Below are positions 1 to 64,000 of a DNA stretch of 64,000 nt, one piece after another; within the stretch, counting starts at the first letter, position 1, and every line of letters begins with the position of its first letter. The notes under the pieces were generated by a model. It was not told the origin of the DNA, did not search any database, and saw only the letters and a program-made list of their open reading frames with translations. Origin of the DNA: Octopus sinensis (Eukaryota); assembly GCF_006345805.1 (NCBI RefSeq), contig NC_042997.1, positions 183,210,001 to 183,274,000 of the forward strand. Reading direction: 5' to 3'. Both the position numbers and the translations under genes were made by a program.

Positions 1-20
1 TATATATATATATATATATG

Positions 21-1255
21 TAGAGTAATTCCATAAATAATGTGGTTTTTATACTTTTATTTTTCAAAATTAAGATAAAGTTCTTTTTTAATCTGATATA
101 TTCTCATTTTCTACAAATAGTCTTCCATCTATCTGGTGGACTTGCAAGGTCCCTCTTCCAAAATTCACTTGTCTGTGACAAAAAATACCCCTCCACTACT
201 GTTCTGACTTCATCTACACAATTCATATTTTCTCTGTCCAAATGATTTTGAAGACTGCAGAATAAATGATAATCAGATGAGGCAATGTCTGGCGAATATG
301 ATGGGTGGGGCATCGCTTCCTATTCAAACTGCTCCAGTCTTTGGAATGTCATCCTCACTGTATGTGGCTGAGCATTATCCTAATGGAAGAACACCTTACG
401 TCTTGAAACCAAAGATGATCGTTTTTCTTCTAGTGCTAACTTATGCCACTCCAGCTGCTTGCAGTAGACTTCCTTTGTTATCGTTTGATTTGGGTTTAAA
501 AGTTCAAAGTGGACTAAACCTTTCATATCCTACCGAACAGATAACACTTTATGTGGGTGAAGACCTTCTTTAGCCTGGGGTGCTGGTGTTTCTCCTTTCC
601 CTACCCACTGTCTTTGGGGCTTGGCATTTTTATAGAGAACCCATTTCTCGTCACCAGTTACTATTCAGTCCAAAAAAGGTTAATTTGTGAGACGTTACAG
701 CAAAGAAGAGCACACATTCACTCTCTGAGCAAGATTAGACTCGGAAAGTTTGTGAGGAACCCATTGACCCAATTTGCCAACTTTTCTGATGGCATGCAGG
801 TGTCAATGAAAGGCTGAATGACTAAATCTAAGATTCTCTGCTAGTTCCTCAACAGTTATGATGGGATTTTGTTCCACCAGGGTTTGCAGGATGAGGTTCG
901 TCTTCTAGTCTGTAGTTTCTGGCTTGGAATTTCTGGAACTATCGTTGACACTGGCTTACACTTATTGTCCGATCCCTATACACTGCATTAATATTCCTTG
1001 CACTTTCGGCTACGTTGTTGTCTTTATTGAACTCATAAAGCAAAATATGTCAAATATACTCTTTTGTCACTTTCATTATAGCTTCGTAAAAATAACACTT
1101 AAAATCGAACTGCACTCTTCAAAATTTGCAATAAAATCAAGGTAAAATTACTACCTGCTTTTATATCAAGTTGATGCAGGTAGTTTATCCCGTCCCCTTC
1201 CTACTTTTAGTTCATGCAATTGAAAAAACCGAATTATTTATGGGATGACCCAATA
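21..1255 (-). mobile_element. Decayed near full-length mariner (Tc1/mariner) element
   Basis: C-terminal PHPSYSPDIASSDYHLFCSLQN motif (104-313), degenerate TIRs (tagagtaattccataaataat / ttatgggatgacccaata), about 1.24 kb, many stops. Confidence 0.9.
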
Positions 1256-1684
1256 TACATGTGCGTGTCTTCATGTCTATGTTTGTCTTCCTACCATCGT
1301 TTGACAACTGATGTTGATGTGTTAAAGTCTGTTCGGCATAAACACCGATAGAATAGAATAAGTACTAGGCTTACAAGGAATAAACCCCGGGGTTGATTTC
1401 TTCGACTAAAAGAATAAACGAATAGGAGGAACATACTGATGCTTGTTATGAATATCTGCAATACAGCCGAGTTTAAAATACCTCAAGAGAGCGTTCGTCA
1501 TGGTAAATACAACTATGGTAGCAGCTAACCGATGTAAATTTCGTTGAATAGAAATTGTCGGTGCAGGTAAGTTTAGTGAAAATCTCATGACGGAATTTGT
1601 ATTGTTTGCTGTCATCGTCTTATACCCACTGCAGTGATTAATTCTGTCCATTCAAGGTGTCTTTACTCGTTATATAACTACTTG

Positions 1685-2460
1685 TAATAATAATGAAATT
1701 ATTGTATACAGTGTTCAGGTGCACCACAACTTGTCACAAAGTGCGTATAAAGCATATGCAGTAATGTACAAATGTCTGGAAAGCGAACAGTGTATGAGTC
1801 AGATACATGCTTGCGGGTGTATGGAGGGGATAAAATCAGGTGTAGTGTTGGCGAATCTCAGAAAGCATGGAAGTTTTGAAGGATGCAGTGCTCCAACAAC
1901 TAACAACTGATGCCGACAGTTTGTTCCATGCATCAGCAACTCTTAGCGTGAAAAAATGTTTCCGAAAGTCATGGGAGCTGTGCTGTTTTCTGACTTTGTA
2001 AACATGTCCACGGGTGTTAGACAGGTGAAGTTTGAAAAGGTGCTCAGAGTAAGATGGTTAATAATTTTATGGGCGTCTGCCAAGTCAGCTGCCAGACGTC
2101 GGAGTTTCAATGTGTCCATGCCCAGGGAAGTAAGGCGTTCAGAATATGGCAAATGCTTAATGGAGGGTATTCTCTTGGTTGCACGTCGCTGAACGGCTTC
2201 CAAACGATTAATATCCTGGGCAAGATAGGGGTTCCTGACCGGTGAGGTCATACCATAGCTATATAAAGCTGCAGATAGATAGCCGGAGAGCGGCTCAGAA
2301 AGGACTTGGTGAGTGATGCCAAGACACCCTCAGCCTTTTTGGCAATTTTAGCGATGTGTTTTGTCCAACGCAAATCGCTGTCGACAATAACGCCCAGGTC
2401 ACGTTCACACGAAAACTTTTTGAGATTAGTGTTGTATGAATGACACTTAAATGACATCTC
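1685..2460 (-). mobile_element. 5'-truncated CR1-like LINE (end of ORF2 plus 3' UTR)
   Basis: ERDLGVIVDSDLRW...KHIAKI and NPYLAQDINRLEAVQRRATKRIP; (ATT)n tail. The same family recurs at 52525, 54385, 58985 and 60580. Confidence 0.88.
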
Positions 2461-2684
2461 TTAAATTTTACCAGGTCGGGTCTTTTAGATTATAAAATTT
2501 CTTTTTCGGTTCCAACCTAAAAATACTCCATCATTTTAAGCAATCTACGCCATTGTCTAATGTATTCTTTTTAAAGATGGTCAGGTGTGGATTCATGGAG
2601 ATTTGACTACTATTTCTAGCAGACCTAGCAACTACGTGCTCTCTAGTTGGCTCGTTCTTTACAGTGAAGACATTCGTGTCATCG

Positions 2685-2709
2685 ACTTCCGGTCTACTGT
2701 CATAGCAAC
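2685..2709 (+). promoter_or_regulatory. Candidate WDR88 proximal promoter: ETS site ACTTCCGG (2685-2692) plus RFX X-box-like ACTGTCATAGCAAC (2696-2709)
   Basis: Motifs read directly 36-60 nt upstream of the ATG in a CpG-rich tract. The X-box has a perfect RGYAAC half-site and a degenerate left half. Confidence 0.5.
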
Positions 2710-2744
2710 GAGGGTTCAGAGGTTTGATACAAAGAAACTCGAAC

Positions 2745-2846
2745 ATGGAACTCGTTGTCGGCGATCTCGAAGCGATACGTCGGACTAGGATCCTAAATGA
2801 ACAGTATTCAAGTGTTGCTCCACAAGATAAACCATTAAATACTCAG
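2745..2846 (+). CDS. WDR88: WDR88 coding exon 1 ([34 protein letters not shown])
   Basis: Strong Kozak context aacATGg, 34 open codons and a phase-0 donor CAG|gtcaga that fits the phase-0 start of exon 2. Lies in a CpG-rich tract just after ETS and X-box motifs. Confidence 0.72.
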
Positions 2847-5800
2847 GTCAGATTATAGATACTGTTACTTGCTTGAGTTTCATAGAATCAAGATTTTGAG
2901 ACATTATTAGTTTAGTACAGGCATACCTCAACTTATGTCGGTAATTGGTTCCATGATCCATGACATGCGACTTAACTATAAAAAAAACTCAATAAATGAT
3001 ATAAAGTATGTTCACTGAAACGTTAAAGTCGGATAAATGGACGGTATCGACTGGTTAAAGTTTATTTTCCCATTAGTTTCTTAAAAAAAAAAAAAAAAAA
3101 TACTTGTTCTTTCGATAACCTACGTAACTGGAAACGACGTAAGATGAGGTATGCTTGTAATATAATTTTATAGATTAAGGGCGCACATGGCAGAGATGTA
3201 AACGGAACCCTCTCCCACTTAAATTTTTTTTTACGGAATCCCACGTTTTAGACTATAGAGATTCTGAAAAAATTTTTTCAAAAATTCACCCCCCCCCCTT
3301 CATTTTTCGTTTTTTCCGGGTTTTTATTTTTGGTGAAATACGTAGAAAATTGCAGAAATTGAAGAAAAAACAACAAATATCTTACAAACTATAGAATTTT
3401 CTCAATAAAGCCAAGAGAGAAAGATGTTTTATAAAACACATTCTACGAGTATACGAAGTTTAAAAGTGTTTAGTTACGTGGAAATTATTTTAAAAACTGC
3501 CGTTCAAACCGAAAAGATACTAGACAAATACGGAGATTATGATTCTGAAAAAAAAAATTGTAACATTTCAATTTTTCAAAAACAAATTACCTGCTTCCTT
3601 GGCCTTCAAGCAGGCTATCCACATGCTAGAAATAACAGCCAAATCTCACAAAACTGCGATAACATAATGAAGAAATATGTAATCAATCTACTTACCTTTC
3701 TGCAAAAATTTCTTTCAGAATAATTTCCCGCAGTAACATGACAAAGGGAGGGAGGATATGAAAACGCAGAGAGGATGATAGGCCATCAAACGTGGGTTGT
3801 CGGGTCAGCGCTTGCACAAACCACATTGAGGCCTATTTGTCCCGAATCAAAGACGGTTGAAGTATGTCCACTGGATGATCGGGCGATATGAAATGGTCTC
3901 GTATCGACGAATATATGTATCAAGAAACGTATGGGTTTACGGCGAAGAAAAGTTTCCAGAATTTCTATACTTTTCTCAAACATTGTCGAAGTTTATCCCC
4001 GCTAAATTCCACCGGCGTACATGGCGGAGGTTTCAGTTGTAAAAAAAAGAAAGAAAAAATTTTAATTTCACTTTGTCACTTTGCTGTTTTTACTTTTCTT
4101 TTTTACATATGGGCTTGCGGGAACTCTTGAAGTAATGAGAGCGAAAGAGACTAAGAGAAAGCGATTGTATGACGAGGGAAGTTCTTTTGAAGTTACCGTG
4201 CATGGGAAGCATTGATGTACATGTGTGTGTGTTTGATGGGGTGTGCACGGTAACTTGAAAAGAACTTCCCTCGTCATACAATCGCTTTCTCTTAGTCTCT
4301 TTCGCTCTCATTACTTCAAAAGTTCCCGCAAGCCCATATGTAAAAAAAAAAAAAATTTTTTTACGGAAATCGACGGAAAGGTCTACTAGAGACGAAAGAT
4401 CGCCATGTTTGCTGTTATTTCTGCATTCATTTTTTGTAACTTTCAAAAAAAAAAAAAAAAATGAACACACGGTTCCACTTTAATTTCACTTTGTCATATT
4501 ACTGCGGGAAATTACTCTGAAAGAAATCTTTGCAGAAAGGTGAGTAGATTACACACTTCTTTCATTATGTTATCGCAGTTTTGTGAGATATGGCTGTTAT
4601 TTCGGTAAATTTTACCATATTTTTTAATGAAAAATTAAAATTTTACAAGCAATTTTTTTTTTCAGAATCATAAACTCTGTACTTCGTTGTCTTTAATCTA
4701 CCTTGTAATGACACTCCTTTTACTGTTTGGTGATAACTTGTTACGGTTCCACACCTCTTCGCATGTCCCCATTTTAGTGTAATGCCTGGTTACCTGTCTC
4801 CCTATTTTACTTTGTCTGTCTCTCTTTCACTCACTCACACACCCTTCCAACTTCAGTCATTGCTGCCTAAAGATATTTAATTTCCGAGCCTGTGGTCGCT
4901 CGACTTGCTAGAAATATCGGCCGAATCACATTCTAGAGCGCCAAATCCCGTAATATCTTTGGATGCACCTGTTTTAAGCATCGCAGATTACGTTTCTGGG
5001 GGAGAAAAAAGAGGGGAGGTGAAAGAACACATTGGATTGTGTAATTTTAGATACTCTGTATTTGGAAAAAAACCCCAAAAAACATAGTAATACGTTTCTC
5101 AATTCCAACGAACTTACCCAAATTCTTGAATGTTATTAAGTGATTATTTTGCCAATGTAGACCTTTCGTTTATCTGTAACTAGCAGTATCGCCTGGCGTT
5201 GCTCGGGTTTGTAAGGGAAATAACTATATAAGCATTTTAGAGAGTTACCTCCCTTATATAATAGCAAAAAAAGTGCATTAAAAATGGGAAAAAATGATGG
5301 TAATTTTTTTTTTAAATCGTAGACTCATCGTAGACGCGCGCACCCAGAAGGGCTCGATATGAATCACGACTATAAGATACCCGCTTTTGGTTAAACTGCA
5401 CCGCAAAATGTGGGAGTAGTTAGGAATCTAAATCGTAGGAGACAGACACACAACTTCACTTTTATATATCTGTAATATAGTTTTTTTTGTTTTTATTGCC
5501 CGGAAGAAAGACTTTTCAAATTGTAAAAGTACCATTAACTAGATACAGCTGTAATGTCTTCAGTTATAATTCTATACACATGTAAGATGCATTTTTAGAT
5601 GTTCAAAGTCATCTCAAAGAAAACCGGTAGTAGTTCGTACTTAGAAAAAAAAAAAAATTGACATACCTCAGGAGTGGCTGTGTGGTAAGTAGCTTGCTTA
5701 CTAACCACATAGTCCCAGGTTCATTCCCACTGCGTAGCACCTTGGGCAAGCGTCTTCTACTATATCCTTGTGCCAACCAAAGCCTTGTGAGTGGATTTGG

Positions 5801-8800
5801 TAGACGGAAACTGAAAGAGGCCCATCGTATATATGTATATGTTTGTGTGTCTGTTTGTCCCCCCAACATTGCTTGACAACCGATGGTGGTGTGTTTACGT
5901 CCTTGTAACTTAGCGGTTTGGTAAAAAAAAGATAGAATAAGTATTAGGCTTGCAAAGAATAAGTTCTGGGGTTAATTTACTCGACTAAAGGTGGTGCTCC
6001 AGCATGGCCATAGTCAAATGACTGAAACAAGTAAAAGAGTATACCTACACAAACGTGCCTCCCTTCTTTTTTCCTCAAAAGTTTAAAAATTAAGGATATT
6101 TTTAAATAAAATTTTTCCATAAATATGCTTTAGAGATTATATCGATGGTTGGGACAGGAGTTTCGAAAAATTCCCACACACAAGTTGGCTTTGCTTCCTC
6201 ATAAATTACAGAAAAATGTTTTGTTTTTTTTGTTTAGTTTTCTACAAATACCTTTCAGACTGTAGATTAAGGATCACCAAACTTTTTTCACTGCAGGCCA
6301 GATAACTGAGAGAATGGCAAGCACAGGCAACATTAATATTTTTTTTCAGTACAATATAGTGAATACAAAAAATAAAGACTTCCAACATATTTAGACGTAG
6401 GAGTGGCTATGTGGTAAGTAGCTTGTTTACCAACCGCATGGTTCCGGGTTCAGTCCCATTGCGTGGCACCTTGGGCAAATGTCTTCTACTATAGCCTTGG
6501 TCGACCAAAGCCTTGTGAATGGATTTGGTTGACGGAAACTGAAAGAAGCCCGTCGTATATATGTATGTGTTTGTCCCCCCAACTTCGCTTGACAACCGAT
6601 GCTGGTGTGTTTACGTCGCCGTAACTTAGCGGTTCGGCAAAAGAGATCAATAGAAAAAGTACTAAGCTTACAAAGAATAAGTCCTGGGGTCGATTTGCTC
6701 GACTAAATATTTGCTTAGGAATTGCTACATCCAACCAAGAGAATTGTTTTCAGATGTTCATCAGTCGACCTTGTTCGATGTACTGACTCCACATACTTAA
6801 TTTTTGAAAATGTTTGCTCACAAACGTAACACTGAAAATAAAAGCAATTTCCTCATTCCAGTTGTGCTTCAAACAATGAAAGCTTTCTCTGAGAAAATCT
6901 TTGCAGGTGTCCAGGTCTTCAGAACACAACTGGCAATGATTGATTCTTGTTTCATGCCAGAGCAGTCAGTGGTGCCATCACATATAATACCAATAAACAT
7001 GGAATCTTCACCTTTTTTTTTTTTTTTTTATCTCATGCAGGATGTTATGAGCATATGCCTGTAGGAATTCATTTTGTAAAGTACCAAATAGGAAATTATT
7101 TCGATATTTAAGCCAACTTACTTCTGCACTATTTTTTTTTTTTGGCAAGTTCTTTTATACAAAGTTTCCTGTATCGCATGCATGTCCTTGTAATGCTAGG
7201 CCTTGCCTACCACTGAATCTGACCACTTTGAAAGTAATTTTTAATGCTTGCTAGGCTACTTCTTGTTACTGAATTGGCTGCTTATTCATAGTCACAGATA
7301 TGTCTGTCTTTGGCCCAAAGTGCTAACTGTTTTCATGTAGTGACCGAAATGGCTATGTGCAGCGATTTTTTTTTCCTGTAATGTTACCCCAGTTTTGTAC
7401 ACAAGTCAAGAAGGCACTTTCCTTAGATGTTGTAATTCTGTTATGCTGAACTCCTTCTAGACAATACTGGCAGGTAACAGCATCATGTTGAACATCATAA
7501 TGAAGCAACAGAACTTCCTTGAACCAGACTGGTAGTATGAGCGTTTCTTTGCATCCTTAGGAAAGTTAAATCTCTTTCCAGGCACAAATTGTTTTTGTGA
7601 TGCGTAAAATTTCAATGGCATTTCTTGACATGCTGGGACTGCTTTATTAATTTTTTTCTCTGAATTACATCTCTGCAATCTTCGAAGGTCCTGCATTCTC
7701 TTGACATGATGCAGTACTGAAGAAACCTGAAAATTTCCTCACTTTTGCTTCTGGTGGACTTGACATATTACAAAGAGCTGATAATAAAGGAAAAAAAAGT
7801 AAAAAAGTGCAAACAGATCAATAGTTTCATATTAGAAAAGTAGGGTTTCAGGTCTATTCAGTTTGGCTGCCAATCTTTGAAAATTCAAAGTTTATTGAAA
7901 ATTTTTAAATTTGGTGCATTAATGTAGTTTTCCAAGCTGAATTTCTGAGTGCCAGTACACTTATAACAATAGTATGTAGCAACTAAAATGAGAGGAAGAA
8001 AAATATTTGACCCTTTATTTTCATTGTTATAATGTACAACTACTTCGAGTTGTTACACAATAATAATTTGACATTCTATAGGTAGTTAAATTCATCTTTT
8101 GTTGACAGCGAGAAGATTCATGGAAAAAGGAGAGAGAAACAGTAAGAAAGTTTAGCTCTTTGGGATGACAAGTAGAAAGGGTGAAAGTTGTATTGTTGCC
8201 TGGTGACAATCCATAATTTAAGGGAGAGAAATATGCTCTCTGGTTAAGCTCCAAGTGACAAAAGAGACAGGACTGATTTTGGATTCTGTATATATATATT
8301 TTTCCCTAAATAAATTAGGTCAGAATGAACAAACGATTTTACCTCTGTAATCAGCCTTGACCCAAGTCTGACAACTAGCACACAAATTTCCAACTACAAA
8401 ACAATAGGAAGAGAACTTGTAGAAAAATGTAGATTTGGTTTTGAATCCTGGCTTAGAACCTAGGAAGCTATTTGTTACACACCCTTCTTTTTTGTATTTT
8501 CTCCAACCTGCTTGTAAGTGAAAGTTATTTCAATGTTTTATAGGGTATTTTTTTAAATATATTTTGTCTACAGAAAGACATGCTGTTTGACTTTTTGTGA
8601 TGTGATATGTTATTTAGACAAGGAAGAGAATTTGTTGCTTGTGAATGGCACAGTAACTGAACCAATAATCGGTAAGAATATTGAGAATTGGAATTTTAAG
8701 AAACCAAGTGTTATTTAGAAATTTAAAATAAACAATTAGTAAATCTAAAGGAAAGATTGTGTGATGTAACTGAAGTATTTAAGCTCAAAGGTACATTCCA

Positions 8801-10827
8801 ATATTTGAAGAGTTGCAACATCTCAGATCCATTTCATTGGTTAATGTGAAAAGTGACTAGCTTCTCAGTAGGAAGTGCAGGTACTTAAGGGAATTTTACA
8901 ATAACTTAAGTACTTCGAGAAAGCAGACACATACTCTTACAAAATCAGTTGACTTACTGGCCATGAAATATATAATATAATGATGGAAATACTAAAAATA
9001 ATTTCAAAGGAATAATCACCACTAATCTAGCTCTTAATATTACTGGTAGAATTTGAACTTGTGATGTCAAAATTTAATGGACAAATAGAAAAAGTATACT
9101 ATGTACCGTAAATCCTCTAGTATAGTCTGCCCTTGAGTATAATACCCAGGGGATTTTTAGGGGACTGTACCACTGAAAAACCCAAACCTGGTGTATAATA
9201 TTGTTATGGTTCGGCTAGTGCAGTATTTCTTGACCCACTTTGTGGGAGTGGCGCCTGCAAGTCTGGAATAAAAAGCTACAGCCCTTTGTTTACTGGAAGA
9301 GTAATGGCTTTTGGAGGGACCTTTGGCCTTGTGCCGGTCGATTACCGGTCAGAGAGATGTGAGGGCCGAGGAAGATAGAGTAAGGAATCTGAGAACTAGG
9401 AGAGAGGATGACAGTGACAGCGTCGATAAAGATAGGGACATAGGACCAGGCGGGATAGAGAGAGTATAAGGCAGAGACAGATGGAGGGGTGGTGAGAGAG
9501 CAAGACGTTTGGACAGTCGGTATTCGGTCGTCAAAGCGAACAGTCGTGATTTGGAAGTCAAAGCGAGCAGTTGGAATTTTAGGAGCGAGGATTTGGGAAT
9601 TCGGGGCAAGAGTTTGGCAGGTTGGAGCTAGCAGTACTGAGAGAGAGGAACTACAATATGGGACACTGGCTATTCTAATTAGGAATTAAGGTACGTGAAT
9701 TGTGTATTGATATGTGAAGAAAAAGAAGGAAAAAGAATTGATGTATTGAACAGTGAAAAGAAATGAGACAGTAAAAAGGAATTTGATGAACAATGTGAAA
9801 TGTGTAAGGACATTGTGTACAGTGTTGTGATTTGAACATTGCATAATGAACATTGAACTGTTAGGCCTTTAATGTCCTTCGAACTGTATATGACTTGTTG
9901 ATGTGTTTTGAAATAGAACTGTGTCTTCGGACGTGTACCTTTGAAATGCTGATGTATATGACCTTGATGTGTTGTTACCGGACGGTTATATTGTTACTTG
10001 CATGTTTAAATGCTTTGATCTGTGGTATACCCGTATGATGTATTGAGTTGTCACGTGCATGTCCTCTTTTAAATGTATCTGAAATGTAATTGGTGTTGTA
10101 ACAATTGATTGTCATATAAACTAGTTGTTAAATGTAAGCCAGTTGTGCCTTGCCTCTTTGTGTGCCTCTCGGTTGCCTGTGTATCTCTCTGTGCTGCTGC
10201 TGTTGTTGTTGCTGTATCTCTCTCTCCTCTCCGACGAGTTTCCGTGGCAGAGATTCGCTGCATCGAACGGGCCTGGGTGTGAGGGATTCCGTAGCAGTTC
10301 GAATCGGAGGTCCCCACCTCGTAACAATATGCATCCCTTCTCTAACTTGAGTCGTGCGTAATTAAGCCAGCAGCATCTAGTCGAACAAACACTTCCACAC
10401 ATTCGTAATACAATAATGTTCTTAACTGTTATATGGGAATGTAAATATGTTTTCAAATTGTTATTCTGTGTTCTGAATACTTTTATTTTAATAAATGTTG
10501 CTTACTGCAAATTATGGATGATTCTCTTATGACTTCATTGCTTTCAGGCTTAGCTTAAGGTATTTTCACGTCCAACATCACAAAATGCGTCTGAATAAAC
10601 ATTGCCGGACAGCAAATAGAGACTCGGACATTGCTTTTCATTTTTCATTTTTAACCTTGTATATAGTACGCACTAGGCATTTTGATCTTTAAGTTTTAGG
10701 GAAAAAATGCGGATTATACTCGAGGATTTACGGTAATTAATCATCTATAAATTAACATAGCTTGGTAGCTTCAGTGCTCCAACCTGAGGTATACTCCTAA
10801 ACCTAATTTTTCTGTATGTAGGTGGAC

Positions 10828-10858
<31 letters not shown>

Positions 10859-13800
10859 TCCAAACATGAACACATGGCATAATGAACTAAAACTGGAATG
10901 AGAGAAAAGCAAGACGGAAGTATATATAAAAGTGGAAGGTTGAAAAACCAGAAAAACTGAATTTAGAAATAACTCTAATTCCCACTTTTGCTTCTTTCTG
11001 ATTTCTTTTTCATTTTCTGGTTTTTCAACCTTCCACCTTTTATTTATACTTCCTTCTCACTTTTTCTCTCATCCCATTTTTAGTTCATTATGCCATGCGG
11101 GCAGTGTCAGATGATTGTGCTAGGACTCCAGATGATTTAAAAAAACATTGTTTGGCATGTTCTCAGCACATGAAGCTAATAGCAGCACATATAAACATAT
11201 ATTGTATTCATGAAATAATATATAGTTATTTTGGGGGATTGTTTGTGTTTGTGTTTCTGTGTCTTTCAACATATAGACAACAGCAACACAAACTTTAAAA
11301 AAGACTTTCACTTTGAATAGAAGAAAGGGAGGAGAAAAAGTTGTTGAGAGAGAGAGTGTGTGTGTTCAGTGTCTTTCAACATATAGACAGTGCAACACAG
11401 ACTTTAAAAAAAGTCTTTCACTTAGAACTCTGTATGAATGTATGTGCATGATTAACAAATATTTTTACCAGTAGAGCATAGTATTTGTAGTAGTTTACTC
11501 TTATAGTATTGTATGTATTTATTGACAGCATGGCACAACATACATAGATTAGCACTAGGCCTCTAGACACATGATCCTCTGGACAATTTCCTAGCATACC
11601 CATACCTTAAGATGACACTTGTCAGACTATTTCGTTACTAATACATAATGTCATGTGAGTTTTTATATGTTACTTTCATATGTTATATTTGATATGTTTT
11701 TTTTTTAGCTTGAGAATGGTTATGTGAAGCAGAATAGTTAGATTTCCCTTTAGATAAGACTTATTCTATTTAACTCATCTTGTGTGGAAAATAGTAATTA
11801 CTCTAATTCCTGGTTGACTGATGATGCCCAACTGTAACGTTTGAGAAATGTTTTTGATCATATTTCTACATTGAGGAGCAGGTAAACCTTGCTAGCATGG
11901 AAAAAATGAATACAGATTGTTGAAAAAAAATGTATGCAATATCAGCTTTTAAAACTGTAAAATTATTTTACTTCAGATTAACTCCAGAATTATTAAAGGA
12001 CACCGATTATCTGTGAATTACTGCCAATTCTTGAATGAAGATAGATTTATACTCAGTTGCTCAGATGACAAAACGACCAAACTTTGGAGCACTACAACAA
12101 GCAAATGTATTGAAACATTTCAACATGAAAAATCCAAAGCTATACGAAAGGCCCATGTTAACCCTAACAATTGCGAGTAAGTTACATTCAATTTTCTGAA
12201 TAATTGATATTAGGCTGCAGAAATATATAGTAACTTCTGATTGTGGAAGTCCCCCCATAGAGCATTGCATTATAGTTAAATTACTCAAGTGTCTCAACCT
12301 TCAAAGATGCTAACTTTGCTCTTGCCTTTCAAAGTGCAACTGAGACATCTTATTTGTAGAATTCTCCAATCTGCTGCAATCTCAATGAAAATAGCTCTTT
12401 CTGTCAAGGACTGAAGTATTTTCTAGCCTTGGAGAGAAACCTCTTTAAATGCAATTCTATCTTGTAATTATTGTAAGGCATATCTTTTGTAGAGACATAG
12501 AGTTGTATGCTTTTCATGCATAAGAAGTATGTAATGAAATACTATTTCCTTGATAGTATAGTACTTGTGTATTGGTACTATAGAAAATGACAATACTTCT
12601 ATTAAAGATTGTTCTAAGGTCCCTGTCCTTGTTCATGGAATCAACATATAGAGTGCTGTGTCTAGGTTATGTTTGGGGGATATCTGTATGTGAAAAATTA
12701 AGAAGTGAATGGAGGTGTAATTTGCTTAGGAACATGTGTGTTTTTAGAAATGATAGCAATAAGGTCATTAATGATCAAATGAAAAGTGTTGGAGTCATAA
12801 TTGAAACTCAGGATACATCAAAGTTGATATATTATGCAAGAAAGAAGTCTAGCAGGACATTTACTGTTGAAGAAATGAGAGTTGAATGGAGTAGTTCATA
12901 GGTAAGAAACTAAGTCAGATGGTTCTTAGGTTGGACATAGTTAAGGTTTGGCTGATATTATGAGTTATAACATTGCTTTCATCAAGAATGAAAGGCTAAT
13001 GATATGTGACAAAAGAGAGTTTGGAAACCATATTTGCTGAGTAGGGAGAAAGATTTATAATGATAAAGGTGGTGGTCTTTATTGACTGTTTCCATACACT
13101 TTTGTAATGTTGAAAGGGCAATAAGTTACTGGTTAGTATGGTTAGAGTGTTGCTCCACTTCAGAAAGTGATACACTGACATGTGCTTCCATAAACTGTAG
13201 AGAAAGACTGAAAAGTTTATTGAGGACTGCAGTAACTCTGGAGTGATGAAAGGAACACTATTAGGATAGGTTGTCTTGTTGGGTTAAAGTGGTTGGAGAA
13301 GTTTACACACTTGGCAAGTGCATGGCTATGGTGGATGGAGAACCAGGTTAACTATGAAGAGTAGATTCAATGTAAAGAACAGGATCAGTGCAATTGATAC
13401 ATGGGTTATTCCTTTAATGGAATATGACACAGATGTTGTTAGATGGACAAAGAACAAGCTTGAGGAAATGGAAAGAAAAGCCAGGAAATTGATGACAATG
13501 ACCAAGGAATTACACCCGAAAAGCAATATCAATAGACTGTATGTAAATTGTATGTGTCTAGAAACAAGGAGGAAAGAGGCTCATAAGATGTAAAATCTGT
13601 GTTATCAATGAGGAAAACAGTCTGGGATGGTATGTCAAACAGCAGTCTGAACCTTTGGTTGTTGCTGTTAAAAATAGCAACATGATACTGAGTGAAAGTG
13701 TGACATACCCAAAAGAATTTAAGAAACAAAGAGAGTAAAGATTCAACAACTGGAAAGTGAAAGACATGACCAACACCTGGAGATGGCTAAGGAAAAATGT

Positions 13801-15479
13801 TCTGAAAGGATGCACTGAGACATTAATTTGCAGTGCTGAAGAACAAGCTTTGAGAACTAATTACACCAAGTTCCAAATAGATAAGAGTATTGACTTTCCC
13901 CCTTGTAGGATATGTGGCATCAAAAATGAAACAGTTTTACATATTGTGTGTGAGTGTAGCAAATTGGCTCAAAAGGAATACAAAAAAGATGCATGATAAT
14001 GTAGCTAAGTATGTTCATTGGAGAGTGTGTGAGATGCATAGTCTTGAAAGGACATTGAAATGATATGAGCATAGGCTCATTGAAAATAATGAGTATAACA
14101 TCTTGTGGAATTTTATAATCCAGTTTGATTCAGCTCGGAGGCCAGGCATTGTTATACAGTGGGCCTTAGTTTACAAACACCTCTCATCTTGAGCAAATTG
14201 ATTTATGAACCATTTTTCGAACTTAAAACATCTTACGTGGATGAAGACCTTCTTTAGCCTGGGTCGCTGGCGTTTCTCCTTTCCCTGCCCACTGTCTTTG
14301 GCACTTGATATTTTTATAGAGAACAAATGTCTCCAAACCAGTCACTATTCGATCCAAAAAAGATTAATTTGTGAAACGTGATAGCAAAGAAGAGCACACA
14401 TTCACTCTCTGCATGTGATTAGACTTGGAAAGTTTGTGAGGAACCCACTTACCCAATTTGCTGACTTTTCTGAGGGCATACAGGTGTGGATGAATGGTTG
14501 AATGATCAAATCTAAGATTCTCTGCTAGTTCCTCAACAGTTATGATGGGATTTTGTTCCGCCAGGCTTTGCAGGACATCTTTGTTGAGCTCTACTGATCT
14601 TCTGGGATGAGGCTCATCTTCTAGACCATAGTTTCCGGCTCGGAATTTCTGGAACCACCATTGACACTGGCTTACGCTTATTGTCTGATCCCCATATACT
14701 GTATTAATATTCCTCATACTTTCTGTTGTGTTGTTGCCTTTATTGAACACATAAAGCAAAATATGCTGAATATACTCCTTTATAGCTTTGTAAAAATAAC
14801 TATTAAAATTGAACTGCACTCTTCAAAACTTGCACTAAGAATAATCACAAGGTAAAATTACTGCCTGCATTTATAGTAAGTTGATGCAGGCAGTTATCCC
14901 ATCCCCATCCGACTTTTAGCTCATGCAATTGAAAAAAATTGAATTATGGGATGACCCAATATGTTAAATTCAGTGCACTTCAAAATAAGTGTCAGGTATT
15001 TTGGAAAATGCTACATGTGGTAGTCCAGCATACTAATGAAGGAGATTTATTTGTCGTTTGCTTAATGACATTAAGTGAACCAATCCTGATATGCTTTTGA
15101 GATTATTTCCTGTGAAAAATCATTCATATTCTTAAAACTGTGTTGCACTCTTGTTTTAAACACAGCTTAGAGATCTTGAACTAATAATCTAGGAGTTAGT
15201 TGATAGTGAAGTATACTTAACTAAAGCTAATATATAGATGTTATAAATGTCAGTTTTATGCGATTTATATTAAGTTTATCTAAAATGCATCTCAATTGAC
15301 TTTAATTAAATATCAGCATTTTCTTTGTTTTTAGGTTTGTTAATTGTGGCGATGACAAACGGATTCTGTACTGGGATATGGAACACAAACAAATGATAGT
15401 TTGTATCTTATTGTTGTCTTTATGCACTGTTATGCATGGTACGGTATGGTATGTATGTACATATGTACGTACGTACGTA

Positions 15480-15514
<35 letters not shown>

Positions 15515-18500
15515 CATTATCAATTTTATTTAATGATTTTTTGCTAATAAAGAACTGGTTTCTAACCTAGATCCAATGTTCCTTCATTGAAATTTCACCA
15601 ACATCAACAGGGTATTTTTGCATGTTTGTGTGTATGTATGCAGCCAATGCACATGCAGATTTGCTTGTTTGTTTGTTTTTTGTATTTATTTCATCTTTCA
15701 CTTCTTTCAATCATTAGACTGCAGTCTTGCTGAGGCACTGCCTTGAAGCGGTATTAGTTGAATGTTTCAACCCTAGTACTTGTTTTTTTAAAAGACAGGT
15801 ACTTATTCTATCAGTCTCTTTTGCTGAACTGATAAGTTACAGAGACATAAACACACCTGCACTGGTTGTCAAGTGGTGGGCAGGCAACAAGCTCAGAGAA
15901 AGAGAGAGAGCTACACATATACACACACACACAATGGTGTTCTTTCTGTTTCCATCTGCCAAGTACAAAGTTTTGGCTATAGTAGAAGACACTTGCCCAA
16001 GGTGTTATGCAGTGGGACTGAACCCTGAACCATGTGGTTGGTAAGCAAGCTTCTTACCACACAGCCATGATTATGCCTATGGTGATATTTGATGATATTT
16101 CAGAAAAACAAATAGCATGAGTTATCCACGAAACTGGTTACAGTGGCTTAACCATTGTATTATATGAATTTGGAATAGTAAGAATATCAGAACTAATGTA
16201 TAATCATAAAGACAGGATCAAAAAACAAGTTTTGGATCATCATCATCGTTTAACATCCGCTTTCCATGCTAGCATGGGTTAGACGATTTTGACTGAGGGC
16301 TGGCGAACCAGATGGCTGCACCAGGCTCCAATCTTAATCTGGCAGAGTTTCTACAGTTGGATGCCCTTCCTAATGCCAACCACTCCGAGAGTATAGTGGG
16401 TGCTTTTTACGTACCACCTGCACGGAGGCCAGTCAGGCGGTACTGGCAATGACCTCACTCGAATCTTTTTACGCATGCCACCGGCACAGGTGCCAGTAAG
16501 GTGACACTGGTAACAATCACACATGAATGGTGCCCTCTGGCAATGATCACGCTCTGATGGTGCTCTTGGCACCATACAAGCATGGGCACAAGTGCCAGTA
16601 AGGCGATGCTGGTAACGATCACACCCGAATGGTAATCACATAAAAATGAGAAGTTGTTATATATTTGCCTTTCCCCTGTATGCCTTAGTGAAATGATATC
16701 AGTCAAAAAGACCCTACTCACTGAGGAAATAACAGTAACAAAAAGCTAACAAAAAACTGATATACTCCATGGTTAGCAAGAAAATTAGTATCATTGACAG
16801 TAGCATTTTTTCTCTCTGTTCTTCTAAGTATACTTCATACATAAACACCAATATTTGTTTTAACCCTTTCGTTACTGTATTTATTTTGAGATGCTCTGTG
16901 TTTCGTTCAATTACTTTAAATATAACAAAGAATTTAGTAAAATAAGTTATCATTCAGCTAGTGTTAGGAAACATAAATTGTGACTAAGGTTTGGTGGAAG
17001 ATTTTAATTCCAAACTTATGAAAACAAGACATTTCTACTCAGAGCCAGAGCCGGTTTCAGCCAGGTTGGTAACAAAAAGGTTAATGGTATCAGTAATAGT
17101 TATGGAAATAGTAGTAATAGAGACAGATTTTCAAACAGCACCTAATTCCATTATTGTAATATTATTTTTTTACTTGATAAAAACTACATCTTTTAATATA
17201 ATAAATTCATTGTAATTCTGTGTTGTTTGAATATTCTTTAATTAACCCTTTGTCAATCAATAATTTCAGTGGAGTGGAGAACATAAAGGAATTGTCATGG
17301 ATTGTAGAGTTTCACATAATGGAAAGTTACTAGCATCATGTTCTGATCTCGACAATCAAATTAAAATCTGGGATAGAAGAGCCCCAAAGGCTTTTAATAA
17401 TCTGCAAGGTAATGCAGCCTGTTAAAATATATTAAAAACAAACTTTATTTTTCACTTACTCTTCATCAAAGTGAATGTTTTTTTGGTTTTACTTCCATTT
17501 TACATGGACAAGATGGTTTCCATTAGAGCCATGGTTTTACAGCTAGATGCTATTCTCACAGTCAACTTGAGCAAAAAGAGGCTGATCACATCTGACATTC
17601 TTTCAGGCAGATCCAGTTAGTTTCCTTGAAAGTTTCCTAACCCAGGATGAGTGTTGGTTTCATCACTTTGAGCCAGAAATAAAGAGACAATCCATGCAGT
17701 GGAAACACCCCTCCTAACCTGTTCCAAAGAAGGCCAAGGTCATTTCATCTGCAGAAAAGGTGATGACCCTAGTTTTTTGGAATGCAAAAGGCCTTGTGTT
17801 TGGAGCATACTACACTGACTTGCTGAGACAGTTATGAATGGATATCAAGAGCAAATACACAGGAAAACTGATGAAACGGGTTTTCTTTCATCAGGTCAAT
17901 GCATCAGCCCACAAATCCATGGTTTCAATGGCTACTGTGCATGACTGTGGCTTTGAACTGGTTCATCAACCTCCCTTACCTGTACCACTCAAGTGTGGTG
18001 AGGGATTTGTGTTGCTTTTTGTCCTTTGATATTTCATTTGTGAAAATATTGGAGTTGCAAACATTCTTGGGATAAACAATGATAAGAACAAAAGGAAATT
18101 TGTGTCATTGTAGATGCTTAATTCTGGTGCATCTGTTGTAAAGCATCTGATTGAAGATAATGGTATGCAATATATTATTTGTACATAACTTAACCCTTTA
18201 TCATTCAGAATATTCTGTCAAATGTAATACATATTTGTTCACATTATTTTGAGTTCATCAGGCATTATCTCATAGCTTTGAGATTTTGATGATGTGATTG
18301 TTTATTTTAAGAATGACATTGTCGGATAGGTGTGAGATGCTGGATCTAACAAGTTTGAACATAATGGAAGTAGAATATTTGAGTTGGATATGGCTGGTTT
18401 AAATGCAAAAGGGTTTCTTAGGAGAAATAGAAAAATATTGCATAGGACAGAAAATAAATACTTTTTGATTAAGTGGATTTGACAGCATGTAAATGAATGC

Positions 18501-21500
18501 ATGCCATTGATTTGTTTTCTTGGTTATAAAACAATCTTTAATGTTTCAAAGAGCTGAATATTACGCGTGAATTTTCAGAAGGCTGGCAGCAAAGGCTTAA
18601 AAAAGTGATATGGTGTTAAAATACTAAAAATCCATTCTGAAGAAACATTTGCTGATTATCATCTATATAATTGCTGTGGAAGGATTCTGACCACCCCCAT
18701 GTGACTAAAAGTGGAGTGGGTCATTTCTATTAAATAGACAACTATCAGGTTGTCAGCAGTTTGTGTGGTAAAATAGGCCATTACAAGTCACATTGTAAGA
18801 CAGAATTTGAAAAACGATTCAACAGAAAAAATCATGTAAACGGATTATTGGTAACAAAAATATGAATGAGCCTCGAAGAAAATTTGTCTATGTAAAAATT
18901 AATAACACAAACAAAATTACAATTTGATGCAGGCAGCAACACCTCAATAATTAACACAGATACATGGAAAAAAATCAGGAGACCTAAATTAAATGAAACT
19001 TTGAAAATTGCACGTGGTGTTTCAGGGAAAAAATTATATTTTAAGGGTGAATTGATAAGTAACATTACATTTTGTGAAAAAACTTTAAAGGCTAAAGTTT
19101 TTGTGTTAAATAATACAACAAACTTGTTTGATACTGACTGGATGAAATTGTTTAATTTATGGGACCTCCCCATAAATCTTTTCTGTAAAAATGTAAATGA
19201 TTTTTCCTCTAGTACAAATAAGTCACCAGACGAATTTAAAAAAAAAAAATTTATATTTTTCCTGAAGTTCTTTCCGGTAAATTAGGTGTGTACCAAAATG
19301 AAGGCACAGTTCCAAATACAAGAAAACACCATACTGACATTTAAACAAAAACAAACTACTGTTTGCGGCATGAGAACAGATAAACTTAGAGTTAGAGAGA
19401 CTAGAAAGAATTGGAGTTATCCTAAAAGTAGAATACAGTCAATGGTCAGCACCAACTCTGTACATTAAGAAGAGAAAAAAAACAGAGTCTGTGCTGATTT
19501 TTCCACTAGTTTAAACAAATGTCTTAAAACATGCCACTATCTGCCCCTACTCTGGAGGATATTTTTGTGAAATTAAATGGTAGCAAGATATTTTCTAAAA
19601 TGGATCTCTCTGATGTTTACCTACAAATTAGAGTAGATGATGAATGCTCTAAATACCTAACAATTAACACACATAAAGGACTGTATAAATACAACAGGTT
19701 ACCACCAGCAATTTTTCAAAAAGTTATGAATGCAATGTTAGCAGACTGTAAATTTGCAATTCCATATCTGGATGATATATTCATTATAAGCGAATCCAGA
19801 GATCAACATGTAGAGTGTGTAAAATATGTATTTGAAAAAATTAGGGATTACGACTTACCTTTGAGTGAAGAAAAGTGTGAATTTTTATTACTAGGACAAA
19901 TCATGGACATCAATCAGACCTGTTGAGGGCAGATGCAATTAAAAATATGTCTCCTCTGACTAATATACCAACCATACAAGCATTTTTAGGACTGACAAAT
20001 TATTACCAAAATTATATTCCAAATATGCATAAGGTGAGGATTTCACTGAGTAATCTGCTGAAAAAAGATATAAAATGGAATTGGTCAGAAAACTATCAAA
20101 AGTCATTTGATGAAATAAAAAAAGATATCAATATCTCATTTGTCATTAGCACACTTCAATCCTGCTGTGGAGATTGTTGAAGCATCAGATACTTCTGAGT
20201 ATGGTATAGGAGCAATAATACTACATAAATATAAAGATGGTAACATGAAGGTGGTGGTTCATGCCTGACATTCTCTGACATCAGCTGAGAAAAGTTATAG
20301 TCAAATTGAAAAAGAAGCTCTAGCGATAATTTTTGCTGTGGAAAAATTTCACAGATCTTTGCATGGTAGGAGTTTTCATCTACAGATTGATCACTGTCCA
20401 TTATTATTGATATTTGGGTTATAAAAAAGAATTCCTATGCATACTGTTAATAGGTTACAATGCTGAGGTACATCATCATCATCATCATCATCATTTAACG
20501 TCCGCTTTCCATGCTAGCATGGGTTGGACGGTTCAACTGGGGTCTGGGGAGCCTGAAGGCTGCACCAGGCCAGTCAGATCTGGCAGTGTTTCTACAGCTG
20601 GATGCCCTTCCTAACGCCAACCACTCCGAGAGTGTAGTGGGTGATTTTATGTGCCACCGACACAGGTGCCAGACGAGGCTGGCGAACGGCCACGCTCGGA
20701 TGGTGTTTTTATGTGCCACCGACACAGGTGCCAGACGAGGCTGGCAAACGGCCACGCTCGGATGGTGTTTTTATGTGCCACCGACACAGGTGCCAGACGA
20801 GGCTGGCGAACGGCCACGCTCAGATGGTGTTTTTATGTGCCACCGACACAGGTGCCAGACAAGGCTAGCAGACGACCACGCTCGGATGGTGTTTTTTATG
20901 TGCCACCGACACAGGAGCCAGATGAGGCTGGCGATCGGCCACGATCGGATGGTGATTGTTATGTGCCCACAGCATGGAGGCCAGTCGGTGCGGCACTGGC
21001 TACGACCACGTTCAGATGGTTTTCTCGTGTGCCACCGGCACTGGTACCACAAAGATACAAATTCCATTGATGTTCATCTATTTTGATTTTGTTTGATTTT
21101 TTGATTTGATTTGATTTGATTTTCACTTGCCTCAACAGGTCGTCACAAGTGTCACAAGAAGGAAGGTATGCACAGGTGGACTGACTACGTCCCAGGTAGG
21201 GGCCACGGGTTATGGCCTGACTAGTCTTGCCGGGTCTTCTCACGCACAGCATACTTCCATAGGTCTCGGTCTCTAGTCATTTCCTTGGTGAGACCTAAAG
21301 TTCGAAGGTCGTGCCTCACCACTTCGTCCCAGGTTTTCCTGGGTCTACCTCTTCCACAGGTTCCCTCAACTGCTAGGGTGTAGCACTTTTGCACACAACT
21401 ATCTTCAGCCATTCTCATCTTATGACCATACCAGCGCAGCCGTCTCTCTTGCACACCACAACTGACGCTTCTTAGGTTCAACTTTTCTCTCAAGGTACTT

Positions 21501-24500
21501 ACACTCTGACGATTATGAACACTGACATTACACATCCATCGGAGCATACTGGCTTCATTTCTTGCGAGCTTACGCATATCCTCAGCAGTCATGGCCCATG
21601 TTTCACTACCATGTAGCATGGCTGTACGTACACATGCATCATACAGTCTGCCTTTTACTCTGAGCGAGAGGCCTTTTGTCACCAGCAGGGGTAAGAGCTC
21701 TCTAAACTTTGCCCAGGCTATTCTTACTCTAGCAGTTACACTTTCAGCACACCCACCCCCGCTACTGACTTGGTCTCCTAGGTAGCGGAAGCTATCAACT
21801 ACTTCTAGTTTGTCTCCCTGGAACGTGGTAGAGGTTGGTCTCTGCACGTTTCCAGTGTTTATTTCTCCTGAGCATCTGCCACATATGAAAACTATCTTCC
21901 CAGTTAGCCTACCTTTGACATTGCTGCACCTCTTATGTGTCCATAGCTTACACTTGGTGCACCTTATAGAGTTTCTACCTACACCTTTTTTACAGATCGA
22001 GCAGGGCCATCTACCTGAAGTCGTTTGTGGTTGGTCCACCTTCCTACTTATTAGGACTTTGGTTTTGGCTAGGTTGATTCTAAGGCCCTTCGATTCTAAT
22101 CCTTGTTTCCACACCTGAAACTTCTCCAGTTCTGATAGTGACTCAGCAATTAGAGCAAGGCCATCAGCATAGAGGAGCTCCCAGGGGCATCCTGTCTTGA
22201 ATTCTTCCGTTATTGCCTGGAGGACTATGATAAATAGGAGGGGGCTGAGGACTGAACCTTGGTGGACCCCAACCTCTACCCGGAATTCTTCACTGTACTC
22301 GTTGCCTACCCTCACCTTACTAGCAGCATCTCTGTACATGGCTCGCACAGCTCTCACTAACCATTCATCTATCCCTAGTTTCCTCATTGACCACCAGATA
22401 AGGGATTGGGGGACCCTGTCAAAGGCTTTCTCCAAGTCAACAAAAGCCAGGTACAAGGGCTTACCTTTGGCTAGGTATTTCTCCTGCAGCTGTCTTACCA
22501 GGAATATAGCATCAGTAGTACTTTTCCCTGGCACAAACCCAAACTGCATATCATCTAAGCTAACTCTCTCTCTAATTAATTGGGCTATAACTCTCTCCAT
22601 AACCTTCATTACCTGATCCAACAACTTGATGCCCCTGTAGTTATTTGTATCTAGGGCGTCACCTTTACCTTTGTAGCAGTTGACTATTATGCTGCTACAC
22701 CAGTCATTGGGTATGACTCCTTCGTGTATCACCTGGTTAACTATACGGGTGACTATGCTATAGCCGACACTACCAGATATTTTGAGCATCTCTGCAGTAA
22801 TTCCTGATGGGCCTGGGGCTTTCTCTGTCTTCATGCTTCTAATTGCCTTAGCTACCACGGAACTATCAACTCGGATAGCTGGTCCCTCTGTTGGGTCAGC
22901 AGACTCTCTTTATCCCATTCATTTTCCTCATTCAGCAACCTTTCATAGTGGCGTCTCCAAGCCTCTCTCTTTGCATCCTCATTTAGCGCAAGTGAACCGT
23001 CATCCTTGCGAACACATTTCTCTCCTACCACATCACGATTCTCTCTCACACACTGTCTTGCAACACAAAATACCTCAAGTCTTTCATCCTCATGGCGCAG
23101 GACATTGGCAAATTTTCTCTTATCTGCTTCCCCTCTGACTAGATAGACCTGTCTCCTAGCTTCCCTTCTGGCAGTCTGATACACTTCCCTGCTACCCCCG
23201 TTCTTCCAAGCCTGTTTCTTTTGTCTAATAGCCCAGTCAACAATATTGTTCCACCACCACGTTATTTTGGGTCTTAAAGGGACTTTGCACCAGCCAAAGA
23301 TCTGGTCAGTGGCTTTCAGCAGGTTGTCCCTCAGAAGCATCCAGTTGTCTTCTACCCCATGCATAGCCATACCCCCTTCCATTTCGTCAAAGGCTTCAAG
23401 TAACATGTCTCTAAATCTCTGTCCATTCGCAGGGTCTTTAAGCTTCCAGACCCTTCTCCATGTTGGTCGTCTTCTAGTCGCCCTCTTATTCCTGATCCTA
23501 AAGTCACTAACTACCGGTCTATGTTGTGGGGTGCATTCTTCGCCTGGGAAGGTTTTGGCATTTATAAGCAGCCATCTTTCCCTTTTTCTGGCAAGGATGT
23601 AGTCGATTTGGCTAGTATGCCGGCCCGATCGGTAGGTGACCAGGTGGCTTGCTGGTTTCCTGAAGTTAGTGTTGCAGACCATAAGACTATTCGCATCGCA
23701 GAACTCCAGCAGCCTGGTTCCCTCCTCGTTGCGGGAACCATAACCGTAGCCTCCATGTACGCCATGGAAGCCCCCAGCATGTCGTCCAACATGCCCATTG
23801 AAATCACCAGCCACAAAGAGAAGGTCCCTGTCGTTCGTCAATGAGGTGGTCTGCAGTAGGGTGTCATAGAAACTGTCTTTCTGTCCATCGGGTAGCCCTG
23901 GCTGAGGGGCATAGGCCAATATAATAGTTGCTAATCTATTATGAAGCACTATTCTAATCTTAAGTATTCTGTCACTTACTCTGATTACCTCAATTACTCT
24001 ATCTACCCATTTCTCAGCAATAAGTATACCCACGCCACCAACCCCGTCAGTGTTCCCTGCCCAGAAAATCTTGTACCTGTGTTCCTTGCCTGTGAGGAAC
24101 CTAGCAGATCCTCCTCTCCACCTTATTTCTTGCATGCAACATACATCAACACGTCTCCGTTCAAGCATCTCGACTATCTCGCCAGACCTACGATATCATT
24201 AAACCATGATTTCAAGATGGAGTATACACTATCCAAGAAACAAGGGCATGTGGATTGTCTATCAAGACTGATTTCAAAAAATGTGGAACCATTTGCAGAT
24301 ATCATGATTGCTGTTTTGTGAGTGGAAAATAAAACTGAAAATGTTTTGTGTAACATCATTCATGAACTGCTAGTTACTTTACAAGACATAAAATTGAAAT
24401 CAGAAAATGATAAATTTATTATAAAAATGAAAGAAATACTGAAGGCTAAAAGAGATAAAAATATGTGCAACACAAATGTGAACCATTTCTCATTGTGTGA

Positions 24501-27500
24501 CAATGTGTTGATGTATGCACGAAGAGTCATAGTGCCAGCCACACTACAAAAGCAATTATCAAAGGAATTTCATTTTGGTCACCCAGGGATTTTGAGAATG
24601 AAATCATTAATGAGAAGTTACGTATATTGGCCAACAATGGACCATGACATTAGAGAATCTTTGAAATCATGCAGAGGATGTGTCTTAGTTGCAAAATCAC
24701 TAAATGGCAACCATGGCCAAAAACAGATGTTCCACGGGCCAGACTGCATGTTGTTTATGCAGGTCCACTCAAGGGATCATATGACCTTCTTGTGGTGGGC
24801 ATTTTTTCAAAGTGGCCAGAAGTACATAAATGTAAAAAGCTGACATCTGTGGTTACAATAATAAGCTTTTTACACAAATTGTTTGTCCGGTATGGTATTC
24901 CAGGTACCATTGTGTCAGATAATGGAACTCAATTTACCTCAGTTGAGTTCGGAAAACTTTGCAAAATGTTCGTCGTCATCAAACATATGACCACTCTGCC
25001 CTATCATCCTAGATCAAATGGACAAGTGGAGCATTTTGTTGACACTTTCAAGAGAGTGTTGAAAAAGATGAACAATAAAGTGATGGACAATTTTGCACTC
25101 CAACAATTTCTAAGAGTGTACTGAGTAACACCTAATCTGAGTACATTGTTGGGAATGTCACCTATAGAATTGATGTTTGCTAGAAAGGTCAGATCTGTCT
25201 TTGATAAGTGAAAATAAAAAAAGCAAACAACAAAAATACTTCAAAATTCTTCAAGTTAGGTGACAAAAATTTTTTTGAAAACCTATAGACATGATAAAGA
25301 AAGCTGGGAGGACAGTGTAATTATTAAACAAATTGGAAGAATGATATTCCTAGTAAAAGGGGAAAATGTCTAACAAGACATTAACCAGCTTAAGACAAGG
25401 TTCATGGTAAAGACAGTCACAAAAACAAAGGGGAGGTGTGGAAGGATACTCCCCCCCCCAAGTGACTAAAGGTGGCCTGGATCATTGTCATAAACTAAAG
25501 AACTGTGAGTAATTAGCAGTTCGTGTTGGTAGCAGTTCACTGTGAGCCTTTGATATAAAGTGTTGAGTCTCATGTAATAACAGTGCATCATATATATACT
25601 TTCTTCCCCCCACTGCTTCATTATATCCAAGACAAGGATATAAAAATAATAATTCTGCTTGTTTGTTCATTCCCACTTTGTACCTTTGTTAGAGAGAGTG
25701 AGATAGCAGATAGCCAATTTCACTAACCATACTGTCATAAGGTTAGTTGAAATGAGAGGTAAAGAGAAAGAGAAATGTTAATGACATGAAAAGGGGAATT
25801 ACATGGTTAAAAAAGTGTGTTGAAGTGAGAGAAAGAGAGAGAGAGTGCTTAGCAAAGGGAAATTTTAAAATCGTATAATATATTGTTGCAACTGGAAGTG
25901 AAATAACAGCAAAATAGCTGTGGCTGTTATTTTTTAATTTGCATTTCTTAATTTGCAATGAAAATGAAACTAATCATGTTTATAAAAACATTGTGTATAT
26001 TCTCTGTATTGTTTTATGTACATTAATTGTATATAATGTAAAGTAATGATAAAATATTGCATAATAAGGAATGTGCAATTATATATTGATTTTGTTGTTT
26101 CAATAGAATTAAATACTAATGAATGATATGTGCATTAAGTATCTTCAACTTGATGATAATGAAGTTAATATTCATGTACTCTCTTTTCCAAAACATAAGA
26201 ATAAGCTATAACTTTATATGTAGTTTTTACTACAGAAATATAATGTTTGATTAAGGTTACTGTATCAGATCTAGCTGGAGGTGTTATTTTATATGTGTCC
26301 TAAAATCTAAAACAAATTCTGCATTTCAAATCACTGCTAGTCTAAAGAAAGATTGCTATAATTCTTTGCAGAAAGAAATACAATTTCTCTTGACGTTTAC
26401 AGATTTTCACAAAAAAACTTCAACATGTCTAAGGTTCACACAAGAGGATGATAAAATAGTTTCTACATCATTTGATGGTACTACATCAATTTTTGACTTG
26501 AGAACAAACAGAGCCATAATTACTTTGACGTAAGTACAACATTTCAAAAGTAAAATCTAAAATAAATTGTTTTGATAGTAAATTTACCACAAACAACATA
26601 CTCAGTTCTATTGTGTCTGGGGAGAGTAATTTTCTTTTTGTGCCTTATGTAACACACTCACTGGTAAAATTTCCATGTTTTTCTTATTTTTATTGTCCTA
26701 AAATTTTTGTTGCGTCTTGCAACCTTATGACTCTCCCCAGACACAATAGAATATGCTTCAACACACGAACTCATATAAAGAATCTTGCAAACCAAATCCA
26801 AAAACATTAAAAAAATAACATACTCAGTTCTTCCTCTGAAATGCTTATACATGTTTGAGAAGCCTACTTCCTGTGAACTTCTCCCAAGCATAGAGACAGC
26901 CATGGATAGTAATTTAAACAACATACTAACTGCACCAATTTGTCTTAACCAACTCTGCTGAAAGAAACTGATTCTTTTTCAATTGACCCTCCTAATTTCT
27001 AAGTTTCTAAAAACAACTTATATTTCTGAGGGTTAAGCCACTGAATGTCTAATCCTATGAAATACCTGAAGAAATTCAAGTAATTCTTCATTTCATTATG
27101 ACTCAGTTTTATTTTTTACTAGCAGTGTTGCTCGGGTTTGTTTTTTTTTTCAATCCTTTAGAATTGGAATTTTTGAAAAGTAAAAATTTTGCATTATGTA
27201 GCTTGTTATTCTCTTTAAGTGAACATTTTTCTAGTTGAAATACACCGAAAAATGGCAATACAGCAGTCAAAAAATTGTAAAAAAAATAGGGATTTTCATA
27301 GAAAAAAAGCACCTTTTTGATGTAAATAATTTTTGGTCTTAACATGATCTGATTTGAATTTTTTCTTCAACAGAATGAAGAGCAAGCCTTCTTCTATCAT
27401 GCTCTCAATTTTGGTCAACTTGCGCTGCAGGGTCTCGGAGGAGATAGTGTTAGTTGAAGCCTACCAAACCTGCCACACACAGACAACTTCAGCTTTATAT

Positions 27501-27956
27501 ATATAGATTTCATCTCTTTTTGACAGGGGACACAAGAATATTGTTTCTTGCTGTGCACTGACTTTAAATGACCACTTCCTGGTCACTGGTGGATGGGACA
27601 AAATTTTAAATATATGGGATATTGCAATAGGAAAATACAGGTAACTATTTTCAAAACATCTTGATTTTAGTTTTCATATTCTTTTATTCTTTCTTTTTTT
27701 TTTTTTACTTGCTTCAGCCATTAGACTGTAGCCATGCTGAAGGGTTTTAGTTTAACGAATTGACCCCAGGACTTATTTTTAAAGCCTAGTACTTATTCTG
27801 TTGGTCTCCTTTGCTGAACTGCTAAGTTATGAAGACATAAACACACTAACACTGATTAACAAGTGGTGATGGTGGGGGAGAAAGCACAAACACAAAGGCA
27901 CACATACATATATATATATATAGAGAGAGATGATGATGATATACATACATATACAT

Positions 27957-28012
<56 letters not shown>

Positions 28013-31000
28013 TCAAAATAAGCAACAAGGATATCCAAGGTAGTGTAGTACAATCGTTTCATGCTACTTCATTTTATTAAACGCTGTAAGTATTACATCA
28101 GTTTTAAAATGTCGAGCAATCTTCAGCCACATATAGAATTTTTTAATTAAATGGGCAATGTACATTTTTATACTTATATATATATATATATATATATATG
28201 TTCTTGTTTCTGTCTACCAAATCTAATCACAAGATTTAGGTTGGCCCCAAGGCTATAGTAGAAGACACTTGCCCAAGGTGCCATGCAGTGGGACTGAACG
28301 TAGAACCCTGTGGTTGGGAAGCAAGCTTCTTACCACAGAGCTACGCCTGTGCCTGTATAATGTCAAGTATTTGCATGTAAGGTGGAAACAATGTCTCTGT
28401 ATCTTACTTTACTTACACAGACATTGGTTAAAAACAATCTCTTTAATCCTGTCATTACTGCAAACTCACTATTAATTAGTATCATAAAATCATCATCAGC
28501 ATTGTTGTTTTAGCATTCATTTTACCATGCTTGCATTGGTCATACGGAATTTGTTGAAACAGATTTTCTACAGCCAGATGCCCTTCCTGTTGCCAACTCT
28601 CACCTGTTTCCAAGCAAGATGACATTTACTCATGGACAGACATGTTTTCCATGTGAGATTGGAAATAATTGACTCTGCATGTATGGTGGTGACATTTGTT
28701 TACAGCTATCACTTGAAGTCAAGGCAATGAGAGAGGGTAATGCACACACACACACACATATACACACACACTCACACACAAACACATACTTTTATGGATC
28801 TATGCAGGATTGCACCTAAGGACTTACGCTCATGGATCTGTGCAGGATTGCACCTAAGGACTCATGCTCTTGTTTCTATAACTTCGGAAAGTTGAACTAT
28901 GAACTTTTATGCTTCTTTTCTCTTTTTCTTTCCATCTCCTTATTCTTTTACTCCCTTCGTCTATGTCGTCATCTCATTAATATATACCATTCTTGTTTTC
29001 CTTATTTTTTCCCTATTTGTCTCTGATGACAGAATATCCCATACACGGGGATATCCCAGAAACAGCCATAAGGCTTTGAATTTTTTCCAATAATAATATT
29101 GTATGCAACTTGAGATATTTCCCTTGCTTTAATGTTTGTTGTCCTCTTTAACAATTATTTATCCACTGCATCAGAAGTTTTCAATGGCTCCATAACTACT
29201 GCCTTGGCTATAACCTTGGAGCCCTAGTAATCCGTTACAGTACTTACCAAGTGTACCTAATCGTTTAGATCACTTCTGAACTAAACCCCCATACTTTGTA
29301 TATGTGCATGTATATACCACTTATTAATCTGAGTGGAGGCAATGCGAGCAGTAACTAAAGGAACGTTACTAAAATCCACAGAAAGATCAAACACATACAT
29401 ATATTCATATATTCACTTATATCCACAGAACAGATATAAAGTCCGAAGTTTAAAAATATAATAATATATAAATAAATAAACATCATATAAAATATATAAA
29501 TATATAAGAATCAGTGTTACATACAAAACACATTGAATTTACGCTTAAAATCATGAAACATTTGGTAAATTATTTGTTAAATAAAAAATTTGGGATAATA
29601 AAACATACAATGACATATTAAAATGATGTATTAAAATTCCAGAGAAAAATACAGAAAAATTAAATATACAAAATTACAAAATTGTTCATCTATGAGATGT
29701 GCCAATTAATATGAAACATTTCATATATTCATGTGCGTGTATATATGAATATACATGAGATCATATGGCCTAGTGGCTACGATGTTGTACTCACAATTGT
29801 GAGATCTTGGTTTTAATTACTGGACTGGATGATGCATTGTACTGTGTCCTTGAGCAACACACTTCTTCTCTCATTGGTCTGCTGTCACCTCCACACCTGA
29901 TGTATGGCACATCATGCACCTTTTCAGGCAATGTCTATTTGATAGAGGGAGTTAGCTAATGTCTGGCACATACATTTGATCACTATAAACAAATCATTTG
30001 TGCAGATCGTTCAGCTTTTGCCAAACACTCATGTCATCTTTGACGGAAGAATCCATCATATACAAATACATTCACACACACACGTCAAGCTAAGTAAAGC
30101 TCTGGCTGCCTCTACATTCAAGTATGTCGTACGTCCCTCTCTCAGCTGAGAGATTCTTCCCTTGAAGGCTTACAGGTGCTGGTGCCACATAAAAGTGCCC
30201 ATGCTGGTGCCACATAAAAGCACCTGTGCTGATGACATGTAAAAGTGCCAATGCCGGTGTCACATAAAAGTGTCCGTGCCAATGTTACTTAAAGGTACCT
30301 GTGTTGGTGCCATGTAAAAGCATCCTAGCTGGTGCCATGTAAAAGCAGCCAGTACACTGTATGAAGTAGTTGGTATTAGGAAGGGTGTCCAGCTGTAGAA
30401 TCCATGCCAAAATAGGCAACTGAAACATGGGCAGCTCCCAAGCTCCTGTCAAACTGTACAACTTATGCCAGCATGGAAAGCAGACATTAAATGATAATGA
30501 TGATGATAGTGCTGCTGCTGCTGATGATGACATCAAGCTTCTTTTAGTTTCCATGAACCAAATCCATTCAGTCGAATGACAAAGGAACAGGAATCACACA
30601 ATCAACTTCATTAGCTCACAGCTGTTTCAGTTATAAGAAGCAGTGCATTCACAGCTGAGTGCTTATGGATCATCTTATAGCTTCAATGGAGCCTTTTAAA
30701 CATGCATGCATGCTTACATACATACATACATACATACATACACACACACATACATACATACATACATAATACATATATACATACTTACATACATACATAT
30801 ATACGTATGTACATACATACATACATACATACATACACACACTCATGCTAACATGTGTGTTAACCAATGAAGGTGATTATGTAATTCTTGTTGTCTTGTC
30901 ATTTGATTAATTCGTATTACACTCTGTACTCAACTAATGCTTTATTCTGAAGCCTATATATATTGAGTTTTGGCTGCAGGTTATTAGTATTGCTATGCCT

Positions 31001-34000
31001 AAGCAAAATCTTAAAATATCTATATGTATATCTATATATGTGAATATATGTGTGTGTATGAGCGAGTGTGTGTATATTTGTATCTCCTTATCTTGACATC
31101 ATGTGGTAGTTGTAAATAAGTGTCACTATCATACAAGCTGTGTCACTATCATACAAGCTGTGTCATTCATTACCAATATTCTGTGATAATGTCTGGTGAT
31201 GGGAAAATATTACTTGCTTGGAAACAGGTGAATGTTGGCAACAAGAAGGGCATCCAGCTGTAGAAAACCTGACTCAATAACACTGTCTGTCCCATGGAAG
31301 CATAGAAAAACGGACATTAAAATGATGCCACCTCCTCTACTGCTGCAGCCACAGCTGCCACTACCGCTGCAACCAACAACAATGATTATGACACTACTGC
31401 TGCCAACACTGCTGACAACTGCAAAGAGCCAGAACAGGTACTGCAACACATGTTGTATGATTCTCTAACAGTTCTACAACTCTACCATCCTTAACTGCTA
31501 CTTTATTTATCAGCACCCACTTTCCGTCAAACAGATGAAAGGTACAGGTAACCTCAGTGAGATTAGATCTCAGCATATGTAGAGCTGAAACAAAGTACCA
31601 TAAGGCATTCTCAATCATTCAAGACACCTGACACTTGATACTGCTTCTGCTGCTGATGATGATGATGAGGATAATGATGATGACAACGATGATGATAGGA
31701 TGGGATTTTAGTGAAGTGATGATGATGATGGTGTTGTGTTGGTGTTGTTGCTTAACCTCAGGTCAGTCTTAATTGAGCAGACCAATAAATGATTAAAGCA
31801 TTCCTGCTATGACCAGCTTGTAGGGCCGATGTAACTTATCCTTGTACAAGTTGTTGTGGTGTGATTTAAAGGAGATTTGGTTGCTGTTTCTAGAAAATCG
31901 AATGATCAGGTAGAGGCTTTCTTGGTGGCTCAGTAATAGTAGTGGGAATGCTCACATGGGAAATTCTAACATTAACTATTCTTGTAAATATCAGTGATAT
32001 TGCTAACTAATAAGCGGCTTCCACTTGTACTGACACATAAACCTCTGCTTCTACTGTTCATACTTCTAATGCTACTAACTCACCCATTGTTATTATTATT
32101 GCTGCAGTGAATAATATCAACACCACCATAGCCATCTATCTCTTTTATTGCTACCACCATTGTTGTTACTATTGTGCTGTGCTGTGGCTAACACTACATC
32201 TGTTGCTGCTACTACTTTTACTTCTAATGACAGTGCTATTGGTATAAACACCACTTTCTTTATTATGGAAAATTCATCAGAAAGCTGGATAAAATGCTTT
32301 TGTTCTGCCTCTTTACATTGAATTCAAAACCAGCTGAGGTCAACTTTGTATTTTATTCTGCCAGGGTTGATAAAATAATGTATGTATCTAGACTGAGGTA
32401 TTATAAGTCTCCAAGGCAGGTGATTTAATCAGCTAACACCCTATCCTTAAATTTCTGGTCTTGTGTTTATATTAGAAACAATTATTATTATTATTGTTTA
32501 AGGTGGCAAGTTGACAGAATCATTGGCATGCTGGAAAAATGCTTAGCAGCACTTTTTCTGGCTTTATGTTCTAGGTTCAAATTCCGCTGAGGTCAACTTT
32601 GCCTTTCATCCTTTCGGGGTCAATAAAATAAGTACCAGTTGAGCACTGGGGTTGATGTAATCGACTTACCCTCTTCCGAAATTTCTGGCCTCGTTCCAAA
32701 ATTTGAAATCATTATTACCAAGTAGATCAGTACGTTAAAATAACCTTTATAGGTAAAATTATCCACATAATTATAATTGGGGTTCAGCTAATTGCTTCAC
32801 CACATGCCAAATTTGGAAGTAGGAGTTGAAATTCCTTTTCTGCTACTGTAAGAATAGTAGCAGAAAAGGAATTTTGACTCCTATTTCTGGGTTTGGTGTG
32901 TGGTGGGGCATTGGCTGAACCCTAATTATAATTATGTATATATATATATATCCACACATACACACACACACACACACACACATCCATAAATGTGCCGGTG
33001 ACATGTAAAAGCACCCACTACACTCTCAGAATGGTTGGCGTTAGGAAGGGCATCCAGCTGTAGAAACTCTGCCAGATCAGATTGGAGTCTGGTGCAGCCA
33101 TCTGGTTTGCCAGACCTCAGTCAAATCGTCCAACCCATGCTAGCATGGAAAGCGGATGTTAGACGATGATTATTATTATTATTATTATTATTATTATTTT
33201 TTAAGGTGGTTAGCTGACAGAATCATTGACATGCCAGAGAAATCCTTAGCAGCGTTTTTTCTGGCTTTACAGTCTCAGTTCAAATGCCACCAAGGTCAAC
33301 TTCACTTTCAGGAACAATAAAATGAATACCAGTCAAACACTGGTGTCAATATAACTGATTTCCCCCTCCCCTCAAAATTGCTGACCATGTGCCAAAAATT
33401 AAAAAGAATAATTATTATTGTTGTGCTGTGGTGGAGTGATGGAGTGGTAGAAATGGTAAGAACGGAGTTCAATGCTTCACAGTATTTAACATTCAGATTA
33501 AATTGTATTATAATTTTTATTTATTGACATTGTTTTGAATTAATCAGGTATCATCTTGTACCTTCAAGATTTTGATGATGTGATTGTATATTTTTTGAAT
33601 GACGTTGTACCATAGGTGCAAGAGACCCAAACTGGTTGGTTTGAACATAAAACAGGTTAGAATATTTAGGCCAGATTAGGCTGGATTAAATACTAAAAGG
33701 TTAATTCATCCTTCATGACCTTGTGTCTGTAAGAAGTCATTATTTAGTGTATCCCTTTAGGTTCTGAACTCTCTGTGTAGTGAAACTTTATCTTTATACT
33801 TTCAAAGGCAATAAAATAAATACCAGTTTATTGGTATTTTGATTTCAGTACTATTGGAATCAAATAAAATAATTGCCTGATTTGATTCCAGTACTATTCA
33901 TATAAACACCACTTTTTTATTGTAGAAAATTCATTAGAAAACCAGATAAAATGCTTCTGTTCTGGCTCTTTACATTGAATTCAAAACCAGCTGAGGTTGT

Positions 34001-37000
34001 CTTTGTATTTTATCTGTCAGGATTGATAAAATAATATACCTATCAAGAATGAGATATTATATGTTTATAAGACTGGTGATTTAATCAATAAAATAAATAC
34101 CAGTTTATTGGTATTTTGATTCCAGTACTGGAATCAAATCAGTCAACTATACACCAATTCCAGATAGATTTAATGGCTTTGTGTTATTATAAGAGATTAT
34201 TATTACAAAGGCGGTGAGCTGGCAGAATTGTTAGCGTGCCGGGCGAAATGGTTAGCGGTATTTTGTCTGCCATTGCGTTCTGAGTTCAAATTCTGCTGGG
34301 GTCAACTTTGCCTTTCATCCTTCCGGGGTCAATAAATTAAGTACCAGTTATGCACGGGGGTCGATGTAATCGACTTAATCCCTTTGTCTGTCCTTGTTCG
34401 TCCCCTCTATGTTTAGCCCCTTGTGGGCAATAAAGAAATAAGAATCATTAGCACACTAGGCAAAATGCTGAGCAGCATTTCGTCCATCTGCATGTTCTGT
34501 GTTCAAATTCTGCCAAGGTTGACTTTGCCTGTCTTCCTTTTGGGGTCAATAAAATAATTACCAGTTGAACACTGGGATCGATGTAATTGACTTATCCCCT
34601 CTCCTGAAATTGTTGGCCTTGTGCCCGCAATTTGAAACTATTATTATTTATTTCTTTATTGCCCAGTGCGTAACTGGTACTTAATTTATCGACCCCGAAA
34701 GGATGAAAGGCAAAGTCGACCTCAGTGGAATTTGAACTCAGAACGTAATGGCAGACGAAATACCGCTAAGCATTTCACCTGGTGTGCTAATGTTTCTGCC
34801 AGTTCACCACCTTATTACTATTATTACAAGTATTATTAAGATGGCAAGCTGACAGAATCTTTAGCATGCTGTACCACCAAGGTTGTATTTGCTTTTCATC
34901 TATTTGAGACTGATGAAATAAGTACCAGTTGAGCACTGGAGTAAATGTAATTAATTGACTAATCTCCTCTCCCAAAATTTCAGGTCTTATGCCAAAATCT
35001 CAAACAATTATTATTAAGGTGGGGAGCTGACAGAATCTTTAGCTTTCTGGACAAAATGCTTAAGACATATGTCTAGCTTTATGATTTGAGTTCAGATTCT
35101 GTTGAAGTTGACTTTGCCTGTTATCTTTCTGGGTCAGTAGAATAAGTATTAGTTGAGCACTGGGGTTGATGTAATTGACTAGCTTCCTCCCACAAAATTT
35201 CAAGCTTTGTGCTGATAGTAAAAAGGATTATTATAATTACTATTCTGTAAAACTGTTCAGTTAACAGAATAGTCACATGACAAACTAATTATCTTATAAT
35301 ATTTAGTTTGCACCTCTACATTCAAGCTCAAATCCTGTCCTCCTCCTAAGTCAGTCAACACTAGTCATGTAATATTGCTAATGTGTTTTGTTCTTTTGAC
35401 CATTTCTCAATGCAACAACTGCAATTAACCATATCCTCCCAATTCAGATACCTAGGCAACATGACTGTTAATGATTGAACATTGGATAAAAGGTTTCTAG
35501 AACACCTGAGGCAGGGCTCTGTAGCCTTTGGAAAGCTTCATATGAAGGTCTTTCTAAATAATCGTTTCAGCCTCCATACCAAGTTTCTTGTCTTTTTTGG
35601 GTAGTCTATGTTTCTACTTCTCTGTATGGGTGCAAGCTAGGATCACAAACTGCTGGTACATTAAGGCCCTCAGAATCTGTGACATCTAGTGTCTCCAGAA
35701 AATCATTTCAGTCTCCTGATGAGAAAGCATTATACACAGAAATTCTTCATTAAATCAACATCAGTAGCATGAAATCCATATTATATAGGTATCAACTGAG
35801 GCAGATTGATTGAATATGTCTGATTCATGTCTCCCTTGTAGGATCATCTATAGCCAGTTGTACCATGGCCATTGCCTGACTGGACAACAAAGAAAAGTTG
35901 TTCAAAGAACAGCTGAAGACCACTTTGAAGAGCAGTATAACCAACCCTTCAAGATTGAAAGATAACACGTCCAGCTTTTCACATTGGTGTTCTCATAGTT
36001 GGGGAAGGATTCAAGATATGGAGGTGAAACACACTCAGTGGCATACCATGGATTTTGGCTGCTGTGTTGTTTCTCAATTGATCACTCCACTTTAACTACA
36101 AACAGTACATGTATATAAAGTGGCTGTCCTGTATGGTCTATACAAACTGCACACCCAACACTGTGCTGTTGAACACACTGTGCACTAACAGAGGAAGTGA
36201 GAAAAGAGGCATGCATGAAGATTAATACCTAGCTTCTCCTATTAAGCATCCACATTCCTTGTCTGCAACCAAAGCTGCATAATGAAGATCAGGGTATATA
36301 GTCATCAAAGGATCTTCAATTTTAAAAAAATGCTTCGGCAGTACATATTCTAAAATTGGAATGATACAGAGAAGATTAGCATGGCCCCTGTGCAAGGATG
36401 ACACGCAAATTCATGAAGCATTCCATATTTTTTTAAAGGTGCAGGAGTGGCTGTGTGGTAAGTAGCTTGCTTACCAACCACATGGTTCCGGGTTCATTCC
36501 CACTGCGTGGCACCTTGAGCAGGTGTCTTCTACTATAGCCTTGGGCCGACCAAAGCCTTGTGAGTGGATTTGGTAGACGGAATCTGAAAGAAGCCTGTCG
36601 TATATATATATATATGTGTGCGTGTGTTTGCGTGTCTGTGTTTGTCCCCCCAACATCGTTTGACAACCGATGCTGGTGTGTTTACGTCCCCATAACTTAG
36701 CGCTTCGGCAAAAGCAACCGATAGATTAAGTACTAGGCTTACAAAGAATAAGTCCTGGGGTCGATTTGCTCGACTAAAGGTGGTGCTCCAGCATGGCCGC
36801 AGTCAAATGACTGAAACAAGTAAAAGAGTAAAAAGTGTATCACTGAATTTGATGAACAACCATAAGCATTGATAAAATAGCTACTTGTAAATAGATAGAA
36901 GTGGTTCAACGCATTTCCTCTTGTTCACTTTTCTGTAAAAGGTTACCTTATGTCTAGACAATAGAAATTGCTTTCATGAAAACCACTGCTGCCTCTGCTG

Positions 37001-37747
37001 TCACAACTACCATCACTTTTACCACTGTTAAAAACAGTACCTATTTCTTTACCACCCACAAGGGGCTAAAGACAAAGAGGACAAACAAGGACAGACAAAT
37101 GGATTAAGTCGATTACATCGACCCCAGTGCATTAACTGGTACTTAATTTATTGATGAAAGACAAAGTCGACCTCGGCGGAATTTGAACTCAGAACGTAAC
37201 GGCAGACGAAATACGGCTACGCATTTCGCCCGGTGTGCTAACGTTTCTGCCAGCTCGCCGCCCCTTGTTAAAAACACTACCACAATTATTAACAACATTG
37301 CCAATATCTAACCAATAGGGGACACTTAACCTACTTGAAATAGCAGCCAAGTCACACCTTAGAAAGGAATGACACATTGGATAATGTCGCTCTAGATATA
37401 TACTTTATAGCTGAATAAAACGATGGCCGAGATGTTTTTGGTAAGTTTGTTTGTACAAGACCTAGCCAAGAGTTATACAACAACAACAATAACAGTAGCA
37501 GTGGCAGTGGCAGCAGTAGCAGCTGCCCGACTTTGCTATTGTCTGTATTGCTATTAGCTCTACTGCTACTGATTGCATCTTTATTGCTATTGTGATTGCT
37601 ATTGCTGTTGTAACTACTGTTATGTCTGTGTCTTGTGCTCTGCTACTATTGCAATATCATGTCTGATACAACTATTACTACTACTACCAGTACCCTCATC
37701 ATCATTTTCTATACCACCAGCACCAACACAACCACCAATACAACCAT

Positions 37748-37794
<47 letters not shown>

Positions 37795-40700
37795 GTACTA
37801 CTACTACCACTGTCAGTACCGTCGCCAGCATTTTCAAAACTACAAGCACAACCGACGACGACAACCACCACCACCACACCACCACCACCACCACCACCAC
37901 CACTACTACTACTATACTACTACTACTACTACTGCTACTAGTAGTAGTAGTAGTAGTAGTACTGTTCCTGGTGCAGCTGCTGCTGAAATTGTAACATTGT
38001 CGATGTGACTGTCACCACCAGTCTTGCTATCATATCACACACACATACAGGCCACAGCTGGTGCTACCGCCATAAACCACCACAATCTCTACTATCACCA
38101 ATACTGTTGTTGCTATTAAAACATTTACTCCTCACCCTCTCTACAAGTCCCGCTGTTGCCTCCATCACTGCTCCAGCCATCAAAACTACCACCACCACTA
38201 TTGCTTCTATCAATACTACCACTGACCATTCCCCCAACCAAGTGTACTGCTGCTGGTGCTGCTACTATTACCACCACCACCATTACTGCTACTACTAGCA
38301 CCACCACTGTTAAAACCAATACCACCATTACTGCCGCTATTGTTGCTATGCTGCTGTTGCTATAGTTACCAGCTCCACATCCATTCTGCTGCAAAATCTC
38401 TTTCCCATACCTATTTTTAATGATACCCCCCCAAATGAAATGCTTTCAAAAGGTAAGCAAAAATAGACAAAATAATAATAAATTTCTGTGTAAAAGTTCT
38501 GAATTAGATGTCACTCAAACATGATTATATATATATTTTGAATTGGCAGTGTTAATAAACAGTGGGACTTAATACATTTACCTGTAAATTATAAAAAAAA
38601 TTGCTTTCTCACTCTCTCGTCCCCTTTCTTTGTGCTTTCTTTCTCTATGAAATGCATGCATACAAACATACATACATACATATTGTACATACACACACAC
38701 CTGGATGTGAAATGTTCAGTATACTACAAAAAGACTATGCATGGGTGTATTTCCTGAAGACATGAAGAAGACAGTAATATTGACTGGAAGCATTGCTTCT
38801 CTTGGACTTGTGACTGCTAAATCACATCACATTTTGAAGGTTGTGCGTTTGTACTCCAAGAACAGGAGATTGCTACGAAATACTTAATAATATCTACCTA
38901 CCTACCTATTTCTTTACTACCCACAAGGGGCTAAACACAGGGGAGACAAACAAGGACAGACAGACGGATTAAGTCGATTATATCAACCCCAGTGCATAAC
39001 TGGTACTTAATTTATCGACCCCGAAAGGATGAAAGGCAAAGTCGATCTCGGCGGAATTTGAACTCAGAACGTAACGGCAGACGAAATACGGCTACGCATT
39101 TCGCCCGGCGTGCTAATATTTCTCCCAGCTTGCCGCCTTATTCTACCAATATACCTACATGCCTACCTGCCATGTAACCTGTGGTGGCATCATGTAAAAA
39201 AGCACCCAGTACACTCTGTAAAGTGGTTGGTGCTATGAAGGGAATCCAGCCATAGAAACCATGTCAAAACAGACAATTGGAGCCTGGTGTAGCTCTCTGG
39301 CTTGCTAGCTTCTATCAGACCATCCAACCTATGCTGGCATGGGAAACACATTAGGTAGTGGTGGTGGTAGTGGTGGTGGTGGTGGTGATGATGATGATGA
39401 TGATGATGATACGGGTGTTTGTGTGTTTATGTATGTGTGTATGGTATGTGTGTTTGATGTCACTATGTGTTACCTTGATCAAATACATTGTGCTATAGTG
39501 TTAAGCTTACTTGCCTTGCTAGCGCAATTCAGTTAACAAAAGCTATACAGCAGTGCATAGTATATATTTATGTATATGAATTTCTATGCAAATCTCACCT
39601 CCTGCATCTATGCTTATGGACATGGTTGAAGACACCAAAATAATAGCATAACACCAATAACTAATTTCCTACACTAAGTATAACCAATTTAAGCAGAAGC
39701 TATCTATCTAGATTCAGCCAGCTAATATCACCTAACTAGAACAATCCTCCTCCCCTTCCTCCTCCTCCTCTTCTTCCTTATCCTCCTCCGCCCCTATACA
39801 TATATATACATATATATATCAAACTGTCCGACAAATGGGAACATGAAACTCTGAGTAGCAGTTTTTTGTGATATTTTGTGATGTTTTTGTAGCTTGAATG
39901 ATAAAGTATATATATACATACATGCATACATACATACACGCACGCATGCACACACACACACACATGCATACATACATGCATACATACATACATATATACA
40001 TACATGCATACATACATATACATACATGCATACATACATATACATACATGCATATACATACATACATGCATACATACATATACATACATACATATACATA
40101 CATACATCCATACATATACATATATATTCATACATGCATATATATATATATATATATATGGTTCAAATGCACAGAAAACAAAAGACAGAGACAGGTGAGA
40201 GAACAACAACCAGGTGTATTAGTTTGATGCTTGGGAAAAATGGAAAAGTCTTTGATGCTTTGAGCCTATGCACTTTAACAGAAAGGGATGAGAGAAAGAA
40301 GGATGGAAGAAAGAGAAAAAAATTGTCGGTATTAACAGTTCCACATGTTAAAATGATTGGAAGAAAGAGCACACACACACTAACACCCATCCTAAAACAC
40401 ACTAACACCCATCCTAAAACACACTAGCACACACATACACAATGATGATAATAATAATAATAATAATAATACCAACAACAACAACAATAATAATGTTTTG
40501 TCTTAGTATAAAAGATGAGCTACAGCAAATATTCTGCTCAATACCACAGATTTGCTTGTCAATTGTTTGGCCTTAACCAGTTGAGCATGTCCCTTAGTGG
40601 CTGATGATATGTACATTTCTGTTCACAAGCAGAAGGGGAGCATTATAGCTATGTATTGAGAGGAGTTCTTTGGGGTTTGAATAATTCACCTTTGGAAACA

Positions 40701-40956
40701 TGGGTGTTTCATTCAACATCCTTAAACAACCTTTTTGAGTGGGATGGGTTACTTGGATGTGAAGAAAATTCTAACTGGGCCCCACCTGCAAGATCATGCG
40801 CTATTTATCTTGATAGGAGATCACCATGTTGCATACATATGGTTGTGATGCATGTGCCTGGTATACCCTTATCTGATGGGTAGTCATGATGGGTATACTG
40901 GGCTTCGTATATTTTACCCCAGTGTCACTTTAATGGTATGCACTGCTCTCTCACTC

Positions 40957-41003
<47 letters not shown>

Positions 41004-41050
41004 TAATAATAATGATGATAATAATGATAATAATAATGATAATAATAATG

Positions 41051-41087
<37 letters not shown>

Positions 41088-42154
41088 TAACAATTGGGGG
41101 TTAAGTACAATCTGGGCAAATTACCCCATCAGCACTTTATGCAGGAACCTGGCCAGTGTAATAGTCCAATAACCAATAACCAAAGGAAGTTCTGTTAGAC
41201 TTCAACAAATGATAAAAAGGAGCCCTTCACAAATCCAAGGTATGATCCAATAGGCATATTATGAGCCTCACTGAGTGAAATATAAGTAATTTGTCTGAGG
41301 GAAAGGAAAGTCAAATTGATGTAACAAATGTTGTTTATTTCATACCACATATGATGTTATGCAGAACATGCAGTATATTGCATGTATTGTATAACATTAC
41401 ATGTGTTATGGAATAAACAAGGTTTGTTTACAGAAACATTTGTAACATTGATTTGATTTCTCTCTTCCTTGATGTTAAACGATAATGATGATATTTTATC
41501 ATTATCATCGTCATTTAATGTTCATTGTCTATGCTGGCATGGGTTGGACAGTTTGACTGGGCTGGCACACTAGAAGGCTGCACTAGGCTCCAGTCTGATT
41601 TGGCATGATTTTCTATGGCTGGATGCCCTCCCTAATGTGAACCACTCTGAGAGTGTAATGGGTACTTTTATGTGCCACCGGCATGGGTACCAGTTGCATG
41701 ACCCCAATATCTGCTATAATTACAATTTCCCTTGGCTTGATGGGTATTCTTCTCAAGCACAGCATAATGCCAAAGGTCTTGGTCATTGCCTCCATGAAGC
41801 CCAACACTGAAAAGAAACTCGGCTATCTCACCTCCATGAGGCCCAACACTTCAAAGGAACTCAGCCACTTTACTTCCATGAGGCTCAACGCTCGAAAGGA
41901 ACTCAGCCACTATGCCTCCATGAAGTCCAAATATATATATCATCATCAATATATATATATATAGGGAGAATTCACAAAAAAAAAACAAAAGACAAAGACA
42001 GGTGGTGTAGAAAACTAACAGATGTATTAGTATAACACTCGGGAATTGAAAAAGTCTTTTATGTTTCGAGCCTACGCTCTTCCACAGAAAGGAACACAGA
42101 AAGAAACAAGGAGAGAAAAAAATTGTGTGTAGTGGCTACCGATCTATCATGGCG

Positions 42155-42188
<34 letters not shown>

Positions 42189-45100
42189 GCTCATGGAATA
42201 TAAACATTTGTTTGCATGTGCGAGTGTGTATGCATGCATATGCATGGGTGCTTGAATGTGTATATTTACTGTGATGTAGTCAAGTGACCAATAGTACCAT
42301 CGCCAACTCCCTTTACCCATCCCAGATTAATATTTATAACAACCACTGTCTCTCCTGAAAGACACCAACTATCTACAAATGTCTACCTCTTCTTTTTTTT
42401 CCCTCTCTTTTTCTTCATTCCTAACAATACATAATTTTCATTCTCAAATATTTGACCTCATTCTTTGCTTTTCTTACTTCTTGATTGTTTTATTTCTTCA
42501 AGCATTTGCTTTTATGTTCTGTTTTTCTGGCTTCTCCACTCATTTTCAACTCATATCTGCAGGGAGTTAACTTGAGAATCCCAAATGACAATGTAACATT
42601 CATGTAATTAAGGCAGTCTTGACCTAATGAATAGTTTAGCTGATTACCCCTCATTCAGTAATTATTACGTCAGAGGATCAGCTAGCTAAGCAACATATAT
42701 GGCCTGGATTTTATCCATTCTTCTCCTTCAATTTGGATTTTTATTTACATTTATAGGCGTAGGAGTGGCTGTGTGGTAAGTAGCTTGCTTATGAACCACA
42801 TGGTTCCAGGTTCAGTCCCACTGTGTGGCACCTTGGGCAAGTGTCTTCTACTATAGCCTCAGGCTGAACAAAGTCTTGTGAGTGGATTTGGTAGACAGAA
42901 ACTAAAAATTAGCCCGTCGTATATATGTGTATGTATATCTATGTGTGTGTCTGTGTTTGACCCCCATAACCACTTGACAACTGGTGTTGGTGTGTTTATG
43001 GCCTGATAACTTAGTGGTTTGGCAAAAAAAGACCGATAGAATAAGTTCTGGGGTTAATACTCTTGAGTCTGTAAATTCGTGTGTGTGTGTGTAAATATAC
43101 AATAATCATCAAATCATTTTCTGTAAAACAACCAGTTTGTCTTAATACTGTTTACATCATGTCTATTACTTTGTGTTGTGCCATCAATTTCATCCTCATC
43201 CATTGATAGAACATCTTCCAGAAGGATTTATTTCTTCTATAAACGAATTTAATTCCTTTTCTTAGAACAGCAGGACCAATTTCATTACAGGGACATGAAG
43301 GCTCCATTAGCTGTTGTGTGTTTGGTCTAGAGGGTAAGTTGATTTTTACTTTGAATTTCAGTCAAAACAAGTTTTAGTTTGTTTTAATTTGGCTGTCCAC
43401 CTGGACATTTCTATGATTTCCTACAAGCACACCATCCATCACAGTCACCCACATATGTTCTTAATTCGTCAACATTTGCCATTCCACTGTTTTGAAGCAA
43501 GTTGCCAACATAGGTTGGATGCTTTCTGCTGCTTGTTCTTCTTTCAACTGACCAATTGATGCACAGGTTCTTGTTACTTCTTTACTACCCACAAGGTGCT
43601 ACAGACAGAAGGGACAAACAAGGTCAGACAAATGGATTAAGTCGATTATATCGACCCCCAGTACGAAACCAGTACTTATTTAATCAACCCCGAAAGGATG
43701 AAAGGCAAAGTCGATCCTGGCGGAATTTGAACTCAGAATGTAGCAGCAGACGAGATACCTATTTCTTTACTACCCACAAGGGGCTAAACACAGAGAGGAC
43801 AAACAAGGACAGACAAACGGATTAAGTCGATTACATCAACCCCAGTGTGAAACTGGTACTTATTTAATCGACCCCAAAAGGATGAAAGGCAAAGTCAACC
43901 CCGAAGGAATTTGAACTCAGAATGTAGCAGCAGATGAAATACCTATTTTTTTACTACCCACAAGGGGCTAAACACAGAGAGGACAAACAAGGACAGACAA
44001 ACGGATTAAATCGATTATATTGACCCCATTGCAAAACTGGTACTTATTTAATTGACCCCGAAAGGATAAAAGGCAAAGTCGACCCCGGCAGAATTTGAAC
44101 TCGGAACGTAGCGGCAGACAAAATACCGCTAAGCATTTTGCCCGGCGTGCTAACGTTTCTGCCAGCTCGCCACCTTTAGCACAGGTTCTTCTGGGTGCCT
44201 GACACAATGATCAGCAATTCTCTTTCTTCTCTACTGAATCTTCTCGGTTACTTTGGGCAGACCTTGATGAAGCTGGTTGTTAGTTAAATGAGCTCTCCAT
44301 GTAATATTCAGAGCCATTCTTAACATTCTTGTGTAGCAGCCATCTAGTTGTCAAAACAAAGTTGATGTCAGACAATGAATCAACCAACTATCAAATGTGG
44401 TTGATTTGTTGTCAAGACATACTTCTTGATAAGCCAAACCTTTTATCATTGTACTATAACTGAACTGATTACACTCTCTACTATTTTACTCTTTTACTTG
44501 TTTCAGTCATTTGACTGCGGCCATGCTGGAGCACCACCTTTAATCGAGCAAATCAACCCCAGGATTTATTCTATCGGATCTCTTTTGCTGAACTGCAAAG
44601 TTACGGGGACGTAAACACACCAGCATCGGTTGTCAAGCGATGTTGGGGGACAAACACAGACACACAAACATACAGACACATACACATATATATATATACA
44701 TATATACGACGGGCTTCTTTCAGTTTCCGTTTACCAAATCCACTGACAAGGCTTTGGTCAGCCTGAGGCTATAGTAGAAGACATTTACCCAAGGTGTCAC
44801 GCAGTGGGACTGAACCCGGAACCATGTGGTTTGTAAGCAAGTTACTTACCACACAGCCACTCCTGCTCCTAGTATACTGTGTAACAAAATTTTAATTTTT
44901 TTGTCTTTAGTCAGTATTTCACATTTGCTTCTATCTAGAAATCAAAGGAAAGTATTACTATTCCCTTCGAACTTTGCTTTTGTGGCCTGGACATCAATGT
45001 TTTGAAACTGACCTATTTTCCATTATACTTCAGACAGATTCAATGCTGAGTTGCTGAAGCAGAAATATTATTATAGCAAATATTCTGCTCAGTACTACAG

Positions 45101-48100
45101 ATTTGCTTGCCAGTTGCTTGACCTTAACCACTTGAGCATGTCCCTTAGTGACTGACAATATGTGCTTCTCTGATTATGAGCAGGAGTAGTCGGGGAGCAT
45201 CATAGCCATATGTCAAGAAGAATTCTTTGGGATTTTAATAAATATCACAACAAAAGCAAAGTTTAAAGGAAATATTAGCCATTTTGCATACTTTGTAGGA
45301 GTAAGCAAATAGGAAATAACAGTTATTTCCCAAGGAGAAAAATTGTGTCACACAGCATTATTGTTTGTAAAACTACTGCTGCTGCTCTTTTTTCCATTAC
45401 TTCTGCTATGAATCCTTTGTAAACTTCTTTCCAGTTTCTTATTTCTTTATTGCCCACAAGGGGCTAGGCACAGAGGGGACAAACAAGGACAGACAAATGG
45501 ATTAAATTGATTACATCGACCGCAGTGCGTAACTGGTACTTATTTAATTGACCCCAAAAGGATGAAAGGCAAAGTTGACCTTGGCGGAATTTGAACTCAG
45601 AACGTAGTGGCAGACGAAATACCAATTTCTTTACTACCCACAAGGGGCTAAACACAGGGAGGACAAACAAGGACAGACAAACGGATTAAGTCAATTACAT
45701 CGACCCCAGTGCGTAACTGGTATTTATTTAATTGACCCTGAAAGGATGAAAGGCCAAGTCAACCTCAGCGTAATTTGAACTCAGAACGTAGCGGCAGGCA
45801 AAATACCTATTTCTTTACTACCCACAAGGAGCTAACCACAGGGAGGACAAACAAGGACAGATAAATGGATTATGTCGATTACATCAACCCCAGTGCGTAA
45901 GTGGTACTTATTTAATTGACCCCGAAAGGATGAAAGGCAAAGTTGACCTCGGCGGAATTTGAACTCAGAACGTAGCGGCAGACGAAATACCGCTAAGCAT
46001 TTTGCCCGGCGTGCTAATGGTTCTGCCAGCTTGCCACCTTTTCTTTCCAGTTTCTGTCTCCCAAATTCACATATAAAGCTTTGGTCAATCTGGGGCTATA
46101 GTAGAAGACACTAGCCACTTTACTGTGACTGGACCTGAAACCATACAAACTGCAAAGCTAAATTTTTAACTACACAACCATGACGACATCTCCACAGTCA
46201 TGTCTGCACTTATATATACATACATTAGTTATTAATGTTAGTGGAGGCACGTGACTTAGTGGTTAGGGTGTCAGCACAATGATCGTAAGATTGTGGTTTC
46301 GATTCCTGGACCGGGCAACGCATTGTGTTCTTGAGCAAAACACTTCATTTCATGTTGCTCCAGTCCACTCAGCTGGCATAAATGAGTAACGCTTCGATAG
46401 ACTGCCGTCCCGTCCAGCTGGGGAACACATATGCCATAGAAACCAGGAAACTGGGCCCATGAGCCTGGCTAGGCTTTAAAAGGGTGCAGAGAGAGAGAGA
46501 GAGTTATTAATGTTAGGAGGCACAAGCACTTAGACACACATGTACACACATGACAATAACTTCCACCTAACAAATTCACTCAAAAAGCTTCACTCAGTCC
46601 AAAGCTATAGTAGAAGACACTTGCCCAAGGTGCCACACAGTGGGACTGAACCTGAAACCATGTGGCAGGGAAGAAAGCTTCCTAACCACACAGCCATGCT
46701 CGTACCTACAGTCCAACCCATGTCAGCATGGAACGAGGATGTTAAATGATGATGATGATTAGTTATTAATGGTAGTCTCTCGAATTTGAGAAAGACAGTT
46801 TTGCGACTTCTTGCTGAATGCCTCGCGCAGATGATTTGTTTATAGGGATTCCAATACACTTTGTGGAGTGGTTGGCACTAGGAAGGCCATCCAGCTGTAG
46901 AAACCAAGTTAAAATAGACTATGGAACCTGGTGTGACTCCTAGCCTTGCCAGTTCCTGTCAAGCCATCCAACCAATGGTTGATGATGATGATGTTAGCTT
47001 ACTCCCTCTATCAAATCAACTTTGCCTGTACAAGTGCATGTTGTTTCACACATGAGATGTCAAAGTAATCACAGTAACATGAGATGAAGTGTTTTGCTCA
47101 AGAATATAAGGCACAGGTGATCTAGCAGCAACACACACACACACAAACATCCATACATGCCAAGGTAGACAGCATGGATTAGTGCAGCCTTTTGACTTGC
47201 CATTTCCTGTGGAACAATCCAACCCATCCAGTATGGAAAGCGAATGTTAAATGGGGATGATAATGGTGATTCTGCTGTGAATCCTTTGTAAACTTCTTTC
47301 CAGTTTCTATTTCTTTATTGCCCACAAGGGGCTAAACACAGAGGGGACAAACAAGGACAGACAAACGGATTAAGTCGATTACATCGACACAGTGCGTAAC
47401 TGGTACTTAATTTATCGACCCTGAAAGGATGAAAGGCAAAGTCGACCTCGGCGGAATTTGAACTCACAACGTAATGCAGACGAAATACCACTAAGCATTT
47501 TGCCCGGTGTGCTAACGTTTCTGCCAGCTCGCCACTTTTTCTTTTCAGTTTCTGTCTCCCAAATTCCCATATAACGCTTTGGTCAATCTGGGGCTATAGT
47601 AGAAGATACTAGCCACTTTACTGTCACTGATCCTGAAACCATACAAACTGCATTCAAATGTATTGGGTTTTCTGGAAAGTTTGTGCCAATTTTTAAAGGA
47701 AAGAAAAAGGTCAATAAATACTTGCCATTACATTTTTAATCAACCAAATATGAACCATTTTGCTGCACAATGCATCTCCATCTTTCCTTTAACTTGAAAA
47801 TATCCTCTTCCCAGAATTCAGGTGGTTTCATGGCAAAGAATTCATCAAGGTATCTTTTTATGTCATCTAAGGAATTGAAATTTTTACCATTAAGACTATT
47901 CTGCAGAGACCTGAATAAGTGGAAATCCAAAGGAGCAATATCTGGTGAATATGGAGGGTGGGGTAACACATCCCAGCTGAGCTGCAGCAATTTTTGTCTG
48001 ATTCCCAAAGCAATAAGCGCCGAAAATGAACTTTCTTATCTTCCATTTTAAAGGGTTGCAGAATTAACACAGGTTACAGGAACATAAACCTTCTTCCATG

Positions 48101-49048
48101 AAAAGATAGCTTAAACTGTGCTCTAAATGGAGGTGTGGTCAAATCCCATTTTATGGACTCAACCATGTTCTAAAATAAGTTAAAAGGTAAGCTACTATAA
48201 ATCGGCACAAAAACTTTCCGGACAACCCAATATATATGTGTCAAGTTCCAGGTTATATGATTCTATGGCTTGATTTCAATACTTTCTTGTTATGATTTCA
48301 TGTCACTTGTATTCCTAATGCTATTGAATAGGTTTTAGCATAACTTCCCTCATCAGCAATTGTTTGCTTTCAGTAGTATGCTTGTATTGAGAATCCTTGT
48401 ATGTACATATCTGGAGTATGTTTTGGCAGAGCCATTTTGATGTCACCTATTTGACATTGCCGATTCAACATTGACTTATTTGGCATCAGATGTTTTCATA
48501 TTTCTGTGTGTGTGTGTGTGTGTTTGCCTCCAGTTCCAAAAAGCACTATTGCCAAAACAGGCTGAATGTCCAGTCAGTCATGCCAAAGTGTCAGCATCCA
48601 AACAGCTGTAGCCTGTCATCCCATTCTGACATGTGTGTATGTACATGACAGCATTGACATGTATTCAAGCTATGGTCTATGCTAAGGTTTCTTGCTAAAA
48701 GGAGATTTCTTTCACTGATACTTGAAAAGTGTAATGAAGAATATCTTATTCTCAAGTCTTGCAATAAAAAAATTGAAAAATATAAGAAAAAAGCCTACTT
48801 TTACAAGAGACAACTTCTACAAATTTGTTTGTTTTTTTAACCATCATTAGTATTTTGTCATGTTTATTTTCTTATGAGTGATTTTTGTAACTGAATTTTG
48901 TTTCAGCAATCTCTGCTACTAGATTCTGTCTTTTACAGGAAAATGGCTTGTGACAGGGGGTTATGACAATTTAATCATCTTGTGGGATCTTACTGAATAT
49001 AGGGAGCAGTATAGATTAACTGTAAGTAGTTTTAAATTTATTATTCTC

Positions 49049-49088
<40 letters not shown>

Positions 49089-50400
49089 CAGCTATGCGTG
49101 TGTATCGTTAGCGATTTTCTTTCTCCATCTTCACTTCCTTGGACCTTTCCTTTTTCTATGTTTCTGACGAAGAGCTCCGCTCGAAACGTTAAATCCTCCT
49201 TCTTTCTTTCCTTTCCTGGGCGTCCAATAACACTATACTTGTTCCACGTCCTCGCGTTGTTGTGTTTTCTCTTTGTTCATGTTTGGATTAACTTTAATTG
49301 AAAAAATACATTTATGATGATATTGATGATAATTATGGGATGTGATATTGATTGGAATTTTAGCGTTGTTGTTGTTGTTATATAGTCCCAAATCATTTCT
49401 GATTGACTATCACAGGTAGACAACTGAAAGCCTAGGCCCTCTGGTTTATTATTCTAGATGTACCATGCCTCCAACAAACTAAAGACCAGGGCTTGGTTAG
49501 CCTCCAGTCAACTGAGCAGTAATTAATTTTATGGGATGCATTGCGACACTTTGGACATGTACTCATTCTCTTAATGTCCTGTGGTAGTGATAATGCTTAT
49601 GAGAGAAGTATTGGTAGTGATGACTGGGAAGATAATCATAATGATAGCCATGACTAGAAGCATAGTAGAGATGATTGGTTATATTGATAGTAGTGGAAGA
49701 AGTATTGTAATGATAATGATGGTGGTGGTGACAGCAATGATGAGTGTAGTTATGTTGATAGTTGAAGTAGTGGTATAATAATAATAATGATGATAATAAT
49801 AATAATAATGATAATAATAATAATAACAATAATAATAATAATAATTGCCCTGATACAGTACCAGACAGTGGCTCTCATGGCTTCTGATCTTAACTGATTG
49901 GAAGTGTTATCATGTACATTGTTTTGTCTTGGTATAAAAGATGGGCTACAGCAAATATTCTGCTCAATACCACAGATTTGCTTGTCAGTTGTTTGACCTT
50001 AACCAGTTGAGCATGTCCCTTAGTGGCTGACGATATGTGCATCTCTGATCATGAGCAGAAGTTGTGGGAGAGCATCATAGCCATATGTTGAGAGGGATTC
50101 TTTGGGGTTTGAATAATTCACCTCTGGAAACATGGGTGTTTCATTCAACATCCTTAAACAACCCTTATTCAGGGACCTTTTGAGCGGGATGGGCTACTCG
50201 ACCAGATGAAAATTCTAACTGGGCCCCACCTGCAAGGTCATGTGCTGTTTGTCTTGATATGAGATCACCATGTCGCGCACATATGGTTGTGATGCATGTA
50301 CCTGTTGTACCCTTATCAGACGGGTAGTCATGATGGGTATATTGGGCTTCGTATATTTTACCCCAGTGTCGCTTCGATGGCATACAGTACTCTCTCACTC

Positions 50401-50442
<42 letters not shown>

Positions 50443-53400
50443 AATAATGATAATGATAATGATAATAATAATGATAATGATAATAATAATGATAATAATA
50501 ATAATGATAATAATAATAATAATAATAGGTGGGTGCAGTAATGTTAGTGATTGTAGTTATAATAGGAGTGGTATGATAATTATGATGATGAGTTTAATGC
50601 TATTTATTTTCTATTTAATTACTTTCTGTTGGTTTGGTCAGGGAGATGGAACTGTAGCTACGACCTTTGCAAAGTACTATTTGCAGTATATTTCAGGTTT
50701 TTAGTTGCATGTTGTTTGTATTTAGAGTTGAGGTATGATATTGTTGTACTGTGAGGGATTGTGTTGTGTTGTACTGTGAGGGATTGTGTTGTGTTGTTGA
50801 AAGAGACAAGTTCAACATGACCCCAGTGGAAAGTGTTTTCAAGGTCTCTGTTTATGGAACCTTTGTAGATTTGGTGTAAAGTGTCAAGGTTACGTGTGGA
50901 TAACACTTGAAGGCAGAAAGTTAGGGAGGAATAAAGGGGGATATCATAAAGGGTGTTGTTAGTCGTAATGGCAAGTAGGTTTTGATGCACAAAAGGAAGA
51001 ATGTGAAGGACAAGGTCCAACCATTGGGCATACCAAAGTTGATGGAGTATGAGTCCGAGAGAACTCCATGAGCACACACTGCAATAGTGTAATTTGAGAG
51101 GAAGCCGATGAGACAAGAGACAGATAGTCTTTAAGAAGGTAATCTTCGCTCAAGATTTGGATGTTAGACATAATCAAATTCCTTGCTAATGTCTAGGGCA
51201 AGAACATTGTTTTCACCAAATTTATTGGAGAGGAATCAAAATCAAATTCGATGACTGGCATCCGTGCTAGCAGGGTGCAAAGAGCACCATATGAGTGTGA
51301 TCGTTGACTGAGTGGCTAACCGGCTTCCGTGCCAGTGGCACATAAAAGGCACCATTCAAATGTGATTGTTACCAGCGTCGCCTTACTGGCACTTGAGCCT
51401 CGTGCTAGTAGGGTGCTAAGAGCACCATCCAAACAGGATCATTGCCAGAGCAGCTAACTGGTTACCGTGCCGGTGGCACACAAGAGGCACCATTCGAGCG
51501 TGATTATTACCAGCATTGTCTTACTGGCACCTGTGCTGGTGGCATGTGTAAAAAGCACCCACTGCACTCTTGGAGTGGTTGGCGTTAGGAAGGGCATCCA
51601 GCTGTAGAAACTCTGCCAGATCAAGATTGGAGCCTGGTGCAGCCATCTCGTTTGCCAGCCCTCAGTCAAATCGTCCAACCCATGCTAACATGGAAAGCAG
51701 ACGTTAAATGATGATGATGAGGATGATGATGAGAGCTCGCTGGTGAGTGACATAAAAAAGCATGACCCTAGTAGATCTGGTTTTATAGCACCATCATTCT
51801 TGAGATGTTCAAAGTGAGAGCAATAGATTTATAGTTGGCAGGGTTTGTTTTCAAAATAGGAATAGATCCCTGGAAAGAGATGGAGAGCTTGAAGAAATCG
51901 TTGGGGAAATCTAGCTCTGGGGCAGTTTGAGAGTAATGGAATTACTTTGTCAGGAATGGCAACCTTTTGGTTTGAAGTGATCAGAGACCCTTTTGCACTT
52001 GTTGTTTATATGTACATATTGATTAGATTGGTGTAGATGAGATCAGGAAAATCCTGCTACTAGTACCATGTAACCCAATACTCCATTTCATGGCTGGGTG
52101 GTGGTGGGTGACTAAACTGGCTCCTCTTCCTGGCTTGCCAAGTGAGGAGAGTATTGTAGACATCTAGGAGGACTAAAGACCTGAGAAAGGATGGATGAGC
52201 TCATTGTGAGCCAATGGCCATCCATACAAGCAATGTCTTGTAAAAACATCTTGCATGTGGGCTGGAAAACTGTGCAGTTGGTCCAAGCCCATACCAATGA
52301 AAACTCCAGTAAAAGACACAGCTGGAGAGAGATGGCTCTAGAGCTGTATCTAATGTGGAGTTGGTTGTAAAGCTGGCAGCAAATGTGGAGGCTTTGTTTG
52401 TGAGAATATTGCATTTTGGTTAATCAGTGGAAGGCTGATTCCTAAAAGCAGGTAAGATCCTTTTGATGGCGGGGGGGATAATAATTAGCTCATATCTGCC
52501 AATTGACTTGTCAGTGTCCTGAAGGTGTGGGCTGTTGCATAGTGGTAATGGTGGTTCTAATTTAATCATTGAACCTGATTTTCTCCCCTCCATACACATG
52601 CAAGCATGTATCTGACTCATACACTGTTCACTTTCCAGACATTTGTACGTTACCTCATATGCTTTATATGTACTTTTGACAAGTTGTGGTGCACCTGAGC
52701 ATGGTATACAATAATTTCATTATTATTATTATTATTATGAAAACCCTTTTATCTTTCAGGAACATATCAATTGGATTCATGGTGTTGATATTGCTAAAAG
52801 CCAGCGTTCTATACTTTCCTGTTCTCGGGTAAGAAACCTTATCAAAATGTTTATTTCACCATATAATGTCTGAGAAAGACTATGAAAGTAAAAGTGAGCT
52901 GCAAGAAGAAGAAGAAGGCAGAGACAGTTACATCAGAGTGGTGGGAAAGGTGAAGGGTGGTTACCTTCTTTTAGACTGCACTTCCTTAATTCCTTAAACA
53001 AAAAGGAAATGATTATCTACCCTTTAAAATGTTTCATTTGGCTTGATATCTTAAATATTCTATCTTCCCAACTACAACAATTAAACCTGTATATATCAAT
53101 TTTGATATTATTTCTGCTTGCAAAAAAAAAATGTAAGTTGATCTTGGAAAACCTTTAGTTTAAAAATTGATTTAGTTAATACTCTTTTACTTGTTTCAGT
53201 CATTTGACTTTGACCATGCTGGAGCACCGTCTGTAGTCAAGCAAATCACCCCCAGGACTTATTCTTTGTAAGCCTAGTGCTCATTCTACCGGTCTCTTTT
53301 GCCGAACCGCTAAGTTACGGAGATGTAAACACACCAGCATCAGTTGTCAAGCGATGGGGGGTGGGGAAGCACAGACACACAAGCATATACACACACATAC

Positions 53401-56400
53401 ACATACATACATATATACGACAGGCTTCTTTCAGTTTCCGTCTACCAAATTCACTCACAAAGCTTTGGTCGGCCTTGGCTATAGTAGAAGACACTTGCCC
53501 AAGGTGCCATGCAGTGGGACTGAACCCAGAACCATGTGGTTCGTAAGCAAGCTACTTACCACACAGCCACTCCTATGCCTAATTTTTTTTATAATATTGA
53601 TTTCTTTTGATAACCTTCCATTGCAACCATACATCTATAGAGGCTAGTCTTGCTCTTTAAAGTTGAAAATTACTTCAGCTCTGAGCACCTACAGACCCTA
53701 TACATAATATAAGTGAGTCCAACATGAGACTAAAGCTCACATATCCAGACAGTGGAACACAACAATATTCTACATCATGTTCCCCTAAAAAGACCATCAG
53801 CATGTCAGACAGTTCATGTTCTTGCAATACATCAATGTACTTCGTTATTTTATTGCTAACTAAATTCAGTCAGAAAATTTACTATCTCTTTGGTCCTTTT
53901 CCAGAAATGGTTGCTATCGCTCATAGTTAAGGACGATGTCCATTTTGTGGTGTCATGTATTTAGTATAGAGTTTAACACAAAATTATAATAAGAAGCAGA
54001 ATCCGGAGATGATTGGGGCCTCCTGGTTTAAGTTTTGGAGTGGTTTCTTCAGACTCTTAGTGAAGGAGTTAAATTGTCTTATAAGCTATGAAAGTCACTC
54101 ATAGCTTTTGCAATACCGATGTTGCTTAGTAATATTTTCTGTGTCACTTGGTGGACAGGGCGATTTATGAGTTAAGTATCGTGATCACAGATCCAATTCA
54201 TTTTTTGTCCCTTTATAATAGAAAACTGAAACTCTTTAATGATACATTTGTTTTATATTATCTGGGTATTGAATCAACAACAAAGCTTCTACAGATCACT
54301 TAACCTGCTGGAAATAGCAGTCAAATCTCTTTCATATTACACTCTATTGTCTTAAAGAATACATTGGATAAAATACTCAAAGATACACTGGAAACATTTT
54401 TTCATGCTAAGAGTTGCTGAAGCATGGAACAAACTGCTGGCATCAGTTGTTAGTTGTCGGAGCAGTGCATCCTTCAAAACTTCCATGCTTTCTGAGATTC
54501 GCCAACACTACACCTGATTTTCTCCCCTCCATACACACGCAAGCATGTATCTGACTCATACACTATTCACTTCCCAGACACTTGTACATTATTGCATATG
54601 CTTTATACACACTTTTGACAAGTTGTGGTGCACCTGGGCACTGTATACAATAATTTCATTATTATTATTATATCTGAAAAAGAAAGGGGTTATAGTCATC
54701 CCTATGAGAACACCTTTGATCTATGATCAAAGGCATTCTGGTAGGGACTAATGAGCTGATCATAGATTGCTCATTCAAAGATGGTCTGGGGCTAAAAACA
54801 CAAATCATACCATCCATTCACTTTATGTCTTTTTATATGTATTTTCACCTACCTGCTATATGATGTGTTTTCATCTATCCAATATGTGTTTTAATTTTCC
54901 AACAATATCATGTTACGTGTATTTTAATTGAATGCAAATCATATATTCATATTACATGTCCATATTACTCCCATACCAAACTATTTTTTTATAACCATCT
55001 TATATTCTAATGTTAGGACCGTACTATCCGAGTCTGGGACATTGATAATATCAGTTCCATATCAGCATTACTACCTGGAAATGATTTTATTCCTAGAGTA
55101 TTACAGGTAAGTTAATCTTATTACCTCTTTGAAGACCAATAAAATAATAAATGCGCCCTTTTAAAGCCTAGATAGGCTCATGGGCCCGGTTTCCATGGCA
55201 TATGTGTTCCCCAGCTGGACAGGACACCAGTCCATCGCAGCGTCACTCATTTTTACCAGCTGAGTGAACTGGAGCAATGTGAATCGAAGTGTTTTGCTCA
55301 AGAACACAACGCATCGCCTGGTCCAGGAATTGAAACCACAATCTTATGATCATGGTGCTGACACTGTAACCACTAAGCTATGAGCCTCCACCTGCGCCAT
55401 TTTAAAGCCTAACCAGGCTCATGGGCCTGGTTTCCCAGTTTTAATGGCGTATGTGTTCCCCAGCTGGACAGGATGCCAGTCCATCACAGCGTTACTCATT
55501 TTTGCCAGCTGAGTGGAGTGGAGCAATGTGAAATGAAGTGTTTTGCTCAAGAACACATGTTGCCCAGTCCAGGAATCAAAACCACAATCTTACGATCATG
55601 ATGCTGACACCCTAACCACTTAGCCATGCGCCTCCAGTTTGAAGACCAAGGCAACATTTATTTATCCATTAAAAAGACAACTGCTTTCATGAGACAAAAT
55701 GCTTGTAGCAAGTTGATTTTGGTGGGATTCAAGTTCAGAATGTAAAAGGCCATTATTTATATACTACAAGATATTTTATCTAATGATTCTGTGGTATCTA
55801 ATATCTAATCATCATCGTTTAACATTTGGTTTCCGTGCTAGCACGGGTTGGACGGTTTGACCGGGGTCTGGGAAGCCATGAGGCTGCACCAGGCTCCAGT
55901 CCGACCTGGCAGTGTTTCTACTGCTGGATGCCCTTCCTAATGCCAACCACTCCGTGAGTGTAGTGGGTGCTTTTTACGTGCCACCGGCATGGGTGCCAGG
56001 GGAGGCTGGCAAATGGCCACGATCAGTTGGTGCTTTTTATGTGCTACCGACATGGAAGCCAGTCAAGGCAGCGCTGGCATCGGCCACGTTCAGATGGTGC
56101 TTTTTATATGCCACCGGCACAGGTATCACAACTACAATTTCCATTTGATATTTATTTTGAAATCTGATGATACAGTCAACATTAAGACACTAGAAGTTAA
56201 TTAAATCAACACTACAAACTAACTTTTCTTCTTTTTGTAGACCTCTAACACCATTTTCCACATCCAGCATATCAAATCATTAAAATTTAGGTTACACTGC
56301 TTTTGTTCAATTTGTTTGAATGTCCACATTAAAATCTAAGATACTACTGAAACTAGTAAATCCATATTGTTTATCAATGATTACAGAATAAAAGAGAAAA

Positions 56401-58784
56401 AAAATGCCTTTTTAAAACATTCTGCTTTTATAGCAAGTTATTTTGGGTGAATGGGACTACGGAAAACAAAAGCAATTATACTAAATTGGCTGCAAACCTA
56501 AGTATCACTGCCTGTTATAGAGAGGAGAGGCAGTTAAACAAATACTGGAGCCTGACAAACCATTATCTGTTTGTACTAGTCATAGTTGAGACATTAGGTG
56601 TTCTTGGACTCAACACTACTGATTTTCTCCCCAAAATCGGGACAACACTGGCCTGTTTGAGAAATGAGCTCCATGAGGTGGGGTGGCCATTGCAGCAAGT
56701 GTTGCTGACCATTCTCCACAGCAACGTCTTTGCAATTATGTTTGTGAGGCATGGCTGAACACACCGTTTGGATTAGGGCGGAATCTAGTTAAATTGATTC
56801 ACAAAATCAGGCCCCTTTAATTTTGCTCAGATTGCTTTCAATCTTGGTTTATTGATACAACTCTGGATTTTGATTACAATCAACCAATTACTTTATCTCG
56901 TAAATTAAAGAACCTGATGTTATTTGGAATTAAAGTTGGGAAAATTTGGGTAATTTTAGCCAATCAACAGACAGCAAGGCATTAACAGCTTGTTACTATG
57001 ACAACTGCACGTAGTGTTGTGTTTCACTTCACCTGCACGCTGTGTTGTGTTGATTCTTCACACAACAAAATTTGCTTCACCTGTGTGTTTTGTTTTAATA
57101 AAATTTATGTTTATCGATTAGAATTTAATTGTAGGTATTTTTCATCAATTGTCTTAATATTTTACATATATTTCGTGAAGTTATTCTGTGTTTACATTTA
57201 TTGCAATAAATGCCTTTCAGTTTAAACCCAGGTCAGGTCAGAATGAGCCATTCTGTATTTTTATTGAAGACGTAGGACATTATTTAATGTGTCCTTCATT
57301 TTTAAAATGTTAGAGCAGAGTGAGGGAGATTTAGCTGTTATTTCTAGCAAATTAAACAACTATACAGGAGTGGTTGTGTGGTAAGTAGCTTGTTTACCAA
57401 CCACATGGTTCTGGGTTCAGTCCCACTGCGTGGCACCTTGGGCAAGTGTCTTCTACTAGCCTCGGGCCGACCAAAACCTTGTGAGTGGATTTGGTAGACG
57501 GAAACTGAAAGAAGCCCGTCGTATATATGTATATATATATATGCGTGTGTGTGTTTGTGTGAGTGTGGTTGTCCCCCTAGCATTGCTTGACAACCGATGC
57601 TGGTGTGTTTATGTCCCCGTTACTTAGCGGTTCGGCAAAAGAGACCAATAGAATAAGTACTGGGCTTACAAAAAGAATAAGTCCCGGGGTCGAGTTGCTA
57701 GATTAAAGGCGGTGCTCCAGCATGGCTGCAGTCAAATGACTGAAACAAGTAAAAGAGTAAAGAGTACACAGAGGTTACCCTATTGGCTCCAGTCTTGTTC
57801 AGATGAATTGAATCACATATCTTATCATTTTGCTTACTACAAAACTCCATTATGTAAGAACTTCACTCTGAGTCCAGTGACTTAAAGCAGACAAGGAACA
57901 AATCTTCCTCTGGACAAGATGCTAGTCTGTTTGAACTAACGTTTTTGGAAGGCATTTTTTTGTATACTCCAGCTTGGTAAACTGAGCCAAGTAGAGTGAT
58001 ATGTATACTACCCAGTAAACTGAAACATTAAACCTACAGTAGGACTAATTCCTACTTATAATTCATTAATTGCTAATCCACATAATCATACACTTCTAGT
58101 TTATATTAGACTTTATATTACAGATTATATGTTGTGATGGCAATTTTTATACTAATTTATTCTTGACTAGCAGTATTGCCCAGCATTGCTTGGGTTTGTT
58201 TCGACCCTTTAGAATTGGAATTTTTGAAAAAATAAAAATTTTGCATTATGTAGCTTGTTATTTTCTTTAAGTGAACATTTTTCTGGTTGAAATACACCAA
58301 AAAATGGTGACACAGCAGTCAAAAAAATGTAAAAAAATAGGGATTTTCATAGAAAAAAAGCACCTTTTTGATGTAAATAATTTTTGGTCTTAACATGGTC
58401 CGGTTTGAATTTTTTCTTCTACGGAAGGAAGAGCAAGCCTTCTATCATATTCTCAATTTTGGTCAACTTGCGCCGCAGGGTCTCGGAGGAGATAGTGTTA
58501 GTTGAAGGCTACCAAACCTGCCACACACAGACAACTTCAGCTTTATATATATAGAGAGATATATTAAATCTCATGGAACTTATATATTCCTTTTATTTAA
58601 GAAAAAAAATAACATAACAGTCATTTAAGATCTGATTGTTTGATTCAAATGTTTATATTTCTATTGATTTCAGTGTGAAAGATGTAACAAAACATTCATA
58701 CCTCTCAATGATTATCAAAATACCATGTTGCTGCTATGTACATATTGCAAACTTGATTCTTGCCTCAATAAATACTCTCTCTGA
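2745..58784 (+). CDS. WDR88: WD repeat-containing protein 88 orthologue, 11 coding exons, 388 aa (join 2745-2846, 11977-12176, 15335-15398, 17270-17408, 26403-26529, 27527-27640, 43266-43333, 48939-49021, 52760-52828, 55017-55106, 58674-58784)
   Basis: Exons joined by hand give an open 1167-nt frame with GT-AG introns and matching phases. The protein has tandem WD40 repeats (GH...WD motifs such as [10 protein letters not shown]...[13 protein letters not shown]...[13 protein letters not shown]...ILWD) and ends in CERC-x17-CTYC. This is collinear with vertebrate WDR88 as I recall it (GHEGSVSSC, DRTMRLWNI, CERCDRPF...CVFC). Confidence 0.88.
3525..4685. repeat. Nested inverted-repeat structure in intron 1 (outer arms about 3525-3746 and 4489-4685; inner arms 4101-4202 and 4244-4345)
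   Basis: Inner arms of 102 bp differ at 2 positions. Outer arms 3631-3746 and 4489-4601 are about 90% reverse complementary by eye. Confidence 0.85.
5180..5470 (-). mobile_element. Non-autonomous Helitron
   Basis: The minus-strand 3' end has a GC hairpin (cccgagcaacgccaggc) followed by CTAG|T. The 5' end resembles the copies at 27119 and 58167. Confidence 0.7.
5668..6041 (+). mobile_element. tRNA-derived SINE, family A (CORE-like centre); further copies about 6395-6707+, 15700-16070-, 27706-28345-, 42772-43065+, 44492-44870-, 53183-53580-, 57365-57766+ and partial copies
   Basis: Head with A box (tggctgtgtggtaag) and B box (ggttcagtccc), ggcaccttgggcaagtgtctt core, internal (TA/TG)n, 3' end gactgaaacaagtaaaagagt. 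Confidence 0.85.
6730..6850 (-). mobile_element. hAT (SPIN/Buster-like) transposase C-terminal remnant
   Basis: Minus-strand translation [33 protein letters not shown] matches the hAT dimerisation-domain pattern. Confidence 0.75.
6900..7770 (-). mobile_element. Decayed hAT transposase (ZMYM1/ZNF862-like)
   Basis: Minus-strand fragments ...[14 protein letters not shown]..., [13 protein letters not shown] and [21 protein letters not shown] (first catalytic Asp region); frameshifted. Confidence 0.75.
9106..10733. mobile_element. pogo/Tigger-like MITE with TA target duplication, interrupted by a 1.2-kb insert
   Basis: 22-bp TIRs ccgtaaatcctctagtatagtc / gattatactcgaggatttacgg (2 mismatches), TA on both sides. 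Confidence 0.8.
9202..10412. mobile_element. Probable solo LTR inserted in the MITE
   Basis: Begins TGTTATG and ends CGTAATACA; GC- and CpG-richer than the flanks; no convincing ORF; TSD ambiguous. Confidence 0.45.
10873..11097. repeat. Foldback/MITE-like inverted repeat (arms 10873-10955 and 11013-11097)
   Basis: Arms of about 83 bp, about 90% reverse complementary, around a spacer of about 57 nt. Confidence 0.8.
11977..12176 (+). CDS. WDR88: WDR88 exon 2 ([38 protein letters not shown]...VNPNNC)
   Basis: ttcag| acceptor, |gtaagt donor, complete WD40 repeat, phase 0 to 2. Confidence 0.9.
13318..14150 (+). mobile_element. Decayed R4/Dong-clade (RLE-type) non-LTR retrotransposon, C-terminal part
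   Basis: [16 protein letters not shown]...[11 protein letters not shown] and [26 protein letters not shown] zinc-knuckle motif. Confidence 0.8.
14235..14961 (-). mobile_element. Mariner 5' half (same family as 21-1255)
   Basis: HTH region and LGKWVPHKL motif (ORF 14364-14819); one TIR ttatgggatgacccaata. Confidence 0.88.
15335..15398 (+). CDS. WDR88: WDR88 exon 3 ([21 protein letters not shown])
   Basis: ttttag| acceptor, weak |gtttgt donor, WD motif, phase 2 to 0. Confidence 0.85.
16238..16635 (-). mobile_element. Non-autonomous element sharing the 3' end of the RTE LINE; further copies about 28490, 30170, 31200, 32995, 39180, 41510, 46855, 51255, 55810
   Basis: Tail aacccatgctagcatggaaagcggacgttaaa(tga)n is nearly identical to the LINE 3' end at 20471-20640. 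Confidence 0.8.
16864..17080. mobile_element. piggyBac-like MITE, about 220 bp (inverted copy at 63010-63229)
   Basis: TTAA|CCCTTTCGTTAC...GTAACAAAAAGG|TTAA; the second copy is also flanked by TTAA. Confidence 0.8.
17270..17408 (+). CDS. WDR88: WDR88 exon 4 ([46 protein letters not shown])
   Basis: tttcag| acceptor, |gtaatg donor, WD40 repeat, phase 0 to 1. Confidence 0.9.
17620..17980 (+). mobile_element. Mariner transposase catalytic-domain fragment (a different subfamily)
   Basis: [25 protein letters not shown]...[12 protein letters not shown]...[12 protein letters not shown]...ELVHQPP. Confidence 0.85.
18194..18413. mobile_element. Second piggyBac-like MITE family (related copy about 33480-33705)
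   Basis: TTAA|CCCTTTA...AAAAGGG termini and a shared internal sequence gattttgatgatgtgattg. Confidence 0.6.
20471..24189 (-). mobile_element. Near full-length RTE-clade LINE (APE endonuclease, RT, internal PHD finger), inactivated, inserted in the Gypsy RNase H region
   Basis: ORFs 22852-24168 ([26 protein letters not shown]) and 21221-22858 ([38 protein letters not shown]) are one ORF split by a frameshift; (GAT)n tail at 20471. Confidence 0.95.
20645..21045. repeat. Tandem array of about 6-7 units of 62-66 bp in the RTE 3' UTR
   Basis: The gtgcc anchor recurs at 20651, 20713, 20775, 20837, 20900, 20963 and 21029. Confidence 0.9.
26403..26529 (+). CDS. WDR88: WDR88 exon 5 ([42 protein letters not shown])
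   Basis: ttacag| acceptor, |gtaagt donor, 127 nt = 2+123+2, phase 1 to 2. Confidence 0.9.
27119..27507 (-). mobile_element. Non-autonomous Helitron, about 390 bp
   Basis: Minus strand A|TCTATATATAT...CTAG|T with no TSD; collinear with 58167-58559. Confidence 0.8.
27527..27640 (+). CDS. WDR88: WDR88 exon 6 ([37 protein letters not shown])
   Basis: tgacag| acceptor, |gtaact donor, canonical GH-WD repeat, phase 2 to 2. Confidence 0.92.
29745..30055 (+). mobile_element. tRNA-derived SINE, family C (V/Meta-like centre); younger copies 46242-46501+ and a tandem pair 55165-55636-
   Basis: Head tggcctagtggtta...ggtttcgattcc followed by gtgtccttgagcaa(a)acactt. Confidence 0.7.
30700..30850. repeat. 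(CATA)n microsatellite; similar tracts at 15450-15510 and 39905-40160
   Basis: Read directly. Confidence 0.9.
32766..32936 (+). other. 81-bp hairpin with 8-nt loop in WDR88 intron 6
   Basis: Arms 32766-32847 and 32856-32936 give 68 Watson-Crick pairs, 13 G-U pairs and one bulge on the + strand. Confidence 0.85.
34208..34440 (+). mobile_element. SINE family B with Nin/Deu-like domain; dense cluster 32330-35220 and copies 37040-37265-, 38900-39140-, 43575-44175-, 45440-46040-, 47309-47538-
   Basis: Head ggcggcgagctggcagaa, B box gagttcaaattc, conserved gactttgcctttcatcctttcggggtcgataaattaagtaccag, tail gccccttgtggg...aaagaaata. Confidence 0.82.
35490..36130 (+). mobile_element. Highly decayed RTE/BovB-like LINE C-terminal fragment
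   Basis: [30 protein letters not shown] and STSLYGC resemble the RTE ORF tail; many frameshifts. Confidence 0.6.
36331..36434 (+). pseudogene. U6: U6 snRNA retrocopy, 5' truncated by a few nt
   Basis: tgcttcggcagtacatattctaaaattggaatgatacagagaagattagcatggcccctgtgcaaggatgacacgcaaattcatgaagcattccatattttttt. The ACAGAGA box is intact; four CpG-type transitions and one A>T relative to the U6 consensus. Confidence 0.92.
36438..36834 (+). mobile_element. Full-length family A SINE abutting the U6 copy
   Basis: The head ggtgcaggagtggctgtgtgg starts 3 nt after the U6 oligo-T. Confidence 0.88.
37480..38370. repeat. Compound trinucleotide low-complexity tract (ACT, ACC, GCT, GTA)
   Basis: Read directly; it is the source of the spurious poly-T/V/L ORFs. 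Confidence 0.9.
41790..41930. repeat. 42-bp minisatellite, about 3.4 copies
   Basis: The unit ctccatgaggcccaacac...aggaactcagccac recurs with a 14-codon period. Confidence 0.75.
43266..43333 (+). CDS. WDR88: WDR88 exon 7 ([23 protein letters not shown])
   Basis: cttag| acceptor, |gtaagt donor, phase 2 to 1. Confidence 0.9.
47663..48230 (-). mobile_element. Internally deleted mariner (Hsmar1/Mos1-like), 568 bp, both TIRs and TA TSDs
   Basis: TIRs ttgggttttctggaaagtttgtgccaattt / aaatcggcacaaaaactttccggacaacccaa. [14 protein letters not shown] is fused to [35 protein letters not shown]. Confidence 0.92.
48939..49021 (+). CDS. WDR88: WDR88 exon 8 ([28 protein letters not shown])
   Basis: ttacag| acceptor, |gtaagt donor, phase 1 to 0. 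Confidence 0.92.
49120..49300 (+). mobile_element. Penelope-like pseudo-LTR fragment carrying a minimal hammerhead motif (49160-49194)
   Basis: gttt CTGACGA a gagc tcc gctc GAAA cg T t aaat; follows a (TG)n tract. Confidence 0.6.
49846..50400 (+). mobile_element. (AAT)n-embedded interspersed repeat, 555 bp (5'-truncated copy 40495-40956; fragment 45077-45235)
   Basis: The two long copies are collinear, both end ...ctctctcactc followed by long AAT/GAT runs, and both are preceded by AAT runs. Confidence 0.8.
50640..52420 (-). mobile_element. Old Jockey/L2/CR1-group LINE RT remnant split by the insertion at 51255-51730
   Basis: Minus-strand fragments [33 protein letters not shown] and [11 protein letters not shown]. 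Confidence 0.65.
52760..52828 (+). CDS. WDR88: WDR88 exon 9 ([23 protein letters not shown])
   Basis: tttcag| acceptor, |gtaaga donor, 69 nt, phase 0 to 0. Confidence 0.9.
55017..55106 (+). CDS. WDR88: WDR88 exon 10 ([30 protein letters not shown])
   Basis: gttag| acceptor, |gtaagt donor, 90 nt, phase 0 to 0. Confidence 0.9.
56440..56760 (+). mobile_element. CRE-clade-like RLE endonuclease C-terminal remnant
   Basis: [24 protein letters not shown]...[16 protein letters not shown] matches the FVPxAVETLGxxG...QRGN pattern. Confidence 0.6.
58167..58559 (-). mobile_element. Non-autonomous Helitron, same family as 27119-27507
   Basis: A|TCTCTCTATATAT...hairpin...CTAG|T on the minus strand. Confidence 0.8.
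58674..58784 (+). CDS. WDR88: WDR88 terminal exon 11 ([36 protein letters not shown])
   Basis: tttcag| acceptor, two CxxC pairs, TGA at 58782-58784. Confidence 0.88.
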   Translation, partial: CERCNKTFIPLNDYQNTMLLLCTYCKLDSCLNKYSL

Positions 58785-58984
58785 GTAATGCATTTCTTCC
58801 AAAGCTAATTCCAAAGAATTACACCTAATGCAAAATGTCTTTTGTTGGTTTTTTTCCACCCCCTACCCGAAACTTAAATGAAAATATTACCTTCAAAACA
58901 ATGGCTTTAACAACTATTAGAGAATATATATTCTTCCCAGTGGTTTTCTAATATGGATGTGCAATGCTAATTTGTTCAAAATGC

Positions 58985-59580
58985 AGAGCACAAGTCACTT
59001 GCAAAAGTTGTTGACTATCTATCTGCGGCTTTATATAGCTATGGTAAGACCTCACCTAGAATTTGCATCACCGGTCTGGAACCCCTATCTTGCCCAGGAT
59101 ATCAATCGTCTGGAAGCCGTTCAGCGACATGCAACCAAGAGAATACCCTCCATCAGGCATTTGCCATATTCTGAACGCCTTACTTCCCTGGGCATGGACA
59201 CATTGAAACTCCGACGTCCAGCAGCTGACTTGGCAGACACCCATAAAATTATCAACCATCGTACAAACAATAACTCTGAGCACCTTTTCAAACTCCACCC
59301 ATCTAACACCCGTGGACATATTTACAAAGTCAGAAAACAGCACAGCTCCCATGACTTTCGGAAACATTTTTTCACACTAAGAGTTGCTGAAGCATGGAAC
59401 AGACTGCCGGCATCAGTTGTTAGTTGTCGGAGCACTGCATCCTTCAAAACTTTCATGCTTCCTGAGATTCGCCAACACTACACCTGATTTTCTCCCCTCC
59501 ATACACATGCAAACTGTTCTTAAGTTGTGATGCACCTGAGCACTGTATACAATAATTTCATTATATTATATATATTATAT
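58985..59580 (+). mobile_element. 5'-truncated CR1-like LINE 200 nt downstream of the WDR88 stop
   Basis: YIAMVRPHLEFASPVWNPYLAQDINRLEAVQRHATKRIP...[14 protein letters not shown]; AT-rich tail. Confidence 0.9.
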
Positions 59581-60579
59581 ATTAAAGGCCATGGTATACA
59601 GGAATGAAATTGTACAGAAAAAGTTGCAGTGGGAGCCTAGTATTTATGTTCAGTTTTTAACTGAGTATAAAGACAAACATTAATACTGTGTGTGTATAAA
59701 ATCAAAAACAAAAAAATATTTTAGGCTAGAAATGAACTGAATTTCAGTAATTTAAATGTCAGTAAATTTGACCAAGTATATCACTCTTGTAATTTGATAA
59801 TAGTTCTTAAGAGGCTCTAAATAGTCAATCATTAGGTTATCAAACTAATACTTCAGTTATTGAGCCATGGAGGTTACTGTCATTTTTTCCAATTTAGTTT
59901 TTACTTTGATTCAAAATATATCTCCTAATTATGTGAACCAGTCTTCCATATTGTTGTTCATTAGCAACAATGAATAATTAAGTATGCTAGTCATACTCAT
60001 CACTCATTACATTACTTTGCTCTTCAAGTTTACTTGCATGTAAACTGATCTGCTGAAAACAGCAGTCAAATCTTTCTCAAATCACTACAGTCCATCTTAA
60101 AAAAAAAAAAATGAATGCATTGGGTAGTATAGTCCCTGATATACAAAAAGATGGTCAGAGCTGGAATGCCTTTGATCAGATGTCTGCTTGATCTGGGCTG
60201 ACCTCGGGCTAAACATCAATAACCATTCTGTAGTTATTATATTAGCCTTAGTAACAGACAGATATTTTACCTATCATTTTCTTAACCATAGTCAATAAAT
60301 TTTGCAAAAGATTTGTATATCACTTAACATGCTTTAGTAAATCAAAGTCCAATTGCTTAGTCCTGGCAGCACCAAAATTTCAGATCTAGCTCCAGTCTTA
60401 ATCAGTGCCTGATTAAATTACATATCATGTAATTTTCTTGGGGTGAAATACACAAGATTGAAAAATATCTGAAGTCTTTTCAAGGATGTGAAAGTTTGAA
60501 CTCAGTGTTGAAAGCTTATACAATCCTTGTCCCTGCAGGTGTGAACTATTTCTAATATTAATTTAAAACAAGCTGGTCA

Positions 60580-60990
60580 AGGTTAATTTGGCAGACACCC
60601 CTAAAATTATTAACCATCTTACTAACAATAACTCTGAGCACCTTTTCAAACTCCACCTGTCTAACACCTGTGGACATGTTTATAAAGTCAGAAAACAGCA
60701 CAGCCCCCATGACTTTCGGAAGCATTTTTTCACGCTAAGAGTTGCTGAAGTATGGAGCAAACTGCCGGAGCACTGCATTCTTCAAAACTTCCATGCTTCC
60801 TGAGACTCGCCAACACTACACCTGATTTTCTCCCCTCCATACACATGCAAGCATGTATCTGACTCCTACACTGTTCACTTTCCAGACATTTGTACGTTAC
60901 TGCATATTCTTTATAAGCACTTTTGACAAGTTGTGGTGCACCTGAGCACTATATACAATAATTTCATCTTTATTATTATTATTATTATAA
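60580..60990 (+). mobile_element. CR1-like 3' fragment (shorter ones at 52525-52735 and 54385-54672)
   Basis: HDFRKHFFTLRVAE plus the shared 3' UTR and (ATT)n tail. Confidence 0.85.
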
Positions 60991-63900
60991 AAGTGTCTTA
61001 GTTATGGTCACTCTGCAACACCTGTGTTTAAAAACTAATAATTAGTCATTTGACTTAGTGCGTCTCATAATCTACTGGGTCCTAATGAAGATAGTTTTTT
61101 CATGTAATGTATCAATAGAAATAGTCTCCAGGCTTGACCCATAGAGACAATTGAACTCTGTACTAATGTGTCAAAATACCAATTAATGTTATAATGTTGT
61201 AGCTAACTTGTGATAGCTACTTACAGTTATATGGCTTGGGTCATCAAATCTTAAGTACTTTGGTCATTGTTGTTGAAAGCTAACCTAACAACTACTTTTT
61301 TACAAGTGAATTGTGTAAATAAGTCAAAATGTTTGTGTGTCATTATTCATTTATTTTAATGGTTTTTTACAAGCACAATATATTATATACATTTTAACAA
61401 AAAAAAAATATTTTACATAGTTATATTAGATAAAAGAATTTGAAAGGTTACATAATGTAGACATGTCTTTTACAAGAAAAAAAAGGAAATAATGTTTCTC
61501 TTTTTTTTTTGTCTGAATTGTATAATTCATAATAATTGCAATTGTAATATTGCAAAGAATACATTTAAACTTACATTTGGTTACCAAACTCAAAACCTGT
61601 AGCAGACTCACCTATTTTCAATATCTGAGTGTTCTTTGGAAGAAAACTAAAGGACTGCATTAAAAAAAACTATTCATTACTATATTTAAAGGAATTGTTA
61701 TTTTGATCTAAAAGATTTCGAAGAAACATTTCTCACAATCATTACTGAGAAAAAAATAAACTATAAAACAGATGTGTGTTTATGCCTTAAAATACATTCT
61801 ACATGATAACTGATCATAATCAGTGAAAATAGAGTTTGATTTTATGGAGGTCATGCAAATACAGATGAAATATATTTTAATTAACTTTATCAATCAGATA
61901 CATTGATGGTTTAATGCATCCAGTCAATAAATAAATAAAAAAAATTATAAAAGTTTGCTATAATAAATTTCATACAAAAGTTTAAAATTCTCATTTGATA
62001 AATACTTGAAAGAAAATAATTTTGTTTCAGCAAAACACTTTTGCATAACATTTCAAACTTGCTAGTTCTAAGCAGATAACAACAATAATTTAAAAAGATC
62101 TATAAAAAATATTATAATACTGTACAATTATTGAGTTATTATTTAAGCATTGTAGCTTGCAATAAATTAAACTTATGAGCAACAGTGCTTACATACAAAA
62201 TTCAATTTTACAATGTTAGAAGCATGATGGAAATTAGTAACGATGAAGGAAAATATTAGTCATCCTTCCACACTTCCATCAAATGTATGAGTTCTGTTAT
62301 GGTATCTGAGTTTACAAAACAAAATTATGATTATTAACATCCTGAGGAAATTTAATATATTTTCCTTTGGAAGAAAACAAACCAATGAAATTAAATCAAC
62401 TCTGCTTAAACTAGATAAACTTAGTTTCTTCCCTAGTCAACCTAAATCACCCTTGGCTTAAACATAGAATGGACACATTGGTTAATGTAGTCCTGGACAT
62501 TCTCCTAAAAAAAAATGAGATGGTCACAACTGGAATATCGTTGATCATAGGCCTATTCATTCAAGGTTAAGCCGGGGCTAAACAACAATTGGTATCACCA
62601 ATAATTTAGAAACAGAATATATAATGGAGAACTTCAAGATAGTTGCTTTACGTTCCTTCTGTTGGTCCCATTTTATAAATGCATTTCTTTGAAATCGGAA
62701 GAAGTGGATTGACAAAAGGTTTAAGTGTGGGGAAATACACACAATAACTCACAAACACCCACAGACTTATGTTGACCTAACTGCTTATGTCAGTAGCTTT
62801 TTCCATCAGATTCCATTACAGTAAGTAAAGACAAGTACTTTTCTTACCTATGTCTCATCACATTATACATCTGCTTAACTTTTCTCCTTCATTTTATTAC
62901 TTTCAAATCAATTCTTATATATTTTTTACTGATAACACCATCATCCATTTTTCCCCTCAATTAGATCCATCCCATGCACAAACTTTGTCCACTTCCAACT
63001 TTATATTAACCCTTTCATTACCAACCGGGCTGAAACCAGCTCTGACTCTGAGTACAAATGTCTTGTTTTCATAAGTTTTGAATTAAAATCTTCCACCAAA
63101 CCTTAGTCACAATTTATGTTCCTAACACTAGCTGAATGATAACCAAGTTATTTTACTAAATTCTTTGTTATATTTAAAGTAATTGAAAGAAACACAGAGC
63201 ATCTCAAAATAAATACAGTAATGAAAAGGTTAATATTGCATTTGAATTTCTGGAAGCTATTAATCACACTATTTTAACTTTTGATATATCCTGCAAATAT
63301 TAACAACAAATATCTGAACACTGAACAAGTTCTTCCACATGTGAACATTGCATATGAATTCAAACCATGTTGGTAAATTCTAACCATGTACTCAAAACAT
63401 GTTCACGAATTCAGTTGAGTATATCAAATTAATTAACAATTGTAATAATGTGAAATAGCAAAACAGATATGAAGGTGAGATGTTTTTAAAGGGAAAAATA
63501 AAAGGTTCTTAGATGTTGTCAAGTAAATCTAAGAGATTTGACACTCATGATCCAGTTTTTTTCACATCTTGCATTAAGATTCATCCACATAAGATTTTCT
63601 AAAGTAAAAGGTTGTGTGTAAGGGTGCATGCATGTGTGCATGCACACACACGTGTTTTTTTATCTGTCTCACTCAGAGACTGTTAGTTTTTGCAAAGCTA
63701 TTAAAAAATCTCATTTATTGTAACTGTCAATCTATTTTTTTAAATAATAAATATTTCACTCTAACATATTGTGTTTACAATTCAGTTAATATTTCACATT
63801 TTTCTATATAACTAAGAGTGCATGCACACACTTACACACACACGCATAATGTTAAGTATGCATGTAAGAGAGAAAATTTAGAAATGAAAAATAGCATGTC

Positions 63901-64000
63901 TATGTGAATGAGACTGTCACATGTATTCTTATTTCTGTGTGCATGTAAGTGTTCATGTGTGTGTGTGTGTAACATGCACTTATATTTAAGTACATGTATG

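Follow-up and report, generated by a model that had tools for sequence, protein, structure and literature searches.

The hairpin described here lies on CM016859.1 of Octopus sinensis and was analysed within a 64-kb window, by which we mean the whole stretch of DNA under analysis. It is located inside a WDR88-like gene, within a 15.6-kb intron (intron 6). As the upstream exon is on the + strand, + is also the sense strand of the hairpin. Two SINE copies of different families flank the hairpin, and a microsatellite follows it directly on the 3' side (Table 1). The microsatellite is possibly the tail of a + oriented retro-copy, or else unrelated to the hairpin. A search for WDR88 orthologues returned none outside the cluster formed by O. 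vulgaris and O. sinensis, and no named Octopus entry was among the matches listed for relatives of the LINE reverse transcriptase in the window.

Table 1. Features of the hairpin locus; positions are those of the window.
Feature	Position	Strand	Remarks
Upstream exon, WDR88-like gene	27528..27641	+	residues 212-249
SINE copy, family A, flanking	32497..32720		without one-strand hypermutation relative to family consensus
Alternative candidate target-site duplication TATCCACA, 8 bp	32760..32767 + 32949..32956		right copy at start of (CA)n microsatellite
Left arm	32766..32847	+	5 G + 8 T of the 13 G:T positions; unpaired T 32792
Candidate target-site duplication TAATTATAATT, 11 bp	32768..32778 + 32923..32933		self-complementary, (AATTAT)n-like, also helix base; present in O. 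vulgaris too
G+C-richer core (GGGGTTCAGC...GCTGAACCC)	32779..32922	+	contains the G:T positions; may be the inserted element proper
Loop GTAAGAAT	32848..32855	+	two extra RNAfold pairs leave AAGA; same in O. vulgaris
Right arm	32856..32936	+	8 G + 5 T of the 13 G:T positions; one A missing after 32909, present in O. vulgaris
Microsatellite (TA)n-(CA)n, adjoining the hairpin on its 3' side	32937..32982	+	possible tail of a + oriented retro-copy, or unrelated
SINE copy, family B, flanking	32990..33165		without one-strand hypermutation relative to family consensus
Downstream exon, WDR88-like gene	43264..43350	+	residues about 249-277

Geometry and folding of the hairpin

The hairpin is a 171-nt palindrome with a left arm of 82 nt, a right arm of 81 nt, and a loop of 8 nt. 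Alignment of the left arm with the reverse complement of the right arm gave 68 Watson-Crick pairs, 13 mismatches, and a single unpaired T. On the + strand, each of the 13 mismatches sets a G against a T, that is, G:U as RNA; A.C mismatches and transversions are absent. Five of them place G in the left arm and T in the right arm (32779, 32806, 32815, 32819, and 32828), and the remaining eight place T in the left arm and G in the right arm (32789, 32796, 32797, 32805, 32812, 32813, 32814, and 32827). The mismatches are clustered as dinucleotides, six being found in three TG:TG steps and four in two TT:GG steps. The G:T pairs are 20-69 bp away from the loop, and no mismatch interrupts the apical 19 bp or the basal 13 bp.

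RNAfold folds the + strand RNA into a single helix of -127.0 kcal/mol, whereas the - strand RNA has 13 interruptions and reaches -90.2 kcal/mol. Alignment and folding of both strands agree with what an earlier note on this DNA had described, namely two arms with an 8-nt loop and one bulge, 13 differences that are all G-U on the + strand, and a nearly unbroken 81-bp helix on that strand only. Folded as DNA, the + strand is also the more stable (-64.9 vs -55.3 kcal/mol), and the RNA fold within a 301-nt context has a z-score of -13.5. The sense strand of the WDR88-like pre-mRNA contains the long, near-perfect intramolecular duplex (81 bp) that is expected of an ADAR substrate. Judged from this folding, the hairpin would very likely be a promiscuous ADAR substrate in the pre-mRNA, as a by-product.

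Inverted Alu pairs are intronic ADAR substrates in primates. Intronic hairpins in octopus provide a further comparison (PMC9699675). The hairpin resembles these substrates in forming a long intramolecular sense-strand duplex in a pre-mRNA intron, where promiscuous A-to-I editing is expected. It is, however, tight, with its 8-nt loop, and G:U-only, whereas those substrates usually consist of two separate copies with long loops and all kinds of mismatches, as same-intron SINE pairs do.

Comparison with Octopus vulgaris and with known RNA classes

All 13 mismatches are present in the O. vulgaris orthologue and are therefore older than the O. sinensis/O. vulgaris split. An assembly artefact was ruled out, since the 13 sites are common to two independent assemblies of two species. 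Between the two species, the hairpin has five substitutions in 171 nt (2.9%), and the flanks diverge by 2.87% (32000-32765) and 2.75% (32937-33700), the overall flank range being 2.8-3.7%. The hairpin is thus not conserved above its flanks as a miRNA would be (2.9% vs 2.75-2.87%). Across the 82 pairs, the changes after the split comprise three switches between Watson-Crick and G:U pairs, two broken pairs, and one indel. Covariation had been put forward earlier as a test of the helix; the number of compensatory double changes between O. sinensis and O. vulgaris is zero (82 pairs in two species, a comparison of low power), and selection for pairing is not indicated. The helix is broken in both species. 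Specifically, TG>CA at 32894-95 gives a tandem A.C/C.A in O. vulgaris, and one deletion creates a bulge in O. sinensis. O. vulgaris retains CpG at 32785-86 and 32803-04, both of which are variable sites, and the TG/CA difference at 32894-95 implies an ancestral CpG. When the substitutions are polarised on ancestral CpGs, all three that fall to O. sinensis improve pairing. Both species have the same apical 19 bp and the same loop. On these five substitutions and one indel between two close species, the hairpin looks to be decaying like neutral DNA since the split. Slow accumulation at the disruptive rate seen after the split predicts about eight A.C or transversion mismatches beside the 13 G:U, and the hairpin carried at most one.

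Animal miRNA precursors have a stem of ~33-35 bp, single-stranded flanks, and an apical loop of ~10 nt or more. The octopus hairpin differs from this shape in that its stem is 81 bp long and helical down to the base, and its loop is 8 nt, or 4 nt after closure by RNAfold. A search of Rfam with permissive and gathering thresholds gave only sub-threshold generic miRNA-hairpin matches, of which the best is MIR7533 with 70.9 bits vs a gathering score of 230. A hammerhead or retrozyme-like rod RNA was rejected, as Rfam had no match for it. The apical arm sequences are not in 10 supplementary files of the O. vulgaris miRNA paper.

Drosophila hpRNA precursors of endo-siRNAs were reportedly described in 2008 by Okamura et al. 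and by Czech et al. Like them, the octopus hairpin is a long genome-encoded inverted repeat forming one long RNA helix, and the whole repeat is contained in the sense strand of the annotated gene, hence in one RNA. The Drosophila hpRNAs, in contrast, are longer, have identifiable target genes, and depend on a Dicer and an Argonaute dedicated to siRNAs. Molluscs are reported to be without these proteins (PMC12479628). That survey covered 32 molluscs including O. bimaculoides, in which neither siAgo nor siDicer nor a Dicer-pair signature was detected. According to this literature, the octopus would lack the combination of dedicated siRNA Dicer, Argonaute, and endo-siRNAs on which an hpRNA depends (PMC12479628).

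One-sidedness of the mismatches and its possible causes

The other inverted repeats of the two loci (O. sinensis and O. vulgaris, ~160 kb) have 252 G:U, 196 A.C, and 209 transversion mismatches, and the empirical chance that a mismatch is G:U on the + strand is 0.38-0.40. In the repeat at 4094/4244, no G:U, two A.C, and one transversion were counted, and in that at 10873/11062, no G:U, one A.C, and one transversion; the earlier statement that the repeats at 4101 and 10873 are free of the bias is hence confirmed. No second one-sided inverted repeat was found in the 160 kb of the two loci. In a simulation of neutral decay that used the rates of the locus and hypermutable CpGs, none of 13,876 hairpins with 10-16 mismatches was all-G:U on the + strand. 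CpG sites at the locus mutate ~12 times faster. Among SINE copies polarised on their consensus, the G:U-type fraction on the sense strand is only 0.40. Elsewhere in the gene there is a mild sense-strand excess, with 143 G:U-type vs 118 A.C-type changes and, at CpG, 51 C>T vs 33 G>A. As the flanking SINE copies are without one-strand hypermutation, the effect is confined to the hairpin. Regional kataegis-like hypermutation was ruled out by the balanced spectra of the flanking SINEs. Long-term transcription-associated asymmetry was ruled out as the sole cause, because the window is without G/C or A/T skew and the polarised asymmetry is only ~55:45.

The chance of 2^-13 given in the earlier note requires two corrections that roughly cancel each other: clustering leaves ~8-10 independent events, and the absence of transversions, which had not been counted, adds significance. 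Our most conservative hand estimate for the all-G:U pattern is p ~1e-3, this caution being due to the six of 13 mismatches in three TG:TG steps. The G:U-only pattern is not chance at this locus; yet an event of 1e-3 to 1e-4 could arise by chance if very many hairpins were scanned.

One explanation is in-place selection for an RNA helix, be it an unusual miRNA, a long-hairpin small-RNA precursor, a regulatory dsRNA, or a selected ADAR target, under which only pairing-keeping A>G and C>U changes are tolerated. For the sense strand it predicts exactly what is seen, 13 G:U with neither A.C nor transversions, and it accords with the fold asymmetry of -127 vs -90 kcal/mol, with the pairing kept in three of the five interspecies differences (and improved by all three O. 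sinensis substitutions if the CpGs are ancestral), and with the perfect apical 19 bp and loop, which are the same in both species. Such selection is, however, at odds with a divergence equal to that of the flanks, with the absence of compensatory double changes, and with the tandem A.C/C.A in O. vulgaris and the new bulge in O. sinensis, so the selected helix of the earlier note is not borne out as a present-day function. Since an 81-bp helix loses only a few percent of its stability through a single mismatch, it is implausible that every non-wobble change was purged. The slow route to 13 G:U would also need an age many times that of the split, and the deep conservation that it predicts is not seen over the testable interval. 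The hairpin is moreover not miRNA-like in shape, belongs to no Rfam family, is not in the octopus miRNA supplement, and sits in a phylum for which the dedicated endo-siRNA pathway is reported missing (PMC12479628); we hold selection for the helix to be distinctly unlikely. The same mismatches could have come about by chance through ordinary processes, if a CpG-rich palindrome decayed by methyl-CpG deamination, its CG:CG steps became TG:TG by luck, and the rest went the same way by chance with the help of a mild sense-strand excess of A>G/C>T.

This account by chance is unlikely, though it has several observations on its side. Six of the 13 mismatches are the three TG:TG steps, CpG is still present in O. 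vulgaris at 32785-86 and 32803-04 and implied as ancestral at 32894-95, CpG mutation at the locus has the ~12-fold rate given above, and the sense-strand excess elsewhere in the gene (143 vs 118; at CpG, 51 vs 33) has the required direction. Assuming six CG:CG steps, the outcome in O. sinensis would be TG 9 : CA 3, which is not a significant skew, and the hairpin was singled out for its oddness among the hairpins of a wider scan. Against it, the seven non-CpG mismatches are also all G:U and without transversion; their probability is ~0.34^7 = ~5e-4, or 0.0045 if each of the two TT:GG steps is counted once. CpGs so far decayed predict ~8 A.C or transversion mismatches where 0 are seen, the simulation that included CpG decay gave 0/13,876, and the 160 kb hold no comparable inverted repeat. 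We regard as very improbable a filter at the DNA level, in which a hairpin would be extruded from the non-template (+) strand in transcription, and distortion-sensing repair or arm-to-arm conversion would spare only the well-stacked G.T wobble, no function of the RNA being required. In this transcribed gene, the pattern is indeed specific to the non-template strand, and the + strand DNA hairpin is the more stable (-64.9 vs -55.3 kcal/mol). The filter is nevertheless purely speculative, and known mismatch recognition deals best with G.T. The disruptive changes fixed after the split argue that none operates, and nearby inverted repeats with longer loops are without such an effect.

Proposed origin and meaning of the hairpin

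The hairpin does not look like a working RNA gene, but like the scar of one-strand deamination or of an insertion derived from RNA. We assign a probability of roughly one half to the reading that a palindrome was inserted, had one-strand transitions from early on, by a burst or from birth, and is now decaying neutrally. According to this proposal, the palindrome, either a fold-back/MITE-like element or a small retro-copy, would have been inserted into intron 6 of the WDR88-like gene before the species split. Its arms differ by only one transition class on one strand, namely A>G and/or C>T on +. These changes would stem from a burst or from the making of the palindrome, not from slow accumulation under selection. 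As the changes are older than the split and the biased process is not visibly continuing, a burst or a palindrome born with them is favoured. The changes could have been made by ADAR hyper-editing of a duplex RNA that was then reverse-transcribed into the genome (13/13 as A>G), by cytosine deamination limited to the + DNA strand and partly at methylated CpG (13/13 as C>T), or by retro-copying of an RNA with G:U pairs already in its stem. The present-day activity would be passive only, that of a pre-mRNA duplex of ~80 bp and likely ADAR substrate.

Copies of the hairpin were searched for in several collections. Within the 64-kb window, blastn with a word size of 7 gave microsatellite matches only. 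The O. vulgaris and O. sinensis loci (~80 kb each, 160 kb) contain no other copy, no source copy, and no empty site. The search for copies and orthologues proposed in the earlier note thus brought to light the O. vulgaris orthologue and no further copy in the 160 kb. Exact and degenerate patterns had no match in JGI metagenome contigs and IMG/VR. No predicted protein carrying the translation of the hairpin (six frames joined as one query) was found at E<=10, and an exact look-up in public assemblies had none of the three small ORFs that overlap or adjoin the hairpin on record. Possible marks of retroposition or of a MITE are the inverted repeats together with two ambiguous candidate direct repeats and the 3' (TA)n(CA)n; the direct repeats and this tract are of low complexity or self-complementary. 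With neither a further copy nor a source copy nor an empty site in these collections, we can only infer the insertion and its mechanism, and likewise the burst and its enzyme.

The earlier note had suggested a hyper-edited fossil or a strand-specific C>T change. Both are viable and belong to the favoured burst family; the two are not separable, since the 13 sites fit either direction. Read as A>G, the changes affect 13 of all 56 adenosines, or 13 of 31 when only the central 49 bp are counted. The 5' neighbours of the changed A are U 8, A 4, G 1, and C 0, and those of the unchanged A are U 13, A 17, C 8, and G 5; the enrichment of U (p=0.054) would fit an ADAR reading, as ADAR prefers U or A to G on the 5' side. 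In the apical 19 bp, 0 of 13 adenosines are changed (P=0.004 under uniform editing), which is against the ADAR reading and must be accounted for by it. Read as C>T, six of the 13 changed C are in CpG context vs 0 of 25 unchanged C (p=6e-4), and this reading fits the CpG context and the CpGs of O. vulgaris at two variable sites. It also agrees better with the positions (P=0.05 vs 0.004 for A>G). Against this reading, its contexts are mixed, with CpG plus C-runs, and no cephalopod enzyme is known that would make one-strand C>T changes. Among molluscs, AID/APOBEC-like genes are reported only outside the cephalopods (PMC5889660).

Several known systems resemble the hairpin in part. In an inverted-repeat region of avian retroviruses, ADAR-type A-to-G changes converted nearly 50% of adenosines to guanosines (work of 1994, reviewed in PMC12925331). 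Shared with that case are an inverted-repeat duplex, one transition type, both arms of one strand, and a large share of adenosines. The octopus hairpin differs in that no retroviral or retroelement context and no unedited source was found, A>G and C>T can both be read, the apical 19 bp are untouched, and the host is a cephalopod. Carmi, Church & Levanon in 2011 reportedly found retroelement copies with APOBEC-type G>A/C>T hypermutation in vertebrate genomes, which likewise are strand-coordinated clusters of a single transition type in genomic DNA. Unlike for those copies, an AID/APOBEC-like enzyme is not documented for cephalopods (PMC5889660). In single-stranded DNA, base pairing would shield the stem. 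The contexts in octopus are also mixed (six CpG, the rest mostly C-runs), with no single APOBEC motif. Palindromic MITEs can give rise to miRNA hairpins, as human MADE1 does to miR-548. The octopus hairpin is similar to MADE1 in being almost all inverted arms with a small loop, in its intronic location and candidate short flanking direct repeats, and in giving a long hairpin when transcribed. MITE families, in contrast, have many copies, and one-sided mismatches are not known from them, whereas the octopus hairpin is single in 160 kb and its mismatches all go one way.

The two-species comparison cautions against taking 'all mismatches G:U' as proof of a functional RNA. If the hairpin is a chance outlier, it is an ordinary decaying intronic palindrome. 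If the changes are C>T, they would speak for strand-specific deamination of DNA in a group from which no enzyme of this kind has been described. It is a rather doubtful but conceivable reading that an RNA duplex hyper-edited by ADAR was copied into DNA and became fixed in the germline as this hairpin, with A-to-I editing written back into coleoid DNA and, more broadly, that coleoid introns might hold hairpins shaped by a process acting on the sense-strand RNA. Coleoid cephalopods carry out RNA editing on an exceptional scale. The hairpin touches on the question of whether this editing ever feeds back into the genome, and such a hairpin could document the feedback.

The hairpin and its host gene

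The window comes from Octopus sinensis chromosome CM016859.1 (assembly GCA_006345805.1) and is identical to L002, the O. sinensis locus of its host gene, with an offset of 7256. The gene is annotated as WD repeat-containing protein 88-like. Its + strand exons lie on either side of the hairpin, which makes + the sense (non-template) strand; the earlier note had assumed this orientation. One SINE copy neighbors the hairpin on each side, and the hairpin belongs to neither SINE family. Within the same intron, U6 spliceosomal RNA is matched over its full length (103.9 bits against a gathering score of 44), and this may be either a gene or a retro-pseudogene of U6.

Realignment of the left arm with the reverse complement of the right arm gave 81 positions, with T 32792 unpaired and an 8-nt loop. 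Sixty-eight positions are Watson-Crick pairs, and all 13 mismatches place G opposite T on the + strand (five G:T and eight T:G), just as the earlier note had described. The stem thus comprises 43 A:T, 25 G:C, and 13 G:T pairs. Folded as RNA, the + strand forms one unbroken helix of -127.0 kcal/mol, whereas the - strand is interrupted 13 times and reaches -90.2 kcal/mol. The z-score against shuffles is -13.5 for the hairpin in a 301-nt context. With DNA parameters the strand asymmetry is smaller (-64.9 versus -55.3 kcal/mol for + and -). A filter acting on the hairpin at the DNA level is a very improbable explanation of the pattern.

Features of the window and of L001, the O. vulgaris WDR88-like gene locus (window positions unless marked L001)
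Feature	Position	Strand	Remark
WDR88-like exons	2745, 11974, 15333, 17270, 26402, 27528, 43264, 48923, 52748, 55017, 58668	+	exon mapping
Hairpin-bearing intron	between exons 27528-27641 and 43264-43350	+	15.6 kb
Hairpin arms	32766-32847 / 32856-32936		
Hairpin orthologue	L001 43423-43594		O. vulgaris
U6 match	36330-36432	+	
Tight palindrome	4094-4202 / 4244-4352		109-nt arms, 97% complementary, 41-nt loop
Inverted SINE pair	34198-34359 / 34662-34823		1.3 kb downstream of hairpin
Orthologue of SINE pair	L001 44863-45095 / 45302-45535		O. vulgaris
Species difference	32786		A (O. sinensis) vs G (O. vulgaris)
Species difference	32798		C vs T
Species difference	32804		A vs G
Species difference	32894-95		TG vs CA
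Species difference	after 32909		extra A in O. vulgaris only
Candidate target-site duplication TAATTATAATT	directly flanks 32779-32922		11 bp; flanked core is G+C-richer
Candidate target-site duplication TATCCACA	32760-67 and 32949-56		8 bp
Segment missing in O. vulgaris	~20472-24190		~3.7 kb; orthologous point L001 ~29782-29790
Tandem-repeat block in segment	20499-21083		segment also holds a SINE
LINE reverse-transcriptase frame in segment	21221-22858	-	intact, 545 aa
LINE endonuclease frame in segment	22852-24168	-	intact, 438 aa
Gypsy-like pol frame	19531-19926 and 24322-25124	+	split by segment
Reading frames	14364-14819; 47736-48008	-	
Copies of 176-aa reading frame	1839-2057, 58957-59487, 60567-800		
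176-residue annotated gene	L001 70951-71481		O. vulgaris
Blocks without alignment to L001	9201-15483, 27989-30810, 45991-51520		kb-scale

Mismatches expected at this locus

Other inverted repeats of the two loci (arms at most 3 kb apart, hairpin left out) carry 252 G:U and 196 A.C mismatches as read on the + strand and 209 of transversion type. The probability that a mismatch is G:U(+) is therefore 0.38, and none of these repeats has a one-sided pattern. The two other tight palindromes of the window have G:U/A.C/transversion counts of 0/2/1 and 0/1/1, in agreement with the earlier statement that the repeats at 4101 and 10873 lack the bias. The palindrome starting at 4094, with two A.C(+) mismatches and one transversion, is biased in the reverse direction. 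Twenty-one SINE copies, polarised on their family consensus, provide a sense-strand spectrum of 52 A>G, 37 T>C, 40 C>T, and 48 G>A non-CpG transitions, 51 C>T and 33 G>A CpG transitions, and 97 transversions. Their G:U-type fraction is 0.40, and hypermutation relative to the consensus was not found in the copies flanking the hairpin.

We then simulated decay from three alternative perfect ancestors with locus-derived rates (per O. sinensis/O. vulgaris divergence, 0.81% for non-CpG transitions, 0.44% for transversions, and 9.6% for CpG transitions). None of 13,876 simulated hairpins carrying 10-16 mismatches was all G:U(+). The observed mismatches are clustered, with six in three TG:TG steps and four in two TT:GG steps. 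The earlier chance figure of 2^-13 therefore overcounts independent events, and it also ignores the absence of transversions; the most conservative hand estimate for this one hairpin is ~1e-3. At this locus the G:U-only pattern is genuine and out of the ordinary, and chance combined with CpG decay retains a small but appreciable probability as its explanation. The inverted SINE pair downstream of the hairpin has a mild G:U(+) excess (G:U/A.C/transversion counts of 13/5/7 in O. sinensis, with 16/6/5 for the O. vulgaris orthologue). This excess and the gene-wide 252 versus 196 are compatible with a weak sense-strand asymmetry.

Comparison with O. vulgaris

The search for relatives of the host protein returned none beyond the O. 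vulgaris/O. sinensis cluster. The alignment of L001 to the window spans 42 kb and shows 1.57% substitutions, a transition:transversion count of 458:209, and a symmetric spectrum. Divergence is very uneven along the gene, from 0.30% in 51520-64000 and 0.77% in 1-9201 up to 3.7% in 15483-20479. All 13 G:T positions are common to both species and hence older than their split. The hairpin differs by five substitutions in 171 nt (2.9%), and its flanks (32000-32765 and 32937-33700) by 2.87% and 2.75%. Seventy-seven pairs of the helix are invariant, three switch between Watson-Crick and G:U, and one has a gap; two pairs are broken in O. vulgaris (tandem A.C/C.A). The left arm has AATT at this place, so it is the O. 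vulgaris state of the indel that is paired, and the bulge probably arose when the O. sinensis lineage lost a base. Each lineage has fixed a helix-disrupting change after the split, at about the neutral rate.

With divergence at the neutral rate and helix breaks in both lineages, this two-species comparison does not support the functional RNA proposed earlier. A helix maintained by selection would be expected to diverge less than the flanking DNA and to lose disruptive changes, and neither is seen since the split; the comparison also contains no pair changed on both sides and thus no covariation. Moreover, a helix of 81 bp gains or loses only a few percent of its stability through a single mismatch, which makes it implausible that every A.C and transversion was purged while 13 wobbles were spared. 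The 81-bp stem with an 8-nt loop is unlike an animal miRNA precursor, Rfam returned only sub-threshold generic hairpin matches (best 70.9 bits, gathering score 230), and the apical sequences are absent from 10 supplementary files of the paper on O. vulgaris miRNAs. In 32 molluscs, O. bimaculoides among them, a survey found neither a dedicated siRNA Argonaute/Dicer nor an endo-siRNA signature (PMC12479628). Under one polarisation all three O. sinensis substitutions improve pairing, and two close species offer little power, so we keep selection in place as an improbable explanation.

Origin of the one-sided changes

The arm differences that predate the split comprise 13 of G:U type, or 15 with the CpGs of O. 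vulgaris taken as ancestral, and no more than one mismatch of another kind; the later changes look like a neutral mix. Had the post-split rate of disruptive changes applied throughout, a hairpin that gained its 13 wobbles singly would be expected to hold ~8 mismatches of A.C or transversion type. The simplest reconciliation is that the palindrome was still young when the species separated, that the one-type changes came as a burst or were present at its making, and that the hairpin would have drifted ever since. One transition type on one strand across an inverted repeat always yields G:U only on that strand, which is a signature of enzymatic hypermutation. The most likely account, to which we assign a probability of about one half, is a palindromic insertion with a frozen one-strand transition burst or an RNA-derived origin, now decaying neutrally as an intronic inverted repeat.

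Both A>G and C>T fit the pattern, as already proposed. The 5' neighbors of the putatively changed adenosines are U 8, A 4, G 1, and C 0, compared with U 13, A 17, C 8, and G 5 for unchanged A (U enrichment p=0.054), and this is the order of preference known for ADARs. Editing of duplex RNA followed by reverse transcription would have altered 13 of the 31 adenosines that the central 49 bp contain. This share is close to the 'nearly 50%' of adenosines changed in an inverted-repeat region of avian retroviruses (PMC12925331). A (TA)n(CA)n tract also lies 3' of the element on the + strand. A point against A>G is that none of the 13 apical (19 bp) and 12 basal (13 bp) adenosines is altered (P=0.004, permutation); the basal 13 bp may be a duplicated target outside the original duplex. 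One-strand C>T change would place 6 of 13 changed but 0 of 25 unchanged cytosines in CpG (p=6e-4). CpG mutates ~12 times faster at this locus. Two variable sites are still CpG in O. vulgaris, and a third CpG in the ancestor is implied by the TG/CA difference. The inferred ancestor would be CpG-rich with 46% G+C and so resemble the SINE consensus sequences found here, which are CpG-rich as well, and the changes track the cytosine distribution (P=0.05). The seven sites outside CpG speak against C>T, most of them falling within C-runs, and so does the shielding of paired cytosines in a DNA hairpin. We know of no single deaminase that matches this mix of contexts. AID/APOBEC-like genes are described in oysters and gastropods in a report that does not mention cephalopods (PMC5889660). 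Thirdly, the element may have been retro-copied from an RNA with G:U pairs already in its stem. Taken singly, each of these three routes is improbable, with ADAR editing and reverse transcription rated level with the other two or slightly above them.

No second copy of the hairpin, which the earlier note had suggested looking for, was found in the window or the two loci. Scanning metagenome and viral contigs for its sequence pattern gave no match, and the protein search found no predicted protein containing its translation. TAATTATAATT is self-complementary, which would account for the perfect helix base. Both direct repeats also occur in O. vulgaris and could be target-site duplications, neither persuasive alone. 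Elsewhere in the window, the minus-strand LINE within the segment missing in O. vulgaris looks young and is possibly active. Relatives of its reverse transcriptase (50-73% identity) come from marine metagenome contigs and cnidarian, bivalve, and amphioxus genomes, with none from Octopus among the named relatives in the matches listed. Judged by eye, the frames at 14364 and 47736 resemble mariner/Tc1 transposase remnants. As for the hairpin itself, it is predicted that it should passively feed ADAR in the present-day transcript.
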